A stretch of 64,000 bases of DNA from an uncultured delta proteobacterium (GTDB lineage Bacteria; Desulfobacterota; Binatia; UBA9968). Each line of letters opens with the position of its first letter. Position 1 is the stretch's first letter. Positions 1-64,000 of the stretch are shown in pieces. The stretch covers positions 128,001-192,000 of the forward strand of contig CAWJZV010000048.1 of assembly GCA_963847445.1 (NCBI GenBank). Direction: 5' to 3'. A model generated the notes under the pieces. That model was not told where the DNA came from, ran no database searches, and saw nothing but the letters and a program-made list of their open reading frames with translations. A program made the translations under genes and the position numbers.

Positions 1-323
1 CCCGGCTTATGATTGGGCCCGGCGAGCATCACCAGATCGGCGCCGGCGAGATTCGCCTGAATCACCGCGGGAATGGCGATCTCGGATATCGGAATATCTT
101 TCGCCAACATAGCCTGCACCACGCGCGAACTGCCGGCGACGTAAATCAACTCGACATCAAGTCCATGCTTCTCAAACAGCTTGGCCTCTTTGGCGACCCA
201 AACCACCGCCATCGAACCGACCGTCGTCGGATAAGCGACTTTGAGCTTGATCGTTTGCGCGGCAATCGGATCGACAGAAAACGCTAGCCACAGGAAAAGA
301 GCGGAGACAACGCGTTGCACCAT
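1..323 (-). CDS. ABC transporter substrate-binding protein, NMT1/SsuA type (5' part; runs off the window)
   Basis: Manual translation from ATG 323: MVQRVVSALFLWLAFSVDPIAAQTIKLKVAYPTTVGSMAVVWVAKEAKLFEKHGLDVELIYVAGSSRVVQAM; signal peptide plus the typical LFEKHGLDVEL motif. Not in the ORF track. Confidence 0.85.
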   Translation of the reverse strand, partial: MVQRVVSALFLWLAFSVDPIAAQTIKLKVAYPTTVGSMAVVWVAKEAKLFEKHGLDVELIYVAGSSRVVQAMLAKDIPISEIAIPAVIQANLAGADLVMLAGPNHKP

Positions 324-358
324 TCCGACCTTGAACATTGAACGTTTGAACTTTGAAC
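322..358. repeat. TTGAAC(N1-2) periodic repeat, half copy of the element at 11645-11727
   Basis: attccgacc-ttgaac-a-ttgaac-gt-ttgaac-t-ttgaac; the same attccgaccttgaac occurs at about 11690-11704. Confidence 0.8.
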
Positions 359-363
359 AAAAT

Positions 364-1443
364 TTACGGATGCACATCTTCCAAAAACCAATCCGTGGGA
401 ATTTCTCGTCCCACTCGCGCCTCCCGCGCCCGCGCCAATACTTCGCTGCCGACGGCGGCGAACTGCAAACCAAGGCCGACATTGTTACAAAAGCAGCTGA
501 TCGCCTCGTCATGAACTCGTCCCGGATGCTGGCCATTGACCAACTGCGAGATCGTCGGTAGATCCCAGATCGCCGTGTCTTCACGCGTGATCGGATGGTG
601 CCAGCCTTCGGCAACATCGGGAATCGACTGCGGATCGACGCCAATGGCGATCTGAAACGGTTTCGCCTCGCGCCAGTGGATGATCAGAGGATCGGCGCGC
701 TTGTACGTCAGCGCATCGAGCTCACAGGGCTTAACGCACGACACATGCATGCCCGGCTGTAATATCTCACCCGGAAACAGTGCCGAGATCGAGTTGGTCG
801 TGCAGATGACCATGTCGGCGTCTTTAATCGCTTCGGCGGCGCTGACGGACTCGATCAATTCGACGTTCACCTTACCGCGCCATTCGTCGACAAACTTGCG
901 GCGCGACTCAGGCGTCGGGCTAAAGACTCGGACCTGTCGCAAATCACGGATCATCGCCATCGTGACCAGATGCGCGCTCGCCTGCCAGCCTGAACCGAGC
1001 AACGCCATCGTGGTGGAATTCTTGCGCGCCAGATAGCGCGCGGCGATCGCGCTGGCACCGGCAACGCGCAACTTCTGCACATAGCCATCGGGGAAAATCG
1101 CCAGCGGTTCGCCGGTCTCGGTGCTGAACAGCATGATCAGCCCCACGTAGCGGTCGCCGCCGGCCACCGGCAGTTTGTCCTTGCGCACGCCGCCCGCCTT
1201 CTCGTACCACTTGACCACGCTGGAGTTGAGCCGGAGCGCGGCGATGCCGCGATTGGGCAGCACGCCGCTCATGGTTTTGTACTCGTAGAACTCATTTGAT
1301 GACTTCGTCGGGCTGAAGACGTCGTAGCGCGGCACCGTCGCCGCCATGCCGTTGCCGAGGTCTCGATAGGCTTCTTCGAGCACGTCGAGGCACGCGCCCA
1401 CCGGAAGAATTTTTTCGATGTCGTCGTTGGAAAGAATCAGCAT
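364..1443 (-). CDS. Ornithine cyclodeaminase/mu-crystallin family protein
   Basis: RVAGASAIAARYLAR, LGSGWQA Rossmann motif, C-terminal NNVGLGLQFAA; AGGAGG RBS before ATG 1443. Confidence 0.9.
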   Translation of the reverse strand: MLILSNDDIEKILPVGACLDVLEEAYRDLGNGMAATVPRYDVFSPTKSSNEFYEYKTMSGVLPNRGIAALRLNSSVVKWYEKAGGVRKDKLPVAGGDRYVGLIMLFSTETGEPLAIFPDGYVQKLRVAGASAIAARYLARKNSTTMALLGSGWQASAHLVTMAMIRDLRQVRVFSPTPESRRKFVDEWRGKVNVELIESVSAAEAIKDADMVICTTNSISALFPGEILQPGMHVSCVKPCELDALTYKRADPLIIHWREAKPFQIAIGVDPQSIPDVAEGWHHPITREDTAIWDLPTISQLVNGQHPGRVHDEAISCFCNNVGLGLQFAAVGSEVLARAREARVGREIPTDWFLEDVHP

Positions 1444-1593
1444 GACAACCTCCTGAGCAACCTGCGCCGCCATTCTTAGTGCTGTCCGTTGAGCTTTTCA
1501 AGCCGCTCGCTATGCATATCAAGCGGTTGACAGGGCACCAGCGCTGTTGTCTTATCGGACAGCCGAAACGCACGACTTTAGCTGAAGGCAACC

Positions 1594-2650
1594 ATGTCAT
1601 TGCACCCGAACACCAAGATCGCAAAACATCTTTCATCCATCGGCGTCGTCGTCATATGCATTCTCGCGGCATCGTTTGCTCGCGCCAATCCGTACCTGGC
1701 AAAGCCGGGCGAAGCGCCGGTCACGGTTTACGTGGCCACCTGCGCTGTTTCCGGCGGTTTCATCCAACTCTACACCGCCCTCGACCAGAACCTGTTCGAA
1801 AAGTACGGCATCGCGGTCAAGCATGTCGTCATCCGCGGCGGCACGAATATCAACCTGGCCGCCCTCGGCGCCGACGAAGTGCAGTTTCTCTATTGCGCCG
1901 CCGACTCGACTCTGCCGGGCTATGGCCGTGGGCCGGGACGCCATGCTGCTCGCTTCGCCGTTGGTCGGTTTGCCCTACGTGATTATCGCGCGCAAGGAAA
2001 TTCGCACGGTGCAGGATTTGAAAGGGAAGTACGATCGGCGTCGGCAGCGTCGCCGGCCTGCCCTATCGTCTGCTGACGAATCTTCGTGAAGAAGTTCGGG
2101 CTTAGCTGACACGCAGATCCGGCCCGTCGGCGGCAGCCAGCCGGAGCGCTACAACGCCATGATGCAGGGCGTTATCGATCTCCGGGCCATTCACACCGCC
2201 AATGGACGCGCGCGGCAAAAAGGATGGATTCAACCTGGTCTACCATATGAATGACTTGGGCTTGCCGGCGATCTACAGCTCGCTGCACACCAACGCCAAG
2301 TCCCTGCGCGAGCGCCGACAGACCGTCCAGCGTTTCGTCGCGGCGCTGGCGGAAGCCGTGAAATTCGTTGAAGACAATCCCGAAAAGGCCAAGGCGTCGG
2401 TAGCGAAGATCCTCAGAGTCAACGACGACGAGCGCGTTGCAATCCTCTTACGACGCCTATGCCAAGAAGCATGTGAACCGGCGCCTGATCGTGCCGCTCA
2501 ATGCCGTGGCGGATTCCGTGGAAGTGGCCCGCGAAGCCGGCGCTAAAAGTTACCAAGAAAGCCAACGAGATCGTCGACAACAGCTTCGCGGAGAATCTGG
2601 AGAAGAGCGGATTTTTAAAGGAGCTATGGGGCGGCAAACTGCCGAATTAA
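1594..2650 (+). CDS. ABC transporter substrate-binding protein, NMT1/SsuA type (frameshifted)
   Basis: Signal peptide, LFEKYGIAVKHV, then IIARKEIRTVQDLKGK and VQRFVAALAEAVKFVEDNPEKA in successive frames; TAA at 2648-2650. Confidence 0.8.
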
Positions 2651-2672
2651 CTTTTTTTGGAGAATCAGACCG

Positions 2673-3519
2673 ATGCTAAAACCAACCGGATTTGGTAAGC
2701 GGCCACTACGAATGTCGATCCTTCACGGAATCGTTGCCGATCCTCAAAGAATTTCTCGCCCTCGAATGTCGTCGACGAAAAACGACGGCGAGAAGATCGT
2801 CAAGCATCCCGAACACCGGCTGGCAGATCGTCGTCCACGAGAACGGCGCCGACGCGCCGATCAAGTCGATGCGCAATCACTACGGCGTGCGCGTCGCCAC
2901 CAACGCCGAAGTCGATCGCGCGACGGAATATTTGGAGAGCCGCAAGAGCCAGTTCGGCATCAAAGTGATCAAGCCGCGCGAGAACCACAACGCCTACTCG
3001 GTCCACTTCTACGAACCCGGCGGCAACTACTGGGAGATCGAGTCCTACGAACACGCCGTCGAGCACGGCATGGGCAAAACCACCAACCCGCACTGGACAA
3101 AACCGCTGCCCGAAGAAGCATTCGCCGGCAAAGGCTACGTGCCCCAAGCCCTCACCCATGGGACCTTGGAGAATGACGACCTCGCCGCATCCGAACGCTT
3201 CTACAAAGAAGCCCTCGGCTTGGAAGTGGTCAAACTGTGGCCCAGCTCCTGCTACGTCAAACATCCCGACACGCCGTGGTACATCGTCTGCATCCAAGCG
3301 CAAAATCCCAACCGTCCCCGGCTGTCGCGTTACCAACGTTTCACCGTCGCCGTCGATTCCGCCAACGCGGTCCACAACGCCCATCGCGAACTTACGGAGC
3401 ACCGCGACAGCTGGCAGCTGCGCGAGCTAGAAGAGGTACGTGAATCGAATGATGCAGCGTCGTTTCTGTTTGCCGACCTAAACGGCAACTGGTGGGAGAT
3501 CAAAAACATCCAGTCCTAA
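2673..3519 (+). CDS. VOC/glyoxalase family protein with two domains (frameshifts near the 5' end)
   Basis: HYGVRV...SVHFYEPGGNYWEIE and THGTLE...FADLNGNWWEI paired VOC motifs. Confidence 0.8.
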
Positions 3520-3684
3520 AACAAGCAGGCCGTATGATTTCCAGTAGATTCTGATTTTGCCAAGTTTATCGGCGCTAACCCAAAGACATTCGTGGACTTG
3601 CAAAGCCACCCGTTGAGAGTAACCTTGGCTGGAAATACGGATTTCACAATCGGTTTCCTTGCAAGGCTTTAGCCGGAGACGACG

Positions 3685-3991
3685 ATGAACGACGCAGCGC
3701 CTCTTCACATTCCTTCTGAAGAACTCACGAACTTTTGCCGCCGCTACCAAGTGCGGGAGCTGGCTCTTTTTGGATCGATGCTGCGGACCAGACTTTGATT
3801 CCGATAGCGATGTTGACCTGCTCGTCAGCTTCGAACCCGCCGCGCGAATAACCTTTTTAACCCTAGCGAGAATGCAGCGCGAACTGGAAGCCATCATGGG
3901 GCGACCGGTCGACTTAGTCCCCCGGGATGGGCTGAAGCCGATCATTCGTAGTCAAGTTCTCGCAACCGCGCGCGTGCTTTATGCGGCGTGA
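3685..3991 (+). CDS. mntA: Minimal nucleotidyltransferase antitoxin (MntA-like), one frameshift near 3787
   Basis: FCRRYQVRELALFGSMLR..DFDSDSDVDLLV..GRPVDLV; GS-x10-DxD motif; overlaps the downstream HEPN gene. Confidence 0.85.
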
Positions 3992-4337
3992 GACACTCTA
4001 TCTCCAAGATATCGTCGAGGCCTGCGACCTGCTTGCTACTTTTTTGGAGGGCATGGATGCGTCGGCGTTCATGGCCAGCGAACTGCACAAGGCCGCGGCA
4101 CTGCAAAAGCTCGCCGTGATCGGCGAAGCAGCGGCGCGCCTTCCACAGGAGTTTCGTGAAAGACACCCGGAAGTGGAATGGCGCGATATCGTCGCGTTCC
4201 GCAATATTGCCGTGCATGCATACTTTTCAGTGCAGTGGGACATTGTCTGGGCGACGGCTCATGACGATGTGCCTGTGCTTCGAAGTCAGGTCCTGCAGAT
4301 TCTGCAGAATGAAAACCTAGAACAGCCTGATGACTAA
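3981..4337 (+). CDS. hepT: HEPN/DUF86 RNase toxin (HepT-like)
   Basis: YLQDIVEA, IGEAAARL, and the RX4HXY catalytic motif RNIAVHAY. Confidence 0.9.
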   Translation: MRRETLYLQDIVEACDLLATFLEGMDASAFMASELHKAAALQKLAVIGEAAARLPQEFRERHPEVEWRDIVAFRNIAVHAYFSVQWDIVWATAHDDVPVLRSQVLQILQNENLEQPDD

Positions 4338-4423
4338 ATGCATCGGGACGATGGTCCTCAGCCGCGATTGACCGACCGGTTTAAAAAAAACCGTACTCCG
4401 AATCCGTTTTCACGCACACATTC

Positions 4424-5767
4424 ATGAATCACAGGAGCGACTCCGCCGCTGGCGCGACACCACAGGCGCGTTTTTTCTACGGCTGGTATATCGTCGCCGT
4501 CGGCATTCTCGTCAACATCGCCGGCACTTTCGCCTTTTCCAGCACGTTGAGCATTTTTCTCAAACCGATCACCGAAGAGCTGGGTGTAACGCGCGGCGCA
4601 TTCTCGTTGATCCGCACGTTCGAGATCGGCGTCGCCGCGTTGATCGTGCCGATGCTCGGTTCGTGGATCGACCGCCATGGCGGGCGCGGCGTGCTCGTCT
4701 TGGGCGTGCTCATGGAAGGCGCGGGGCTGTTGCTTTCGAGCTTGGTGCAGAGTTTCTGGCAGTTCGTCGTCGTGCGCTGCTCGTTGGTCATCGCCGGCGA
4801 GGCGCTGCTCGGTTCGCTGGTGATCAACGTCACCATCGCCCAATGGTTCGTGCGCAAGCGCGGCCGCGCCATGGGCATCGCCAACCTCGGCACCGGTGTC
4901 GCCAAGCTGGGCATCCCGATCGCCGCCGCGTCGCTGTTCGTGCTGGTCGGTTGGCGCTACACTTGGGCGATCTTCGGCATCATCGCGCCGCTGTTAGTGG
5001 TCGCCCCCGCGCTGATCTTCGTGCGCCGCCAACCCGAGGACTTGGGACTCCGCCCGGATGGCGACCCGCCGCTGCCGCTGCTGCTCCGCAGCCCCGAGAA
5101 TCCAGCACCGACGACAAGCGAAAACAACCGGCGCAAAGCTCTGACGAAACGGTGTGGACTCGCGCCCAGGCAATACGGTTACCGGCGTTTTGGGTGCTCG
5201 TCATCACCTTCGGCATCGCCAGTGTTGGCATCGCCGGGTTGAATCTTCATATATTCTCTTACGTCACCGACATCGGCCACTCACCGCTCGTCGCCGCCTC
5301 GTTCATGAGCACCATCGCGATCACGCAACTGGGCTCGACGCTGGTCTGGGGCATGCTCGCCGATAAGTTCGACATCAGAAAAGTCTCTTGTATTCAGTTC
5401 CTCATCCAAGGCATCGGCCTGATCACCGCCATCACCAGTCGGCAAATTCATGTCACCTACATTGGCTTTTTTCTTTATGGCACCGGCCTGGCCGGGAGTT
5501 TCGTGCTGCGGGAAGTGATCTGGGCTAACTTCTTCGGCCGAAATTCCCTCGGCACCGTGCGCGGCCTATCGATGCTGTTCTCGCATCTGTTCGCCGCCAG
5601 CGGCGCGCCGTTTTTCGGCTTCCTTCACGACCGCACCGGCAGCTACGATCTTATCGTTCACGATTTTTTCTTGTGCGCTGTTTACGTCAGCGTTCTTGGT
5701 GCTGTTGGCAAAGCCGCCGCGGCGGGAGTCGGCAGTTGTCAGTATTCTGTCGTCCGAAGGACGGTGA
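4424..5767 (+). CDS. MFS transporter (frameshifted)
   Basis: FYGWYIV start, GSWIDRHGGR motif A, GMLADKFDIR second repeat; split across frames near 5080-5120 and 5652. Confidence 0.85.
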
Positions 5768-5801
5768 ACAGTAAACCCGAGACACCAAACTCTAAACGTT
5801 C

Positions 5802-6752
5802 TTATTCGATCCCCACGAACAATTCCTCCGCCGTGAGCTGCCGCTTGGTCAATCCCTGCTCGTAGCTGTAGAGCGCGAAGCGTTCGATGTTCTTGCGATT
5901 GGCTTCAAGGCCGTTCTTCCACGGATCGAAGCTGCAAAGATTATTCTGCCGCTCCAGCTCTTTCCTGCCCCACATCACCATGGACCAGTTGGGATCGACC
6001 CAGCGCTGCATGGCGCGGCCGCGGGATTGCTCGAAAATATCGAAAAGCGCGCGCGGCACCTCGGGATGTTTCTCGGCCAACTCTTTTTTGTAAGCCAACA
6101 CATGCATGATCGGGAAGTAGCCTTCCTCGCGCAGGTAGCGTTCTTCTTCGGCTTGCGGATCGGTGAACAAGCGATCCAAGTTCTGGTTGCCGTCGCGGAA
6201 AGGTTTGGGCAGGCGCGATACGAACATCGCTTGAATTTTACCGTCGACAAATTCCTGTTCGATCTCGGCCATGCTGTCGCGGCTTTCAATTTTTAAATCG
6301 GCGGGCAACTCGACATCGATCACCTCCTTTCCCGGCGTGATCCAAGTTACCGATTTTCGATCGACGCCGTAAAAATGCGTCAGATCGCCCTTGGCGCGCA
6401 CTCCTAGAGTATTCTGATAGCCACTCAAGCCGATACGCTTACCCATCAAGTCTCTCGGCGATTGGATGCCACAGTTGACGTTCCTATACATCTGCGACTG
6501 GCTGAACAGCCGGCGCGGAAAGATCGGCACCGCATGCACCGGCATGCCTTGGTCGACGGCGATGCAGTAGGACGAGAATGACAGCTCCGCGGCGTCGAAC
6601 TCCCAATGCTGCAAAAACCGCTCGTGACGCCCCTGCTGCGGGTCGCATTCGATATATTCGATGTCGATATCCGGGTGTTGGACGCAGCCTTCGAGCAAAG
6701 GCGCGTGCCGGTCATAGGAGCCTAGGGCCAAAGTAATTTTGAGTTTGGTCAT
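5802..6752 (-). CDS. 4,5-dihydroxyphthalate decarboxylase-like, periplasmic-binding-protein fold
   Basis: YDRHAPLLEG, FDAAELSFSSY, PIFPRR, FPIMH, YSYEQGL family motifs; no signal peptide. Confidence 0.8.
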   Translation of the reverse strand: MTKLKITLALGSYDRHAPLLEGCVQHPDIDIEYIECDPQQGRHERFLQHWEFDAAELSFSSYCIAVDQGMPVHAVPIFPRRLFSQSQMYRNVNCGIQSPRDLMGKRIGLSGYQNTLGVRAKGDLTHFYGVDRKSVTWITPGKEVIDVELPADLKIESRDSMAEIEQEFVDGKIQAMFVSRLPKPFRDGNQNLDRLFTDPQAEEERYLREEGYFPIMHVLAYKKELAEKHPEVPRALFDIFEQSRGRAMQRWVDPNWSMVMWGRKELERQNNLCSFDPWKNGLEANRKNIERFALYSYEQGLTKRQLTAEELFVGIE

Positions 6753-7043
6753 GGGTCGATCAAGTATCGAACCGCGCTGAGTTCGTCAACCGTCGGGTGG
6801 CTTGGCTCAGGAAAGATTTATCGCTGCGCGCGCAATGTCAGCTTGCAACGGTACTATGCCAACCCAAAAAAACATCGGCCTAAGCGTATCACCGATGCTT
6901 TGGCCAATCGAGATTGGTAACCGGCGATTTGGCTGCGTCAGTTGCAGCCCCCGCAATGGCGAGGCTTTCCGCGAATTTGCCGTAGCTTGTGCGCGAGACA
7001 ATCTATACATAATATAATCGATTAATTGGGAGGTCGGGCTGTC

Positions 7044-7484
7044 GTGTACTATTTCGCTTACGGATCGAATTTGCATTGGCCGCAGATGCAGCGGCGCTGC
7101 CCTTCGGCGAAGTTCGTCACCATCGCCAAGCTGCCCGGCTATGAATTTGGCATAACCCGCCACTCGCGTTTGCGCGAGTGCGGCACCGCCAACGTCTGCC
7201 CCGTCGCCGGCCGGGAAGTCTGGGGCGCAGTGTACGATGTCTGCGACGCCGATCTCGACGTCATGGACGGCTTCGAAGACGGCTACCACCGCGAGATTTT
7301 ATCGGTCTACGCGCCGGACAACGGTGGTCATCCGCTGCAAGTATTGGTCTACGTCGCCGCCATCGAGAAAAATGTCCCGCTGCCCAATCCCGAATACAAA
7401 CGCTTGATCCTCGAGGGCGCGCGCCATTGGCACATGCCAAGCACTTACATCGCCATGTTGGAAACTATCGAAACCGCCGGCTAA
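7044..7484 (+). CDS. Gamma-glutamylcyclotransferase (AIG2-like) family protein
   Basis: YFAYGSNL motif, VWGAVY, MDGFEDGY; GGAGG RBS before GTG 7044. Confidence 0.9.
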   Translation: MYYFAYGSNLHWPQMQRRCPSAKFVTIAKLPGYEFGITRHSRLRECGTANVCPVAGREVWGAVYDVCDADLDVMDGFEDGYHREILSVYAPDNGGHPLQVLVYVAAIEKNVPLPNPEYKRLILEGARHWHMPSTYIAMLETIETAG

Positions 7485-7571
7485 ATCACCATCATTTAGA
7501 TCGGCACATTCGATGGACATGCAATACCCCTTGCGATAAGCTCGCGGCAATTCATCCTCCCGAAGGTTGCC

Positions 7572-10500
7572 ATGGCGTCAAAACTCACCGATCTGCGGAC
7601 AAAAACCACCGCCATGGTTCGCCATCCGCGGACCCGCAAGATCGCCATTTGGCTCGTCGCGATCGTTGTCGGTTTCGGCGTGCTCTTGGGTCTGGCCGCG
7701 CCGCCGCTATTGCGTGGTAAGATTGCTAGCGAGCTATCGAAAACCCTGCACCGTCCCGTCACCATCGAGCAGATTAAGCTCAATCCCTACACGCTCACCG
7801 TCACGGTGCGCGGCTTTCTGATGCAGGAGAAGCAAGGCCAAACTGCCGCGCTCTCGTTCGAAGAGCTGTTCGTCAATCTGGAATTACAATCGCTAATTCG
7901 CCTGGCGCCAGTGATCGAAGAACTGCGCCTGGTCAAGCCCTATGTCAATTTAGTGCGGCAGCAGGATTTCAAATATAACTTCCAAGACCTGATTGACGAA
8001 TTTACTTCCGGCCCGCCGGGGCCAACACCGCGCTTCGCATTGCATAACATTCAAATCATCGACGGCAAGATCGATTTCGACGACCAGCCCGAGAAGACCA
8101 AGCACTCCGTCACTTCACTCAAGATCGGCCTGCCGTTTATTTCCAGCTTGCCGGCGCACCTGGCGATCAAGATCAAGCCGGAGTTCGCCGCGGTGATCAA
8201 CGGCGCGCCGTTCCACCTCGCCGGCGATTCCACCACGCCATTCACAGATTCGCTTGAAAGCACACTGGGCATTAAAATCGATAAGCTGGAGATCGCCAAG
8301 TTTTTGGAATACTCGCCGGTGGCACTCAATTTCAAACTTTCATCGGGACAACTCAACGGCAAGGTCACTTTAGGCTTCAAGTCGGCGCCGAAAGCCGCGC
8401 CGGTATTGGCGCTGTCGGGCGATCTCAACGTAAACGCATTGGAGATGCAGGAGACCGGCGCCGCGCCGCTGCTCAAGCTGCCCAACTTCGATGTCGTGAT
8501 CGGCGCCTTCGAGGTTTTCAACAGCAAGCTGGTGCTCAAATCGGTGAAGTCCCAGGGCCTCGAAGTCCATGTCGCAATCGACCGCAAGGGCGCATTGAAT
8601 CTGGCCAATCTGGTGACGCCATCGGCCAACAGCCAGCCGGCCCCGGAAAAAAAAGACGACGCCAAGCCGTTCATCTACCAAATCGAGGAGTTCGCCCTCG
8701 ACGGCGCAACGATCCACTTCAACGATGAACAACCGCAGCAGCCCTACAAGACACGCCTCGACAATGTCCGCCTCAAAGTCACGGGCCTCAGCAATGAAGC
8801 CGATAAAAAGGCTAATGTCGAACTGTCGTTTGAATCTGACGCAAAAGAAACATTCTCTCACGCCGGCACCGTCCAACTGACGCCGCTGCTGGCAGACGGC
8901 AAGTTGGAGATCGGGGCGCTGCAACTCAAGAAACTCCGCCCTTATTACGGAGACTTGATCGGAGTGGAATTCAAGGACGGACTTCTCGACCTTACGACTC
9001 AGGTTGCCTTCGCGCAGAAAGCAGACGAGCCGGAGATAAAACTTTCCGAGCTAAACGCGGCGCTGCGAACATTGCGCATGGACGTGCCGGGAGAATCCGA
9101 ACCTCTTTGGCGCGTTCCGCTCCTGACCGTAAAAGACACCACGGTTGACGTCGGCAAGCGTTCGGTCGTCATTGGTTCCGTGGAAACCCGGGATGGCAAC
9201 GGCTATGTCCAACGGGAAAAGGACGGGACGATCAGCTACGCCCGCCTGCTCAAGACGCGCGGTCCTGAAAGCGCTACCAAACAGCCGGCGAAAGCAGAAC
9301 AGGCGTCCTGGACCGTGCTCACTAAGCGCGTGGCTTTCAACCGTTATAAAATTGTTTACGATGATCGCTCCCTGGCGACACCGGCGCGCATCGTCGTATC
9401 CAATACAACCCTCCGCGGCGAGAATTTTTCCAACGTGGAAAAGTCGCGCGGCAAAGCGACGTTCCAAGCCACAATCAACGACAAAGGGACCTTGAAAATT
9501 GCCGGAACTGTGGGAACTCGGCCCGTTACAGGCCGGCTGGAGGTGGATGCTCAGGGGATTGATATTCTACCATTTCGGCCTTATGTGGAGGACCGAGTTA
9601 ACTTCTTGTTCACCAGCGGTAGTATTGGCACCAAGGGTAATTTAATTTTTGATACCAGCGGCGACGGCCCGGCCAAAGTCAACTACGACGGCAGCGTCGA
9701 CATCACCGACTTTGCGACCATCGAAAAGAGCAACTCCAACGACCTGCTCAAGTGGAAATCGCTCAACTTAAACGCCCTTCAGTTCAACCTCGAACCTTTC
9801 AAATTAAGCATCGGCGAAATCAATCTCGGCGATTTCTACTCGCGCTTGATCCTCGGCGCCGACGGCAAAATGAATTTGCAAAAGCTCACGCCCGAAAGCG
9901 AGGAAAAGAAAGCCGAGCCGCCGCCGGAAAAAACCACGGCGAAAGCGCCGGAGGCAAAAGCACCGGACAAGCCAGGAGCCGCGGCTCCCTCCGCCGCAGC
10001 CGAAGAGAAAGCGATTACCATCGGCAAGATTAACTTGACTGCGGGCAACATTGACTTCAGCGACCTTTTCATCAAGCCCAACTACAACGCCAATCTCACC
10101 GGCGTTCAGGGAACGATTTCCGAGCTCAAACCGGAAACGCCCGGCGATCTCGACATTACCGCCCGCCTCGACAATGCCGCGCCGGTGGTGATCAAGGGCA
10201 AGCTCAACCCGCTGTCGAAAGAATTATTTCTCGACATAGTGGCCGATGCCAAGGACATCGAGCTGAGCCCGATGACTCCCTATTCGGGGCGCTACGTCGG
10301 CTACGGCATCGAGAAAGGCAAGCTTTCGTTCAACGTCAAATACAAGCTTGAGAATCGCAAGTTGACCGCCGAAAATAAAATCATTCTAAACCAGCTCACT
10401 TTCGGCGAAAGAATCGAAAGCCCCGATGCGACTAAACTACCGGTGTTGCTTGCCGTGGCATTGTTAAAAGACCGCGACGGCGTCATCGATATCGATCTGC

Positions 10501-11213
10501 CGATCAGCGGGTCGCTGGACGATCCGCAGTTCAGCGTCGGTGGCATCATCTGGCGCATCATCGTCAACATTCTTACCAAGGCCATCACCGCACCCTTCTC
10601 TCTGCTCGGCGCGGTGTTCAGCGGCGGCAGTGGCAGCGGCGAAGAGTTAAGTTATGTTGAATTCGACAACGGCCGCGCCAACTTGAATCAAACCGCTCAG
10701 ACTAAAATCGCCACGCTCGCCAAGGCGCTCAACAATCGTCCGTCCATCAACTTGGAACTGACCGGCCGGGTCGATCCGGCGAGCGATCTCGAAGGCTTGA
10801 AGCGCGTCGGCATCGAACGCAAGGCCAAGGCGCAAAAAATGCGCGAACTGGTGCGCCAGGGCCAAGCACAGCGATCGCTGGACGACATCCAGTTCGACAA
10901 AGACGAGTATCCGAAGTATTTGAAGGCCGCCTACGGCGAAGAAAGTTTTCCCAAACCGCGCAACCTAGTTGGACTCGCGGTGGATTTGCCGGTGGCCGAG
11001 ATGGAAAAATTGATGATGCAGCATGCCAAAGCGACAGACGATGACATGCGCCAATTGGCCAGCCAGCGCGCCCAAGCGGTGCGCGACGCCCTGTTGGCCA
11101 CCGGCCAAGTCGCTGCCGACCGGCTGTTCATCGTCGCCGCCAAACCGCTCAGCAACGAAGAACAAGCCAAACTCAAAGGCAAACCCAACCGCGTCGACTT
11201 CACTATGAAGTAA
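7572..11213 (+). CDS. DUF748 repeat envelope protein with C-terminal OmpA-like region
   Basis: 1213 aa, N-terminal TM anchor, repeated beta-rich modules, LAVALLKDRDGVIDIDLPISGSLDDPQFS motif, LASQRAQAVRDAL...NRVDF C-terminus. Confidence 0.85.
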   Translation: MASKLTDLRTKTTAMVRHPRTRKIAIWLVAIVVGFGVLLGLAAPPLLRGKIASELSKTLHRPVTIEQIKLNPYTLTVTVRGFLMQEKQGQTAALSFEELFVNLELQSLIRLAPVIEELRLVKPYVNLVRQQDFKYNFQDLIDEFTSGPPGPTPRFALHNIQIIDGKIDFDDQPEKTKHSVTSLKIGLPFISSLPAHLAIKIKPEFAAVINGAPFHLAGDSTTPFTDSLESTLGIKIDKLEIAKFLEYSPVALNFKLSSGQLNGKVTLGFKSAPKAAPVLALSGDLNVNALEMQETGAAPLLKLPNFDVVIGAFEVFNSKLVLKSVKSQGLEVHVAIDRKGALNLANLVTPSANSQPAPEKKDDAKPFIYQIEEFALDGATIHFNDEQPQQPYKTRLDNVRLKVTGLSNEADKKANVELSFESDAKETFSHAGTVQLTPLLADGKLEIGALQLKKLRPYYGDLIGVEFKDGLLDLTTQVAFAQKADEPEIKLSELNAALRTLRMDVPGESEPLWRVPLLTVKDTTVDVGKRSVVIGSVETRDGNGYVQREKDGTISYARLLKTRGPESATKQPAKAEQASWTVLTKRVAFNRYKIVYDDRSLATPARIVVSNTTLRGENFSNVEKSRGKATFQATINDKGTLKIAGTVGTRPVTGRLEVDAQGIDILPFRPYVEDRVNFLFTSGSIGTKGNLIFDTSGDGPAKVNYDGSVDITDFATIEKSNSNDLLKWKSLNLNALQFNLEPFKLSIGEINLGDFYSRLILGADGKMNLQKLTPESEEKKAEPPPEKTTAKAPEAKAPDKPGAAAPSAAAEEKAITIGKINLTAGNIDFSDLFIKPNYNANLTGVQGTISELKPETPGDLDITARLDNAAPVVIKGKLNPLSKELFLDIVADAKDIELSPMTPYSGRYVGYGIEKGKLSFNVKYKLENRKLTAENKIILNQLTFGERIESPDATKLPVLLAVALLKDRDGVIDIDLPISGSLDDPQFSVGGIIWRIIVNILTKAITAPFSLLGAVFSGGSGSGEELSYVEFDNGRANLNQTAQTKIATLAKALNNRPSINLELTGRVDPASDLEGLKRVGIERKAKAQKMRELVRQGQAQRSLDDIQFDKDEYPKYLKAAYGEESFPKPRNLVGLAVDLPVAEMEKLMMQHAKATDDDMRQLASQRAQAVRDALLATGQVAADRLFIVAAKPLSNEEQAKLKGKPNRVDFTMK

Positions 11214-11227
11214 GCGGAGACAAGAAC

Positions 11228-11309
11228 TGGAGTGATGGAGTGTTGGAGTACTGGAATAATGGGTTCCGGATTGCCCAATACTCCAGTACCCCAACACTCC
11301 AGTACTCCA
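11228..11309. repeat. 8-bp periodic palindromic element (TGGAGTRN)n ... (NYACTCCA)n, copy 1
   Basis: tggagtga tggagtgt tggagtac tggaataa tggg ... cccaatactccagtaccccaacactccagtactcca. Confidence 0.9.
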
Positions 11310-11377
11310 TTGCCTCGCTCAAGTTGTTTAGCCCTCCCAACTGTTATAAGATTCCGCTTGGTCCAGGAGGCCGCTCA

Positions 11378-11623
11378 ATGACCCAGGTAAAAAAAACCGC
11401 TAACCCCAAAGTAACCATCATTGCCAGCAAAGGGGCCAATCAGGCAATCAACTATCTATTGGAAGACCGCGACGAGCTCGACTGGCTGGTCGCCATCGGC
11501 CGCAATAAGAAAGGCGATATCTTTTTCTACGATACCGGCGGCGACATCATCCAAGACCTGGGCGCCATCGAATACGTCAAGGAAAGAATCGTCAGGGACT
11601 ACTTCGGCGAGCCGGATGAATAA
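11378..11623 (+). CDS. Small hypothetical protein (81 aa)
   Basis: AGGAGG RBS before ATG 11378; host-like codon usage; no recognised family. Confidence 0.7.
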   Translation: MTQVKKTANPKVTIIASKGANQAINYLLEDRDELDWLVAIGRNKKGDIFFYDTGGDIIQDLGAIEYVKERIVRDYFGEPDE

Positions 11624-11644
11624 GCGCGGCTCCGGCCGCGCCTA

Positions 11645-11727
11645 GTTCAAGGTTCAATAGTTCAAAGGTTCAACGTCCACTCCTCTCCGATTCCGACCTT
11701 GAACTTTTGAACGCTTGAACCTTGAAC
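11645..11727. repeat. GTTCAA/TTGAAC periodic palindromic element between convergent genes
   Basis: Four gttcaa units, a spacer, then four ttgaac units. Confidence 0.9.
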
Positions 11728-11735
11728 GAATACTC

Positions 11736-13166
11736 TTAATCCATCGGAATTTTCGGTTTAATTCGCAACGGCGGCGCCCCCGCCGGCAAGAAATCTTCTA
11801 AATTCACTGTTTCCCAACCCACCGGTTGCAGCCTTTCAAACTCCTTGCGCCGCTGGGCATCGCACTCAGGCGGTTTGGTCGCGTCGATGATCATCTTGCC
11901 GCCGATGCGGTGCCATCCCGGCGCGCCGGGATGGCCGAACTCCGGGCAGGATGGGTCCATGGCATGAATCTTCGCGCCGGGTATGGTGACGATGTCCTCC
12001 GCCGGATTCACCCGCGTGTTGATCGACCACAAGACTTCAGCATAGTTGAAAATATCCACGTCGATATCGACGGCGATGGCGATTTTCGGATGTTGATATT
12101 CGCTCGATAGCACCGACATCAAGACGTTTTTCGCCTCGCCGTAGTAGCGCGGCTTCATCTGCACCACCACGCCGAAAATTCCCGGCATGACTAACACGTT
12201 GCGCACATCGGCGAGGCCGCCGACGTTGCGCGCCCGGCGCAGGATCTGCGCCGACATCGGCACTTTGTGATAGACGCAGCCTTCGACCTCCGTGCCGTTC
12301 TGAACGTTCTTGAAGATCGCATCGTTGCGCATGGTGATGGCTTTGATGTTGACGATGGGATTTTGCCCGGAGCCGGTGAGGTAATAATCCTGAAACTCAC
12401 TGAACGGCCCTTCCGGTTCGCGAATCTTCGGCGGGATTTCCCCTTCGAGGACGATTTCGGCCCAGGCCGGCACTTCGAGATCGACAGTACGGCATTTGAC
12501 CAACTCGACATCTTCCTGCAATAAAGCGGCAGCGATCTCGAATTCGTCGACGCCATACTGGGTCGTCGTCGCCGCCGCGAAGTAATACATCGGATGGTGG
12601 CCGATCATGATCGCCACCGGCATCGGCTTATCCTGCGCTTCATACATCTGATAGTTGGCCCAGGCATGGCGCGGATAGAGCAGGATGCCGGTCTTCTTCG
12701 GCCCCTTCATCTGCAAGCGATGAAAGCTCAAGTTGCGCTGGCCGGTCTGGGGATTTTTCGTGATCATCAACCCCGAGCCGATGAACGGACCGCCGTCGCG
12801 AATGCCGGCCTGATGGATCGGCATCTTGGTGATATCGACATCGTCGCCGAGTAAAACCTTCTGCTGCACCGGGCCGGTTTCTACCAACCGAGTCTTGCCC
12901 AAAGTTTCCGTGCGCCGGACGAATTCGGGAATCATCTGATCGCGCTCGGTGCCGAACGCCACCGGCGCCAACGCCACGTCCCCAGGCGCCTGCCCCAAAC
13001 AACGCCAACCCGGATAGCCCGGCAGATTTTCAAATAATAAACCACGATCGCGCGCCTGCCAGAGCAACGCGCCCATCTGCGTGCGCGGGTCGACTGGTTT
13101 GGCAATGCGCGCCAACAGTCCGGCTTTTTCCAGTTGATCGATCCAACTGCGCATGTCTTGGGACAT
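11736..13166 (-). CDS. UbiD family prFMN-dependent (de)carboxylase
   Basis: RDGGPFI, NLSFHRLQ, EGPFSEF catalytic motif, VDIDVDI..VLWSINTRVNP, GKMIIDATKP. Confidence 0.92.
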   Translation of the reverse strand: MSQDMRSWIDQLEKAGLLARIAKPVDPRTQMGALLWQARDRGLLFENLPGYPGWRCLGQAPGDVALAPVAFGTERDQMIPEFVRRTETLGKTRLVETGPVQQKVLLGDDVDITKMPIHQAGIRDGGPFIGSGLMITKNPQTGQRNLSFHRLQMKGPKKTGILLYPRHAWANYQMYEAQDKPMPVAIMIGHHPMYYFAAATTTQYGVDEFEIAAALLQEDVELVKCRTVDLEVPAWAEIVLEGEIPPKIREPEGPFSEFQDYYLTGSGQNPIVNIKAITMRNDAIFKNVQNGTEVEGCVYHKVPMSAQILRRARNVGGLADVRNVLVMPGIFGVVVQMKPRYYGEAKNVLMSVLSSEYQHPKIAIAVDIDVDIFNYAEVLWSINTRVNPAEDIVTIPGAKIHAMDPSCPEFGHPGAPGWHRIGGKMIIDATKPPECDAQRRKEFERLQPVGWETVNLEDFLPAGAPPLRIKPKIPMD

Positions 13167-13236
13167 AAGAGATTCCTCCACGACTCGATATTGCGCCCAT
13201 CCATATCACGGCGCCGCTACGCCCACCATCGGGAAT

Positions 13237-13312
13237 TGGAGTACTGGAGTGTTGGAGTAGTGGAGTAATGGGTTTCCGGACCACCCAATCACTCCATCAC
13301 TCCAGTACTCCA
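13237..13312. repeat. TGGAGT 8-bp periodic palindromic element, copy 2
   Basis: tggagtac tggagtgt tggagtag tggagtaa tggg ... cccaatcactccatcactccagtactcca. Confidence 0.9.
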
Positions 13313-13357
13313 TTCTTCCGGTTTGCCTTTCGCAGAGGCTTCGCCTACTTTCGCTCC

Positions 13358-14578
13358 ATGCACTCGATCACGGACTTCTTCGGTCTCGACAAACTCGCGC
13401 CGGAAAAAGCCCGCGCCTTGAGCATCGTCTACGCCGCAAGCCTGGCGCTGATGATGGGCGTCAACTTCATCCAGCCGGCTTTGCCGGCGCTCACCCAGCC
13501 GTTTCAAGTGAGCGACGCGCAACTGTCGTGGATCATGACGCTGTTTACCGCGCCGGCGATTTTCTTGTCGCCGATTTTCGGCGTCATCGCCGATCTCTAC
13601 GGCCGGCGCCTGCTGCTCGCTTATGGATTAATGGTGTTTGGCCTGTTCGGCGGGGCCATGGCGTTTGCGCCCAGCTATACCTGGCTGCTGGTTTTTCGCA
13701 CGTTGCAAGGCGTCGGCTTCAGCGCCGTGATCCCGCTGACTATCGTCTTGATCGGCGATCTGTTGGAAGGCGACAAGGAAGTCAGCGGCCAGGGTCTGAA
13801 AGTTTTTCTCGACCGCATCGGCTATTTCATCTTTCCACCGTTGGGCGGACTGCTGGCGACCATCGCCTGGTTCTGGCCCTTTGTCTTTTACCTCCTGGCG
13901 ATTCCCTTGGGTCTAGTCGCGCTGCTTTACATGCCCGAGACTAAAGGCAAGCAGAAACCGCCGGCGGCAAACTACTTGGGCGACATCCTGCGCTTGACCC
14001 GCCATCCCCGGCTGATGATCGCATTCACTGCCGGCTTCCTGCGTTTCTTTCTCGACTATGGCTTTCTCACTTATTTTCCGCTCTTCTTGGTGCGCACCCA
14101 TGGCATCTCCACCGCCACCGCCGGCTTGCTCTACGTCTTTTTTGCGATCGGCGCCATGGCGACATCGAGCCAAGCCGGCCGCATCGCCACTGGCCGCGAC
14201 AAGGCGCGGATCTTGTTTCTCGCCTTCGTCGTCAGCGGCGCATCGGTCTTGGCCGTGCCGTTCATTCCCAATGTCTGGCTGATCGGCGGCGCATTGTTTT
14301 TTTACGGCCTCGCCAACGGCGTGATCTCGCCCATGCAGAAAAGCCTGCTGACGCAGAATGCGCCGGCGGAACTGCGCGGCGGCATCGTCTCCTTCGACCG
14401 CTTGATCCAGCAGGTCTCGAAAACCACCTCGACCTCCATCGTCGGCTTGTTGTTGGTCAGCACCGAACTGCCGACGATCTTCTGGATGTTGGGCATTCTT
14501 TCGTTTATCAGCGTCGCCCTAATGGCACTGCTATTGCCCCGCGGCGCAAAAATCCTACCGACGCCAACCACATCGTGA
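13358..14578 (+). CDS. MFS transporter (DHA1-like)
   Basis: GVIADLYGRR motif A, FRTLQGVG motif B, about 12 hydrophobic segments. Confidence 0.9.
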   Translation: MHSITDFFGLDKLAPEKARALSIVYAASLALMMGVNFIQPALPALTQPFQVSDAQLSWIMTLFTAPAIFLSPIFGVIADLYGRRLLLAYGLMVFGLFGGAMAFAPSYTWLLVFRTLQGVGFSAVIPLTIVLIGDLLEGDKEVSGQGLKVFLDRIGYFIFPPLGGLLATIAWFWPFVFYLLAIPLGLVALLYMPETKGKQKPPAANYLGDILRLTRHPRLMIAFTAGFLRFFLDYGFLTYFPLFLVRTHGISTATAGLLYVFFAIGAMATSSQAGRIATGRDKARILFLAFVVSGASVLAVPFIPNVWLIGGALFFYGLANGVISPMQKSLLTQNAPAELRGGIVSFDRLIQQVSKTTSTSIVGLLLVSTELPTIFWMLGILSFISVALMALLLPRGAKILPTPTTS

Positions 14579-14593
14579 CGATCTATCGCACCG

Positions 14594-14630
14594 TTTGAAA
14601 TCTGCAATCTGAATTTTGGAATCTGGAATC
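14594..14630. repeat. 7-bp periodic repeat (AATCTGN-like) between convergent genes
   Basis: tttgaaa tctgcaa tctgaat tttggaa tctggaa tc. Confidence 0.65.
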
Positions 14631-14646
14631 CGCGCGGCAGCGGGAC

Positions 14647-15753
14647 CTAGCCCAAATGTTTCTTGAAGCGCACCACGCTCAAGATCATAAAGAACAGGCC
14701 GAAGGCGCCGAGCACCAGCGCTTCATCCCACAACGCGACGATACCGGCGCCGCGCAGAATGATGCCGCGGAGGATTTCCAGATAGTAGGTCGCCGGAATC
14801 AGAAAACTGATCAGATAAATCAGCAGCGGCATCGACTCCCGGGGAAAAACGAAGCCGGACAGCAGAAACGCCGGCAGCAGCGTCATCAAGGACATCTGCA
14901 TCGCTTCGCTTTGGTTGCGCGCGAAGGTCGAAATCACGATGCCCATGCCGAGGGCGGACACGAGAAAGACCATCGATAAAAACAACAGCAAGGCAACCGA
15001 ACCATGAATCGGCACACCGAACAGGAAAACCATCAACAAGAGCACCAACACCGTCTGGCCGAAGCCGATGGCGGTGTAGGGTAAAAGCTTGCCGAGGATC
15101 AGCCCGCCCTTGGACACCGGCGTGACCAGCAATTGCTCCAGCGTGCCGCGCTCGCGCTCGCGCACGATGGCGAAGGCGGTGAGAAACACCGTGACCAACT
15201 GGAGAATGATGCCGATCAGTCCCGGCACGTAAAAGTTGGCGCTCAACAGATTGGGATTGAACAGCAAGCGCGGCCGGATATCGATGCTGAACTGGCTGGT
15301 TGAAATGCCGTCCCGTTCCAGCGATTTGACGAAACCCAACTGTTGGCTGGCGTTGAGCACGCGCGTGGCGATGGTCGAGTCCGAACCGTCGATGATCACT
15401 TGCACTTGCCCCTGCCGGCCGTTGACCAGATTGGTCGAGTAGTCCGGCGGGATTTTAATGCCAACTTTCGCGCGCCCGCCAATGATCGCATCTTGCAACT
15501 CTTGGTCCGACTGGACTTCACCGACCAAACGAAAGTAGTGGGTGTTCTCGAACTCCTGCACCAATTGGCGACTCTCCAATTGGCGATTGAGGTCGAACAC
15601 CACCGTCGGCACATGCTTGACGTCGGTATCGATGGCGTAGCCGAACAACAGCAATTCGAAAAGCGGGATGGCGAAGATAAAGCGCGTCGCCGGATCGCGT
15701 TTGATGTGAATGACCTCTTTTTTGAGGATCGCCCACAGGCCGCTAAACATCAT
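14647..15753 (-). CDS. ABC-2 exporter permease (YbhR/YbhS-like)
   Basis: KKEVIHIKRD, IVRERERGTLEQLLVTP, LSGFVFPRESMP. Confidence 0.9.
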   Translation of the reverse strand: MMFSGLWAILKKEVIHIKRDPATRFIFAIPLFELLLFGYAIDTDVKHVPTVVFDLNRQLESRQLVQEFENTHYFRLVGEVQSDQELQDAIIGGRAKVGIKIPPDYSTNLVNGRQGQVQVIIDGSDSTIATRVLNASQQLGFVKSLERDGISTSQFSIDIRPRLLFNPNLLSANFYVPGLIGIILQLVTVFLTAFAIVRERERGTLEQLLVTPVSKGGLILGKLLPYTAIGFGQTVLVLLLMVFLFGVPIHGSVALLLFLSMVFLVSALGMGIVISTFARNQSEAMQMSLMTLLPAFLLSGFVFPRESMPLLIYLISFLIPATYYLEILRGIILRGAGIVALWDEALVLGAFGLFFMILSVVRFKKHLG

Positions 15754-16703
15754 CGCCCTTCCGTGGCGCTGCGGCGCATGCGCGTCAACGCGACAAAAAC
15801 ATCTTCCAGAGACGGCGGCACGGAGCGGCACGCGACGTTGACCCCGCCCTGTTGGCGGGCGAACTCGATGAGCGCCGCCGCATCGGTGGACTGGCGGACT
15901 AAGGCATGAATCGCCTCGCCGAAGATGGTCGCGTCGACGACATCGTCATGGCGCCGCAAAAGCGGTAGCAGCTGGGTGGCATCGTCGCTGGTGACTTCGA
16001 CCCAAGCGCAGCCCGCCGGGGTGATCTCGGGCAACCGCTTCAGATCCTGCGGCCGGCCGATGGCGATCAGCTTGGCAAGATAAATATAGGCGACCTGCGA
16101 GCAGCGCTCCGCCTCGTCCATGTAATGGGTGGTCACGAACAGTGTCGTGCCTTCGGCGGCGAGGCGAAAGAGCAGATCCCAAATCTCCCGGCGCGCCACC
16201 GGATCGATGCCCGCCGTCGGCTCGTCGAGAAACAAGATCTTGGGCTGATGCAAGAGCGAACAAGCCAACGCGAGGCGCTGCTTATAGCCACCGGACAGCG
16301 TCGCCGCCATCTGTTCCAACCGGTCGTCCAGACCGACCAAAGCCACCACCGCCTGCCGCCGCGCCGCCAGCTCGGCGCGATTCAGCCCATAGATCGCGCC
16401 GTAAAAATCGATATTCTCCTCAACCGTGAGATCTTCGTAGAGACTGAAACGCTGCGACATGTAGCCGATGCGCTTCTTGATCTCCTCGGTCTGCTCGACG
16501 ACATCGAGACCGTCGAGCTCGGCCCGCCCCGAGGTCGGCTGCAACAGGCCGCAGAGGATGCGGATCATCGTCGACTTGCCCGAGCCGTTGGGGCCGAGGA
16601 ATCCGAAGATCTCACCTTCCTCGATGGTAAAACTGACATCGCTGACCGCCGTCAACGCGCCAAATTTCTTGCTGATAGCGTCGGCTCTAATGGCGATAGT
16701 CAT
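15750..16703 (-). CDS. ABC exporter ATP-binding protein (YbhF-like)
   Basis: GPNGSGKST Walker A, LSGG signature, LFLDEPT, TTHYMDEAE. Confidence 0.92.
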   Translation of the reverse strand: MTIAIRADAISKKFGALTAVSDVSFTIEEGEIFGFLGPNGSGKSTMIRILCGLLQPTSGRAELDGLDVVEQTEEIKKRIGYMSQRFSLYEDLTVEENIDFYGAIYGLNRAELAARRQAVVALVGLDDRLEQMAATLSGGYKQRLALACSLLHQPKILFLDEPTAGIDPVARREIWDLLFRLAAEGTTLFVTTHYMDEAERCSQVAYIYLAKLIAIGRPQDLKRLPEITPAGCAWVEVTSDDATQLLPLLRRHDDVVDATIFGEAIHALVRQSTDAAALIEFARQQGGVNVACRSVPPSLEDVFVALTRMRRSATEGR

Positions 16704-16801
16704 GGATCGTACTCGTGACTCGTGCTCGTGACTCGTCATTCCTCGATAACGCTCACCGCTGGGAACGCGACTCCTCTGCGCGGGCGATTCACGAATCGCC
16801 C

Positions 16802-17941
16802 CTACCGTATTTGAATCATCACATCCGCACTCATGCCCGGACGCAGCACATGCTCGGCATCGTCGATGACCACTTCGACCTGAAACACTTGCAGCACCCG
16901 TTCTTCGTGGGTTTGGATATTGCGCGGCGTGAATTCTCCCTGCCGATGGACGCGCCGCACCGCACCGGAGAAGTCCTTGTTGGGAAATGAATCGACGCGA
17001 ACTTTTACTTTCAATCCCGGCTGAACAAAACCCAGACGCGCCTCCGGCAGATAGGCGCGCACCCAAAGACTGCCCTGGCGCAACAGCGTCGCCACCGGCT
17101 TGCCGGCGCCGACTAGATCCCCCGGCTGCAAATCCAAAGCCTCGACCAGCGCATCCACCGGCGCTTTGATCACGGTCTCATCGAGTTGCGTCTGAATTTG
17201 CTCGAGCTTCGCCGTCGCCACTTCCATCTCCGACTTGGCCTGGGCGATTTCTTCTTTGCGAAAGCCGCCGCGTAGTTGGCGCCGCTTGGCATCGGCTTCG
17301 GCCCAGCGCTGGCGCGCCCGTTCGACTTCTTCCTTGCGCGTGCCGGCGAGCAAGAGATCGTAGCGCTCGCGGGCGCTGGTCATTTTCTGTTCGGCTTCGT
17401 CGGCTTTGGTCAAGGCATCGTCAAAGTCTTGCTTGGCAATCAGCTCGCGCTTAGCCAGGTCATCCATGCGGCTGAGAAACTTGCGCGCGTTCTCGGCCTG
17501 CGCCTTGGCCGCCTGCCAGTCCGCCGCCGCCTGGGCAATTTCCTCCTTGCGCGGCCCGGAGATTTGTTGGTCGAGCTCCGCTTGGGCTTGGCGCATGGCG
17601 GCTTCGGCTTGTTCGATTTCTTCCTTGCGGTAGCCCGCGCTTAACAAAGCGAACTTGGCGTCCGCCTGGCGCAAGCTCGCCTGCGCCTCGGCTAGCGCCG
17701 CGTTGAGCTCGCGCGGATCGAGCAACACCAGCGGCTCGCCGGCCTTGACCGCCTGGCCTTCCTTGACCGCGACTTTCAAGACCCGTCCGCCAACCTTGGA
17801 ACCGACATGAATATCGTCCGCCTCGACGATGCCGGAGATAACGAATTCGCTGCGGTTGCCGAAGACGTTACGCAATGAATAACCGGCGCCGACAACGATC
17901 AGGGCGCCAAGAATAATCCAGGTTACGATCTTCGCTTTCAC
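16802..17941 (-). CDS. HlyD family membrane fusion protein (YbhG-like)
   Basis: N-terminal TM, GSKVGGRV..VKEGQAVKAG lipoyl half, coiled coil, EFTPRNIQT motif. Confidence 0.9.
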   Translation of the reverse strand: MKAKIVTWIILGALIVVGAGYSLRNVFGNRSEFVISGIVEADDIHVGSKVGGRVLKVAVKEGQAVKAGEPLVLLDPRELNAALAEAQASLRQADAKFALLSAGYRKEEIEQAEAAMRQAQAELDQQISGPRKEEIAQAAADWQAAKAQAENARKFLSRMDDLAKRELIAKQDFDDALTKADEAEQKMTSARERYDLLLAGTRKEEVERARQRWAEADAKRRQLRGGFRKEEIAQAKSEMEVATAKLEQIQTQLDETVIKAPVDALVEALDLQPGDLVGAGKPVATLLRQGSLWVRAYLPEARLGFVQPGLKVKVRVDSFPNKDFSGAVRRVHRQGEFTPRNIQTHEERVLQVFQVEVVIDDAEHVLRPGMSADVMIQIR

Positions 17942-17992
17942 GGAAAGGATTTAGCGTAGTGTCTCACGCTGCTATTGTTTATCCGGAGTAAC

Positions 17993-18314
17993 TCACCACG
18001 AAGGCACGAAGGACACGAAGGGTTCGGATGACCAAATCTCCGAACTTCGTGCTCTTCGTGTCTGCCTTAGAAAATACCCGTGCAGCGATGATCTGCGCAT
18101 CGATAACGACTCTCTGTTCCGTCATACCGGCGCAGGCCGGTATCCATCCCCCTCCCGCCCCTGGATGCCGGCCTGTGCCGGCATGACCAGTCTAAGGAAT
18201 GGCTTCCGGTATTTTCATTATCTGTGGGCGTGCGTAAGATCATGATTCACTTCGTGGTAAAAAACTCTTTCCCATTTGGTTGCGACGCTGTCGCGCCAGA
18301 GCCTTCGTGGTGAA
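17993..18314. repeat. CACCACGAAG..CTTCGTGGTG palindromic element interrupted by an insert of about 240 bp
   Basis: The left part matches the intact copy at 44047-44129; the right end cttcgtggtgaa resumes at about 18303. Confidence 0.8.
18121..18187. repeat. REP-like palindrome GTCATACCGGCGCAGGCCGGTATCCA...TGGATGCCGGCCTGTGCCGGCATGAC
   Basis: Inverted arms seen directly; a related arm occurs at 45249-45275. Confidence 0.8.
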
Positions 18315-18322
18315 TTACCATC

Positions 18323-19195
18323 CTAAAAATCCTTGAACTCCTTGTCCTCGCGGCTCTCGGTTTCCAGTTGGATCGTCGTATGCTCGATGTTGAAGCGCTC
18401 TTTCAAAGTATCCTCGATGCCGTTCAACACCTGATGGAAGTCGCCGCCGTTCTCTACCACCGCATGGGCGCTCAGCGTGTAGATATCCGAGGTCACCGCC
18501 CAAACATGCAGGTCGTGAACCTTGTGGACGCCGTCCACCGCTTCGATGGTCTGGCGCACTTCATCGAGACGAATGCCCTTGGGCACCGACTGCATGAGCA
18601 CACTGAGGGAGTCTTTGATCAGGCTCCAGGACGAGTACAGAATCAGCGCGCCGATAAACATACTGATCAGCGGATCGGCCAGATACCAACCGGTGGCCAA
18701 CATGATCGCGCCGGCGGCGATGGCGCCCACCGAGCCGATGGCGTCGCTTATGACATGGAGAAACGCGCCGCGCATGTTGAGATTGTGCTGATGGCCGGAG
18801 TGGAGGATCGCCGCCGCGGCGAAATTGACCAATAGCCCCAGAACCGCGACGACGATCATGCCGAAACTTTCCACCGCCGGCGGATTGGCCAAGCGATAGT
18901 AGGCCGAAGTGAAAATCACGCCGACGATCAGCCAAAGCGTCAGGCCGTTGAACAGCGCCGCGAGAATTTCGACGCGATGGTAACCGTAGGTGCTGTGATG
19001 AGTCGCCGGCCGCTTGGCGACCCGGAAGGCGAACAAGCTGAGCGCCAAAGCGCCGATGTCGGAAAGCATATGGCCGGCGTCGGACAACAACGCCAAACTG
19101 TTGGTGAGAAAACCGGCGGTCAACTCGGCAAAGAAATAGACCGAACTGATGATCAAAGCCCATTTCAACCGCTGTGTTTCAGTATGCCGCGCCAT
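18323..19195 (-). CDS. Cation diffusion facilitator (CzcD/ZitB-like Zn/Co/Cd efflux)
   Basis: SLALLSDAGHMLSD (HxxxD), TYGYHRVE, AFLHVISD, VHDLHVW, EHTTIQLE. Confidence 0.93.
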   Translation of the reverse strand: MARHTETQRLKWALIISSVYFFAELTAGFLTNSLALLSDAGHMLSDIGALALSLFAFRVAKRPATHHSTYGYHRVEILAALFNGLTLWLIVGVIFTSAYYRLANPPAVESFGMIVVAVLGLLVNFAAAAILHSGHQHNLNMRGAFLHVISDAIGSVGAIAAGAIMLATGWYLADPLISMFIGALILYSSWSLIKDSLSVLMQSVPKGIRLDEVRQTIEAVDGVHKVHDLHVWAVTSDIYTLSAHAVVENGGDFHQVLNGIEDTLKERFNIEHTTIQLETESREDKEFKDF

Positions 19196-19276
19196 GCAAT
19201 CGTTGATCGCTGTTAAGTTACCCCCGCGCGGAGAAAGGCTCAAGACGCGTTGAGAATAATCCCAACTGTCTCTGTC

Positions 19277-20445
19277 TCATCGCTGTTTGCGCACCAAGAA
19301 ATACAGCCGTCCCTGCCGGTTCATGTATCCCGCCAGTGCGCCAGCCTGATCGCCTGTGCCAAAATAATAATCCGCCCGCTGCGGCCCGCGAATCGCCCCG
19401 CCGGTATCTTGATTGAGCACGAAACGTGTAACCGGCCGCCATCCCGCCAATTCACCTTGTGGGCCGATGACGGGGATTTCCACCTGCACCAGCGCCAGCG
19501 CGCCGCGTGGGAACAATCGTGAATCGGTGGCGATGGATCGACCGGCGGTAACCGGCACGCCAAGACTGCCCAGCGGGCCGCCTTCATTGAGACGAAAGAA
19601 AACATAACTCTCATTGTAGGCAAGTATCTCATCCTGCTCGCCGGGATTTTCCACTAGGTAACGGCGCAGCCGCTGCATCGACATCTCTTCTTTGGAGACT
19701 TTGCCGTCGTCGATAAGCAAGCGGCCGATGCTGCGATAGGGCAAGCCGTTCTGCGCCGCGTAGCCGACGGTCACCTCCCGGCCATCGCGCAAGCGCAACA
19801 GACCCGAGCCCTGGATATGGAGAAAGAACAAATCGATGGGATCTTTGACCCAGGCGATTTCGAGAGCGCGGCCGCGCAGGGCGCCAAGCTGGTCGATCTC
19901 GCGGCGCGAATAATACGGCACCGGCAGTTCATTCTCGATCCTGCCGGGGGTCTTTTCATCGTTCTTGGCGCCGTTGGCGCCGGCTTGCTCCTGCCCTGGC
20001 AAATCCGCCGGCACACCGTAAATCGCATAGTCGAATCCGTCGCCCGGCGTCAAACTGCCGTCGATCACCGGCTGATAGTAGCCGGTAAAGAGGACCTCCG
20101 CTTGATCGGCTGCGGCGCTCGATGGAATGATTTCGAAAGCCGCGGCGATGGCGCGCGCCAGGCAATCGCGGCAATGCCAATGATCGAGCAATCGGTCGAA
20201 TGCGATCAAGGAGTCGATCAGCTCCCGTGCCGTGAACGGTCGCGGCTGCTCGCCGACGATCCGTTCCGCCGGCAATTTTTTTAGATAACCAATGCTGTGG
20301 CCGATTGCCAAACGCAGCGACGCGACGTCGAGATCGTCGCTCAGCGCCGGCCACGGCACAGTAACCGGAAGCGCACAGCCGGCCACGGCGATGGCCATGG
20401 CGACGCCAGAGAAATCAATTGTGAGAGCTTGCAGCGCAGAACCAT
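19277..20445 (-). CDS. mltA: Membrane-bound lytic murein transglycosylase A
   Basis: FTGYYQP, LFFLHIQGSG, QDTGGAIRG..RADYYFG; lipobox VAGC. The start at 20445 assumes one frameshift in the signal peptide (ORF track start is 20398). Confidence 0.88.
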
Positions 20446-20465
20446 TTACGGGAAACTCAGCCGCG

Positions 20466-20834
20466 GTGAATCATCAAGATATTCGCAAAGAAGTTGCCCG
20501 GCTCATCGACCGGCTGCCGCGCCAATTCCGCGAGCAACTGCGCAACGTCGAGTTCGTCGTCGAAGACCGGCCATCTGAAGAACTCCTGCTCGCCGAGGAG
20601 CTGGACCCTGAAGAAGAGACCCTCTACGGTCTATACCAGGGCATCCCGTTGCCGGAACGCTCGAGTCTCGATCCGCCGCTCTTGCCCGACAAGATCACCA
20701 TCTTCGCCGAGCCCCTTTTAGAAGACTTCCCCGACCCCGAAGAGCTGCGCGAAGAGATCCGCCTCACGGTGCTGCACGAAATCGCCCACTACTTCGGCAT
20801 GGACGAAGAAGAGATCGAAGATTTGGGGTACTGA
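20466..20834 (+). CDS. Minimal zincin metallopeptidase (DUF1025-like)
   Basis: LYGLYQGIPL, PDKITIF, TVLHEIAHYFG (HExxH). Confidence 0.88.
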   Translation: MNHQDIRKEVARLIDRLPRQFREQLRNVEFVVEDRPSEELLLAEELDPEEETLYGLYQGIPLPERSSLDPPLLPDKITIFAEPLLEDFPDPEELREEIRLTVLHEIAHYFGMDEEEIEDLGY

Positions 20835-20837
20835 AGA

Positions 20838-20934
20838 AGACAGAGTATTGAGATAGAGACCGCCCTCCACCTTTGCCCGCTCTCATCCCGCCATCTCCTG
20901 TCTCTATCTCTATCTCGACTCTCTGTCTCTGTCT
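20838..20934. repeat. AGAGAY/RTCTCT periodic inverted repeat between convergent genes
   Basis: agacagag..gagatagagac ... gtctctatctctatctc..ctctgtctctgtct. Confidence 0.7.
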
Positions 20935-22022
20935 AGTCCCGGATATCCTGTAAAAACCACTCCGTCGGCAGCTCCCGTCCGACCTTGGCTTTCTTCGCCA
21001 GCTCGACCACCTTGCCGGCGCAGGCGGCGAATTGCAGCCCTTGGGTGCCGGCGTTGATGAAGAACGTCACCTGCTTATTGTTCTGCCGTCCGGGGACTTT
21101 GCCGGAGCGCACGTCCATGAAGTACTTGAAATAGTCGCCCTTGTAATTATCCACCGCCGGATTGGGAATGCGCGCCCGCTCTTCCGGCTGGCCGGCGATG
21201 TAGCCGACGTTGCCATGGAGGCGGACCATGCCTTCGTCCATCGCTTCAATGGTATTTCTGCCGAGCTTCACCGACAGGTCGCATTGCTTGATCACTGCGG
21301 GCCCAACTTCGCAGGCACGCACGCAGGTGATATGCGCGCCTTCTTTCAACCATTCGGGGTTGTCGAAAACCGTTTGCGTCGAGTCCGTGCAGGTCGCCAC
21401 GATGTCGGCCTCGCGCACGACTTTTTCCGGCGCGTCCACCGCCACGACTTCGATGTCGAGTTTACCGGTCATCTCCTGGGCAAATCGATCGCGGTTCGCC
21501 CTGGTCGGGCTGAAGACTTTCACCTTGCGCAGCTTGCGCACTTCGTAAATCGCTTCCAGATAGCTGCGCGCCATGCCGCCGGAGCCGAAGATGCCGACAT
21601 CGCAGGCGTCTTCGCGGGCGAGATATTTCACGCCCAGGCCGGCGCAGCCGCCGACCCGCATATGTTGCAGTCAAACCGTCGTTGATCATCGCCAGCGGTT
21701 CGCCGTTGCGCACGCTGAAGACCATCACCAAACCGCACCAGGTGCCGGGCTGCATGCAATATTTTTCTTCGGTCTCACCACCGGGCCAGTAGACCACATC
21801 CGATTTCATACGGATCGCGAACACGCCGATCTTGCGGCTCGCCCCCTCCATGGTGCCCCAGCGCCAGTAGCCGTCGGGCCGTTCACAGGGCATCCACAGA
21901 TCCAAGCGCGGCCGATAGACGGCGTCGCCGATCATCAGATCGTCGTAGCCGTCTTCGAGGGCGGCAAGACAATCTTTCATCGAGAACAGTTTTTCCACTT
22001 CCTGATTATTGATCAGTAACAT
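20933..22022 (-). CDS. Ornithine cyclodeaminase/mu-crystallin family protein, second paralogue (frameshift near 21670)
   Basis: MRVGGCAGLGVKYLAR, GIFGSGGMA, GTQGLQFAA, ELPTEWFLQD; GGAGG RBS. Confidence 0.88.
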
Positions 22023-22339
22023 TCAACCTCCAAGACTGACTGTAATGGCTCAAAACGAAATCCCAGTAGACTTAATTCTATACGCCGCAGTGCTCTCAAC
22101 ATTCAAGTCATAGCCATTTTGCAGGCTTATACCTGCATGGCACCGACTACGCGCTGACAAATTTGCCCAGCGGCCGCTTCAATTGTCGCCGCGCCGATGG
22201 CTGCCGACGCCCGAATCGGCAGGATTTGGCCGGTTTGAAGAATCGAGTCTGACAGAACCGCAACCGTGGGCCGTGAGCCGAGTGGCACTGATGTTGCTCG
22301 CCCTATGGAAAGGAGAGCGCCAGCTCGATTGAAAAGATT

Positions 22340-23351
22340 TTGAATACCGCCATGCTTAACATCATCATAACAGCGACCACTCTACTCGCCGCCGTTCTCC
22401 ATTTCACCCCCCTTGCCGCTGCTCAAGTGACAGGCGAGCTGGCACACAACCGGCTGGCCACCAACGAACAATTGAGCGACGCCGCCAGTCTGCACCAGCG
22501 CGCCTTGGGTAATCTCAAGGACGGCAACCCCGCGCGCGCCCTGGAAGATTTGCACGCATCAATCCAACTCAACCCGTATTATACCCAGTCGTACTATCTG
22601 CGCGGGCAGATCTTTGCGCAGCAGAAGGACTTCGCGCCGGGCGATTCACGACTTTGACAAGGCGATCGCCCAGGACAGTTCTTTCGCCAGCGCTTTGCAC
22701 CAGCGCGCCCTCGCCCACCAAGAGCGCCGCGACTACCGCCAAGCGCTCAAGGACTTCGACAACGCACTCGCCCTCGAACCGCTGAATGCCTTGACGCTGC
22801 GCGATCGCGCCATCGCCCACCGGGACGCCGGCAACTACGACCAGGCGGTGGACGACTACGAAGCGGCCATGCGTTTGGGCTTTAGCGCCGTCGATCCTCA
22901 TCCGATGGCCGACCTGTTATTTTTCCAAGGCCGCTTTCTCCAGAGCGCCCAGACCCTCCAGCAAGTGGTGCGCAGCAGACCGGACAACCGCCACGCCGCC
23001 CTGTGGCGCTATCTCGCCCTGGGTAAAGCCAATGACGATCGCGGCGCGGCGCGCGAGCTTGCCGAGCAATCGGCGCGCGCTGGGCTGGATAAACGCTGGC
23101 CAGCGGCCGTATTTGAATATTATCTCGGTAAGATCGACGAGTCTTCTTTGTATGCCGCCGCTGAGACGGCTGAAGAAAGCATAAAGACTGAGCAGCAATG
23201 CCAAGCCAATTTCTACGTCGCCGAAGCCAAGCTGCTCAAGGGCGCCAAGGACGAAGCAATTGCCCGGCTGCTGACCGCCAGAAGCCAATGCCCGCCCAAC
23301 ACGTCCTTTTTTCACGGCGCCAATGCCGAACTGAAACGCTTCGGTCAATGA
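22340..23351 (+). CDS. TPR-repeat protein, NlpI-like (frameshift near 22635)
   Basis: Signal peptide, several TPRs (DFDKAIAQD, DFDNALALEP), NlpI-like C-terminus ALWRYL..WP..YYLG..CQANFYVAE. Confidence 0.8.
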
Positions 23352-23560
23352 ATCCTCTGCTATCGATGTTTGACGCCAGTTAACCACCATCCGCCGCTCG
23401 CCGAACCAAGCGCAGCGAAGACGATTCCCTGCTCCAGCCTCGCGCGCGACCGTAGTGCGCGCAGTTCTCCCATTGCGCGCCGCAACCGGGATTTTCAGTT
23501 TGACAAGCCCACCCGCTTGTCGCAAAGATAAGCCGAAATTTGGCCCGAGAGGAGATTACC

Positions 23561-24472
23561 TTGAAGATTCTTCGTTTCAACGACGACCAGATCGGCGTGA
23601 TCAAAAACGACAACATGGTCGTGGATGTCAGCAACACCATCAGCGCGCGCAAAGCCAAGGGGCCGCAGCGGGTGATGGAAGAGATCATCGACGGCTGGCG
23701 TAAATATCGTAAACGGTTCGAAAAGGTTTTGGCCGAGCAGGACGGCGTGCCGCTGGCGAGCGTGCAACTGCGCAGTCCGCTGGCGCGGCCCGGCAAGTTT
23801 CTTGCCGCCTTCAGCAACTACATCGACCGGCCAGAGCGCACCGCCGACAACTTTCCCAACGAGTATTTCTATAAGTCACCGGACCTGGTCGGCCCCGACG
23901 GCGAAGTCGAGCTGCGCGATATTCCTTCCTGTGTGGTTTATCAACCCGAAGCTGAGTTCGCCTTTGTCATCGGCAAGACCGCCAAGGACGTAACCGAAAA
24001 AAAGGCCCTGGACTATGTGTTCGGCTATGTGCCGATGTTCGACATCTCGACCCGCGGCATGGTGCGGCGCACCCAGTTCGTCGGCAAAGGCCAGGGTTCC
24101 CATGGCTGCTGCGGTCCGTGGATCATTACCAAGGATGAGATTCCCGATCCGCATAATGTCAACGTGAAATCCTGGACCAACGGCGAGCCCCGGCAGAACT
24201 ATAACACCGGCGCCATGGCCCATAAGATCCCCAACCAGATCGCCTGGCTGACCAAGCTCTTGACGCTCAACCCTGGCGACGTCGTCGCCACCGGAACTTT
24301 TCACGAAGGCTTGGCGCCGGTGAATTCCGGCGACACCATCGAGATCGAGTTCGCCAACATGGGCCGGGCCAAGTTCAAAGTCGTCGGCAACAGCCCGCGC
24401 AAAGACGTGCCCTGGCTGCCCGGCAAAAATCAGCCAACCCCGCCTCCCGGCGGCGGCATGCACATCGTCTAG
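23561..24472 (+). CDS. Fumarylacetoacetate hydrolase family protein
   Basis: YQPEAEFAFVIGK, FDISTRG, GPWIITKDEI, TLNPGDVVATGT; GAGGAG RBS before TTG 23561. Confidence 0.9.
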   Translation: MKILRFNDDQIGVIKNDNMVVDVSNTISARKAKGPQRVMEEIIDGWRKYRKRFEKVLAEQDGVPLASVQLRSPLARPGKFLAAFSNYIDRPERTADNFPNEYFYKSPDLVGPDGEVELRDIPSCVVYQPEAEFAFVIGKTAKDVTEKKALDYVFGYVPMFDISTRGMVRRTQFVGKGQGSHGCCGPWIITKDEIPDPHNVNVKSWTNGEPRQNYNTGAMAHKIPNQIAWLTKLLTLNPGDVVATGTFHEGLAPVNSGDTIEIEFANMGRAKFKVVGNSPRKDVPWLPGKNQPTPPPGGGMHIV

Positions 24473-24477
24473 AAAAA

Positions 24478-24567
24478 TGGAGTGATGGAGTATTGGAGTG
24501 ATGGAATAATGGGTTCTCCGGAACCCATCACTTCCACACTCCATTACTCCAATCCTCCATTACTCCA
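24478..24567. repeat. TGGAGT 8-bp periodic palindromic element, copy 3 (contains the stop codon of the convergent permease)
   Basis: tggagtga tggagtat tggagtga tggaataa tggg ... ccattactccaatcctccattactcca. Confidence 0.9.
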
Positions 24568-25322
24568 ATTCCCTGCCCCGCTGCCACGGCAGCAACAACC
24601 GCTGCAAAAGATTGAATAGCTGATTGAGCGTGTAGCCGAGGAGCGCCAGGGCGAACATGCCGGCGTACATCTGCGCGACTTTGAAGCGGCGTTGGGAATC
24701 GAGCACGAAGTAGCCGATGCCGTCGGTGCTGCCGACCATTTCCGAGATCACCACGAGAATCAGCATGATCGGCAAGCTCACTCGCAGTCCGGTGATGATC
24801 TGTGGCGAACAGGCCGGCAAGATCACTTGCCAGATAATTTTTACCGCGCGACAGACCGAAGGTTCTGGCGGTGTTCAAGAGCACCCAGTCGATGCCGCGC
24901 ACACCGTCAATGGTATTTAAGAGAATCGGCCAGGCGCAGGAAAAGAAGATGACAAAGATCTTCATCTCGTCGCCCAAGCCGAAAAACAACAGCGCCACCG
25001 GGATCACCACCGGCGGCGGCACCGGGCGAAGCATCTCGACGATCACTGCGAAAAGCCGATAGATCGTCGGCGATAACCCCATAAAAATTCCCAGCGGGAT
25101 AAACACCACGGCGGCGAGCAAATAGCCCGCCAGCGCTCGTTTCATGCTGACGAGGATCTGCATGGGAATCTGCCCGGACCAGGTCAGCTCGGAAAATATT
25201 TTGAGAATCTTCGACGGCGGCGGCACGATCAGCGCATTGATCCACTCAGCCTGGGCAGCAAGCTCCCAGAGCGCTAGTAGCGTCAACAGAAACGCCATGC
25301 CGTTAAATCGCCGCAGTCCCAT
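24560..25322 (-). CDS. NitT/TauT/SsuC-type ABC permease (frameshift near 24840)
   Basis: EMLRPVPP, LNTIDGVRG..ARTFG (EAA loop), GLRVSLPIMLILVVISEM. Confidence 0.88.
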
Positions 25323-26105
25323 CACGCCGCCTGCCGCGCCATCATGCCGTGGCGCCACTTCATCGCGCGGCTCTCGATCATCAAGAACAGCCGATTGAGC
25401 GCGTAGCCCAGCAGCGCGACGACGACGATTCCGGCGTACATGTTGGCGCTGTTCATCGCCCGTTCTTCATCGAGGATAAAAAAGCCCAGCCCGTTGCTGC
25501 CGGCGATCATCTCCGCGGTGGTGACGAGAATCAAGGCGATCGACAAGCCGATGCGCAATCCGGTGACGATATACGGCGACGCGCCAGGCAGAATGATTTG
25601 CCAGAGAATGCGCCAGCGGCTGAGACCGAAGGTGCGGCCGGTATCGATCAGCGTGGGGTCGATGTTACGCACGCCATCGATCGTGTTGATGAGAATCGGC
25701 CAGAGGCTGGCATAGACCGTGACACTGACGATCATGCCGTCACCGATGCCGAGTAAAAGAATCGCCACCGGAATGATCGCCACCGACGGCATCGGCCGCA
25801 GCAATTCGATCATCGTCGCCAGCAAACTATGCAAAGAAGCGAAAGTAGCCGAGCATCACTCCAGCGAGCACCGCCAACAAGCGCAGCCAGCAAGAAACCT
25901 TCGGCGAAACGCGCCAACGTGACCAGCGCATGCTGCGTAATCGAACCCGCGGCAAAGCGCCTGCCCGAGAGCACCGAGAATCCGGCTCACCGGCGGGAAG
26001 TAGAGTTCGAGCTTGGGCGTGGCGCGGGCGCCGAGCTCCCAGATGAGCAGCAACAGATGCGAAGCTCGACCAGCCCAGCCAATTGAAAGGTTTCGCCTGG
26101 TTCAC
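25322..26105 (-). CDS. NitT/TauT/SsuC-type ABC permease (several frameshifts)
   Basis: [51 protein letters not shown]. Confidence 0.85.
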
Positions 26106-26889
26106 GGCGCACCCTGGGTTGCCGATCTGCCGGTAAATGTCGTTGCGCAGCTCCATGAAGCGCGCGTCGGCACGGGTCGTCACTTGATGGCGCGGCCGGG
26201 GAAAATCGCTTTTAAGTTCTTGCATGATTTGCGACGGCCGCCGGCTCAGCACCCAGATGCGGTCGGAGAGATAAATCGCTTCTTCGATATCGTGGGTGAT
26301 GAACAGGATCGTCGTCTTGAGTTCCGCCCACAGCCGCAGCAGCGTGTCTTCGAGCTCCAGCCGCGTCAGGGCATCGAGAGACCCGAACGGTTCATCCATC
26401 AACAAAACCTCCGGCTCGTAGGCCAGCGCCCGGGCGATCGCCACGCGCTGCTGCATGCCGCCGGAGAGTTCCCAAGGATAGTGGCTTTCAAATCCTTTCA
26501 GGCCGACCAGCTCGATCAGCTTGCGCGCCTTATCTTCCGCTGCCGCCGCCCCCGTCGATCGCGCGCCGCGCGCTGCCAAACCGAAACGCACGTTGCCCAG
26601 CACCGACCGCCAGGCGAACAGCGACTTATTGTACTCCTGAAACAACAGCACCAAGTTGGCCGGCGGCCCGTTGACTTCCTTACCGTTGACGATGACGCGG
26701 CCGGAACTCGGCGCCAACAAACCGGCAATGGACATCAACAAGCGTCGTCTTGCCGCAGCCGGAAGGACCGACGAAGGAAACAAACTCGCCGGCCTCCACC
26801 TGGCAAGTAATATTGCCAATCGCCACGGTCGTTTCGCCACCGGCTTGCCGGTAGCTTTTCGAAAGGGATTGAACGTCGAGGATGGGCAC
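26102..26889 (-). CDS. NitT/TauT/SsuB-type ABC ATP-binding protein (frameshift near 26735)
   Basis: [40 protein letters not shown]. Confidence 0.92.
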
Positions 26890-26905
26890 GGGCGGGATGG
26901 CAGAA

Positions 26906-26988
26906 TGGAGTATTGGAGTGATGGAGTATTGGAGTGTTGGGTTCTTGATATCCCATCACTCCGATCACTCCACTACTCCATCACTCCA
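26906..26988. repeat. TGGAGT 8-bp periodic palindromic element, copy 4 (inside the operon)
   Basis: tggagtat tggagtga tggagtat tggagtgt tggg ... cccatcactcc..ctactccatcactcca. Confidence 0.9.
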
Positions 26989-26997
26989 ACTGGGTTT

Positions 26998-27961
26998 TCA
27001 CGCTTTCGTCGCCAGATCGCTCAGCACATCCTTGCGCTTTGAGCGGCTTGGAGATCATCTTGTACTTGTAGGTCAGGTCCATGGTCACCTGGACATCTTT
27101 TTCGGCAATCGCTTTGTCAAATTGCGGCAAGCCGATCTTGCTGGCAAAGTCGGGGTTGAGGCCGGCCCATTTGATCATCGCCGCGCGCGCGCCTTCTTTG
27201 TCGGCGCGGATGGCGTCGACGCCGCGATTGATCGCGCGCACAAACCCCTGCGCGACGCCGCGGTTTTTCTGAATCCATTTATCGGAAGCGAACCAGCTGG
27301 CGATCAAAAAGCGCGGCAGGACATCGCCCCAGGGATTGGATAACACGCGGGCCTCCGGCCGGCGCGCCGCCACCGCGGCGAAGGGCTCCTGCACGCTGAT
27401 GGCGTCGACTTTGCCCGCGATTAACGCCGGTTCCATTTGCGGGAAGGGAATCTCGACGAACTTGACCTTACTCGCGTTACCGCCGTTTTTATCGACCCAG
27501 GCGAGGGCGAGTAAATGGACGATATTGTTGAGCGTGTTGACCGCGACGGTCTTGCCTTCGAGATCCTTGGCGCTCTTGATCGGCGAATCCTTGCCGACGA
27601 CGATCGCATGGGTTTCATTGCTGCCGCGAACGTTGGTCGCGCCGCCGGCGATGAGCTTGAAGTCGAAACCTTCGGCATGAGCTTGATAGAGCGAGATCAC
27701 GTTGGTCCAGCCGAATTGCAGGTCGCCCGAAGTCACCCCCTGGACGATCACCGCGCCGCCGGCCATCGGCACGGTTTCCAATTCGATGCCTTCCGCTTTG
27801 AAGAAACCTTTCTCCATCGCCATGAACATCGCCGCATTGTCGACGATCTTCATGTACCCCACCTTGCCCTTGGCCTGCGCCCAGGCGAAATCGCGCGCCA
27901 GCGAAAGGCCGGCGACACCGACGGTGACCGTGGTCAGGAAGTTACGACGTGAGATTTTCAT
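26998..27961 (-). CDS. Tat-exported SsuA/NMT1-type ABC substrate-binding protein
   Basis: MKISRRNFL twin-arginine signal; KGFFKAEGI, DLEGKTVAVN; probable frameshift at the extreme C-terminus. Confidence 0.88.
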
Positions 27962-28068
27962 CGAGCGGCTCCTTCTCGTCCTGTGCTTAAAATCAGTGAT
28001 AACGCACCACTAGATTCTTATTACAACCGCGAAACTAATAAAAGTAGTTGGACTGATTGACAAACAAG

Positions 28069-29949
28069 CTACAGATTCGGGCAGCTCAACCGAGGTTCTA
28101 CGGATTGGCGTGAAAGGCGGGCTCGCAGCCGCCGCTTGAGATCCTCGCCGACGCCTGGGTCGCGCGCTGAAATATCGACGAGCTCTTGTGGGTCGCCCGC
28201 CAAATCGTAAAGTAACGCTTCGCCGCTCTGGCAAGCGGCGATCAATTTATACTTGTCCCACCATATCGCAATCTTAGTTGGCAAGTAATGAACGATACCA
28301 TCGTATGGATATCGGTAATTGATTGCGACAACATCCGTTGGCGCCGGAACAGCGCCAAATTTGAGCGACTGTCCGTCCATCCAGTGCGGATTGGCAATGC
28401 CCACAACATTGAGAACCGTCGGCGCGATATCGAAGGACTGGGTTAGCCCCGCAACCCGTTCGCCCTTTTTCTGTCCGGGGTAGCGAATCAGCAATGGCAC
28501 CCGGGTGGAATTCTCAGACAAATCTTCACCATGCAAAAAATAGCCGCGTTCGAAGGACTCGCCGTGATCGGCAGTAAGGATCGCTAACGTGTTGTTGACG
28601 CTTGCCGTCGCTTCAAGAAACTTTCCCAGCTCCGCGTCCAGAGCTTTAATGGTCATTTCATAGAAACCCCGATAGGCGTCGACCGCCGGCTGAAACACTG
28701 GAGCGTATGGCGCGGAGAGCGCCAGTTGGCTGCCATCGACACGAACGGGAGCTGGCTCAAATCCCACAGGAATTTGATAAGGCCAATGCGGTTCCTGAAT
28801 ATGAACAAACAGAAAAAAAGGTGGGGGTAAACGCGCGATCAGATTCTTCACACGCGTCATCGTCTCGCTGATGTTACCTTCCATCGAAGCACGTCTTGGA
28901 AAAGCGAGAAGTGGGAAAATCCCCGCAAGATCTCCATACATGCGCCCACTGAAGCGGGTCGGATAGACACCAACATCGGTTAACCAGGAGAACAGGTTAA
29001 AGCCGAAGGCCATCTCTTCAGAGATATGCAATCCCGACCTCAAGCTCTGCAAGACCTCCGAGGCATCGCCGTTACTAGTCACGGCACCGATTGAGTACCC
29101 GTGGGCGCTCAAAAGGCTCAACAAGTTAAGTGGTTCAGGGCGTGGCGGGAATAATTCGCGATTCATTCTGCCATGGCTCAACGGGTGTCTGCCGGTCAAT
29201 AGCGTTAGCACACTCGTCATTGTCGTGGTGGCATTTGCATGCATCGCCAAATACGTACTGCTCGACTCGGCAAAGCGATCGATCGACGGTGTGGTCTTGT
29301 CCGTGTGCCCATACAGCGACATGCTCTGCGCTCTCAGCGAGTCGGCCACGATCAGGATCACATTGGCCCGATCCGCCGGCACCGCCGCGTTAGCAGCCGC
29401 CGCCGCAGGTTTATTCGCGCGGGCGGTCTCAATAATTCTCACGCTCACCGCTATAACCGTGGCGATCAACACCGGTACGACGACGCAAGAAAACATGTCT
29501 TGCCAACTTGGAATAATGTCCGTAGCGGGGGTGGGACTGATTTTCCGGCGCCTACGCAAGGCAAGGTACAGTGGGAAAATCACCAACAAGAGCAGCAATC
29601 CCACTGCTTTAGTGTTTGCCGGGTCGAGCTGCCAATTATCGAGCCAGCGCTTGAGAAAATAGCCGCTCGCAATGAAACAAGCGGATCGGCAAAGTGATTC
29701 ATTGACGCGGCGAACCACCGAAGCCTGCCAGCACAGACCGCCGAGGGTGACGACTCCGGCAAGCACCCCGATCCAAACAACTAAGGTCCAAAGCAGCGGC
29801 ACGCCACTGGTGAAACGGTCAAAAAAAGTCTCGTGACCGCTGCCGTAGACCGCTTGAAACTCAAGCGCCCAAAGGTAAACCACGAAACACAACCACGGTC
29901 GTAGGATGAGTCCGAATTGGCAATTCAAGGTGCGGGCGCCACCTAGCAT
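28069..29949 (-). CDS. Membrane-anchored sulfatase-like hydrolase/transferase (alkaline phosphatase superfamily)
   Basis: About 4-5 N-terminal TMs; NVILIVADSLRA, TMTSVLTLLTG, HIQEPHWPY, ILTADHGE, LYDLAGDPQE. Confidence 0.85.
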   Translation of the reverse strand: MLGGARTLNCQFGLILRPWLCFVVYLWALEFQAVYGSGHETFFDRFTSGVPLLWTLVVWIGVLAGVVTLGGLCWQASVVRRVNESLCRSACFIASGYFLKRWLDNWQLDPANTKAVGLLLLLVIFPLYLALRRRRKISPTPATDIIPSWQDMFSCVVVPVLIATVIAVSVRIIETARANKPAAAAANAAVPADRANVILIVADSLRAQSMSLYGHTDKTTPSIDRFAESSSTYLAMHANATTTMTSVLTLLTGRHPLSHGRMNRELFPPRPEPLNLLSLLSAHGYSIGAVTSNGDASEVLQSLRSGLHISEEMAFGFNLFSWLTDVGVYPTRFSGRMYGDLAGIFPLLAFPRRASMEGNISETMTRVKNLIARLPPPFFLFVHIQEPHWPYQIPVGFEPAPVRVDGSQLALSAPYAPVFQPAVDAYRGFYEMTIKALDAELGKFLEATASVNNTLAILTADHGESFERGYFLHGEDLSENSTRVPLLIRYPGQKKGERVAGLTQSFDIAPTVLNVVGIANPHWMDGQSLKFGAVPAPTDVVAINYRYPYDGIVHYLPTKIAIWWDKYKLIAACQSGEALLYDLAGDPQELVDISARDPGVGEDLKRRLRARLSRQSVEPRLSCPNL

Positions 29950-29983
29950 ATCGCTGGTCGATTATAAAATGAGATGAGACAAG

Positions 29984-30211
29984 TCAGGGATTCCTGCCAA
30001 ATATTTTAGCGAGGGACTGTCCAACCTTGACAACATATTGTTTGATGTAACGCAACCCATAGAAAAACACCGCTAGCGCGCCGTAGAACATGACGTAGAG
30101 AAGCTGCGAGATCAGGCCGCTGGTGCCTGGATCGACGTAAGCGAGTGCCTGGCTGGGAATGAACAATCCCAAAGTTACGACCACAAGAGTGCGGTGCTCT
30201 AGTCTCAACAT
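29984..30211 (-). CDS. Small membrane protein with an AYVDPG(T/S) motif
   Basis: Signal-like helix, AYVDPGTSG, a second TM and a basic tail; GGGAGG RBS before ATG 30211. Confidence 0.7.
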   Translation of the reverse strand: MLRLEHRTLVVVTLGLFIPSQALAYVDPGTSGLISQLLYVMFYGALAVFFYGLRYIKQYVVKVGQSLAKIFGRNP

Positions 30212-30358
30212 TTTTTTGCGCCTCCCAGGTGCCAAACCTCAGCGGCAATTATCGCCGCCTTGACTCTCAAAGACAAATTGTTTTCAAGATGGCCGTCGCG
30301 TCGACGACAAGCCGCCGTATGGTTGATCCGGTTACGGCTGCGCCGCTCACGCCACATG

Positions 30359-31783
30359 TCATTTTTCGCAAAGGAACAATTTGCGGTCAGGCGGAAACGA
30401 CGGATGGCACTGCACAGCCTTGAAGTGCCCTTTCAAGCAATTCTCCATATCCTCGACTGTGTAATCATCGAGACGCGGCACCACGCTGGCGCCGATCTTT
30501 GGCTTCAAAGCGGGGACAAACTCCAACAATAACCAACGCTCGCTCAGCGCCGCGAACAGCTCGCAAATACGCGACATCGGCAACCGTTGCAACGCTACCA
30601 CATGGTGCATCACTGCCAAACCCATGACCAGTTCACTCTTGAATCGCTCGATCGGCCCTGGGCAGGCTACACCGCCACGGCCAGGCGTGGCTACCGCGCT
30701 GAAAACATTGACCGCCAGCGGCAGGATATTCAGCCGATTTGCACGCGCCGTCTCATGACATAACGCCAACGCCGCAGTGTCGGCTTCGCATGCCGTCACA
30801 CGCGCGCCGTGCGCAGCGGCAAGAGCTGAATATCGCCCGGTGTTGGCCCCGACGTCGAGCACACTCTTGGGCCGTAAGTCAGTAAGAGTATTGCCGACCG
30901 CCTGGTATTTTGACTGCCAGTCGCCCGGCGACAAATCGGTCTGGAAGTATTGCTTGTCTGGGTTTCCATAGTAGCGCGCCCAATGACTGGTTCGATGTTT
31001 CAGCTCGAGGCTTTCAATACGCTTACGTAGTGCCGTGAAAAATTTAAGCTTGAGCCTTCCCTGTCCTGGTCCGCTGTTGGCCGCTTTGGAAATCGCCAGG
31101 AAACGTTGCTGCATCTCTTCCGGCAGATGCTCAAAGAGTTTGCTCACGGCTTTTGGGATTGCCACACCGAGGGTGCGTTGCGGGTGACGCAGCTTGAAGG
31201 ATGCCGGCAAGGCGGCGAGCAAGTCGCCATCGCTGACACCGGAGAGATAATCGCGCATCAGCCAACGCGCGATGTGATCCTGCCCTGCGGCATAGAGATA
31301 CAACGGATAGAGAAAAAAATTGCAGAACTGCTGATAGGGCGCCCACAGGATGTCGTCCCGCGCCGGAACGATCGAGCCGGCGTCGACATAGACGGGCCTC
31401 GTGCCTTCAAACAGAATGTTCCACGGATGACCGTCTTGAAGCGTCAGTCCTTGCTCGGCTAAGCGAATGCAAAGATCGATTGTTAGCAACGCTGCGTCCC
31501 GGAGCATGGCCGGCGGCCATTCATAGCAATAAGACTGCACCGCCACGCGGCGGTGACGCAGTACCGCCTTACCTGAGTCGGTCTTGAGTCCGCTCCACTC
31601 ACTCTCGATCAACAGCCCATCGCGCACCAGACCGTCAATCACGCCGCTCTTAGCCCATTGTTGCCAGCGCGCCGCATACACCGGATCAAGCGCGCGATAA
31701 AGCTCACCGCGCCATTCAAACAGCCGGCCATTGGGATCGACGAAGGACTCGCTCAGCCAGTGCTGTTCTGTGGCAGGTATCAT
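30359..31783 (-). CDS. NoeA-like protein: kinase-like N-terminal domain plus class I SAM methyltransferase
   Basis: SFVDPNG, SYCYEWP..MLRDAALLT, LQDGHPWNILF..YVDAGS, QFCNFFLYPL; VLDVGANTG SAM motif; LAVMHH. Confidence 0.8.
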   Translation of the reverse strand: MIPATEQHWLSESFVDPNGRLFEWRGELYRALDPVYAARWQQWAKSGVIDGLVRDGLLIESEWSGLKTDSGKAVLRHRRVAVQSYCYEWPPAMLRDAALLTIDLCIRLAEQGLTLQDGHPWNILFEGTRPVYVDAGSIVPARDDILWAPYQQFCNFFLYPLYLYAAGQDHIARWLMRDYLSGVSDGDLLAALPASFKLRHPQRTLGVAIPKAVSKLFEHLPEEMQQRFLAISKAANSGPGQGRLKLKFFTALRKRIESLELKHRTSHWARYYGNPDKQYFQTDLSPGDWQSKYQAVGNTLTDLRPKSVLDVGANTGRYSALAAAHGARVTACEADTAALALCHETARANRLNILPLAVNVFSAVATPGRGGVACPGPIERFKSELVMGLAVMHHVVALQRLPMSRICELFAALSERWLLLEFVPALKPKIGASVVPRLDDYTVEDMENCLKGHFKAVQCHPSFPPDRKLFLCEK

Positions 31784-31826
31784 GTCGCGGAGTTCTTGAT
31801 GAACGTAACGAAATTACAGCGCAGAG

Positions 31827-32600
31827 TTACGTCGCCTGCCAACCCACCACACCGATCTGCCGGCCGGTTTCGCCGCCCTCGCGGCGGTAGGAAAAGAACT
31901 CTTCGGCGGCGCAACGGGTGCAGGGGCCGATTTGGAAGAGTTGCGTGCCGGGCACGCCGGCGGCGCGCAGGATGTCGCGATTGAGCCGGCTCAGATTGAT
32001 ATGGGGCTTGCCGTCTTTCATGGCGATGCTCGGCGTCGTCAGCGCGCCCCATTTTTTCATCAGCGGTGTCGCGACGTCGTCGTTGACCTCATAGCAGCAC
32101 ACGCCGATGGACGGACCCAGCGCCACTTCCAGGTCGCCCGCTCCGACACCGTAACGACGATTGAAGTATTCCACGGTCTTTGCCGCGATGCCGGCAAGCG
32201 TGCCGCGCCACCCGGCGTGGACCGCGGCCGCCAAGCGCTGCCTGGGCGCGATAAACAATAGCGGCACGCAGTCGGCGGTGAGCACGCCGAGATAGACGCC
32301 GTTTTCGCCAGTCACCATGCCGTCGGCTGCGCCGGCTTCTTTCATCTTCTTGTCCGTGACTTCGACGATGGTGTCGGCATGAACCTGTTGCATGGTAACG
32401 ATCTTGCCGTCGTGGATGCCCATGGCCAACTTCATATCGCAAACGTTTTGGCTGACCACTTGGTTATCGTCGCCGACGCGGTAGGAAACGTTAAGCCCGG
32501 CATAGCGGCCGACACTCTTACCGCCGCGCCGGCCCATGAAGCCATGCAGCAAACCATCGTACTTTTGCCACTGGGGGACTGTTAAATGGGTCAATTCCAT
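31827..32600 (-). CDS. pgeF: PgeF/YfiH (LACC1-like purine nucleoside phosphorylase)
   Basis: QVH, LTADCVPLL, HAGWRG, LGPSIGVCCYEV, CT..FFSYRR. Confidence 0.93.
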   Translation of the reverse strand: MELTHLTVPQWQKYDGLLHGFMGRRGGKSVGRYAGLNVSYRVGDDNQVVSQNVCDMKLAMGIHDGKIVTMQQVHADTIVEVTDKKMKEAGAADGMVTGENGVYLGVLTADCVPLLFIAPRQRLAAAVHAGWRGTLAGIAAKTVEYFNRRYGVGAGDLEVALGPSIGVCCYEVNDDVATPLMKKWGALTTPSIAMKDGKPHINLSRLNRDILRAAGVPGTQLFQIGPCTRCAAEEFFSYRREGGETGRQIGVVGWQAT

Positions 32601-32729
32601 GGGTGGATTATGTTAATTTCGTCACGCTTACGCAAGCTCGTCGTGGTTCCAAGTCGCAACCGAATAGACGGCTTGGCGTGGCTTCGACCTTGCCGAACCG
32701 TGCGGAGCCGAGTAAATTAGCCAGCAATA

Positions 32730-35700
32730 ATGAACAACGGCAACTACACCGACACGCTCAAACAGCCGGGATTCTTTGCCTTTTTCTGCACCCAGTTCTT
32801 GGGGGCATTCAACGACAATTTTTTAAAGATCGTGGTCTCGTTCGTCGCCTTGAGCTTGGCCGGCCACGGCGGCGATTTTTACGTCGAACTGATCGCCATC
32901 CTGTTTATCCTGCCGTCGGCGCTGTTTTCCGGTTACGCCGGCCATCTCGCCGACGTCTACAGCAAGCGGACGATCCTGGTGGCGGTGAAGGCGATCGAGA
33001 TCGCCATCATGCTTTTCGCCTTGGCGTCATTTTACTTCGCCGATATCTGGCCCATGCTCGCGGCGGTTTTTCTAATGGGCTTGCACTCGGCCTTCTTCAG
33101 CCCGGCCAAGTACGGCATCTTGCCGGAGATGCTGCCGGACAAAGACCTTTCTCGCGGCAACGGCCTATTGGAGATGAGCACCTTCATGGCGATCATCCTG
33201 GGCACGTCGCTCGGCAGCGCGATCTTCTCGGTTTGGAAAAATCAACTGCCGCGCATCGGCTTCATCATGATCGCCATCGCCGTCGCCGGCTATTTTACCA
33301 GTCTCGGCATCGCCCGGGTGCCGGCATCGGGGGCGGCCAAGCTGCTCAACTTGAACCCCTTCGGCGAAATTACCGATGGCCTGCGCCGGCTGCGTCGGGA
33401 AAGGACGCTGTGGTTTACGGTCATCGGCATCTCTTACTTTTGGTTTCTCGGCGCGCTGGTCAATATCAACATTCTCTTCTTCGGCAAAGAGCTGTTGCAG
33501 CTCGATGAGTTTCACATCGGTCTGTTGGGGACTTTCTTGGCGATCGGCATCGGCATCGGCAGTCTCGCCGCCGGCAAACTTTCCGGCGATCACATCGAAT
33601 TGGGTTTAGTACCGCTCGGCTCGGTGGCGATGGGCTTTTGCCTTGCCCTGGTCGCCTGGGCGGCACCGTCCTATCCGCACACCGCACTTGCCTTGGTGCT
33701 GCTCGGCTTCGCCGCCGGCCTGTTCGCCGTGCCGCTCAACGCGCTGCTGCAACAGCGCAGCGGCAAAGAAGAAAAGGGCCAACTGATCGCGACCAATAAT
33801 TTCCTGAACACCATCGGCATCGCCCTGGCCGCGGCGTTGCACTGGTTTTTGAAAACCCCGCTGCAGCTTTCCCCCGATACCATCATCTTGCTGATCGGAC
33901 TCTTTACCTTGGCCGGCACGGTGGCGATCTTGTACCTGCTGCCCGATTATTTCGTCCGCTTCGTCGTCTGGCTGTTGACCAATACGCTTTATCGCATTCG
34001 TGTCGTCGGCGCGCAAAATATCCCGCTCCAGGGGCCGGCGCTATTGATCTGCAACCATGTCTCCTTCGTCGATGCGCTCTTGGTCGGCGCGCCGCAGCCG
34101 CGCTTCGTCCGCTTCATGCTGCACCGGGAGTATTACGATCTCAAATCGCTCAACTGGTTTTTCCGCCTCATGCACTCGATCCCGGTGTCGGCGAACAATC
34201 GGCGCGACATCGTCGCAGTCGCTCAAGCGGGCGAGAAACGAACTCGAAAACGGCCATGTGGTGTGCATCTTCGCCGAGGGCGCGATCAGCCGCACCGGCC
34301 GGCTGCTGCCGTTCAAGCGCGGCTTTGAGAAAATCGTCGAGGGCTCGAATATTCCGATCGTGCCGGTGCACTTGGACCAGCTCTGGGGCAGCATCTTTAG
34401 TTTCAAAGACGGCAAGTTCTTTTGGAAGTGGCCGTTGCAATTCCCCTACTCGGTCACGGTCTCGTTTGGCGCGCCGCTGCCGCCAACCTCCACCGTGGTG
34501 CAGGTGCGCAACGCCATCTTGGAGCTGGAAAGCGAGGCGGTGGAGTACCGCCGGCTTCCCGGCGATCTGCTCCACGCCAAGTTCGTCGAGATGGCCAAGC
34601 GCCACTGGTCGCGGTTCTGCATGGCCGACACCACCGGCACGGAGCTCACCTATGGCAAGGCGCTCATCGCCAGCCTGCTTTTTTGCCGCTGGCTGAGAAG
34701 CCATTGCGCCGGCCAGTCGATGATCGGCGTGATCCTGCCCGCCAGCGTCGGCGGCGCGCTGGTCAACATCGCCACTCTGCTAGCGGGCAAAGTGCCGGTA
34801 AATTTAAACTTCACCGGCGGCAAAGAAGCCATGGCCGCGGCGCTGGCCCAATGTAAGATCACCACCATCGTCACCTCGCGAACGTTTTTGGAGAAAGCCA
34901 ATCTCGAGAAAATGGACGGCATGGTTTTCGTCGAAGAGATCCGCCAGACGTTTACCGGCGCGCGCAAACTCGCCACCGCGGTCAAAGCCTATGTCACGCC
35001 GGCGCGTTGGCTCAACCGCCGCGCGCGCAAGCAACAGCGCCCCAACGATCTCGCCACGATCATATTTTCCAGCGGCAGCACCGGCACGCCCAAAGGCGTC
35101 ATGCTGTCGCACCACAACTTAATTTCCAACATCGAGGCGATCGGCCAGGTGATTCAGTTCACGCCGCAGGATCGCATCATGGGCATCCTGCCGTTGTTTC
35201 ACTCCTTCGGCTTCACCGCGACCATCTGGCTGCCGGTGCTGACCGGCTTCGGCGCGGTCTATCACCCCAATCCCACCGACGCCAAGACCATCGGCGAAAC
35301 CGTCGAGAAATACCGCGCGACATTGTTGATCAGCACGCCGACCTTCTACGTCAGCTACTGGCGCCGCTGCACCAAGGAACAGTTCGCCTCGCTGCGCTAC
35401 GTCATCGCCGGCGCGGAAAAGCTGCGCGAGCAGATCGCCAACGGTTACCAAGAAAAATTCGGCATCACCCTCCTCGAAGGCTACGGCTGCACGGAGCTCT
35501 CGCCGGTGGTCGCGGTCAACACACCCGATGTCGTCCACGACAAGGAAAAACAGACCGGCCACAAGCCCGGCACGGTCGGCCATCCGCTCCCCGGCGTCGC
35601 CGCCAAGGTGATCGATCCCGATAGCGGCGAGACCCTCGGCCCAGGCGAAGCAGGGCTGCTGCTCGTCAAAGGACCTAACGTCATGCTCGGCTACTTGAAT

Positions 35701-36171
35701 CAGCAGAACCTGACCGACCAAGCGATGCGCCACGGCTGGTATGTCACTGGCGATATCGCGACCATCGATGAGGACGGCTTCATCACCATCACCGACCGCC
35801 TGTCGCGCTTCAGCAAGATCGGCGGCGAGATGGTGCCGCATATGAAGATCGAAGAGATGATCAACGACGTCCTCGGCAGCCCGGCTTCGGTCGTCACGGC
35901 GATCCCGGACGAACAGCGCGGTGAGAGGTTGGTGGTTTTCTACGCCAAGAACGGCGTCCGCCGCGAAGAGCTGTGGGACCGGCTCAACAAATCCGCATTG
36001 CCCAAGCTGTGGGTTCCCAAGCGCGAAGATCTCCACGCCATCGACGAGATTCCCATCCTCGGCTCAGGCAAAGCCGATCTGAAAAGAGTCAAAGCGATGG
36101 CCTTGGAAAAAGCGATGCGCTTAGAATGGCCAGTCGAGCTTCAACCGCTGCCCAACCAGCATCGGAGGTGA
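32730..36171 (+). CDS. aas: LplT(MFS)-acyltransferase-acyl-ACP synthetase fusion (frameshift near 34216)
   Basis: TQFLGAFNDN and FSPAKYGILPE (LplT); NHVSFVD (HxxxxD) and FAEG (PlsC); FSSGSTGTPKG, EGYGCTE, TGD, RFSKIGGEMV (ANL adenylation). Confidence 0.92.
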
Positions 36172-36173
36172 CC

Positions 36174-38038
36174 ATGGTCGCCGCGCAACAGATCGTCAAA
36201 TACTTCGAGCGAGCCACCAAGGATTTCACCCAAGCCCGCGAATATCGCGACCTCGTCGGCGGCGGCGCGGGGATGGCGACCGCCTACGAGTTTTTGCGCA
36301 ATATCTTTCGCACCCATTATCTCTCGTCGCATATCGTCGCGCTGTGCTTCGCCTCGCTGCCATCGGCGGCCGCCGAGATGTTGAAAGAAAACCTGCTCGA
36401 AGAAATGGGCCGGTCGGAGGGCGAGCCGCCACATTCCGCGCTGCTCATGGAAATGGCTCGCGGTATCGGCTTCACTGACGACGAAGTCAATCAACTGATC
36501 GCCGATGCGCGCCGGCGCGTCGCGCTGGTCTGCGCCACCCGCGTGCCGGTGGCGACGTTGCGCGAGCTTTGTCTGTCGGTGCTGCTCGAAACCATGAGCT
36601 TCGAGTTCATGCTGTCGCGCTGTGCCAGCGAACTGGCCAGCGCGCTGAGCGATCAATATGCCATTCCGCGCTCCGCCCTGCGCTGGTTCGAGCTTCACTC
36701 CGAAGTCGATATCCGCCACGCCGAAGAAGCGATCACGGTGATCCAAGACTACAGCGAGTTTCATCAGATCTCCGACGCCCTGTTCGACCAGATCGCCGAA
36801 TTCACCCTCGGCGATCAGCTATTCTGTCGCCACTATTTTCCGCCGAGCTCGAAGCTGAAAACCCGCAGCAAAGCAGACCGGCCGGCGAGCATCGAGGCGC
36901 TGTCGATTTACCGCCTGCGCATTCCGTTTCACCAAGCGTTCAGCCATGCGCTGCACAGCCGCGAGGAAAGCGACGCCATCGTCGTCAAGGTCAGCGGCAG
37001 CGACGGCCGTAGCGGTTTCGGCGAAGGACTGGCGCGCGTCTATGTCACCGGCGAGACCACTGAATCGATGATCGCCCGCATCCGCGATTTCCTCGCGCCA
37101 AGGATTTTTCAGGAATCGTTTTCCCCAGGGTGGCAAACCATCGAGCAGTTGCAGTCGCTGCAGCCGGACTGGACGCGGAATTCGCAATCAAACAATGGCG
37201 TCATCGCCTGGAACGCGGCGTTTTGCGCCGTCGAGCTGGCACTGCTCGATTGGAGCCTGCGCGCCGACCATAGCGCGCTGGCGGACTATCTGCCGCCGGC
37301 GCGTTTCGAGGTCGTCTACAGCGGCGTGATCTCCGCCGACAGTCCGAAGGACGCGGCGGCGTTGGCCAAACGAATGGCGCGCTTGGGCCTAGCACAGATC
37401 AAAATCAAAGTCGGCACGCCGGGTGACGCCGCGCGCTTGGAAGCAGTGCGCAAAGCGGTGGGCAGCGCCGTCGAACTGCGCGCCGACGCCAACGGCGCCT
37501 GGAGCGCGGCGCAGGCAATTGAACAGTTGAAGCTGCTGGCGCCGTTTAAACTCGCCCTCATCGAACAGCCGGTGGCGGCTGACGATATCGCCGGCATGAA
37601 ACAAGTGCGCGCCCAATGCGGCATCCCGGTCATGGCCGACGAATCGCTGGTCACCATCGAACAGGCGCGCCGCTTGATCGCCGAAAAAGCCTGCGATCTG
37701 TTCAATATTCGGCTGTCGAAAAACGGCGGCATCTCCGGAAGTTTGGCGATCGCCAAGCTCGCCGAGGAGGCCGGAATCAAAATCCAAGTCGGCGCCCAAG
37801 TCGGCGAGACCGGCATCCTGTCGGCCGCCGGCAGAACCTTCGCCGCCCACATGTCGGAGCTTGCCTGCGCCGAAGGATCCTTCGGCACCTGGTTGCTGAG
37901 CGAAGACATTACCTACGACAACCTCGCCTTCGGCCTCGGCGGCCGCGCGCCGCTGCTGAAAAGCCGCGGCTTGAGCGTCACGGTCAAGAAGAAGCCCTCG
38001 AACGGCTCACCGTCGAGAAAATCGAATTGCGGCGTTAA
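36174..38038 (+). CDS. Fusion of a heme-oxygenase-like diiron (CADD/PqqC/TenA-type) domain and an MLE-subgroup enolase domain
   Basis: N-terminal: ENLLEEMG..PPH and WFELHSEVDIRH. C-terminal: GFGEG, IKIKVG, RADANG, IEQP, ADES, NIRLSKNGG. GGAGG RBS; the true stop is inferred at 38038 via one frameshift near 37988. Confidence 0.82.
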
Positions 38039-38042
38039 ACCC

Positions 38043-39727
38043 ATGAGCTTGATCGTCAAAGCGTCGGCTTTTGTCACCGGCCGTCTATGGAGTCGTTGGG
38101 AAAAATTGTGCGCCGATCCGGCAACGGTGCAAAACCGATTATTGCTCGACATCATTCAGCGCAACCGCGCCACCGCCTTCGGCAAGGATCATGGGTTCGC
38201 GGCCATTGCCAATTTAGCCGACTACCGCAAACAGGTCGCCATCGGCGACTACGAACGGCTACGCCCTTATGTCGAGCGCGCCGAGAACGGCGAAGCTCGG
38301 GTCTTGACCGAAGCGCCAGTGCGGATGTTCACCCTGACCAGCGGCAGCACCGGCGCGCCCAAGCTGATCCCAGTGACCGAGACCTCCCGCGCCAACCATC
38401 GCCAGCTCACTCGCCTGTGGTACCACCGAGCCAACCTCGATCATCCGGGCTTATTCAGCGGCAAGATGCTCGGCGTCGTCAGTCCAGCCCGAGAAGGGAA
38501 AACCGCCGGCAACATTCCCTTCGGTGCCGCCTCCGGCTTGATTTACCAGAGCAGCCCGCGCTGGATCCAGAACGCTTTCGTCCTGCCCTACGAGGTCGCC
38601 GAGGTGAAAGACTTCGCCGCTAAGTACTACCTGATCATGCGTGTGGCGTTGGCGCAGCCAATATCGTTTCTCGGCACGCCCAATCCGAGCACGATTCTGC
38701 GGCTGGTCGAAATCGCCGACAATAATAAATCTGAAATCATCCGCGACATTCGCGACGGCACCATCAGCGAGCGCTGGCCTATTCCCGGTGCGGTGCGGCA
38801 AAAGCTCGCAGCGCGCCTCGATAGAAGATCCCGCCCGCGCGGCCGAGCTCGAACGGCTGGCGAACCAATACGGCGCGCTGCGCCCCAAGGATTATTGGCC
38901 ACGAGCTGCAATTGATCGGTTGCTGGAAAGGCGGCACGGTCGGTGTGCGCTTGCATGAACTGCAGCGCTGGTTCGGCGAGTCCATGCCGGTGCGCGATTT
39001 AGGCTACATGGCGAGCGAAGCGCAGATGACCTTGCCGATATCCGACTCCGGCTCCGCCGGCATACTCGACGTCAGCGCCAATTTCTACGAATTCATTCCG
39101 GAGAGTGAAATCGCCAGCCGACAACCGGCAACTCTCACCTGCGCGGAACTCAAAGAAGGCGAAAGCTATTATTTGATCCTGACAACCCCCAGCGGCTTGT
39201 ACCGCTACGACATCAATGACGTGGTGCGCGTGGCGGGATTTTTTCAACAAACCCCGCTGCTTGAATTTGTCCGCAAGGGGCGCGATGTCACCAACATCAC
39301 CGGCGAGAAGCTCCACGTCAATCAACTCATCCAGGCGATGGCACAGGCGCAAATCGCAGCCAACATCGCGCCGCAACATTACCGCGGCTGCGCCGATGTC
39401 GACCGCTCGCGCTACGCCTTCATGGTCGAGTTCGACGGCGCCAATGCCAACGAAGCATCGCTCAAGCACTTGCTCGCCGCGCTGGAGCGAAACCTTTGTG
39501 AGCTCAATATCGAATACGCCCAGAAACGCGCATCGGAGCGTCTAAAGCCGCCGGTGCTTTGTGTGATGGAACCTGGCTGGTACGAACGTCATGCCAGCGC
39601 CGCACTGCGCAGCGGCGGCCGCGATACTCAATTCAAAGCCCAACTACTCAGTACGACGCCGGAAGCAGCCGGCGATATCACAGCCGTCATTGAACTCGCC
39701 GAACCCTCAAGCCACGGGAGCAAATAA
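38043..39727 (+). CDS. GH3 family acyl-adenylate/amide ligase (frameshifts near 38822 and 38905)
   Basis: TAFGKDHGF, DYERLRPYVER, LTSGSTGAPKLIP, GYMASE, FYEFIP, GLYRYDINDVV, GEKL. Confidence 0.9.
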
Positions 39728-39729
39728 AT

Positions 39730-40263
39730 ATGGCCAAGCACGGACCGCTCCTAGCCCTGATAACATTTTTGTTCGCCTGCCGGGTCTTGGGGCAAGCTCT
39801 GGTCGCTTTTGTCGGCGTATCCTGGTTACCAGCGATGGAACAATGGTTCTCCGGAGTGATTCCCTACCCCTCGCTGCTGCTCATCCAACTGCTCATGTTG
39901 ATGCTCATGGTGAGAATCACCGGCGAAGTCTGGCGCGGCACCGGCACCTTCGCCGTCGTGCGCCCCCACTGGGCCGAATTCCTGATGAAATTTGCCGGCG
40001 CCTACGCCGGACTGATGATCCTGCGCTATGCTCTGACGATGATTCTCCATCCCGAGATGCGCTGGTTCGGCGACATCATTCCAATTATTTTTCACTTCGT
40101 CTTGGCCGGGTTCATATTCGTTCTCGGCCACTATCACCAGGTGATGACCGACTATAAAAATATTCGCACAGTCTTCATCTGCGCTTGTCGAATCCAACGG
40201 ACGCCGATCAATGACTTACCGCGTAAACTGACTAGCATGCGGTTAAATTGCCGCGGAATTTAA
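39730..40263 (+). CDS. Small integral membrane protein (about 4 TM), unknown function
   Basis: Starts 2 nt after the GH3 stop; four hydrophobic helices; the 3' end is uncertain. Confidence 0.7.
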   Translation: MAKHGPLLALITFLFACRVLGQALVAFVGVSWLPAMEQWFSGVIPYPSLLLIQLLMLMLMVRITGEVWRGTGTFAVVRPHWAEFLMKFAGAYAGLMILRYALTMILHPEMRWFGDIIPIIFHFVLAGFIFVLGHYHQVMTDYKNIRTVFICACRIQRTPINDLPRKLTSMRLNCRGI

Positions 40264-40269
40264 CCGCAT
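40237..40269. promoter_or_regulatory. Perfect 13-bp inverted repeat upstream of bioB (terminator or operator)
   Basis: ATGCGGTTAAATT-gccgcgg-AATTTAACCGCAT. Confidence 0.45.
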
Positions 40270-40384
40270 TCTGAAGATCGCACCTAAGTAGCGAAATCTA
40301 CAGAAGTATTACTGCCTTCCAGCCACCCGCAGATTGCATGGCCACACCTCGCATGCTAGAAACTTGCTAGTTTTGGAGGACGGA

Positions 40385-41365
40385 ATGAATTTTCAGCAAC
40401 TGGCGGACAAAGCATTGCAAGGAATTCTACCCGAGCGGGAGGAATTGCGTGAAGTATTGAACGCACCGGACGAACAGCTACCGGAAATCTTGAGCGCCGC
40501 CTTCAAAGTGCGCCACCACTACTACGGCAAGCGCGTGCAGATCCATGTCTTGCAGAACGCCAAGAGCGGCCTGTGCCCGGAAGACTGCCACTACTGCTCG
40601 CAGTCGTCGGTCTCCGAAGCCCCCGTCGACAAGTACACTTTCATGTCCAAGGAAAAGCTGGTCGAAAGCGCGCGCCAGGCCAAAGCAGCCGGCGCCGTAC
40701 GCTTTTGTATCGTCAACAGCGGCCGCGGCCCGACCAACAAGGAAATTGACGACATCACCGAGGCGGTGCGCGAGATTCGCGCCCAGACCGGCATGAACGT
40801 CTGCTGCTCGTTGGGCTTGATGAATGACGACAAGACCCAGAAGCTCGCCGCCGCTGGCGTCGGCCGGGTCAATCATAATTTAAATACCAGCCGCGAACAC
40901 CACGCCGACATCGTCACCACCCACAGCTACGACGACCGGGTCGCGACGATTGAGAGCGTCAAGAGCGCCGGCATCGGCACCTGCTCCGGCGGCATCATCG
41001 GCATGGGTGAAAGCGATGACGACATCATCAACCTGGCGATGACGCTGCGTGCCATGGACATCGACTCGATCCCGGTGAATTTTTTGAACTCGATCCCCAA
41101 GACACCCTTCGAGGCGAAACGCGAACTGACGCCGCAACGCTGCTTGAAGACGCTGTGTTTGTTCCGCTTCGTCAATCCGACCAAAGAGATCCGCGTCGCC
41201 GGCGGCCGCGAAGTAAACTTGCGTTCGCTGCAGCCGCTAAGCCTTTACCCAGCCAACTCGATGTTCGTCAACGGCTACCTGACCACGCCCGGCCAAGACG
41301 CCACCGACGCGCACCAGATGATCCGCGATCTCGGTTTTGAGCTGGACCAGCCGGCAGCGATTTAG
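40385..41365 (+). CDS. bioB: Biotin synthase (radical SAM)
   Basis: NAKSGLCPEDCHYCSQS, NHNLNTS, CSGGIIGMGE, SIPVNFL, IRVAGGRE, ANSMFVNGYLTT; GGAGG RBS. Confidence 0.97.
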   Translation: MNFQQLADKALQGILPEREELREVLNAPDEQLPEILSAAFKVRHHYYGKRVQIHVLQNAKSGLCPEDCHYCSQSSVSEAPVDKYTFMSKEKLVESARQAKAAGAVRFCIVNSGRGPTNKEIDDITEAVREIRAQTGMNVCCSLGLMNDDKTQKLAAAGVGRVNHNLNTSREHHADIVTTHSYDDRVATIESVKSAGIGTCSGGIIGMGESDDDIINLAMTLRAMDIDSIPVNFLNSIPKTPFEAKRELTPQRCLKTLCLFRFVNPTKEIRVAGGREVNLRSLQPLSLYPANSMFVNGYLTTPGQDATDAHQMIRDLGFELDQPAAI

Positions 41366-41442
41366 CCACCCATGCGCCTTTGTGAACAGAGCCAGTTTTA
41401 ATACGCCGCTTTAATTCGCCAATTTAACGTTAGGAGATCGCC

Positions 41443-41955
41443 ATGAAACGTTCCATTTTGGTTGTCACGCTGCTCGTTACTGCCGGCGCCGCCGTCGCAG
41501 CCACCTCCGACATGCCCAAACGCAAATCCGGCCTATGGGAAATAACCGTGTCGAGCAACAGCGCCAAGGGCAGCCAGACCATGCAACAATGCGTCGACGA
41601 AAAATCCGACGACATGATGAAAAACAACATGGCCGGAACGGAAAAACAGTCCTGTTCCAAGAACGAATTTCGCCGCGACGGCAACAAACTTACCACCGAA
41701 TCGGTGTGCAAGATGAGCGGCAGCACGGCAACGACCAGGGGCGTTTTCACCGGTCAATTCGACTCCGCTTACAAGGCCGACATCAAATCGACCTACGAGC
41801 CACCGCTGCACGGCATGAAGGAGTCGTCATCGACCATGGAGGCCAAATGGTTGGGCGCTTGCAAGCCGGGCCAGAAGCCGGGCGATATCTCCATGCCTGG
41901 CATGCCTGACATCAACATGAACGACATGATGAAAAACCTGCCCAAGCGACCGTAA
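41443..41955 (+). CDS. Exported DUF3617 family protein
   Basis: Signal peptide, RKSGLWEIT, four Cys, AKWLGACK. Confidence 0.8.
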   Translation: MKRSILVVTLLVTAGAAVAATSDMPKRKSGLWEITVSSNSAKGSQTMQQCVDEKSDDMMKNNMAGTEKQSCSKNEFRRDGNKLTTESVCKMSGSTATTRGVFTGQFDSAYKADIKSTYEPPLHGMKESSSTMEAKWLGACKPGQKPGDISMPGMPDINMNDMMKNLPKRP

Positions 41956-42109
41956 ACATCCGATTGCTATCTAGCCGTGCGGGACCGAGCTGGTCTCCCG
42001 TCGCTGGGAAGGTTGTAAAATTTTTACTTGCAATGTATCGGCGAAATGCCTAGTTTCTTGTCGCACCTCGTTCTAGACAAAAGAAACATACTATTTGAGG
42101 AGGAATCCC

Positions 42110-43372
42110 ATGACTTCATTTCCGAATTTTATGCGGACAATGGCAGTCACCGCCATCCTCGGAACTTTGTCGATGAGCGCGCCGCCAACCTCACGGTCCC
42201 AGGAAAAACCTGCGCCCAACGTCCAGCCAGCGCCGACGACGGTGCCCGGCCGTCCAGACATTCCCAATGCGGAGGTGGCGAAAACTTTGCGCGGCGTGCC
42301 GCAGCCGCCGTTCGCCACACCGGCGGAGAAATTACAGATCGGCCAGCTGAAAATGCCCAAGGGCTTCAAGCTCGAGGTTTATATCAGCGGCATCGCCAAT
42401 GCCCGCTCGTTGCGCATCGGCGATAAAGGCACGGTGTTCGTCAGCAACCGCCAACTCGACAAGGTCTATGCCGTCGTCGAGCGTAGCGGCAAGCGCGAAG
42501 CCAAGGTCATCGCCTCCGGCCTCGACCGGCCCAACGGTCTCGCCTTTCACAACGGCACGCTCTACATCGGCGAGGGCACAAAAATCTCCAAGCTGGAACG
42601 GATCGAAGACAATCTCGACAATCCCGGCAAGCCGGTGGTCATCTACAGCGACCTGCCCAATCACCAGTCCCATGGTTGGAAGTTCATCGCCATCGGTCCG
42701 GACAACAAGCTCTACATAAACGTCGGCGCGCCATGCAATATCTGCGAACCGCCGGCGGAAAATGCCCAGATCCGCCGCATCAATCTCGACGGCAGCGGCG
42801 CGGAAGTGTTCGCCCGCGGCGTGCGCAACTCGGTCGGCTTCGACTGGCATCCGATCACCAAGGATCTCTACTTCACCGATAACGGCCGCGACTGGCTGTC
42901 GGAAGATTTGCCGGAAGATGAATTGAACCGCGTCACCAAAGTCGGCCAGCACTTCGGCTTCCCCTACTGTCACCAGGGCAACTTCACCGACCGCGAGATG
43001 GGCTGGGGCCGATCCTGCGACGAATTCACCCCGCCGGTGGCGTTGATGGGGCCGCACAGCGCCGCCCTCGGCCTGCGCTTCTACACCGGCACCATGTTTC
43101 CCCGCGAATACCGCAACGCCCTCTTCATCGCCCGCCATGGCTCGTGGAACCGCACCAAGAAAATCGGCGGCGATATCGTTGTCGCGAAGTTGAACGTCGA
43201 CGGCACGGTAAAATCCGTGCAGCCATTTATCACAGGCTTTCTCAACAACAACGAATACTGGGGCCGGCCGGTCGACGTCCACGTCATGAAAGACGGTTCG
43301 ATGTTGATCTCCGACGATTTCGCCGGCGCGATTTACCGCGTCACCTACAGCCCGCAGATTGCCAGTCGTTAA
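42110..43372 (+). CDS. PQQ-dependent sugar/sorbosone dehydrogenase family protein
   Basis: Signal peptide, HGWKFIAIGPD, GAPCNIC, GVRNSVGFDWHP, HGSWNR, GRPVDV. Confidence 0.9.
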   Translation: MTSFPNFMRTMAVTAILGTLSMSAPPTSRSQEKPAPNVQPAPTTVPGRPDIPNAEVAKTLRGVPQPPFATPAEKLQIGQLKMPKGFKLEVYISGIANARSLRIGDKGTVFVSNRQLDKVYAVVERSGKREAKVIASGLDRPNGLAFHNGTLYIGEGTKISKLERIEDNLDNPGKPVVIYSDLPNHQSHGWKFIAIGPDNKLYINVGAPCNICEPPAENAQIRRINLDGSGAEVFARGVRNSVGFDWHPITKDLYFTDNGRDWLSEDLPEDELNRVTKVGQHFGFPYCHQGNFTDREMGWGRSCDEFTPPVALMGPHSAALGLRFYTGTMFPREYRNALFIARHGSWNRTKKIGGDIVVAKLNVDGTVKSVQPFITGFLNNNEYWGRPVDVHVMKDGSMLISDDFAGAIYRVTYSPQIASR

Positions 43373-43406
43373 GAACTCACGGCAGCCGCCGCGGCCGGCT
43401 CCGGCG

Positions 43407-44020
43407 GTGCACGCTGGCCAATCTCCATTGCAACGCCAATATCGTTCGCGCTCTGGCCGCGGCGTCTCTTCTACTGGTCGCGGCGCTCACGGCACCTGCA
43501 GCGACCGCGGCAACCATTGATGAACGGCTCGCGCCTTGCCTCGCCTGCCATGGCGAAAAGGGCCAGTCGCTCATCCCCGAAGTGCCGTCTCTCGGCGCCC
43601 AACCGGTTTTTTTTCTGTCCGTGCAGCTGCTGATGTTCCGGGAAAAAATGCGCAACCTCGAGCCCATGACCGGCATGATGCAAGGCTGGAGCGACGACGA
43701 CCTGCGCCGCGCCGCGGCGGCGATCGCGAAACTGCCCGCGCCAGCGCACAATCCGAGCGCGCATGATCCCGCTCGCGCCGAAAAGGCCCGCGCCTTGATC
43801 CAGCAAAACCGCTGCAATTTTTGCCATAAACAGGACTTTTCGGGAGAGGAAAACGCGCCGCGTCTGGCCGGCCAACGAGAAGATTACTTGCTAAAAGCCC
43901 TACGCGAGTACAAGAACAATAGCCGGCGCGCCTACGACGCCGTCCATGGCCGACGCGCTCCATCCGCTCACCGACGCCGACTTTCAAGACCTCGCCCACT
44001 ATCTGAGCCGTCTGAGGTAA
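43407..44020 (+). CDS. Diheme cytochrome c4/c553 (frameshifts at both ends)
   Basis: CLACH..PSLGAQ and CNFCH..PRLAGQREDYL; signal peptide; start position uncertain. Confidence 0.85.
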
Positions 44021-44046
44021 TCGAGCAGCTTCACTGCGAAGAGGGT

Positions 44047-44129
44047 TTCACCACGAAGGCACGAAGGACACGAAGGTTTCGGATGATTAATATTCCGAAC
44101 TTCGTGATCTTCGTGTCCTTCGTGGTGAA
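44047..44129. repeat. Intact CACGAAG-periodic palindromic element between convergent genes
   Basis: ttcaccacgaaggcacgaaggacacgaag ... cttcgtgatcttcgtgtccttcgtggtgaa. Confidence 0.9.
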
Positions 44130-44194
44130 CATCTAATTTCTTATTTGTTGCCGCTGTGCCGCGCTGCGCTCTTTGCGGTTAAATCTTCGAGTCC

Positions 44195-45073
44195 CTACTT
44201 CCACCAACTGATCAAAACGACCCCGCTGATGATGAGCAACGTGCTGACAACGATGCGCAGCGTCACCCGCTCGACGTCGCGTAGGAACAGCGCGGTGAGG
44301 ATCAGCGAAAACAACGGCGCGGTGCTGCTCAAGGGAATCACCACCGAGACTTTGCCGAGATCCAAAGCGTGGTAGATCGACGTCATGGCGAAGCTGACCG
44401 TGATTCCGGCGGCGAGAAACCACCAGACGCACTGGCGATTCATTTTCCAGCTCTCTTGAGTCTTTTCGACGTACCACATCACCAGCAGCGAAACGATCAA
44501 CGACGAAGTCGCGGTGACTGCGGCGGCGAGAAACGGATGGGGCACGGCGGCCATGCCGAACTTGCGCACCACCTGAGACGCGCCCGCGAGCGCCGAGGCA
44601 GCGATGGGAAACCAGAGATAGACCGCCGAGCCGGCGAGCTTCATCGCCCCGTGGCGCCACGACAACAGCGTGATGCCGCCGATGATCATCAGGGTCGCGA
44701 CAATGATCGGCAAGGTGATCTCCTCGCCGAGAAAGACGATCGCCATGGCCGCGCTGAACAGCGGCGTGCTGGCGCGGATCGGATCGGTGATCGCCACACC
44801 CAACGCATCGATGCCCTTGTAGGTGAGCAATCGTGTCAGGCCGGGCTGAAAGAATCCGACACCGACGAAAATCAGCAACGAAGCCAGCGTTACATTGGCC
44901 ATCGGTACGAACAGCAACGCCATAGTCCAGAGAAAGACGATATTGATCAGCAGAGTGCTGATCACGCCGGTAGCCGGGTTCGAGTAGCGCAACGCCTTTT
45001 TCATAAAGATGTTGTGCACTGCGAACAAGAAAGCGTTGGCAAGGGCGTAGAACTCAGCGGGAATGGAACTCAT
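44195..45073 (-). CDS. DMT/EamA family transporter
   Basis: Two EamA-like repeats, about 10 TM; FLGEEIT and FLRDVERVT motifs. Confidence 0.88.
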   Translation of the reverse strand: MSSIPAEFYALANAFLFAVHNIFMKKALRYSNPATGVISTLLINIVFLWTMALLFVPMANVTLASLLIFVGVGFFQPGLTRLLTYKGIDALGVAITDPIRASTPLFSAAMAIVFLGEEITLPIIVATLMIIGGITLLSWRHGAMKLAGSAVYLWFPIAASALAGASQVVRKFGMAAVPHPFLAAAVTATSSLIVSLLVMWYVEKTQESWKMNRQCVWWFLAAGITVSFAMTSIYHALDLGKVSVVIPLSSTAPLFSLILTALFLRDVERVTLRIVVSTLLIISGVVLISWWK

Positions 45074-45248
45074 GTTGCGGAGCGAAATCGACGGTGAATA
45101 TTATTTGCAGGACCAATGCCGTAGAGCGAGCTATACAGGCTCGCCAACCTAAGCGCAACAAACCATCGACGGTGCAACGAAAACGATTATGCGAACTGAT
45201 GTCTACCTGCTCTAAGACGATCGACTCGAGAAGTCGACTCGATGTCGC

Positions 45249-45275
45249 GTCTTTCCGGCGCAGGCCGGAATCCAG
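45249..45275. repeat. REP-like arm GTCTTTCCGGCGCAGGCCGGAATCCAG
   Basis: Near-identical to 18121-18146. Confidence 0.65.
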
Positions 45276-45385
45276 ATTTGTCTATTTCCGGGAAGCCAAG
45301 ACGAAGATGCTACTGCGCTGCGAGGCTATCCTGAACCAGGTCGAAGGACCGGGATGACAGATTACCACCTGAGGACAGACCGCAT

Positions 45386-47242
45386 TCAATTCTCAGCGCT
45401 GGCGAGAATGACATCGGCGGCCTTCTCGCCGACCATATAAATCGCGCTGACGATAAAAAAGCCGGGGATGCGCGGAAACACCGAAGCGTCGACGACGCGC
45501 AGTCCTTGCGTGCCATGGACGCGGAAATCGCTGCTCAGGACGCCGCCCTTGTCTCTGGGGCCGATCGCGCAGCTGCACGAGGCATGATGTCCCCAGGCAT
45601 TGTCGCGCACGAATTCTCGCAACTCATCGTCGGATTGATATTGTTCGCCGGGCAACTTCCTCCGCGGCGATCAGCCCTTGTTCGCGCAAATCCTTGGTCA
45701 TCGCCCGGACAAATTGAATTCCCTCGACGACGGCGTCTAAATCCTTGCCCTGGCGATCGCTGCCTTCGTCGAAATACCTGAAGTCGATGTTTGGCGGCTG
45801 GCGTGGATCGGCGGATCGCAGCGTGACCGTGCCGGCGCGGTTGATCGTGCGCGCCTTCAGAACGATCCAACTCAAGTAGTTCTGCCGCTCGGCGATCAGT
45901 TTCGAGTAGCCGGGGAAATAACCGCGGAAGTTGCCCACCAGACCGGCGCAAAGCAGATCAGGAATCTGATCCTGTTTCGACTGCTTGACCACCGCCAACA
46001 CGCCGCCGTTGGTGGTATAGACGCCTTTTTTTCGCGTCAGCCACTCATGAAACTGTGAATCGCCTTTGGCGAATTTAGCGCTGGCCAGCATTTGCCAATC
46101 CTCTTTCATGCGATTGACCACGCTAACCTCGTAGCGGTCTTGGAGATTCTTGCCGACTCCGGCCAGATCCACCCTGGCGTGTCGATGCCGCTGCGGGACA
46201 ACTCCTCGCGCGGACCGATGCCGGAGAGCATCAGCAGTTGCGGCGTATTGAACGCGCCGCCGGACAGAATGACTTCACGAGTGGCGCGCGCCTGACGCAG
46301 TTCGCCGGGGCTTTCGCTGCAATTGGCGTGGGCTCGGTACAGCCGCTCGCCTTTGAGATATTCCACCCCGGTGGCCCGTTGTTTGCTGTCGAGCAAGACT
46401 CGAGTAGCCAGCGCATGACACTCGACTTGTAAGCGCTCGGGAAATTTTTCGGCGACGCTGACAATCCGTTCGCGGCTGCCGATCCGCGTATGGTCACGGG
46501 TCGTCAACGGCACGAGACGCAGGCCTGACGCGTTACCCTTCACCTGGCGCCAATCGTTAGGATCGGCGCGGGTTTTAAAGAAACTGCGCAAACGTTTCAG
46601 GCGATGGCCGATCTGCGCCGATGCGTCCTGCGCCAGCTCTTCCAACACTTTGCGCAGGTGGCGGTTGCCCAAAGATTCCATCGGCATGGCCACTTCGGTG
46701 GTGAGCCAACCGTCGAAGCCATGCCGAGCCGGATTGAAGCCGGTCAAACCGGCGATCCAGCGTTTCAGCGGCCGATGCCGGCAGTCTTCAAGAAGCTCGA
46801 AGTAGCGGCGCATGTTGTCCGCGCGCCACGACGAGTCGCCGGTCAATTGCGCAATGTCGTCCCAGTCCTGGTTGTGCGGGTAGACGAAGATCATGGCGTT
46901 ATGCGCCGTACAACCGCCGAGCGTGCCGGCGCGCGGATAGAGCACGCCTCCTTGGGCAGCGCTGTACTTAGTATCTTTAAGTTGGCGTTGCTCGTCGGCA
47001 TAATGGCGCACGAAGAAATCCCAGCGCATCGCTGGATTCTCCGAAGCGAAAGCGTGAAAAGCCGGAACTTGGTAGTCTTCTGGCAGCCGCGGATCGGCGA
47101 GCTCGCCAGGATCGCCGCCGGCTTCGAGCAGCAGCACGGAGCGGCCCGCTTCGGCCAAGCGCGCCGCCACTGTGCCGCCGCCCGCTCCCGAACCGACGAC
47201 GATGTATTCGTACGCGCGCGCGCCAGCGGGGGCTTCGGACAT
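45386..47242 (-). CDS. GMC family FAD oxidoreductase (frameshifts near 46175 and 45655)
   Basis: GSGAGG, YPRAGTLGGCTAHNAM, GGAFNTPQLLMLSGIG, VGKNLQDR, WGHHASCSC, LRVVDASVFP. Confidence 0.92.
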
Positions 47243-47268
47243 GGGATCGAAACTGCGCGACAGTGCGG

Positions 47269-49665
47269 TTAAAACGTTTTCAAGAATTCGATCAGCGCGC
47301 GCTTGTCTTCGTCGCTCAACGCCGGCCCTTCTTTAGACAGGGCCGTGCCGAAATAGTGACCCTTGTTGACCACGAAGTCAGGACACTTGCTCACCTTCAA
47401 CAAGTCCGGCACCAAGCCTTTGAAAACTTCAGCAGCCTCTTTTTCGCTCTTGCCTTCGACCGCCTTCAGATCGGCCTTGATCTTGAGCAACAGTTTGGCG
47501 AGATCGAGCTTGCTGCTATCGAGATCGATATTGGACAGCAAATTCACCGGCGTCCCTTTCGGGATGGGACCGATCTCGATGCCCTCTTCACTGAAAAGCC
47601 AGGGGAACCAGCGGTTGAGCCAGCCGCCCCAGCTGAGCATTTTTTCCAATAGCGGCGAGACAAAACCTGGCGCGATCTTGATGTAGCTGGTCTCCGTGGT
47701 GCGATAGATAAAGCCCGGCACTTTGTCGCCGAGAAGCGGATCCTTGTCGCGCTTCTCCGGCCAGAGCATCTTCTCGATGGAGTCGTTGAACGAATCCATG
47801 CGCCCCTCGACGGACGGACTGGAGTTAAACTTGCCCACTGAGTTGTTCAACAGGAACGGCGCCGTCGACCACAGACCGATCAACGATGGCACGCGCGTAT
47901 AGCCGCGCCCGCCCGCGGGCATTTCGTATTCCCAGGGACTGCCGTCGATGGGATTGTGCACGGTCAGCTTGCCCACCGATGGCAAATCCTTATAACTCTG
48001 GGAGGAAAAGTTGTCCCAAATATTGCCCCCGAGAGCGTTAGTCGCCAGCGGACTGCAAGCGTTGGTCTGCAACAGCGTCACCGGGATGCGCCGCTCCGTG
48101 GAGAGATAGTTGTCCGCGAGAAAATCGTCGGCCAAGACCTTCTCGGTCATCTTTTTCTTGAAGTCGTCGGTCTTGCTCCAGGCCCAGTATTGGTCCCAGT
48201 TCTTGTCGTCCACTCCCGCCGGCGCATCGGGAATCTTGCTCGAATGGCAGCGCGCGCAGTTCTCGGCGAAGACGACTTTGCCGCGCTGGAGCGTCGCCTT
48301 ATCCTTGCTCAGAAACTTCTCCCCGCCGGGCGCATCCTTCAACAGATCAGGTTTTGCCGACTTGAGAAAAAACAGCGCGACATCCGGGGTCTGCTCCTGG
48401 GTGGCGTTCCAATAGCTGGAATTCTTATTGGCATCGGCGATTTGGATCGGCGTCACTTTTTGGCCGCCGACCAAGGCGTTGAAATGGAGCAGCCATTCCT
48501 CACTGAACAATCCGATGTTGATATAGACCCGATTCAAGGCGCCGAGGATGCCGACCGAGTCGGCGCCGTCTTTCAAAACATGCGCGGTCCAAACTTTGTC
48601 CGGCTCTTTGTAATACTGCGGCAGCACGGCGGTCTGCTTATAGTGTTGGAACTGCTTATTGTTGACACCGCCGCCGGCGAGTTTCTCCTCGCCCCAACGC
48701 TCGGCGATCTTGAGCCGGGCGCCGACGTTGTAGACCGCGTTCATCGTGCGCGGGTTGTTGATGTAATCGGTCGACACGAACGAAGTATCGAGGGTTCCCG
48801 GCAACGAGGTGTGGATCAACTGGTAAACGAAATTCGCCGAATCTTTTTCCCAGAACAGCACGCGGTCGACCCAAAAATATTGCGAGCCGGGATTGGAGTT
48901 GATGTTTTCCCACTTGGGATTCTCCGGATCTTCCGGCGGTTTTACCGGGCTCGGCCCGACATGGCAAAAGCCGCAAGACATGCCGACGCGGTAGGGGCGC
49001 ACCAGATTCTTGTCGTTGTAGTATTTCGGGTCGGTGTAAAATCTTTCCGCATCCCATTTCTTGGCCGCCGCTTCATCGAAATCCGGATTGGGAAACAAGC
49101 GCAGACCGAGGACTCCGGTGGCATAGCCGTAATAAGAACCGACCGGCAGATTCTTGCCGCGCGCGCCGATTTTCACGCCGGGATATTTTTGCTCATTTTC
49201 AAAAGGGTCGGCGGGACAATCCTTGCTCCGGGTGTCGAGCCATAAGCCAAAGCGGTCGGCATTGGGCCCCTTGGGCTTTTCGAAACAAGGCTCGTTGACT
49301 ACACCGAGATACTCCCAGCGTTTGTCACGCGTCAGATGCGGCACCTTGGGATGCGACGAAATTATTTTCAACAGGTCGACGACGCCGAAACTTTTACTGA
49401 TCAGATGGTCCCAGAAGCGGTCATTGCCGCCGGTCCAGACGATCCAGTTGTTGCGTCCTTTGACTTCCTCGCTGGTGAGCGCGACAGCGCCATCCATAGC
49501 TTTGAAATAATCTTCATCGGCGGCGGGAAAACTTTTCGCGTCGCGCCCGGCTAAGAGCGCTTCGTCTTTGACGCTTCCAGGCTCTGGCGGTTTCTTGCCG
49601 CACGCCGCGGCAAGCAGCGCGGTCACCAGCAGCACCAACAGGCTCTTCGACAGATAGCGGTTCAT
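47269..49665 (-). CDS. Large diheme cytochrome c lipoprotein (RoxA/bCcP-MauG-like)
   Basis: Lipobox LAAAC; CGFCH and CARCH heme sites; PSLIGLWSTAPFLLNNSVG; C-terminal GHYFG..LSDEDKRALIEFLKTF. Confidence 0.8.
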   Translation of the reverse strand: MNRYLSKSLLVLLVTALLAAACGKKPPEPGSVKDEALLAGRDAKSFPAADEDYFKAMDGAVALTSEEVKGRNNWIVWTGGNDRFWDHLISKSFGVVDLLKIISSHPKVPHLTRDKRWEYLGVVNEPCFEKPKGPNADRFGLWLDTRSKDCPADPFENEQKYPGVKIGARGKNLPVGSYYGYATGVLGLRLFPNPDFDEAAAKKWDAERFYTDPKYYNDKNLVRPYRVGMSCGFCHVGPSPVKPPEDPENPKWENINSNPGSQYFWVDRVLFWEKDSANFVYQLIHTSLPGTLDTSFVSTDYINNPRTMNAVYNVGARLKIAERWGEEKLAGGGVNNKQFQHYKQTAVLPQYYKEPDKVWTAHVLKDGADSVGILGALNRVYINIGLFSEEWLLHFNALVGGQKVTPIQIADANKNSSYWNATQEQTPDVALFFLKSAKPDLLKDAPGGEKFLSKDKATLQRGKVVFAENCARCHSSKIPDAPAGVDDKNWDQYWAWSKTDDFKKKMTEKVLADDFLADNYLSTERRIPVTLLQTNACSPLATNALGGNIWDNFSSQSYKDLPSVGKLTVHNPIDGSPWEYEMPAGGRGYTRVPSLIGLWSTAPFLLNNSVGKFNSSPSVEGRMDSFNDSIEKMLWPEKRDKDPLLGDKVPGFIYRTTETSYIKIAPGFVSPLLEKMLSWGGWLNRWFPWLFSEEGIEIGPIPKGTPVNLLSNIDLDSSKLDLAKLLLKIKADLKAVEGKSEKEAAEVFKGLVPDLLKVSKCPDFVVNKGHYFGTALSKEGPALSDEDKRALIEFLKTF

Positions 49666-49961
49666 GTAAACTCCCTTTCAGCGAGAAGTCATTATCAAAG
49701 TAACAGGGTGAGATTTGAAACTTATCCGGCGATTTTCCTGAAAAATACCGCAAGTCATAGGGATATGGCAAGAAAATTTGTAAAAACGCAGCTCAGCCAA
49801 CCGAGTTCCCGGCGAATTTACCCAGCAGGATACACCGTGGCGAGTGTCACACAGCTGCAACGGTTGCCTGGAAGTTCATTAGTGGCGTATATTACGAAAA
49901 CTTAGATAGCCGATGAACTCCTCACTTGGTATGGACGGTTACGCGCGAGAAACTGGTAAAC

Positions 49962-51177
49962 ATGGCAAATAGCCAACAACAGCGCCGACCGACGGCGCCG
50001 CCGGTGCTCAAATTATTGCACGAGACGCTCTTCGCGCTGCTCAAAATCGAACGGCGCTTCGATCCGTTTTTCCGCCCGGCACTCGACGCAATTGTTCCAA
50101 GAGCCGCTGGCGCGCGGTCTGCAATTTCTCACCAACTTGTTGCGCGACAAGGAAACTCTGGGACTCGCCGAAGAGCGCAAACTGCCCGACGAAGAGGCGT
50201 ACTTGGATTCAATTATCAGCGAGATGACCGCCTACATGCGGGAACTTTACCAACCCGGCAGCTACCAACGCGGCGGCAATACTAAAACCCATGGGGTTGT
50301 CCGTGGTGAATTCACCGTGCGCGGCGATCTGCCCGCACCCTATCGCCATGGCGTGTTCGCGCAGGCACGGACATTTCCCGCCTGGGTGCGCTTTAGCGGC
50401 CCAGGGCCAGCCTCGCCAGCCGATATCGATGACGTCGGCGTGCTCAGCATCGGCATCAAACTCATGGGCGTGCCAGGGCAGAAACTCTTGGACGACGAAA
50501 AGTTCACGCAAGATTTCACCGGCATCACGACGCCGATTTTCACAACCCCCGACGTCAAGGAAAACGCCAAGCTCCAGGCGCGCAGCCGGGTCGGCTTGCC
50601 GCTATTCTATTTTATCAGTCCCTTCGATTCCCACCTGCTCGACGCCCTGATGCAAGGGCTATGGGCGCGCACTCATACGAGCCCGCTCGAAGCCCGTTAT
50701 TGGGGTTGTGTCCCCTATTTGCTCGGCGCCGGCACAGCGATGCAATACACGATCGTGCCAAAATCGCCACGGCGCAGCCGCGTGCCGCGCCTGCCGTTGC
50801 GCCCACCGGATGATTACCTGCGCGAAAACATGGCTGCAACCCTGAGCTCAGAAGATGCCGAGTTCGACTTCATGATTCAACTGCAAACCGACGCGCACCT
50901 TATGCCCGTCGAAAACGCCTCGGTTCGCTGGGCGGAAAATCTTTCCGCCCCTAAACCGGTCGCGACGCTGCGCATTGCCAAACAGAAATTCGACTCACCG
51001 GCGCAGCTCGCCTTCGCCCATCGGCTCTCCTACAATCCCTGGCACAGCCTCGCCGAACATCGTCCGCTCGGCAACCAGAATCGCGGCAGGAAAAGAATTT
51101 ATCAGGAACTCTCCCGCCTGCGCCAGGAGATGAACCAGACACCGCACCGCGAGCCGACTGGGGACGAGGTATTCTGA
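49962..51177 (+). CDS. Small catalase-like heme protein (frameshift near 50092)
   Basis: RGGNTKTHG, AWVRFS, IGIKLMGV, PYLLG, FMIQLQ, LSYNPWH..HRPLG..NRGRKRIY (proximal Arg/Tyr). Confidence 0.85.
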
Positions 51178-51198
51178 GCAGTCTGAATAATTACTTCG

Positions 51199-52090
51199 AT
51201 GGCAACCGGTATCGAGCAAAGACGCGTCAAGGCTAACGGCATCGACTTCAATGTCGCGGTCTCGGGCTGCGAGCGACTCTCCTGCCATTTTCTGCTTGCA
51301 CGGCTTTCCAGAAGGCTCGATCAGTTGGCGACCGGTGATGGAAGCGCTGCCCGAGGCGCGATTCTTTGCGCCCGACCTGCGCGGCTACGGCCCCACCGAT
51401 CATCCGCGCGACGGTTACGATGTCTTCACCTTGACCGACGACATCAAGGCGTTGATCGAAGCGCTCGGCGTCGATAAACCGGTGCTGGTCTGCCATGACT
51501 GGGGCGGCGCGCTGGGATGGATATTCGCGCACCGCTTTTCGCACCTGATTCGCAAGCTCGTGGTTATCAATTGCACGCATCCAGAGACGCTGGTCCGCGC
51601 CGTGCTCCATTTCGAGGATTTCCAGACGATTCGGATTCCGTGGGTGCCGTTTTTCCAGATCCCATGGCTTCCTGAAGCATTTTTTGCAACAGAGCTAGGG
51701 AGAAAACTTCTGAAACTCTCTTTCACGCTGCGCGAGGGCCGCACCGGGACGATGAACGTAAAGCTTGTCGACGAGCTCGTCGCGCGTTTCCAAAATCCCG
51801 ACGACCTGCGCGGGCCGATCGAATATTACCGCGAAATGGTGCTCACCCAGCTGGTGCCGAGCCGGCGGGCGAAACTCGCGGCAGTCTACCGCACACCGAT
51901 CACAGTCCCGGTGACGCTGGTGTGGGGCGCCGAGGATGGCGCGCTGTCTGCCCGGGTAGCGATGAACAGCGCCATCGATGCGGGCTGCGAAGTCGAATGC
52001 CGGCCTCTTCCCGGGGTCGGCCACTTCGTGGGCCTGGAGGCGGCCGACAAATTGGCCGGTGAGATCAGGCGCGTGCTGATTGAGAGTTGA
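51199..52090 (+). CDS. Alpha/beta hydrolase, epoxide-hydrolase type (frameshift near 51275)
   Basis: LHGFPE oxyanion motif, PDLRGYG, HDWGG (Asp nucleophile), IEYYR, WGAEDGAL, GHFV. Confidence 0.88.
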
Positions 52091-52284
52091 CGTCTAGTGA
52101 ACTCAGACTCTGCGAAATTTGTCGATGTCACGAACGCCTGCTGGGGGCGCGCCACATTGCCGGTTGCAGCAAACATTTCCCAGCACTCGCGGTATCGTGA
52201 GCTTCGCTCCAGCGCCGCAGGCGACACTGCAATCGGCGCGGCAAGTAAACAAGCCACTTCGCGTCCGGGGTAGTCGCCCCGCCG

Positions 52285-52364
52285 GCGACCAAAGGGAATG
52301 CTCGCCCCCTTTGGATGTTCCATTTAATGGTGCCCGCAGCAAGCTGAGGGTATGTTTAGATTTA
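52285..52364. repeat. Structured direct repeat of about 80 bp, copy A (3' of the DyP gene)
   Basis: gcgaccaaagggaatgctcgccccctttggatgttccatttaatggtgcccgcagcaagctgaggg..tagattta; matches 53928-54007. Confidence 0.85.
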
Positions 52365-52366
52365 TC

Positions 52367-53872
52367 TCAATCGCCCAGTGAGGCGAGGTACCACAAGGCG
52401 CGAATGCTCGGGAGAAAAAAATAGCCGCCGCCGCGCACCGTGACAAATTGCGGCAGACCATGGATACGCCGTGGCAGACCGGAATCCTGGGGGATGGAAA
52501 ACGCATCCGTGACGGGACAACCGGGAATCGGCTGGCGGTTCCCCATCAATGGATCGCTCTCGCCGGACAGGCCATCGAACTTGGTCGCCATTACCCAAGC
52601 GTTTTGCACGAACTCGAACTGTCGCGCGATGTTGGCGTTGATGCAGATGAAGTAAAGCCCACGCTCGTGGTCGTCGACCGCGCCGCCACTCAGCGCCTGC
52701 GCGCGTGACAACGCGCTTCCATAACCCCGGCCGCGCCGGACAATTCGATGGAAGCGCGTCGAAGATACCAGATCGTCACGAAAACTTTTGCGATGGAAGC
52801 CCAAGGTACGCATGAGCCACTGGAACCAGCCCTGGGTGCCGTACGGCAAATCGCCGTTACGGGGATTCACCCGGCGAATATGGGCACCGAACGGGCAGCG
52901 AGTGCCGTCGCTGTCCGATTCATAGGTGAATCCGTCCAGCTTCATGGCATCATTCGCAGCCTGATCGGCGCTGGCAAACTGGCCATTGGATAGCGACACA
53001 AGCGGTTCACCGTTCATGCGCCGACCCACCATGGCTTCGGCAAGTTTAGTTTGATCCACGACATTGCCCTCGGTCTGTCGATCGAGGAAGCGCCAGAAAC
53101 CCGCGACATCCTGTGCCAACTGTCGCAAAACAAGATAACTGCCATTGCGCCCCAGATCTCTTTGGTCGGTAAACTCAGCCGCTGGCAACAAGCCAGCAGT
53201 GCTATCGTCGCCGCCGGGGAGCAAGGGCCGGTCGCAATATTTGCCATATTCGTTTGGATAGCCGAGGAGGAACTCCCCCAACGCCGTCAGGTTGCTGTAT
53301 TCGGGCTGATCGCCGGGCAGTTTTTTCGTTTGATCCCAGTCCAGCTGCGGCTGGCTAATGCCATCTTTGAAACCAAACGGTTCGGTGTCGCTTAAGTCCG
53401 CGCTTGGCAAGCATTGCAAAACCGTGAAGGCATCATCCCAAGAGCCGTTCTGCACGGCATTCTGCCAGCGCTCGAGAGCGCCCGCTTGGGCGTAGAGCAT
53501 GACGAGCAAGTGCGGCATTTTTTCCGCGCCGCCCCAATGCCATTGCGACGGCGCGTTCGCTGCGATATCGCCCAACCGGCGCGAACGGCTTTCTTCGCCG
53601 GCCATGCCGGAAATAAATTCCGGAGAAAACTTCTCAAGGATCGGCCGCGGCAGGCCAATGGCGTCGAGTCCTTCGCCGGTAAAGGCCACTTGCAGCGCGT
53701 GTTGCGGCGGCGGCGCGACCGCCGTGGCATTGGTCACCGGCGCCGTCCGCAGCCAGGATCGAGCCGCGGCGGGATTCTTGATCCGCAATAGGAAAAAACC
53801 AGCCGCCGGCAAGTGGCCGTAACCGTATCGGACGATGCCTTGCACATCGCTATAGTCGATGATCGCGCTCAT
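52367..53872 (-). CDS. Dye-decolorizing (DyP-type) heme peroxidase
   Basis: DVQG, PFGFKDGISQP (GxxDG), GSYLVLRQL, PFGAHIRRVNPR, RIVRRG, QFEFVQ, GGGYFFLPS. Confidence 0.92.
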   Translation of the reverse strand: MSAIIDYSDVQGIVRYGYGHLPAAGFFLLRIKNPAAARSWLRTAPVTNATAVAPPPQHALQVAFTGEGLDAIGLPRPILEKFSPEFISGMAGEESRSRRLGDIAANAPSQWHWGGAEKMPHLLVMLYAQAGALERWQNAVQNGSWDDAFTVLQCLPSADLSDTEPFGFKDGISQPQLDWDQTKKLPGDQPEYSNLTALGEFLLGYPNEYGKYCDRPLLPGGDDSTAGLLPAAEFTDQRDLGRNGSYLVLRQLAQDVAGFWRFLDRQTEGNVVDQTKLAEAMVGRRMNGEPLVSLSNGQFASADQAANDAMKLDGFTYESDSDGTRCPFGAHIRRVNPRNGDLPYGTQGWFQWLMRTLGFHRKSFRDDLVSSTRFHRIVRRGRGYGSALSRAQALSGGAVDDHERGLYFICINANIARQFEFVQNAWVMATKFDGLSGESDPLMGNRQPIPGCPVTDAFSIPQDSGLPRRIHGLPQFVTVRGGGYFFLPSIRALWYLASLGD

Positions 53873-53927
53873 TTATCCTCGCGTCCAAATAAACAAGAAT
53901 TTCGCCTGCGGGGCATTAACCCCGCAC

Positions 53928-54007
53928 GCGACCAAAGGGGATGCTCGCCCCCTTTGGATTCCCCATTTAATGGTGCCCGCAGCAAGCTGCGGGGAATATT
54001 AGATTTA
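53928..54007. repeat. Structured direct repeat of about 80 bp, copy B (5' of the DyP gene)
   Basis: gcgaccaaaggggatgctcgccccctttggattccccatttaatggtgcccgcagcaagctgcgggg..tagattta. Confidence 0.85.
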
Positions 54008-55306
54008 AATCAGTTTTAACCATCGGCGGATCTCATCGTCGCTCATGAAGTTTTTCGTCAGCCCCTCGCGAATTCGGCTATTGATCTCCAGGTCGAATGC
54101 AGTGAGTCCTGGATGGGCGTTGTACCAGACCTCGGTTGGCAGCTGATGCCGGCGAATATAATTCTTAAACTTCTGTTCATCCTTGGCGCCCTGCAAGATC
54201 AGCCAATTGGTCCGGGGATAACCGACGCCGTTACTGAAGACAAGATTCAGCCCCCAGCCGACTTTGTTGATGAAATCGTCCATGTAGCCTTCCAAGCTGC
54301 CGTCGTAATTGCTGGCGAAGAATAGACGGGTTTTGCCGTCGAGAAATACCCAACGGGCAAAGTGAATCGTACCGACACGGGTAAGATGGCCGCGGCGATA
54401 AAGATGGCGGGCGCCGTAGTCGAGTATCCAAACAAAGAAACTTACCGTCCAGCGGCGAAACAGACCGGGCTTGACGGCGCCGATGGCGCTAAACTGATTG
54501 GTCACGTCGTGATCTTCCAGCCCGGCGAGCCGCCGTACATGATCTCGATCCGGCCTTGGGGCAATCTCCGGATCGGCGGTCTCGCGCCGCCGCAGCTGAT
54601 AGGCAAAAACCGGCAGATAGAGAATCAACCACGGTGCGAGAAATATTAAAACAACAGGCACGCCCAAAAGATGCAGCAGATTACCGATTCGCCAGCCGAT
54701 CGGGGTGGCCGCTGCGGGTGACAACGTCAGGCGCTGCGCCGCGATCTCGTCATCGACAAACGCGATCAGTTTCTGCCAAATTATTCGCGGCTCCTGGAGT
54801 GCGAAGTCGGCCGTTTGACCGGCAAGATAACTCACCAGGGCATGGTGCAGAGCGCTCTCTTCATGAATCTGCGCCACTGTGCGTCCGATCCAATTGACGT
54901 ACATCGCGGCAGGGCGCTGCGAGTGATCCTTCAGCCACTGCAACAGGTCATCCGTCGAGCCGAGCCCTTCGCAGTGGGAAAAGATCTGCCGCAACCCCTT
55001 ACCGGCGTGGCGCACCAAGGACTCGAGAAAATCATCACCATCGCCGTCGCAATCGCCGAGAAAGAGCAAGGAAGGCTGCAACGGCAGCGGCGCGATACCA
55101 TGCTGTCTGATATCTTCGCGAGTAGGATCGTCGAGAATCACCAACCGGGCAAAATGCAGTTGGCCAAACCGCGCAAAGGGCAGGATCGAGTTTAACGGAT
55201 CGACGACACCGGGACGTGAGTTCAGCGATTCTAATAGTTCACTCAATGCAGCTTGCCGGCCGGCAGCGATCGGCGCGACCACCATGAAATGGGACTGAGG
55301 CGTCAC
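54005..55306 (-). CDS. Uncharacterised protein next to the DyP gene, with two HFAR-motif domains separated by a TM segment
   Basis: LHFARLVIL..LFLGDCDG and IHFARWVF..FFASNYDGSLEGYMDDF; central hydrophobic helix. Confidence 0.75.
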   Translation of the reverse strand: MTPQSHFMVVAPIAAGRQAALSELLESLNSRPGVVDPLNSILPFARFGQLHFARLVILDDPTREDIRQHGIAPLPLQPSLLFLGDCDGDGDDFLESLVRHAGKGLRQIFSHCEGLGSTDDLLQWLKDHSQRPAAMYVNWIGRTVAQIHEESALHHALVSYLAGQTADFALQEPRIIWQKLIAFVDDEIAAQRLTLSPAAATPIGWRIGNLLHLLGVPVVLIFLAPWLILYLPVFAYQLRRRETADPEIAPRPDRDHVRRLAGLEDHDVTNQFSAIGAVKPGLFRRWTVSFFVWILDYGARHLYRRGHLTRVGTIHFARWVFLDGKTRLFFASNYDGSLEGYMDDFINKVGWGLNLVFSNGVGYPRTNWLILQGAKDEQKFKNYIRRHQLPTEVWYNAHPGLTAFDLEINSRIREGLTKNFMSDDEIRRWLKLI

Positions 55307-55381
55307 AGCGATTCTCGATTACCCGCGCGGATTGCCCATGAATAGCAAAGAACGACAGAGAGACAGGGTTGCTCCGAGCAT

Positions 55382-55813
55382 TTAAAACTTGAGCGCGAAA
55401 TCGATCAGCCGGGTCTTGTCCCAATAAACTTTTCCCAGGTAGAGTCCCGGTTCGATCTCGCGAATCTCGTCGCGGATCCACTGCGCGACGATCGAGGTAT
55501 CCGAGTAATCGAGCACGATGCATTCTTTGCCGTCGAGCCAGCTCGGCCCCTTGTAGACTTTGGCGAGGATGGCGTTGAGACCGAAGGGCAGGATTTTGTT
55601 CTTCAACACGCCCTTTTTGGCGTCGAAGACTTTGCCTTGCCAGGCGAAGTGACTGACGAAACTCGCAATATTCGAACTAAAACTCGTTCCGGGGGCGACA
55701 ATCGCGGTGCCCTCGGCTTCGCCGTCGGGAATTTTGCCCACCGGACTGTTAGTGAAAAGCGTGTCGAGCTCAGCTTGCGACATGCTCAAAAGTTTAGCGA
55801 CATCGTACGCCAT
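55382..55813 (-). CDS. Hypothetical protein (WQGKVF motif)
   Basis: GGAG RBS; AWQGKVFD, SWLDGKECIVLDYS, IRDEIREIEPGLYLGKVY. Confidence 0.8.
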   Translation of the reverse strand: MAYDVAKLLSMSQAELDTLFTNSPVGKIPDGEAEGTAIVAPGTSFSSNIASFVSHFAWQGKVFDAKKGVLKNKILPFGLNAILAKVYKGPSWLDGKECIVLDYSDTSIVAQWIRDEIREIEPGLYLGKVYWDKTRLIDFALKF

Positions 55814-56042
55814 GATGGTCTCCTCCATTGCACCAGTCGAGATCCGCGTTTGCAAAGCCGTGCAACCGCGCACCGCCGAAGGGTAAATTTACTTGGACGA
55901 AATGAGTTTCACACAACCCCACTGGATTCGTCAAGATTTTTTTGCCGCAGCGCGATTTTTAGAATTCATACACGAGGGCGACTAGCGCGCGTCGATTGCG
56001 CAATCCGAGCGGATTTGGCAAAGTCCCGACAAGAAAAATCCG

Positions 56043-56252
56043 ATGAGCACAAAAACCGCGATTCTCTCCATCGGCAATCTCACCGCCGAAAATCTCCCGA
56101 CCCTGCGCGCAGCGTTCCAAGCCGTGCCCGGCGTCGCCAAGATCGACTTCAGCTTGGAGCGCAGCGTCGCCGTACTCGAATTCGACCCTGCCCTGGCGCA
56201 TATCGACGACTTCTTGCGCGCCGTGCTCAAGGCAGGATTTCAGGTGCTGTAG
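56043..56252 (+). CDS. HMA/CopZ-fold small protein lacking CxxC
   Basis: 69 aa; AVPGVAKIDFSLERSVAVLEFDP..RAVLKAGF pattern; no Cys. Confidence 0.65.
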   Translation: MSTKTAILSIGNLTAENLPTLRAAFQAVPGVAKIDFSLERSVAVLEFDPALAHIDDFLRAVLKAGFQVL

Positions 56253-56513
56253 CGAATTGAACGTAGCCGAGGATGGCGGATCGATGATCGAGGATGACAT
56301 TTCGCCGATTCGCGATCTTCCATCTTCCATGTTCGACCGAGTCGCGATCGACGCGTGCAACCCACTCTCGTGGATCGGCCTAACGATTTCACCGAACCTA
56401 TTGGTGCGGACGTTTCGCGTGCTTCGGCGGGGACAACGTGTGGCGGGAAACCTACCCACGATAATATGCGCCTTAGGGAGCAGAGTGGTAATAATTATAC
56501 GGCGTTTTTCGTA

Positions 56514-56750
56514 TTACAGACTTCGTCTTCGCCAGTAACCAGGACGACGGCGTCCATGTGCTACGGCCACGACTTGGATCGTTGCTTCGGTAATTTCGAT
56601 AAATCACAGCGTAGGGAAATCGGCGAAGAAGATATTTTCTTGTGTCGTGCGAATGCTGCGGCCAGCGCGCCGGACCGTTGCGGATGCTCAGGGTATCGCC
56701 GGCTGAGATCGTCAATGCGAGCAGCCGAAATAAGTTCGACCTCGTGTTCT
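56514..56750 (-). pseudogene. Degenerate ParE/RelE family toxin
   Basis: PARWP..TRKYLLRRFPYAVIYR, then a frameshift to IQVVAVAHGRRRPGYWRRR; the N-terminus is disrupted and no antitoxin is present. Confidence 0.75.
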
Positions 56751-56752
56751 AT

Positions 56753-56826
56753 TGTAAAGACCGCCAAGCAAATCGGCGTGACGATTCCGCCGAATGTGCT
56801 GACAAGAGCGGAAAGGCTAATCAGAA
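56753..56826 (+). pseudogene. C-terminal remnant of a PF04392-type ABC binding protein
   Basis: KTAKQIGVTIPPNVLTRAERLIR, the same tail as the downstream copies. Confidence 0.75.
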
Positions 56827-56851
56827 AAGGCAAAATGAACAGAGGAAAGCG

Positions 56852-57844
56852 ATGAAGAGAAGAATCGGTTTCGGGTTACTGACAGCTGCCTTGCTGACTA
56901 CTCCGATACTGACCGAGGCGCAGCAATCCGTCAAAACTCGCACGGATAGGGTTCCTCAGTAACGCCTCTCCCGCGGCGATCTCGGCACGCACGGAGGCAT
57001 TTCGGCAGGGGCTGCGCGAGCTTGGATACGTGGACGGAAAAAACATTGTCATTGAGTACCGATATGCAGAGGGGAGTGTCCGAACGTCTCGCCGCATTCG
57101 CGGCCGAACTTGTGCGTCTCAACGTGGAAGTCATCGTCACTACCGGCGCGACGGTAACCCGCGCCGCCAAGGAAGCAACTGCTATGACTTCCATTGTGAT
57201 GGCGCAGGATATCGATCCTGTTAACAACGGATTTGTCGCTAGCCTGGCGCGGCCGGGCGGTAACATCACTGGACTGTCAACGCTTCACCCGGAGATTAGC
57301 GGTAAACGACTGGAGCTGTTAAAAGAGATCGTTCCTCGGCTGTCGCGTCTAGCCGTCCTCGGCACCTCAACGGTCCCAGGCAACGCACAATCGCTTAAAG
57401 AAACCGAACTCGTCGCGGCGGCGTTCAAGGTGAAGGTTCAATACCTAGACGTGCTAGGTCGTCGCTGATATTGAGCGTGCATTCCGGGAGGCGAGCAAGG
57501 GGCGTGCTGACGCGATCCTGGTGTTTACCGGTCCTGTGTTCAACTCTCGTCGAGCACAAATTGCGGACTTCGCGGTAAAGAGTCGTCTGCCAGTCACATA
57601 TCCACAGGACGAGTACGTGGAAGACGGGGGGCTTATGAGCTACGGCGTGAGTTTCACTGATTTGTTTCGCCGCGCTGCTACGTATGTCGACAAGATTTTG
57701 AAAGGCAGAAAGCCCACCGACCTACCGGTGGAGCAGCCGATCAAGTTCGAGTTCATCGTCAATCTGAAAGCTGCCAAGCAAATCGGCCTGACGATTCCGC
57801 CGAATGTCTTGGTGCGGGCGGATAGAGGTGATTCGGTGAGGTAA
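56852..57844 (+). CDS. ABC substrate-binding protein (PF04392 type), array copy 1, frameshifted
   Basis: [61 protein letters not shown]. Confidence 0.85.
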
Positions 57845-57902
57845 ATATAAATAACATCGGTCTGCAGTCAGTTGTCAGTAAAAAACATCGAATACTATAT
57901 CC

Positions 57903-58888
57903 ATGACTGAAATTATTCTCTTCTTGCTACTAGCGAATGATCTTTTTGACTACGTGCCCTCCACGTTTCCGCGCAGCTACCAACGAAAATCCCTCGGATT
58001 GGATATCTATCTGCTGCATCCGCCTACGACTAACTCGGTCCGCATTGTATCATTTCGGCAGGGCCTTCGTGACTTGGTTACGTGAGGGGAAAAACATTAT
58101 CATTGAACTGCGTTTTGCCGAGGGAAAATTCGATCGTGTCCCCGCGCTAGCGACTGAACTAGTGCATCTCAAAGTAGACATCATCGTCTCGACTGCTTCG
58201 ACAGTAACCCGTGACACGAAGGCAGTAACTTCAACGATTCCCATTGTTATGACAAATGATAACGATCCAGTTGCTAACGGGTTCGTCGCCAGCCTGGCGC
58301 GTCCTGGTGGAAACATAACTGGATTATCGACCTTGTCTCCAGAATTTAGCGGAAAACGACTAGAACTTTTGAAGGAAATCGTTCTAAAACTCTCACATGT
58401 GCGATCCTCGCATCTTCGACCGAACCGGCAACGCAGCAAATGTTAAAAGAGCTGGAACTCGCCGCAGCTGCGTTCGAAGGTAAAGCTGCAATACCTAGAC
58501 GTACTAAATCCCAAGGATTTTGAGCCCGCTTTTCGAGCCGCAACAAGGGGCGGGCTGAAGCTGTCCTTATGCTGTCGAGTCGAAATGATGAATTCTCAGC
58601 GAACACAGATTGTAGAACTTGCGGTAAAGAGCCGGCTCCCAGCGATTTATCGAAAGAGCTGAATTTGTCGAAGCCGGCGGGCTCATGACCTACGGCGCGA
58701 ACTTTTCCGATTTGTACCGGCGCGCCGCTACGTATGTCGACAAGATTCATGAAAGGCGCAAAGCCTGCTGATCTTCCAGTCGAGCAACCGATCAAGTTTG
58801 AGTTCATCATCAATCTCAAAGCTGCGAAGCAGATCGGCCTGACGATTCCGCGAATGTGTTGGTGAGAGCGGATCGGGTGATTCGGTAA
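57903..58888 (+). CDS. ABC substrate-binding protein (PF04392 type), array copy 2, heavily frameshifted
   Basis: The same motif set across at least six frame changes; may be a pseudogene. Confidence 0.75.
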
Positions 58889-59083
58889 TGACATAGAGAT
58901 ATAAAAGCGAAAGAGTTAGATTGAAATCGTTGTCATTTCGAAACCAAAAAGGGAGAAATCAAATGTTTAAATAGCTAATCCACTCGCATTCGTCAATGAC
59001 GATATAGCAATCTCGCACAAAAAAAAAGAACACCGCAAAGGGCATGGAGCAAAGCGCCAAGCACAAGAAACCGGAGAAAACTC

Positions 59084-60070
59084 ATGAATAAAACGAGTCA
59101 TTGGCCTAGCGCTTTGCGCTTTGCTCTTCGCGCTTAGCGTCTCCACACAGGCGCAGCCGCCGAAAACATTCCGCGCATCGGCTTCCTGGCTGCCGGCTCC
59201 GCGGGCGTCGGTGACCAGCCGCATCGAGGCGTTTCGCGCTGGTCTGCGCGAGTTGGGTTACGTTGAAGGTAAGAACCTTGTCATCGAGGAGCGCTATGGC
59301 GATGCCAAGATCGAGCGCGTCCCTGAGTTGGCGGCGGAACTCGTGCCGCTTGAAAGTCGATGTGATCGTCACGGGAGGTTCACAAGCGACTGGACCGGCG
59401 AAGAAAGCCACTTCAACCATTCCCATCGTCATGGCGCAGGACAACGACCCGGTCGGCTCCGGTTTCGTCGCGAGCCTGGCCCAGCCCGGCGGCAATATCA
59501 CCGGCTTGGCCAATCTCAACTCCGAGCTAAGCGGTAAACAACTTGAGGTCTTGAAAGAAAGCTTTCCTAAACTCAGTCGCGTGGCGATTTTGAGCGACAT
59601 GTCGGAGCCCGGCAGCCAACAGCCGGTGAAGGAAACCGAGCGCGCCGCCAAAGCGCTTGGAGTCGAGCCCCACTATTTGGACATACGCGCGCTCAAGGAC
59701 TTCGATGGTGCGCTGATTTCGGCACGCGCCAAAAAACGTCGACGCGCTGCTGGTGCTACCGAGCGCGCTGTTCAATGCCCATCGCAAACAACTGGTCGAG
59801 CTGGCGGCAAAGCTTAAGCTCCCGGCGATGTATCCCAGAGCAGATTACGTCGACGACGGCGGCCTGATGACTTACGGGATCGATGTCAACGACCTATCGC
59901 GCCGCGCCGCGATCTTTGTCGACAAAATCTTAAAAGGCGCTAAACCGGCCGTTATCCCAGTAGAGCAACCTGAGAAGTTCGACCTTATCGTCAACTTGAA
60001 AACCGCCAAGCAGCTCGGCGTCACCATACCTCCTAACGTATTGGTGCGAGCGAGTCGGGTGATTCGATGA
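59084..60070 (+). CDS. ABC substrate-binding protein (PF04392 type), array copy 3, frameshifted
   Basis: EAFRAGLRELGYVEGKN, DPVGSGFVASLAQPGGNITG, GGLMTYG, IPVEQP. Confidence 0.85.
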
Positions 60071-60125
60071 AACACTGCAAAGCGGATGGAGCAAAGCGCC
60101 AAGGGTAAGACGCCGGAGAAAACTC

Positions 60126-61119
60126 ATGAAGCGAAAACTCATTGGCCAAGGGCTCTGCGCTTTGCTCTTCGCCCTTAGCGTTTCCACACAGGCGCAGCAG
60201 CCGAAGAAGGTCCCGCGCATCGGCTATCTGTCGCCGTTTGATCCGGCTACTGAATCAACCCGTGCACAGGGAATCCGCATGTCTCTGCGCGAGCATGGTT
60301 ACATTCAGGGGCAGAACATCACCATCGATTACCGCTGTGCAGAGGGAAGACTCGAGTGGTTTCCTGAGCTTGCTGCCGAGCTAGTGCGTCTCAGGGTTGA
60401 TGTCATCGTGACCGCCGGAGGAGAACTGTTGACCCGAGCGGCCAAGAACGCGACCCAAACGGTTCCCATCGTCATGGCGGGTCAAGGGATAGATCCTGTC
60501 GAAGCTGAACTAATTGAAAGTCTGGCCCGTCCCGGCGGCAACGTCACCGGCATGACAAACCTCCAGGGAGAACTAGGTGGGAAACGGCTGGAGCTGCTCA
60601 AAGAAGCCGTTCCCAAACTCGCTCGCGTCGCGATTCTGCGCGATCCCGCCGGTCCGGGCACGACCCGCGAGATGAAAGAGTTTCTCCTACCTGCGGCGCG
60701 TGAACTTAGGTTGACTATTAAACCTTGGGAGGTACGAGACGCGGACGGATTCGAAAAGGTCTTTGCAGCACTGAGCAAGGAGCGCCCGGATGGACTTTAC
60801 GTACCCAGTAGCCCACTGATAAGCGCTCATGGAAAACGGATCGCGAGCTTTGCCTTAAAGGTCCGTTTGCCTTCGGTGCTACCAAATTAAAGAGCATGTA
60901 GATGCCGGTGGGCTCATGTCCTACGGCGCCGACCTCACCGACAGCTACCGCCGCGTCGCCTATTACGTGGACAGAATCCTCAAAGGAGGTAAACCTGCTG
61001 ACCTGCCCGTCGAGCAGCCGATGAAGTTTGAGTTGGCGTTCAATCTCAAGACCGCCAAGCAAATCGGCCTGACGATTCCGCAGTCGTTGCTGTATCGGGC
61101 GGATACGGTGATACGCTGA
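60126..61119 (+). CDS. ABC substrate-binding protein (PF04392 type), array copy 4, one frameshift near 60885
   Basis: [39 protein letters not shown]. Confidence 0.88.
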
Positions 61120-61151
61120 CAGTCATCAGGAAAAGAAGATTAGGAGCAACA

Positions 61152-61589
61152 ATGAAGACTGCAAAATCTATTTCGTGGTTACTGGCAACTATCCTGCTAA
61201 CAACGGCGCCATCCTCCCAGGCGCAACAGCCAGCGAAGATCCCGCGCATAGGATTCCAACTCGATTCGCCTGCTGCAGCTGCTTGCGGCTCGCATCGAAG
61301 GATTCCGCCAAGGTCTGCGCGATCTGGATATGTTGAAGGCAAAAATATCATCATCGAGCTGCGCTCTTCTGAAGGTAAAGTCGAGCGCCGTAGTGAGATT
61401 GCCGCCGAACTGCGTGCGTCTCAAAGTCGATCATGATCGTATCGGCTGGATCGACGATCACTCGCGTCGTGAAAGAAGCAACTACGACAATTCCAATCGT
61501 TATGGCACAAGATTCCGATCCGGTCGGAAGTGGCTTTGTCGCTAGCCTGCGCGCATGTGCTGGTAAGGGCGGATCGGGTGATCAGGTAA
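61152..61589 (+). pseudogene. ABC substrate-binding protein (PF04392 type), array copy 5, internally deleted
   Basis: The N-terminal half up to DPVGSGFVASL is joined directly to the final [10 protein letters not shown] codons at about 61550. Confidence 0.8.
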
Positions 61590-61716
61590 GGGGTGGAGGT
61601 AAGGAGTAAGGCGACTCTGAGGGAATGGCAGATTCTTAGCGTTTACTGAGGACCGCCGGTTGGAGGTGAAACGAAATTGTTCGAACTGAACTGATTTAGT
61701 TGGAGGTGAAAAAAAG

Positions 61717-61800
61717 GTGTCCGAACTGAACTCTAGCAACCGCTCCGACAAATCCGGTCTGTCATTTTGCATTTTGCACTTTTCATTCTGCAATCTGCAT
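61717..61800 (-). pseudogene. N-terminal remnant of a four-helix-bundle (23S IVS/bAvd-like) gene with its heptamer leader
   Basis: MQNEKCKMQN-DRPDLSERLLEFS, then loss of similarity; CATTTTG-type 7-mers at 61763-61800. Confidence 0.55.
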
Positions 61801-61809
61801 TGGATCCTA

Positions 61810-63165
61810 TCATTCCCCCGCCACCGTCATCTTGGCGAGCTTCACCGTCGGCGCGGCGATGCGGCCGCGCATTTCGAGGTCGTTGCCGACCATTTCGATG
61901 TTGTGCAACATTTCTTTGAGATTGCCGGCGACGGTGATTTCCTCTACTGGATAGGCGAGCTCGCCGTTTTCGATCCACATGCCGGCGGCGCCGCGGGAGT
62001 AGTCGCCGGTGATCATGTTGACGCCGGAGCCGATCATTTCGGTGACATACAAACCTGATTTGATCGAACCGATGATCTGCTCGGGCGTCTGCGTGCCGGG
62101 CGTGAGGTAAAAATTCGCCGGCGATACGCCGGGGGGCTCGCCGACCGAGCGCGAGGCGTTGCCGGTGGACGCCATGCCCAGCTTCTTGCCGCTGTAGGTG
62201 TCGAGCAGGTAACTCTTGCAGCTCGCCCTTTTCGACGACGATTTTCTTTTTGATCGGCAACCCTTCGGCATCGAAGGGGCGCGAGCCGTGGCCGCCGACG
62301 ATGGTGCCGTCGTCGATCACGGTCAATAAATCCGAGCCGATCTTTTCACCGAGCTTGCCGACCAGGAACGACGCGCCTTTATACAGCGCGTAGCCGGACA
62401 GCGCCGAGGCCAAGCTGCGCAACAGCGACGCCGCCATTTCCGGATCGAACACCACCGGCACCTCGCAGGTCTTCACCTTGCGCCCGCCGAGCCGGCGCAG
62501 CACGCGCTGGGCGGCTCTTTCACCGACATGTTGCGACGATTCTAAATCGGCGAACTTTCGCGTCGAGGAATACCAGTAGTCGCGCTGCATCGAACCATCT
62601 TGCTTCGCCACCGGCGACACCGAATGGCCGAAGGTCGAGCCGGCATATTCGCCGGCAAAGCCGTGACTGCTGACATAGACAACCCGGCCGAAATGATTGG
62701 AAAACTCGGCGCCCTCGGAGTTGGTGATGCGCGCGTCGAACGAGAGCGCGGCTTTCTCGGTGTCCAAGGCGATCTGAATCTTGTCGTCGACGGCGATGTT
62801 GCGCGCGCCGCTATCGATCAGATCGAGATCGGGAATCTCCCGCGCCAACATCTCCGCGCCGGCAGGCCGCCGCTGGGATCCTGGGCGGTGGCGCGGGCCA
62901 TCTGCACCGTGTCGTCGACCAGCTTTTCAATCGATTTCTTCGAGATATCCGAAGTCGACGCCGACGCCGAGCTGTTGCCGAGAAACAAGCGCAGCCCAAG
63001 CCGCTTCTCACCGGCCTGGCTGATCTTCTCGACCTCGCCCATGCGCACGGTGACGAAGAACGAGTCGCCCTCGACCATCACGACATCGCCGGAGGACGCG
63101 CCCTTCTTCTTGGCAATGTCGAGTAACTCGCGGCCGAGATCTTGGTTTAGTTCGCAGCGATCCAT
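61810..63165 (-). CDS. pmbA: TldE/PmbA metalloprotease subunit (frameshifted)
   Basis: [58 protein letters not shown]. Confidence 0.92.
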
Positions 63166-63184
63166 GAAGTCTCCCAATTAGCTC

Positions 63185-63332
63185 GTTCAAATCGTTCAAG
63201 CCGTTCAAGTCGTTCAAGCCCCCGCTTTCTTCGAAGCGGAACCGGGTGAGTTTCCTCCCCCGCGTCGCGGGGGAGGAGCAAGGAGGGGGTTTGAACGGAG
63301 CGTAGCGATTGAACGGCTTGAACGTTTTGAAC
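63185..63332. repeat. Composite element: 9-bp periodic GTTCAA/TTGAAC arms enclosing a CCTCCCCCGCGTCGCGGGGGAGG palindrome
   Basis: Seen directly between tldD and pmbA. Confidence 0.85.
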
Positions 63333-63334
63333 TC

Positions 63335-64000
63335 TTACGCTCTTGTCCCCCCGACTGTTAATCCATCGATCTTGATCGTCGGCATGCCGACGCCGACGGG
63401 CACCGACTGACCGTCCTTGCCGCAGGTGCCGACGCCTTCGTCGAGCTTCAAGTCGGCGCCGACCATCGACACCCGGGTCAACACGTCGGGGCCGTTGCCG
63501 ATCAGAGTCGCGCCTTTCACCGGCTTGGTGACCTTGCCGTCTTCGATCAAGTAAGCCTCGCTGGCGGAGAAAACGAATTTGCCGCTGGTGATATCGACCT
63601 GGCCGCCGCCGAAGGAAACCGCGTAGAGGCCTTTCTTCACCGAACTTCAAAATATCTTCCGGCGCCGACTCGCCGGCGAGCATGAAGGTATTGGTCATGC
63701 GCGGCATGGGAATATGCGCGTAGCTTTCGCGCCGGCCGTTGCCGGTGAGCGCCATCTTCATCAAGCCGGCGTTGAGCTTGTCCTGCAAATAGCCCTTGAG
63801 GATGCCCTTCTCGATCAGCGTGGTTCGGCTCGTCGGCGTGCCTTCGTCATCGACGTTGATCGAACCGCGGCGCGACGGGATGGTGCCGTCGTCGACCACG
63901 GTGCAAAGCTCGGAGGCGACCTTTTCGCCGATGCGGTCGCTGAACGCCGAGGTCTTCTTGCGGTTAAAGTCGCCTTCGAGGCCATGGCCGATGGCTTCGT
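63335..64000 (-). CDS. tldD: TldD metalloprotease (3' part; frameshift near 63642)
   Basis: [59 protein letters not shown]. Confidence 0.95.

Follow-up and report, generated by a model that had tools for sequence, protein, structure and literature searches.

The window, meaning the whole 64,000-nucleotide stretch of Binatia DNA analysed, carries the four genes of the original prediction in one orientation and with the identities predicted for them (Table 1). Comparison with relatives identified six single-base indels in the window, at about 34215, 36117, 37988, 38827, 38904 and 40153. As short-read contigs from other studies give an open frame at each of these places in two to three of three DNA runs (X5, X7 and X8), the indels are assembly errors, and the genes are real rather than pseudogenes. 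The first error splits aas and the second falsely lengthens it to 36171, the third masks the true stop of the enolase domain (36888..38038, stop at 38036-38038), and the GH3 frame is broken by the errors at about 38827 and 38904.

Table 1. Coordinates of genes and other features, with the effects of assembly errors removed.
Feature	Position	Strand	Remark
aas-type fusion (LplT-like MFS + PlsC acyltransferase + acyl-ACP synthetase), about 1130 aa	32730..36124	+	PRK08633 model
Ribosome-binding site of HDO::enolase gene	36164..36168	+	seen in 9 relatives too
Heme-oxygenase-like dimetal (HDO) domain	36174..36845	+	
MLE-subgroup enolase-superfamily domain	36888..38038	+	same protein as HDO
GH3 acyl-acid amido synthetase (predicted)	38043..39727	+	551-562 aa in intact relatives
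Small membrane protein, about 142 aa, 3-4 hydrophobic segments	39730..40157	+	unnamed family
bioB	40385..41365	+	flanking gene outside cassette, original neighbour of aas

These corrections alter the spacing on which the original prediction of a tightly packed operon was based. The 2-nt gap between aas and the fusion gene (36171/36174) is an artefact: aas stops at about 36124, leaving a real gap of about 49 nt, and nine relatives have a gap of 38-59 nt with a ribosome-binding site. The other two gaps are genuine, the 4-nt gap between the fusion and GH3 genes being 4-6 nt in 6/6 intact relatives and the 2-nt gap between the GH3 and membrane protein genes also being 2 nt in L053, an intact close relative. 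The membrane protein gene had been extended to 40263 and in fact stops at about 40157 (142 aa).

A three-gene cassette beside a resident aas gene

The conserved unit is the HDO::enolase fusion, GH3 and a four-TM protein, a three-gene cassette that lies between the resident genes aas and bioB in one Binatia lineage. The fusion is genuine, given that 115 of the 120 homologues listed share a length of 620-623 aa. GH3 directly follows the enolase in all 42 HDO-type loci whose contig continues, and the membrane gene lies within 2 kb in 30 of 37 (absent in 7), although these loci are partly non-independent. The membrane gene, whose hydrophobic ORF (3-4 segments) has no match in Pfam or NCBIfam, accompanies the cassette in differing gene orders. 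Distribution is patchy: of 90 family genomes, 29 have the enolase. HDO, enolase and GH3 also stand together, whether fused or not, in three further sampled genomes, from another order of the class, as well as in G508 and, in a second phylum, in 2 of 301 genomes. Within the predicted four-gene set, the fusion, GH3 and membrane genes are conserved together far beyond the source genome. Our literature searches found no paper describing the HDO/enolase/GH3/membrane combination, in keeping with the prediction that no such pathway had been described.

The aas product has the MFS, PlsC and AMP-binding architecture of Aas/LplT lysophospholipid repair fusions of the PRK08633 type, with nothing unusual about it; the gene is intact in nine relatives (1111-1133 aa), and its two halves in the window score 487 and 890 bits on the PRK08633 model (whole-model cut-off 1221). 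The original prediction placed Aas in one pathway with the other three genes. In such a pathway Aas would supply or re-acylate lipid (with PlsC as O-acyltransferase, like OlsA or OlsI), and the enolase would racemise the head group to a D-form. OlsI is a precedent for an O-acyltransferase in GH3 aminolipid pathways, in 29 of the 43 informative HDO-type loci aas is the gene immediately upstream, and a lipase partner and Aas never occur together in 80 metagenome loci of the enolase family (0/80). Yet aas is not directly upstream in 14 of the 43, is near-core (73/90 family genomes, against 29/90 for the enolase) and is mostly found without the cassette; it directly adjoins bioB in cassette-less G006 and G023 and, again without the cassette, in L064, and it is intact in G015, where the cassette is internally deleted. 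With the 2-nt coupling also an assembly error, Aas does not hold up as a dedicated member, and we regard such a four-gene pathway as rather improbable. The gene is an ordinary resident lipid-repair housekeeping neighbour, at most an accessory partner; in L201 and L082 it lies within 2.2 kb of the cassette but in another gene order, which hints that the linkage may not be pure accident.

Catalytic residues and relatives of the encoded enzymes

The HDO part of the fusion (Haem_oxygenas_2, Pfam E 1e-15) belongs to the HDO superfamily, about a dozen members of which have been characterised, mostly acting on fatty or amino acids (PMC13108848). It shares the alpha-7 fold (predicted model, pLDDT 90.6) and the 3-His/3-carboxylate ligands with CADD, HrmI, FlcD, UndA, SznF and BesC. 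The ligands E77 (or E76), H87, E144, H175, D179 and H182 are each invariant in 120/120 fusion homologues, as are H48, S51 and E139, and the 3H/3C set is kept in 30/30 rows of a wider alignment. The nearest structure to the predicted model is CADD (Z 18.0, rmsd 3.0 over 204 residues), with HrmI tied at 17.7. The cassette HDO is at most 18% identical to any solved member, is fused to an enolase and lacks CADD's Lys152 and relay tyrosines.

The likeness to CADD bears on whether the product is a lipid at all. GH3, like plant GH3.12, could instead ligate an aromatic or dicarboxylic acid for a subsequent OSBS- or MLE-like elimination or lactonisation, with the HDO supplying the acid, even by CADD-like self-sacrifice. 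Consistent with such a non-lipid small molecule, Tyr24, the counterpart of the CADD substrate residue Tyr27 (PMC9522330), is Tyr in 117/120 fusions, and the conserved capping-domain residues R263 and R288 of the enolase would suit a second anionic group. However, the Tyr27 position is Tyr in just 5 of 30 wider HDO rows, the Lys152 position is I/L/V/M in 120/120 fusions, the positions of Tyr43 and Tyr141 are Phe, no folate genes flank the mapped loci, and it is lipid enzymes that recur as partners of the enolase family, all of which makes this reading very unlikely. Identity as a CADD-type pABA synthase was rejected on Lys152, the relay tyrosines, folate context and model score (TIGR04305, 30 against a cut-off of 200 bits).

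The enolase part (MR_MLE, Pfam E 3e-49) belongs to the MLE subgroup by its fold (Foldseek E 6e-19 to 1JPM), its beta-2 KxK base (K410-x-K412) and its D/E/D metal ligands (D438, E464 and D489); K412 is kept in 255 of 257 aligned rows and each ligand in 256. It shares these features with solved MLE-type relatives (20-31% identity in the Foldseek rows listed) and differs from them in its lipid gene contexts, in signature residues of its own (H258, R263, R288, Y290, Y382, E545 and E567) and in an arginine at the position of the beta-6 lysine. H258, R288, Y382, K412, R513 and E545 are invariant in 89/89 labelled rows. E567-G-S occupies what we take to be the position, where strand beta-8 ends, of the DxD motif of dipeptide epimerases, with Glu in 251/257 rows; the printed PDB alignments end before this strand. 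The enolase reaches the cut-off of none of the 19 NCBIfam models that it hits. OSBS and muconate cycloisomerase were rejected as identities (137 against 335 bits on TIGR02534, 107 against 201 on TIGR01928), and no men or cat clusters recur among the mapped neighbours. In a FastTree phylogeny, a branch with 99 support separates the 26 HDO-associated enolases from the rest. We know of no MLE-subgroup enzyme acting on a membrane lipid or acyl signal.

The arginine, Arg513, takes the place of the beta-6 lysine in alignments with the four best PDB matches, which are epimerases or racemases, as are all of the best structural and sequence matches. Arg is present in 252/257 aligned rows and Lys in 2, a count that is partly circular because the hit-ranking profile itself contained Arg (among 151 representative rows, 4 are without it), and Arg-bearing enolases make up at least 147 clusters at 50% identity. 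Racemases and epimerases use the beta-6 lysine as their second acid/base, whereas in OSBS and MLE it serves only as a stabilising cation (bioRxiv 2022.03.03.481873; PMC12006748). We therefore rejected a two-base racemase or epimerase (NSAR/NAAAR or dipeptide epimerase), and the replacement of the second catalytic lysine argues against the D-configured product of the original prediction, despite the racemases and epimerases among the enolase's nearest PDB relatives; a different residue could act as second base.

The third gene encodes a GH3 acyl-acid amido synthetase, predicted to form amides in an ATP-dependent manner: GH3, GH3_M and GH3_C (N, M and C domains) all exceed the Pfam cut-off, and the three nucleotide-binding motifs, as defined in PMC12493201, are conserved in a 16-row alignment and align to JAR1. 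It matches the plant amido synthetases JAR1 and GH3.12/PBS3 over its full length (about 530 positions, E 1e-54 to 1e-46; 189 bits and E 1e-54 for JAR1). The plant enzymes are the only GH3 structures found (10/10 hits), whereas the cassette GH3 is bacterial and operon-encoded. The statement that bacterial GH3 functions are largely unknown is outdated, given that OlsH, the one biochemically defined bacterial GH3 found in our literature searches, N-acylates ornithine using free fatty acid, ATP and Mg2+ to give N-acyl-ornithine (PMC12493201, 2025). Its pathway in Singulisphaera acidiphila (OlsH/OlsI, with OlsG; PMC12493201) likewise places a GH3 with three motifs in an operon with lipid-tailoring enzymes, and pairing of GH3 with an alpha/beta-hydrolase is seen in the wider enolase family too. 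The cassette differs in having an HDO::enolase fusion and no alpha/beta-hydrolase or methyltransferase, and an OlsH/OlsI-type operon was rejected, there being no alpha/beta-hydrolase O-acyltransferase or OlsG in the window cassette; the words 'enolase' and 'racemase' do not occur in the OlsH paper (PMC12493201). Orthology to OlsH was also rejected, at 82-110 bits (110 for L053) against a NF052613 cut-off of 620. With these low OlsH-model scores and 189 bits against JAR1, a small hormone-like acid is a possible substrate.

Partners of the enolase family and a proposed pathway

Across the 80 metagenome loci, a GxSxG Hydrolase_4 lipase lies near the enolase in 40, GH3 in 26 and HDO in 16. Lipase and HDO never occur together (0/80), the lipase is the sole partner in 27 loci, and three of seven proteins scanned are lipase::enolase fusions. 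An OlsE-like hydroxylase occupies the same slot at two loci (180 bits, cut-off 475), and an S15-family hydrolase is present in two HDO-type loci. Of 18 same-phylum loci, 16 place the enolase near an LpxL-like acyltransferase, 11 near FadL and 13 near a sensor. Lipid enzymes thus replace one another as partners: lipase and GH3, HDO and GH3, OlsE-like hydroxylase and GH3, or, in genomes without GH3, LpxL-like acyltransferase with FadL and a V4R-like sensor. GH3 was found in none of ten near-complete genomes with the enolase beside an LpxL-like acyltransferase, where the enolase active site is identical; as the same site also occurs beside a lipase alone, the enolase substrate need not be a GH3 product.

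Our best reading, to which we give about an even chance, is that the cassette makes an oxidised and then eliminated N-acyl amino acid, with OlsH as closest precedent. The proposal draws on gene identities, intact catalytic motifs, conservation and partner patterns, from which we infer the chemistry and the order of steps. GH3, judged by its family, would adenylate a free carboxylic acid and join it to an amino acid; the carboxylic acid would probably be a fatty acid, whose use in free form, as by OlsH, would explain the lipase partner. The HDO would then activate O2 at its two-metal centre and oxidise the amino acid or acyl conjugate, probably by hydroxylation or desaturation. In the third and least certain step, the enolase would hold the free carboxylate on Mg2+ while Lys412 takes the alpha-proton; with no lysine opposite, a one-base reaction would follow rather than racemisation, for example a beta-elimination in which loss of water gives an N-acyl-dehydroamino acid or enoate. 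Handling or export of the product probably falls to the membrane protein; Aas may supply or recycle acyl chains but would be dispensable.

The loci with a sensor suggest a different role, as a jasmonate- or DSF-like fatty-acid signal: a lipase or oxidase would free a hydroxy or oxidised fatty acid, the enolase would dehydrate or isomerise it, and GH3, if present, would conjugate it, switching the signal on or off. Besides the 18 loci with acyltransferase, FadL and sensor, and the GH3 profile match to JAR1, this is suggested by the sensor's constant N-terminal V4R-like domain (about 250 aa) and GAF with variable outputs (HisKA_3, HisKA, HisKA_2 or HD), and by the cNMP-binding genes and Ser/Thr kinases that flank several lipase-GH3 loci. 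Such a signal is nevertheless unlikely for the cassette, as neither the sensor domain nor a close lipase was found in G000, the sensor-linked enolases form a separate subclade, and the resemblance to V4R is no more than a lead (atlas scores 0.81-0.87; of three sensors scanned, one gave a Pfam match, at E 2e-4). Family-wide neighbours, including lysophospholipase-like hydrolases, patatin, an HAD phosphatase with a lipid kinase, FadL and Aas/LplT, together with the patchy distribution, would also suit detoxification or salvage, in which oxidised or foreign fatty acids from membrane repair are conjugated and disposed of with no dedicated product. We consider this highly improbable: an O2-activating HDO fused to an enolase and tightly coupled to an ATP-consuming ligase looks biosynthetic, and neither beta-oxidation nor amidase genes are recurrent in the mapped loci.

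The cassette brings uncharacterised HDO, enolase and GH3 members together within three small genes of which intact copies exist. It is a testable pathway gap whose mechanism so far holds no surprise; at stake are a new HDO reaction, a new enolase family and a lipoamino acid of an uncultured lineage. A wider and tentative reading, to which we attach a low probability, is that the Arg-beta-6 enolase family forms the core of an undescribed, multi-phylum class of pathways to fatty-acyl signals or lipids whose parts can be exchanged, acylation being by GH3 (lipase-fed) or an LpxL-like enzyme and oxidation by HDO or an OlsE-like enzyme, with import by FadL and a dedicated cytoplasmic receptor of V4R-like type added in one branch. 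Were this true, the Binatia cassette would be a bacterial counterpart of jasmonoyl-isoleucine synthesis, and would involve two new reactions, one by the HDO and one carried out on a lipid by an enolase-superfamily enzyme.

Gene models and reading frames

The four co-oriented genes of the original prediction are confirmed in the window, whose genome assembly comprises 7.2 Mb in 48 contigs. They are aas, encoding an LplT–PlsC–acyl-ACP-synthetase fusion, and three genes that we call the cassette: a fusion of a heme-oxygenase-like dimetal oxidase (HDO) with an enolase, a GH3 gene, and a membrane gene with a product of 142 aa. As printed, the window has aas split, GH3 split and the fusion reading into GH3. 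Alignment to six relatives placed six single-base indels, and because the relatives and the short-read contigs (three DNA runs from other studies) keep the frame open at these places, the indels are assembly errors; all six are read through in both, which rules out a pseudogene or a programmed frameshift. Since corrected aas ends about 49 nt ahead of the fusion (38–59 nt in 9 relatives), the 2-nt gap proposed between them (36171/36174) is false, and any translational coupling between aas and the fusion gene is likewise an artefact of assembly error; the 4-nt and 2-nt gaps downstream (38038/38043 and 39727/39730) are real.

The promoter scan returned 3 promoter-like sites, with 2.9 expected, the terminator scan 15 terminator-like sites, with 10.9 +/- 3.1 expected, and Rfam 0 matches in the window. 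Parts of three genes (aas, the fusion and bioB) are matched at 90–95% identity by contigs from one metatranscriptome; the source of these contigs is a relative, and they are silent on expression level and co-transcription.

Features of the window, its genome (G000) and related loci
Location	Strand	Feature	Remarks
Window	+	aas, HDO::enolase fusion, GH3, hydrophobic ORF (gene order)	Flanked by pgeF (divergent) and bioB
Window, near 36124	+	Corrected end of aas	
Window 28069-31783	-	Membrane-anchored sulfatase-like gene and 474-aa methyltransferase-like gene, upstream of pgeF	Variable pair: in 5 of 20 regions, absent from others
G000:C26:30266-30748		Second, distant HDO-like gene	24% identity
L222/L225 (G015:C2 about 673000-674000)		Internal deletion fusing an HDO fragment to the C-terminal half of GH3	aas, membrane gene and bioB kept
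L109:654-4870		Unfused HDO, enolase and GH3, then an ICMT/PEMT-family membrane methyltransferase	Methyltransferase replaces the small membrane gene
L219:5443-7206; L082:8445-10259		S15/CocE-family hydrolase	Inside or beside two HDO-type cassettes

Conservation of the cassette and its aas–bioB neighbourhood

We mapped 47 HDO-type loci across genomes and metagenomes (L053 and L054 being one, and some possibly from the same species). The gene-neighbourhood check suggested with the original prediction found the set of enolase, GH3 and membrane gene recurring elsewhere: GH3 directly follows the enolase in all 42 HDO-type loci with a continuing contig, and 30 of 37 decidable loci have the membrane gene no more than 2 kb away, on either side or on the opposite strand. 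Of the 30 genus genomes, 20 contain a sequence that matches the fusion, fully or in part, at >50% identity (in one of them, G015, a deletion remnant); in the family, 29 of 90 genomes have the enolase. Outside the family, HDO, enolase and GH3 occur unfused in four genomes (G328, G508, G888 and G891), and the fused form is found in 2 of 301 genomes from the phylum of a Dehalococcoidia record, a search that gave six hits, two HDO-type and four lipase-type. On plasmids, the enolases that tblastn recovered are all distant, none above 32% identity, and so are the 8 GH3s. For the membrane protein, fusions are weak evidence, numbering only 2 among 1233 candidates, both with GH3 domains and probably read-throughs, and an atlas comparison gave unnamed clusters only. 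Three genomes of a single family (L201, L219 and L220) have a gene for an HTH and TPR regulator next to the cassette, and the S15/CocE-family hydrolase is a possible acyl supplier to HDO-type cassettes.

The original prediction counted aas as a fourth pathway gene, and aas does lie directly upstream in 29 of 43 decidable HDO-type loci; it is present in 73 of the 90 family genomes. In two genomes without a GH3 match (G006 and G023) aas sits about 170–240 bp from bioB, at L064 aas–bioB is intact with the cassette 4.3 kb off, G399 and five further genomes of genus g191 have aas–bioB and the cassette on separate contigs, and in the G015 remnant the central part of the cassette is gone and aas is retained. 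Given this pairing without the cassette, the L064 spacing and the G015 loss, aas–bioB looks like a landing site of the cassette; counter-evidence comes from L201 (another family) and L082, where aas and the cassette are ~2 kb apart and differently ordered. A bioB-linked role in biotin synthesis was rejected, as bioB follows aas also where the cassette is missing, some cassettes lack bioB, and bioD lies on a different contig.

Catalytic features and the proposed pathway

The GH3 protein has its three nucleotide motifs intact. Its closest functional precedent, OlsH of Singulisphaera, is reported to be a GH3 that N-acylates ornithine with ATP and free fatty acid, which had to be supplied, an alpha/beta-hydrolase acting as O-acyltransferase (PMC12493201), and in a Legionella cluster with GH3 the attachment of a modified ornithine has been proposed (PMC5640695). 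The window's GH3 clade scores 82–110 bits against the OlsH model, whose cut-off is 620, so by its sequence this GH3 would act like OlsH at best and is no orthologue of it. A non-lipid small molecule as the product seems improbable. In line with the statement that no described pathway with this combination was known, a literature search reaching few subscription papers and no supplements gave no description of GH3 with this enolase or HDO.

By fold and sequence the enolase is a member of the MLE subgroup; its nearest matches are dipeptide epimerases and N-succinyl-Arg/Lys racemase, and it scores under every curated model cut-off. It retains the beta-2 lysines and three metal ligands, and where its four best PDB matches have the beta-6 lysine, Arg513 is aligned. 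Of 257 rows (the query, 150 library representatives and 106 locus ORFs), 252 have Arg at this position, a count that selection partly favoured, Arg being present in the ranking profile and absent from the metagenome patterns. In racemases and epimerases the beta-6 lysine is described as acting as second acid/base, in OSBS and MLE as no more than a stabilising cation; a second-shell lysine, kept here as K516 in 254 of 257 rows, is tied in the same sources to racemase activity, yet is found in most MLEs too (bioRxiv 2022.03.03.481873; PMC12006748). Because Arg513 replaces the lysine that serves racemases and epimerases, we infer a one-base reaction, namely elimination, addition or isomerisation. 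This replacement speaks against the suggested racemase forming a D-configured product, and the four-gene D-aminolipid pathway built on it, with aas as a member, is distinctly unlikely.

A fold search with the whole fusion returned the enolase part only, and the HDO domain was therefore folded alone (pLDDT 90.6). The predicted model matches CADD (Z 18.0, rmsd 3.0, 204 residues), HrmI (17.7) and FlcD (16.2) at 16–17% identity, Foldseek agreeing, and the six positions of the 3-His/3-carboxylate ligand set described for HDOs (PMC13108848) do not vary in any of the 120 fusions or the 30 wider rows. In contrast to CADD, the window HDO lacks Lys152 and the two relay tyrosines (residue roles as reported in PMC9522330) and falls below the CADD model cut-off, grounds on which a CADD-like folate role was mostly rejected; 117 of 120 fusions do have Tyr at the position of CADD Tyr27. 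A pabB search of the window's genome gave only split, sub-cut-off matches. Stand-alone HDOs at 33–40% identity (P0343–P0392, one named from Pyrinomonadaceae) share the invariant pocket residues. Detoxification, as a task for these enzymes, is very improbable.

At about an even chance, GH3, HDO and enolase yield an unsaturated or otherwise edited lipoamino acid, with Aas dispensable. From family chemistry and gene context, GH3 would make an N-acyl amino acid, the HDO would oxidise the amino acid or the conjugate, the enolase would perform a one-base elimination, and the membrane protein would handle the edited lipoamino acid. Within this reading, dehydration to a dehydroamino-acid or enoyl product and other one-base steps stand at roughly even odds for the enolase.

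Partners of the Arg-beta-6 enolase family

Among the best 80 of 559 metagenome matches, counting genes within 4.5 kb of the enolase, a Hydrolase_4 lipase with intact nucleophile motif occurs in 40, GH3 in 26, HDO in 16 and Aas in 12, and the lipase together with HDO or Aas in 0. Where 2 kb is available on both sides (n = 33), 26 loci show a lipase, GH3 or Aas. Among the rest of the best 80, five loci (L102, L115, L125, L129 and L142) have the enolase followed by a HAD phosphatase plus a lipid kinase of YegS type, in place of lipase or GH3; that the kinase activates a hydroxyl for elimination is speculation. Two same-order genomes combine an OlsE-like hydroxylase with GH3 and enolase. One family genome (G033) has two lipase–enolase–GH3 loci (L047 and L048), one with two lipases and a patatin.

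Elsewhere in the phylum, the enolase turns up in 18 of 250 other genomes (L175–L189 and L191, from other classes, among the loci). Next to it lie an LpxL-like acyltransferase at 16 of the 18 loci, a convergent FadL at 11 and a cytoplasmic sensor at 13; the sensor joins a conserved N-terminal domain of V4R-like type, which has a Ser-Cys-x-Asn motif in 13 of 13, to a GAF domain and varying outputs. A GH3 search found none in the 10 such genomes tested. This group looks like a synthase, importer and receptor set for a fatty-acyl signal; for the cassette itself, a fatty-acid-derived signal is unlikely.

Six active-site residues are invariant in all 89 labelled rows, and in FastTree the HDO-type enolases are set apart by a branch of support 99. 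Both this tree (without partner-less rows and rows of <=320 residues) and a quick tree (without rows of <300 residues and partner-less rows with <700 bp of flank) are midpoint-rooted, so that the direction of change is not readable from them. The simplest reading is that members of the enolase family share a single, conserved reaction, its substrate acylated or fatty, and that the partners which acylate and oxidise are exchangeable. We would place the cassette among pathways that make N-acyl amino acids with a GH3; it includes members of two enzyme families that are uncharacterised.

Follow-up and report, generated by a model that had tools for sequence, protein, structure and literature searches.

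The island described here lies in a window of 64,000 nucleotides (the whole stretch of DNA that was analysed). As the preliminary description had stated, it consists of seven contiguous genes in three units, and all seven were found at the positions listed below.

49665..47269, minus strand: dihaem c-type cytochrome, predicted lipoprotein, 798 aa; first gene of the dihaem-GMC unit.
47242..45386, minus strand: FAD oxidoreductase of the GMC family; follows the dihaem gene in the dihaem-GMC unit.
49666..49952, no strand: divergent intergenic region of 287 bp between the dihaem-GMC and catalase-hydrolase units.
49953..51177, plus strand: catalase-fold haemoprotein, about 407 aa; first gene of the catalase-hydrolase unit.
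51199..52090, plus strand: epoxide-hydrolase-like enzyme with an alpha/beta fold, about 297 aa; 22 nt downstream of the catalase-fold gene.
55813..55382, minus strand: u163, a 143-aa protein of an undescribed family; first gene of the u163-u433-DyP unit.
55306..54005, minus strand: u433, a 433-aa protein of an undescribed family; middle gene of the u163-u433-DyP unit.
53872..52367, minus strand: haem peroxidase of the long-form DyP type, 501 aa; third and last in the u163-u433-DyP unit.

Judging from the gene coordinates, both divergent promoters presumably lie within 49666..49952. Three of the genes are broken in the window. The GMC gene is split into three ORFs that occupy two frames (47242..46106, 46172..45624 and 45655..45386). 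For the catalase-fold protein, residues 1-47 are encoded in a different frame (49953-50093), a 96%-identical homologue of 407 aa aligning in two frames. The start of the epoxide-hydrolase-like gene is frame-shifted too, and the ORF 51199..51477, in the other frame, together with an indel at 51267 points to the true start of this gene. Frames were checked against Logan contigs from four public runs of three studies (90-99% alike). Compared with the window, the GMC gene had one base fewer at 45653/45658 in all four runs and two fewer at 46179-46182 in the three covering runs; one base fewer was also found at 50094/50097 in the catalase-fold gene (3/3 covering runs) and at 51267 in the hydrolase gene (2/3 runs). 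Because these contigs do not carry them, the four indels are most likely assembly errors. Other window genes are split in the same way (GH3, 35973-39727; GSDH/cytochrome c, 42095-44136; ABC_sub_bind pieces, 57022-60890; PmbA/TldD, 61733-63899), so that indel errors in the consensus explain the breaks better than pseudogenes would.

The co-occurrence of these genes was assayed around relatives of the catalase-fold gene (tblastn, E<=1e-10). The 80 loci examined are the best of 294 confirmed and are phylogenetically related, so that counts among them do not represent independent events. They span at least nine phyla, as named in record titles. Beside the catalase-fold relative, a DyP gene was present in 77 loci, u433 in 75 and u163 in 68. 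All four genes occurred together in 68 of the 80 loci, and in 51 of the 54 that are at least 20 kb long, with an order and strands that vary from phylum to phylum. The GMC and dihaem pair was detected in 36/80 loci and a PF03098 (alpha-dioxygenase-type) gene in 39/80, both being present in eight. Among the 68 core-complete loci, 28 had only the dioxygenase and 25 only the GMC and dihaem pair; both were present in 8, and in 7 neither set was complete. The window belongs to the type with the core and the GMC and dihaem pair, without the dioxygenase. Orthologs of the epoxide hydrolase (at least 50% identity) were found in only 6/80 loci; this enzyme is a lineage-specific accessory of the cluster.

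Core genes are also fused in nature. In 45 of 46 long natural proteins containing u433, a DyP segment follows u433; eight of the 46 are triple fusions (u433-DyP-catalase-fold), 13 carry an N-terminal P450, and one joins the catalase-fold protein to u433. Annotated plasmid genes of Novosphingobium aromaticivorans and Sulfitobacter encode giant P450-u433C-DyP proteins, and u163 is fused in frame to u433 in two loci (L048 and L078). Conservation in the 80 loci and these natural fusions show that chance does not explain the grouping. The preliminary description had made its reading depend on co-clustering in other genomes; the genes do co-cluster elsewhere, in many phyla and rearranged orders, and three of them are also fused. 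The island represents a widespread but uncharacterised cluster found in many soil and water bacteria, with four core proteins: u163, u433, the DyP and the catalase-fold haemoprotein.

The catalase-fold protein gave no sequence match in Pfam, NCBIfam or PDB. Its AlphaFold model is of moderate confidence (pLDDT 68). In Foldseek the top match was the allene oxide synthase 1u5u (6e-11), followed by 3dy5, 3e4y and 3e4w, with catalases after these; the nearest solved structures are coral allene oxide synthase and a 33-kDa MAP catalase-related protein. The distal pair T66-H67 is invariant in 22/22 close relatives, as are R333 and Y337, and the proximal motif Arg-x3-Tyr-x6-Arg (R333-x3-Y337-x6-R344) is kept in 80/81 sequences. 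The catalase fold, the coral enzyme as nearest solved structure and the Thr-His pair agree with the kinship to allene oxide synthase proposed at the outset. However, the presumed distal His is replaced by Tyr in 45/80 relatives, which fits poorly with a uniform mechanism of the allene-oxide-synthase kind.

Two core proteins come from peroxide-using haem folds, and relatives of the catalase-fold protein carry the NCBI name 'catalase family protein'. The cluster might therefore be a generic peroxide defence in which the DyP and the catalase-fold protein remove H2O2, partly made by the GMC enzyme, with the other genes as bystanders. We consider this unlikely. The catalase-fold protein matched neither Pfam Catalase nor any NCBIfam catalase model, and its distal pair is Thr-His, where true catalases have Val-His. 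Moreover, it is strictly linked and fused, like the DyP, with two unknown proteins, and a fatty-acid alpha-dioxygenase accompanies the core in almost half of the loci (39/80).

By sequence the DyP is related to 8re3 (1e-44) and to long DyPs from fungi and bacteria. It matched PF20628 above the cut-off (27 bits) and TIGR01413 below it (80 bits, cut-off 100.5). Across 19 orthologs, H331, R333, R334 and R417 do not vary, and conservation of D170 reaches 90% or more. No export signal or hydrophobic segment was detected in this protein. For u163, the start at 55813 agrees with 21 orthologs of about 143-155 aa, and no Pfam or PDB match was obtained, profile search included.

The u433 family counts 2739 representatives at E<=1e-10, and u433 itself matched nothing in Pfam or NCBIfam. 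Its predicted structure (pLDDT 87.6, pTM 0.88) is a tandem ABM/ferredoxin-like fold with two HFAR motifs. A 34-residue hydrophobic segment (residues 205-238) would be the only membrane anchor of the core. The closest structural matches (VIA-align) were WhiE-ORFI (9lmn, Z 14.0) and the polyketide decarboxylase Abx(+)O (9ltx, Z 11.8). These folds would suit the tailoring of an aromatic polyketide or quinone, in which u433 would serve as a cofactor-free enzyme of the ABM type (oxygenase, cyclase or decarboxylase) while oxidative steps would fall to the haem enzymes. A shared fold does not show function, however, and this role is very unlikely: all-against-all ORF comparison of the 80 loci revealed no other widely shared family, PKS/NRPS domains were absent from the representatives scanned, and the same core over at least nine phyla is unusual for a specialised metabolite. 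Handling of haem or iron is just as improbable. It would cast the DyP as an EfeB-like deferrochelatase, u433 as an IsdG-like ABM haem degrader and the catalase-fold protein as a haem binder, in line with the JGI name of fused relatives ('deferrochelatase/peroxidase EfeB') and with weak fold matches of u433 to the ABM haem oxygenases IsdG, MhuD and HmoB. Yet these matches (Z 4.2-4.3) are at background level, no conserved iron or haem transporter was found in the loci, the DyP keeps its peroxidase residues, and the association with a dioxygenase would have no place.

The N-terminus of the dihaem protein is hydrophobic and ends in LLAAAC-G, and the protein is by this signature a predicted periplasmic lipoprotein. 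Its haem motifs, CGFCH (231-235) and CARCH (470-474), are invariant in 19 orthologs. It matched PF00034 over the cut-off (24.5 bits, cut-off 21.3) and PF13442 under it (26.4 bits, cut-off 27), and it reads PFLLNNSVG at the position of the MauG-type motif, where the His is absent. RoxA-type cleavage of C=C bonds, which had been ascribed to this protein, was not borne out: PF21419 (RoxA-like) was not matched, RoxA 4b2n was reached only at E 0.055, and NF040606 (di-haem cytochrome c peroxidase) scored 47 bits against a cut-off of 150. A RoxA-type identity has no significant support from sequence. In the GMC enzyme, PF00732 and PF05199 matched the three ORF pieces, whereas all NCBIfam choline-dehydrogenase-like matches were below cut-off; an intact ortholog of 670 aa (L012:5374-7386) has its best matches in choline dehydrogenase 9lq0 (5e-36) and fatty acid photodecarboxylase (4e-25). 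No hydrophobic N-terminus was found in the GMC enzyme, and no export signal in the GMC enzyme, the DyP or the catalase-fold protein. With the dihaem protein in the periplasm, the pair and the core would therefore work in different compartments.

The pairing of GMC and DyP is reminiscent of fungal ligninolysis. An attack on aromatic or polymeric substrates such as lignin fragments or polyisoprene, with H2O2 passing from GMC to DyP and a RoxA-like dihaem enzyme cleaving C=C bonds, would also accommodate the weak RoxC and RoxA matches and the PF21419 RoxA-like feature of some Atlas neighbours of the dihaem protein (feature scores 0.91-0.94). Nevertheless it is an unlikely reading, since none of the RoxA and RoxC matches reaches significance, an extracellular polymer would be out of reach of three enzymes without export signal, and the core occurs without GMC and dihaem genes in the 28 dioxygenase-only loci.

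The epoxide-hydrolase-like protein matched PF00561 (4e-26), contains HGFP and HDWGG motifs, and has epoxide hydrolases as its best solved relatives (5ng7, 7e-28; 4nzz, 1e-24). An epoxide step, as first suggested, is in keeping with these relatives, but the gene is so rare among the loci that a peroxide-epoxide-diol route is not what the cluster conserves.

The best solved relatives of the PF03098 proteins of the cluster are rice fatty-acid alpha-oxidase 4kvj (1.3e-117 for the protein of locus L029, 1e-53 for L009) and Arabidopsis alpha-dioxygenase. The lipid substrate of the preliminary description gains support from this plant-type homologue in related loci. The alpha-dioxygenase type is absent from the window and from its 91.8%-complete genome, in which two PF03098 matches belong to another subfamily; three of five genomes with GMC and dihaem-only clusters have no PF03098 gene anywhere.

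Altogether, we slightly favour a membrane-associated fatty-acid hydroperoxide pathway, for which we infer the substrate, the reactions and the membrane location. Of the oxidative lipid pathway proposed initially, this keeps what co-clustering, the catalase fold and the dioxygenase link support, and drops the epoxide/diol logic and the RoxA reading. The four core proteins would act as one unit at the membrane, on its cytoplasmic side, and process fatty-acid or lipid hydroperoxides. In this unit u433 would be the anchor, u163 a small soluble protein and the DyP cytoplasmic. The catalase-fold enzyme would rearrange or cleave the hydroperoxide, like coral allene oxide synthase and hydroperoxide lyase, while the DyP, kept beside it by u433, would use or reduce a peroxide. 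The source of the hydroperoxide in many other lineages may be the cluster-encoded plant-type fatty-acid alpha-dioxygenase. In the window type, the periplasmic dihaem c lipoprotein and the GMC flavoprotein might be an alternative front end, a role inferred by analogy with dihaem cytochrome c peroxidase relatives of P. aeruginosa that are fatty-acid dioxygenases. The hydrolase, a lineage-specific addition, would serve to open an epoxide product.

These P. aeruginosa proteins, PA2077 and PA2078, are described in PMC4496055 as an oleate 10S-dioxygenase and a diol synthase, both periplasmic dihaem proteins resembling Ccp and RoxA. They belong to the FadCcp subfamily of dihaem cytochrome c peroxidases and are relatives of RoxA and MauG. 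Like the dihaem protein of the window, they are periplasmic, and their two CxxCH motifs are separated by a similar distance of about 240 residues (PMC4496055), the spacing being 239 residues in the window and 245 and 235 in PA2077 and PA2078. The window protein differs in being a larger lipoprotein (798 aa, against 634 for PA2077 and 624 for PA2078), in the absent His of the MauG-type motif, and in having a GMC flavoprotein as partner instead of a second dihaem enzyme.

The coral catalase-related enzymes (Plexaura homomalla cAOS, 1u5u and 3dy5; Capnella cHPL) are the best structural match of the catalase-fold model. PMC5617202 places distal T66, H67 and N137 of coral allene oxide synthase in contact with the hydroperoxide; cAOS and the window protein share the Thr-His distal pair and the Tyr proximal ligand. 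Identity is only 14-15% in structural alignment, without any match at sequence level, Thr-Tyr replaces the coral Thr-His in the 45 relatives mentioned above, and the fusion partner is lipoxygenase in corals but u433-DyP in some bacteria.

Solved long-form (C/D-type) DyPs (8re3; Amycolatopsis DyP2, 4g2c; Anabaena AnaPX, 5c2i) are related to the window DyP at 1e-44 to 2e-18 and share its conserved Asp, His and Arg residues. The DyP of the cluster shows strict linkage, and in many cases fusion, to u433 and the catalase-fold protein, partners that to our knowledge have not been described for the solved enzymes. Both ferredoxin-like halves of u433 superpose on the tandem ABM / SchA-CurD-like proteins 9lmn and 9ltx at 10-12% identity and with no Pfam match; u433 is set apart from them by a helical insertion of some 125 residues that holds the 34-residue hydrophobic segment. 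The dioxygenases encoded in related clusters align over their full length with plant alpha-dioxygenases (rice 4kvj, Arabidopsis 4hhr), Tyr motif included, although this type is found neither in the window nor in its genome.

Brash et al. reportedly described in 2014 (J Biol Chem 289:13101) a linoleate 10S-dioxygenase and a neighbouring 10S-hydroperoxide lyase of Nostoc punctiforme. The 120 best relatives of a cyanobacterial catalase-fold member included no protein from N. punctiforme. The dioxygenases of related loci are alpha-dioxygenase-like (YRMH/YRLH), and none has YRWH, which we take to be the Nostoc motif. The core adds DyP, u433 and u163 to the Nostoc pair; we know of no mention of these three in the Nostoc dioxygenase/lyase work. 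The pair is also set apart from the window by its dioxygenase. The neighbours Npun_R5469 (haem dioxygenase) and Npun_R5468 (catalase-related 10S-hydroperoxide lyase) (PMC6307994, PMC13049297) share with 39 of the 80 related loci the same arrangement, a gene for a haem fatty-acid dioxygenase of the peroxidase-cyclooxygenase family beside that of a small catalase-fold haemoprotein.

The preliminary description had placed seven genes in three transcription units between positions 45386 and 55813. The ORF listing and the family scans agreed with both numbers, and the two ends of this span coincided exactly with the GMC stop codon and with the ATG of u163, a small unknown protein. The genes are arranged as follows.

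Genes of the cluster in the window (coordinates, strand, description)
49665..47269, minus strand: dihaem lipoprotein of 798 aa with two CxxCH motifs (ORF listing, family scans)
47242..45386, minus strand: GMC oxidoreductase, next after the dihaem gene
49953..51177, plus strand: catalase-fold gene, divergent from the dihaem gene across 287 bp
51199..52090, plus strand: alpha/beta hydrolase, 22 nt after the catalase-fold gene
55813..55382, minus strand: u163, 143 aa, first gene of a unit convergent with the catalase-hydrolase unit
55306..54005, minus strand: u433, 433 aa, between u163 and the DyP gene
53872..52367, minus strand: DyP peroxidase, after u433

The GMC gene was split into three ORFs in the window, in which both the N-terminal FAD domain and the C-terminal GMC domain were matched by Pfam; intact orthologs exist, such as the 670-aa protein of locus L012. 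The catalase-fold ORF lacks its conserved first 47 residues, which sit in another frame, and hydrolase orthologs are about 15-20 residues longer than the window ORF. Several other window genes are likewise split. Frameshifts were checked over positions 45300-51300 by comparison with Logan contigs from four public runs of three studies, which were 90-99% alike. Relative to these contigs, the window deviates by one or two bases at each of the four break points: in every covering run at 45653/45658, 46179-46182 and 50094/50097, and in two of the three covering runs at 51267. One of the four breaks resembles a shortened G run. The source genome is an assembly of 48 contigs (91.8% complete, 6.9% contamination). 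The four breaks are most likely assembly indel errors in genes that would be intact in nature; pseudogenisation was rejected as their cause on the basis of the Logan contigs of other runs, which do not carry the indels.

Further signs of assembly indels were seen elsewhere in the window, where the reading frames of a GSDH-type dehydrogenase and a cytochrome c overlap (42095-44136) and pieces of PmbA/TldD are spread over three ORFs (61733-63899). At 57022-60890, five ORF pieces all match PF04392 (ABC transporter substrate-binding) and are probably the frameshifted fragments of two or three tandem paralogs. Within 35973-39727, a 980-aa ORF combines Haem_oxygenas_2 (iron-containing redox enzyme), MR_MLE_C (enolase superfamily) and a GH3 N-terminal domain, with the GH3 middle and C domains in the adjacent ORF. 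Given the assembly indel errors, two or three genes may have been joined or broken up here; the region may be a small-molecule conjugation cluster. Finally, an EamA/DMT transporter (44195-45073, minus strand) follows the GMC gene on its strand, 313 bp downstream. Only the closest relative, locus L013, shares it (94% identity), and it stands where loci L009 and L012 have an alpha-dioxygenase gene.

The conservation of the gene set was assayed on the DNA around relatives of the catalase-fold protein in species-representative genomes. With an alignment of catalase-fold relatives as query, 294 relatives were confirmed, and the best 80 loci were kept with 10-kb flanks. Greedy ORF clustering gave spurious antisense clusters in high-GC genomes; therefore the counts rest on tblastn.

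Cluster genes in the best 80 loci (tblastn, E<=1e-10; the genomes are related and were picked by similarity, so that counts are not independent events)
DyP: 77/80 loci
u433: 75/80 loci
u163: 68/80 loci
All four core genes: 68/80 loci
GMC gene: 38/80 loci
Dihaem gene: 38/80 loci
Epoxide hydrolase (>=50% identity): 6/80 loci

The coordinated gene set proposed in the preliminary description was indeed found to co-cluster elsewhere, in that u163, u433, DyP and the catalase-fold gene (hereafter the core) stood together in 68 of the 80 loci and in multiple phyla. According to their record titles, the best 80 loci come from Methylomirabilota, Binatia, Thermodesulfobacteriota, several Acidobacteriota classes, Alpha-, Beta- and Gammaproteobacteria, Actinomycetota including many Streptomyces, Chloroflexota, Cyanobacteria, Gemmatimonadota and Verrucomicrobiota. 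Fifty-four loci span at least 20 kb, and the core was complete in 51 of these; nine of the 12 loci without a complete core were shorter than 15 kb. The GMC and dihaem genes occurred jointly in 36 loci, and the core was also complete in 33 of these. In Streptomyces the order is u163-u433-DyP-catalase on a single strand; in Alphaproteobacteria it is dihaem-GMC-catalase, followed by the other unit in convergent orientation. Order and orientation thus vary by lineage, indicating that proximity was kept through rearrangement. From its distribution, the hydrolase is an accessory of the cluster.

Core genes were also found fused. In two Streptomyces loci, u163 and u433 form one ORF. When the window proteins were mapped on 46 long natural proteins containing u433, a DyP segment followed u433 in 45, eight of which were u433-DyP-catalase-fold triple fusions (P0241, P0243, P0244, P0246, P0254, P0258, P0268 and P0270). 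An N-terminal cytochrome P450 domain was present in 13 of the 46, and one was a catalase-fold-u433 fusion. Plasmids of Novosphingobium aromaticivorans and Sulfitobacter pontiacus carry annotated fused examples, of 1443 aa and 1620 aa respectively. That u433, DyP and the catalase-fold protein work as one physical unit is supported most strongly by these fusions. Giants of 1400-1620 aa (L081:3907-8238, L082:3913-8775; P0255-P0267, P0273, P0283) join a P450-like domain to the C-terminal half of u433 and to an entire DyP; their hosts are Novosphingobium, Sulfitobacter and Mesorhizobium, and some are plasmid-borne.

The two unknown proteins of the core, u163 and u433, belong to two undescribed protein families. 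No Pfam match was obtained for 22 members of u163, and its profile had no PDB match at E<=1. No Pfam model matched u433. Its AlphaFold model was confident (pLDDT 87.6) and displayed a tandem ABM/ferredoxin-like barrel, closest to WhiE-ORFI (9lmn; VIA-align Z 14.0, 223 residues aligned, rmsd 3.8), in agreement with Foldseek; VIA-align also gave Abx(+)O (9ltx, Z 11.8) and 3mcs (Z 9.6). A helical insert contains the sole long hydrophobic segment of the core (residues 205-238), and u433 is predicted to be its only part with a membrane anchor. Out of 1.84 billion representatives, 4057 belonged to the u433 family at E<=0.001 and 2739 did so at E<=1e-10; the Atlas matches of u433 were 'hypothetical protein' clusters only. 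In the plasmid collection, none of 51 records covered at least 80% of u433; fused giants were present.

DyP exceeded the cut-off of PF20628 (27.1 bits, cut-off 20) and stayed below that of TIGR01413 (80 bits, cut-off 100.5). In the PDB sequence search, its nearest solved relative was 8re3 (9.6e-45), followed by an ancestral D-type DyP, fungal DyPs, Anabaena 5c2i and Amycolatopsis DyP2. The window DyP is a long-form enzyme. Among 19 orthologs, D170 of FGFKDG was at least 90% conserved, and H331 (AHIRR) and R417 were invariant; we take these residues to be the GxxDG Asp, the proximal His and the distal Arg, respectively. DyP carries no export signal.

The catalase-fold protein matched no Pfam or NCBIfam family at E<=0.01, catalase models included, and PDB sequence and profile searches returned nothing; matches were obtained by fold search alone. 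A Foldseek search with the AlphaFold model (pLDDT 68.4, pTM 0.76) returned 184 PDB matches at E<=0.001 and placed the protein in the catalase core fold. The best were 1u5u (6e-11), 3dy5, 3e4y and 3e4w, with true catalases after these; the leading fold neighbours are coral allene oxide synthase (cAOS; 1u5u, 3dy5) and a 33-kDa Mycobacterium avium catalase-related protein. A putative proximal Tyr with Arg partners, R333-x3-Y337-x6-R344, was kept in 80 of 81 sequences, with a spacing that we take to be that of catalases. True catalases have a distal Val-His pair, and in catalase relatives that His is essential. The window motif GNTKTHG contains Thr66-His67, a pair that is invariant in 22 of 22 sequences and was assigned to the distal side by motif position and by the cAOS numbering of PMC5617202. 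Family-wide, T66 was present in 80 of 81 sequences, and position 67 was His in 36 and Tyr in 45. The split among the 80 relatives (His in 35, Tyr in 45) was independent of the front end that accompanies the core, and counts against one uniform allene-oxide-synthase-like chemistry. The motif reads GNTKTYG in these 45 of 80 relatives, among catalase-fold orthologs L030-L080.

Two putative front ends accompany the core, an alpha-dioxygenase and the GMC and dihaem pair. The catalase-fold gene of Streptomyces is followed by a gene for a member of the animal-haem-peroxidase family (PF03098, 1e-107). The solved proteins nearest to it, over its whole length, are rice fatty-acid alpha-oxidase (1.3e-117) and the alpha-dioxygenase of Arabidopsis (2.2e-113), with cyclooxygenases far behind (1e-16). 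In L009 and L012, the loci most syntenic with the window, the dioxygenase lies beside the GMC gene, and the rice and Arabidopsis enzymes are again best, at 1e-53. All cluster dioxygenases carry EEFxxVYR(M/L)HP, with YRMH or YRLH; none has YRWH, presumably the motif of the Nostoc and fungal enzymes. A dioxygenase gene was present in 39 of the 80 loci. The 68 core-complete loci divided into 28 with the dioxygenase alone, 25 with GMC and dihaem alone, eight with both and seven in which neither was complete. As a neighbour, the dioxygenase suggests a lipid substrate.

The dioxygenase gene is absent from the window and from L013, and a search with the L009 dioxygenase did not find it in the window's genome, at 91.8% completeness. 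Two PF03098 hits in that genome were rejected as cluster dioxygenase, being of another subfamily and without BLAST similarity. That genome has a 619-aa animal-haem-peroxidase ORF of another subfamily (L083, G000:C6:170172-174050; motif AAYRFGHS), which BLAST does not relate to the cluster dioxygenases. Among five genomes with GMC and dihaem-only clusters, three had no PF03098 gene anywhere; the remaining two, both Rhizobium, had only giant multi-repeat peroxidases. The open frames of these giants measure 2000-4200 aa, and each contains several animal-haem-peroxidase repeats; they lie at G002:C6, G002:C5, G003:C22 and G003:C14 (L085-L094). A Streptomyces protein of about 970 aa encoded after the dioxygenase had relatives in 13 loci by tblastn: it follows the dioxygenase in nine Streptomyces/Kitasatospora loci, and the other four gave a partial match elsewhere. 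Its patatin-like phospholipase match (23 bits) was under the cut-off of 27.7. The protein in this position measures about 970-1100 aa (L029:12960-16262, L039:13367-16276).

Plain peroxide defence, an attack on lignin or rubber, polyketide tailoring, and the handling of haem or iron would each explain part of the gene set, but none of the four accounts at once for the fusions, the strict core and the association with the dioxygenase.

In the dihaem protein, both haem-binding sites (C231, C234, H235 and C470, C473, H474) were invariant in 19 orthologs, and a lipoprotein signal is present, consistent with an exported protein with two CxxCH motifs. The RoxA-type assignment suggested earlier found no significant sequence support: PF21419 was unlisted at E<=0.01, and the profile of the ortholog alignment reached RoxA (4b2n) at E 0.055. 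The protein scored 47.1 bits with NF040606 against a cut-off of 150, and 14.8 with RoxC against 900; a RoxA-like domain was found in some of its Atlas neighbours. The MauG-type motif PY(F/L)HNGSV, in the form given in PMC4496055, was not found; the stretch reads PFLLNNSVG, without the His, and its P603, N607, N608 and G611 are invariant. The hydrolase contains HGFP and HDWGG, and its reading as epoxide-hydrolase-like was borne out, since the six best PDB sequences were all epoxide hydrolases, from 5ng7 (7e-28) to 5nfq (1.6e-23); NCBIfam haloalkane dehalogenase matches were all under cut-off. Tyrosines of the cap region (YY of IEYYRE, Y of VYRTP), located by sequence, are candidates for the two lid tyrosines with which such enzymes hold the epoxide.

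Precedents from Nostoc, corals and Pseudomonas are coherent, and the core is therefore proposed as a hydroperoxide-handling unit. It would be membrane-associated and act on hydroperoxides of fatty acids or lipids: the oxygenated lipid would be supplied or prepared by the alpha-dioxygenase or by the dihaem and GMC pair, the catalase-fold enzyme would transform the hydroperoxide, DyP would use or reduce a peroxide, and in the window the epoxide hydrolase would trim an epoxide product. We infer every reaction step of this pathway. The dihaem protein speaks against it in two respects, its compartment (it is periplasmic, and all other cluster parts are without signals) and the missing family-model matches and MauG His. 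Tentatively, and as a reading that we judge somewhat unlikely, many phyla may possess a membrane-anchored assembly of u163, u433, DyP and catalase-fold protein for fatty-acid hydroperoxide chemistry, in places as one polypeptide, with dihaem and GMC replacing the alpha-dioxygenase as oxygenating front end.

No description of this gene set was found in the full text of openly accessible articles. The cluster is conserved and often fused, with its 294 confirmed relatives among species-representative genomes, with a natural exchange of an alpha-dioxygenase for a dihaem cytochrome/GMC pair. If the reading of a membrane-anchored multi-haem assembly were true, Pseudomonas-type fatty-acid oxygenases of the c-type-cytochrome class would be far commoner than known, and so would bacterial oxylipin or alpha-oxidation pathways at large; the family would also contain a catalase fold in which the distal pair is Thr-Tyr. 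Moreover, the fixed partners could finally identify the physiological substrate of DyP. The cellular role of long-form bacterial DyPs, a long-open question, becomes testable in culturable carriers, which by record title include Streptomyces species, Rhizobium grahamii, Acidisoma sp. L85 and Acidobacteriaceae bacterium KBS 89.

Bacterial oxylipin chemistry comes so far from few cases, namely Nostoc, Pseudomonas aeruginosa and some lipoxygenases. PMC4496055 describes two periplasmic dihaem cytochrome c peroxidase relatives of P. aeruginosa, PA2077 and PA2078, as an oleate 10S-dioxygenase and a 7,10-diol synthase, and PMC5155153 and PMC6377657 report that Pseudomonas oxylipin products act in biofilm formation and cell-to-cell signalling. 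In corals, according to PMC5617202, a catalase-related domain turns the hydroperoxide into allene oxide or aldehydes; T66, H67 and N137 of cAOS touch the hydroperoxide, and Y353 is the haem ligand. The window catalase-fold protein and cAOS both have Thr66-His67. No Nostoc punctiforme protein was found among the best 120 relatives of a cyanobacterial member, which included Scytonema relatives. In N. punctiforme, according to papers that cite Brash 2014, a haem dioxygenase and a neighbouring catalase-related protein make and cleave linoleate 10S-hydroperoxide. A haem fatty-acid dioxygenase beside the catalase-fold gene is absent from the window and present in 39 of the 80 related loci.
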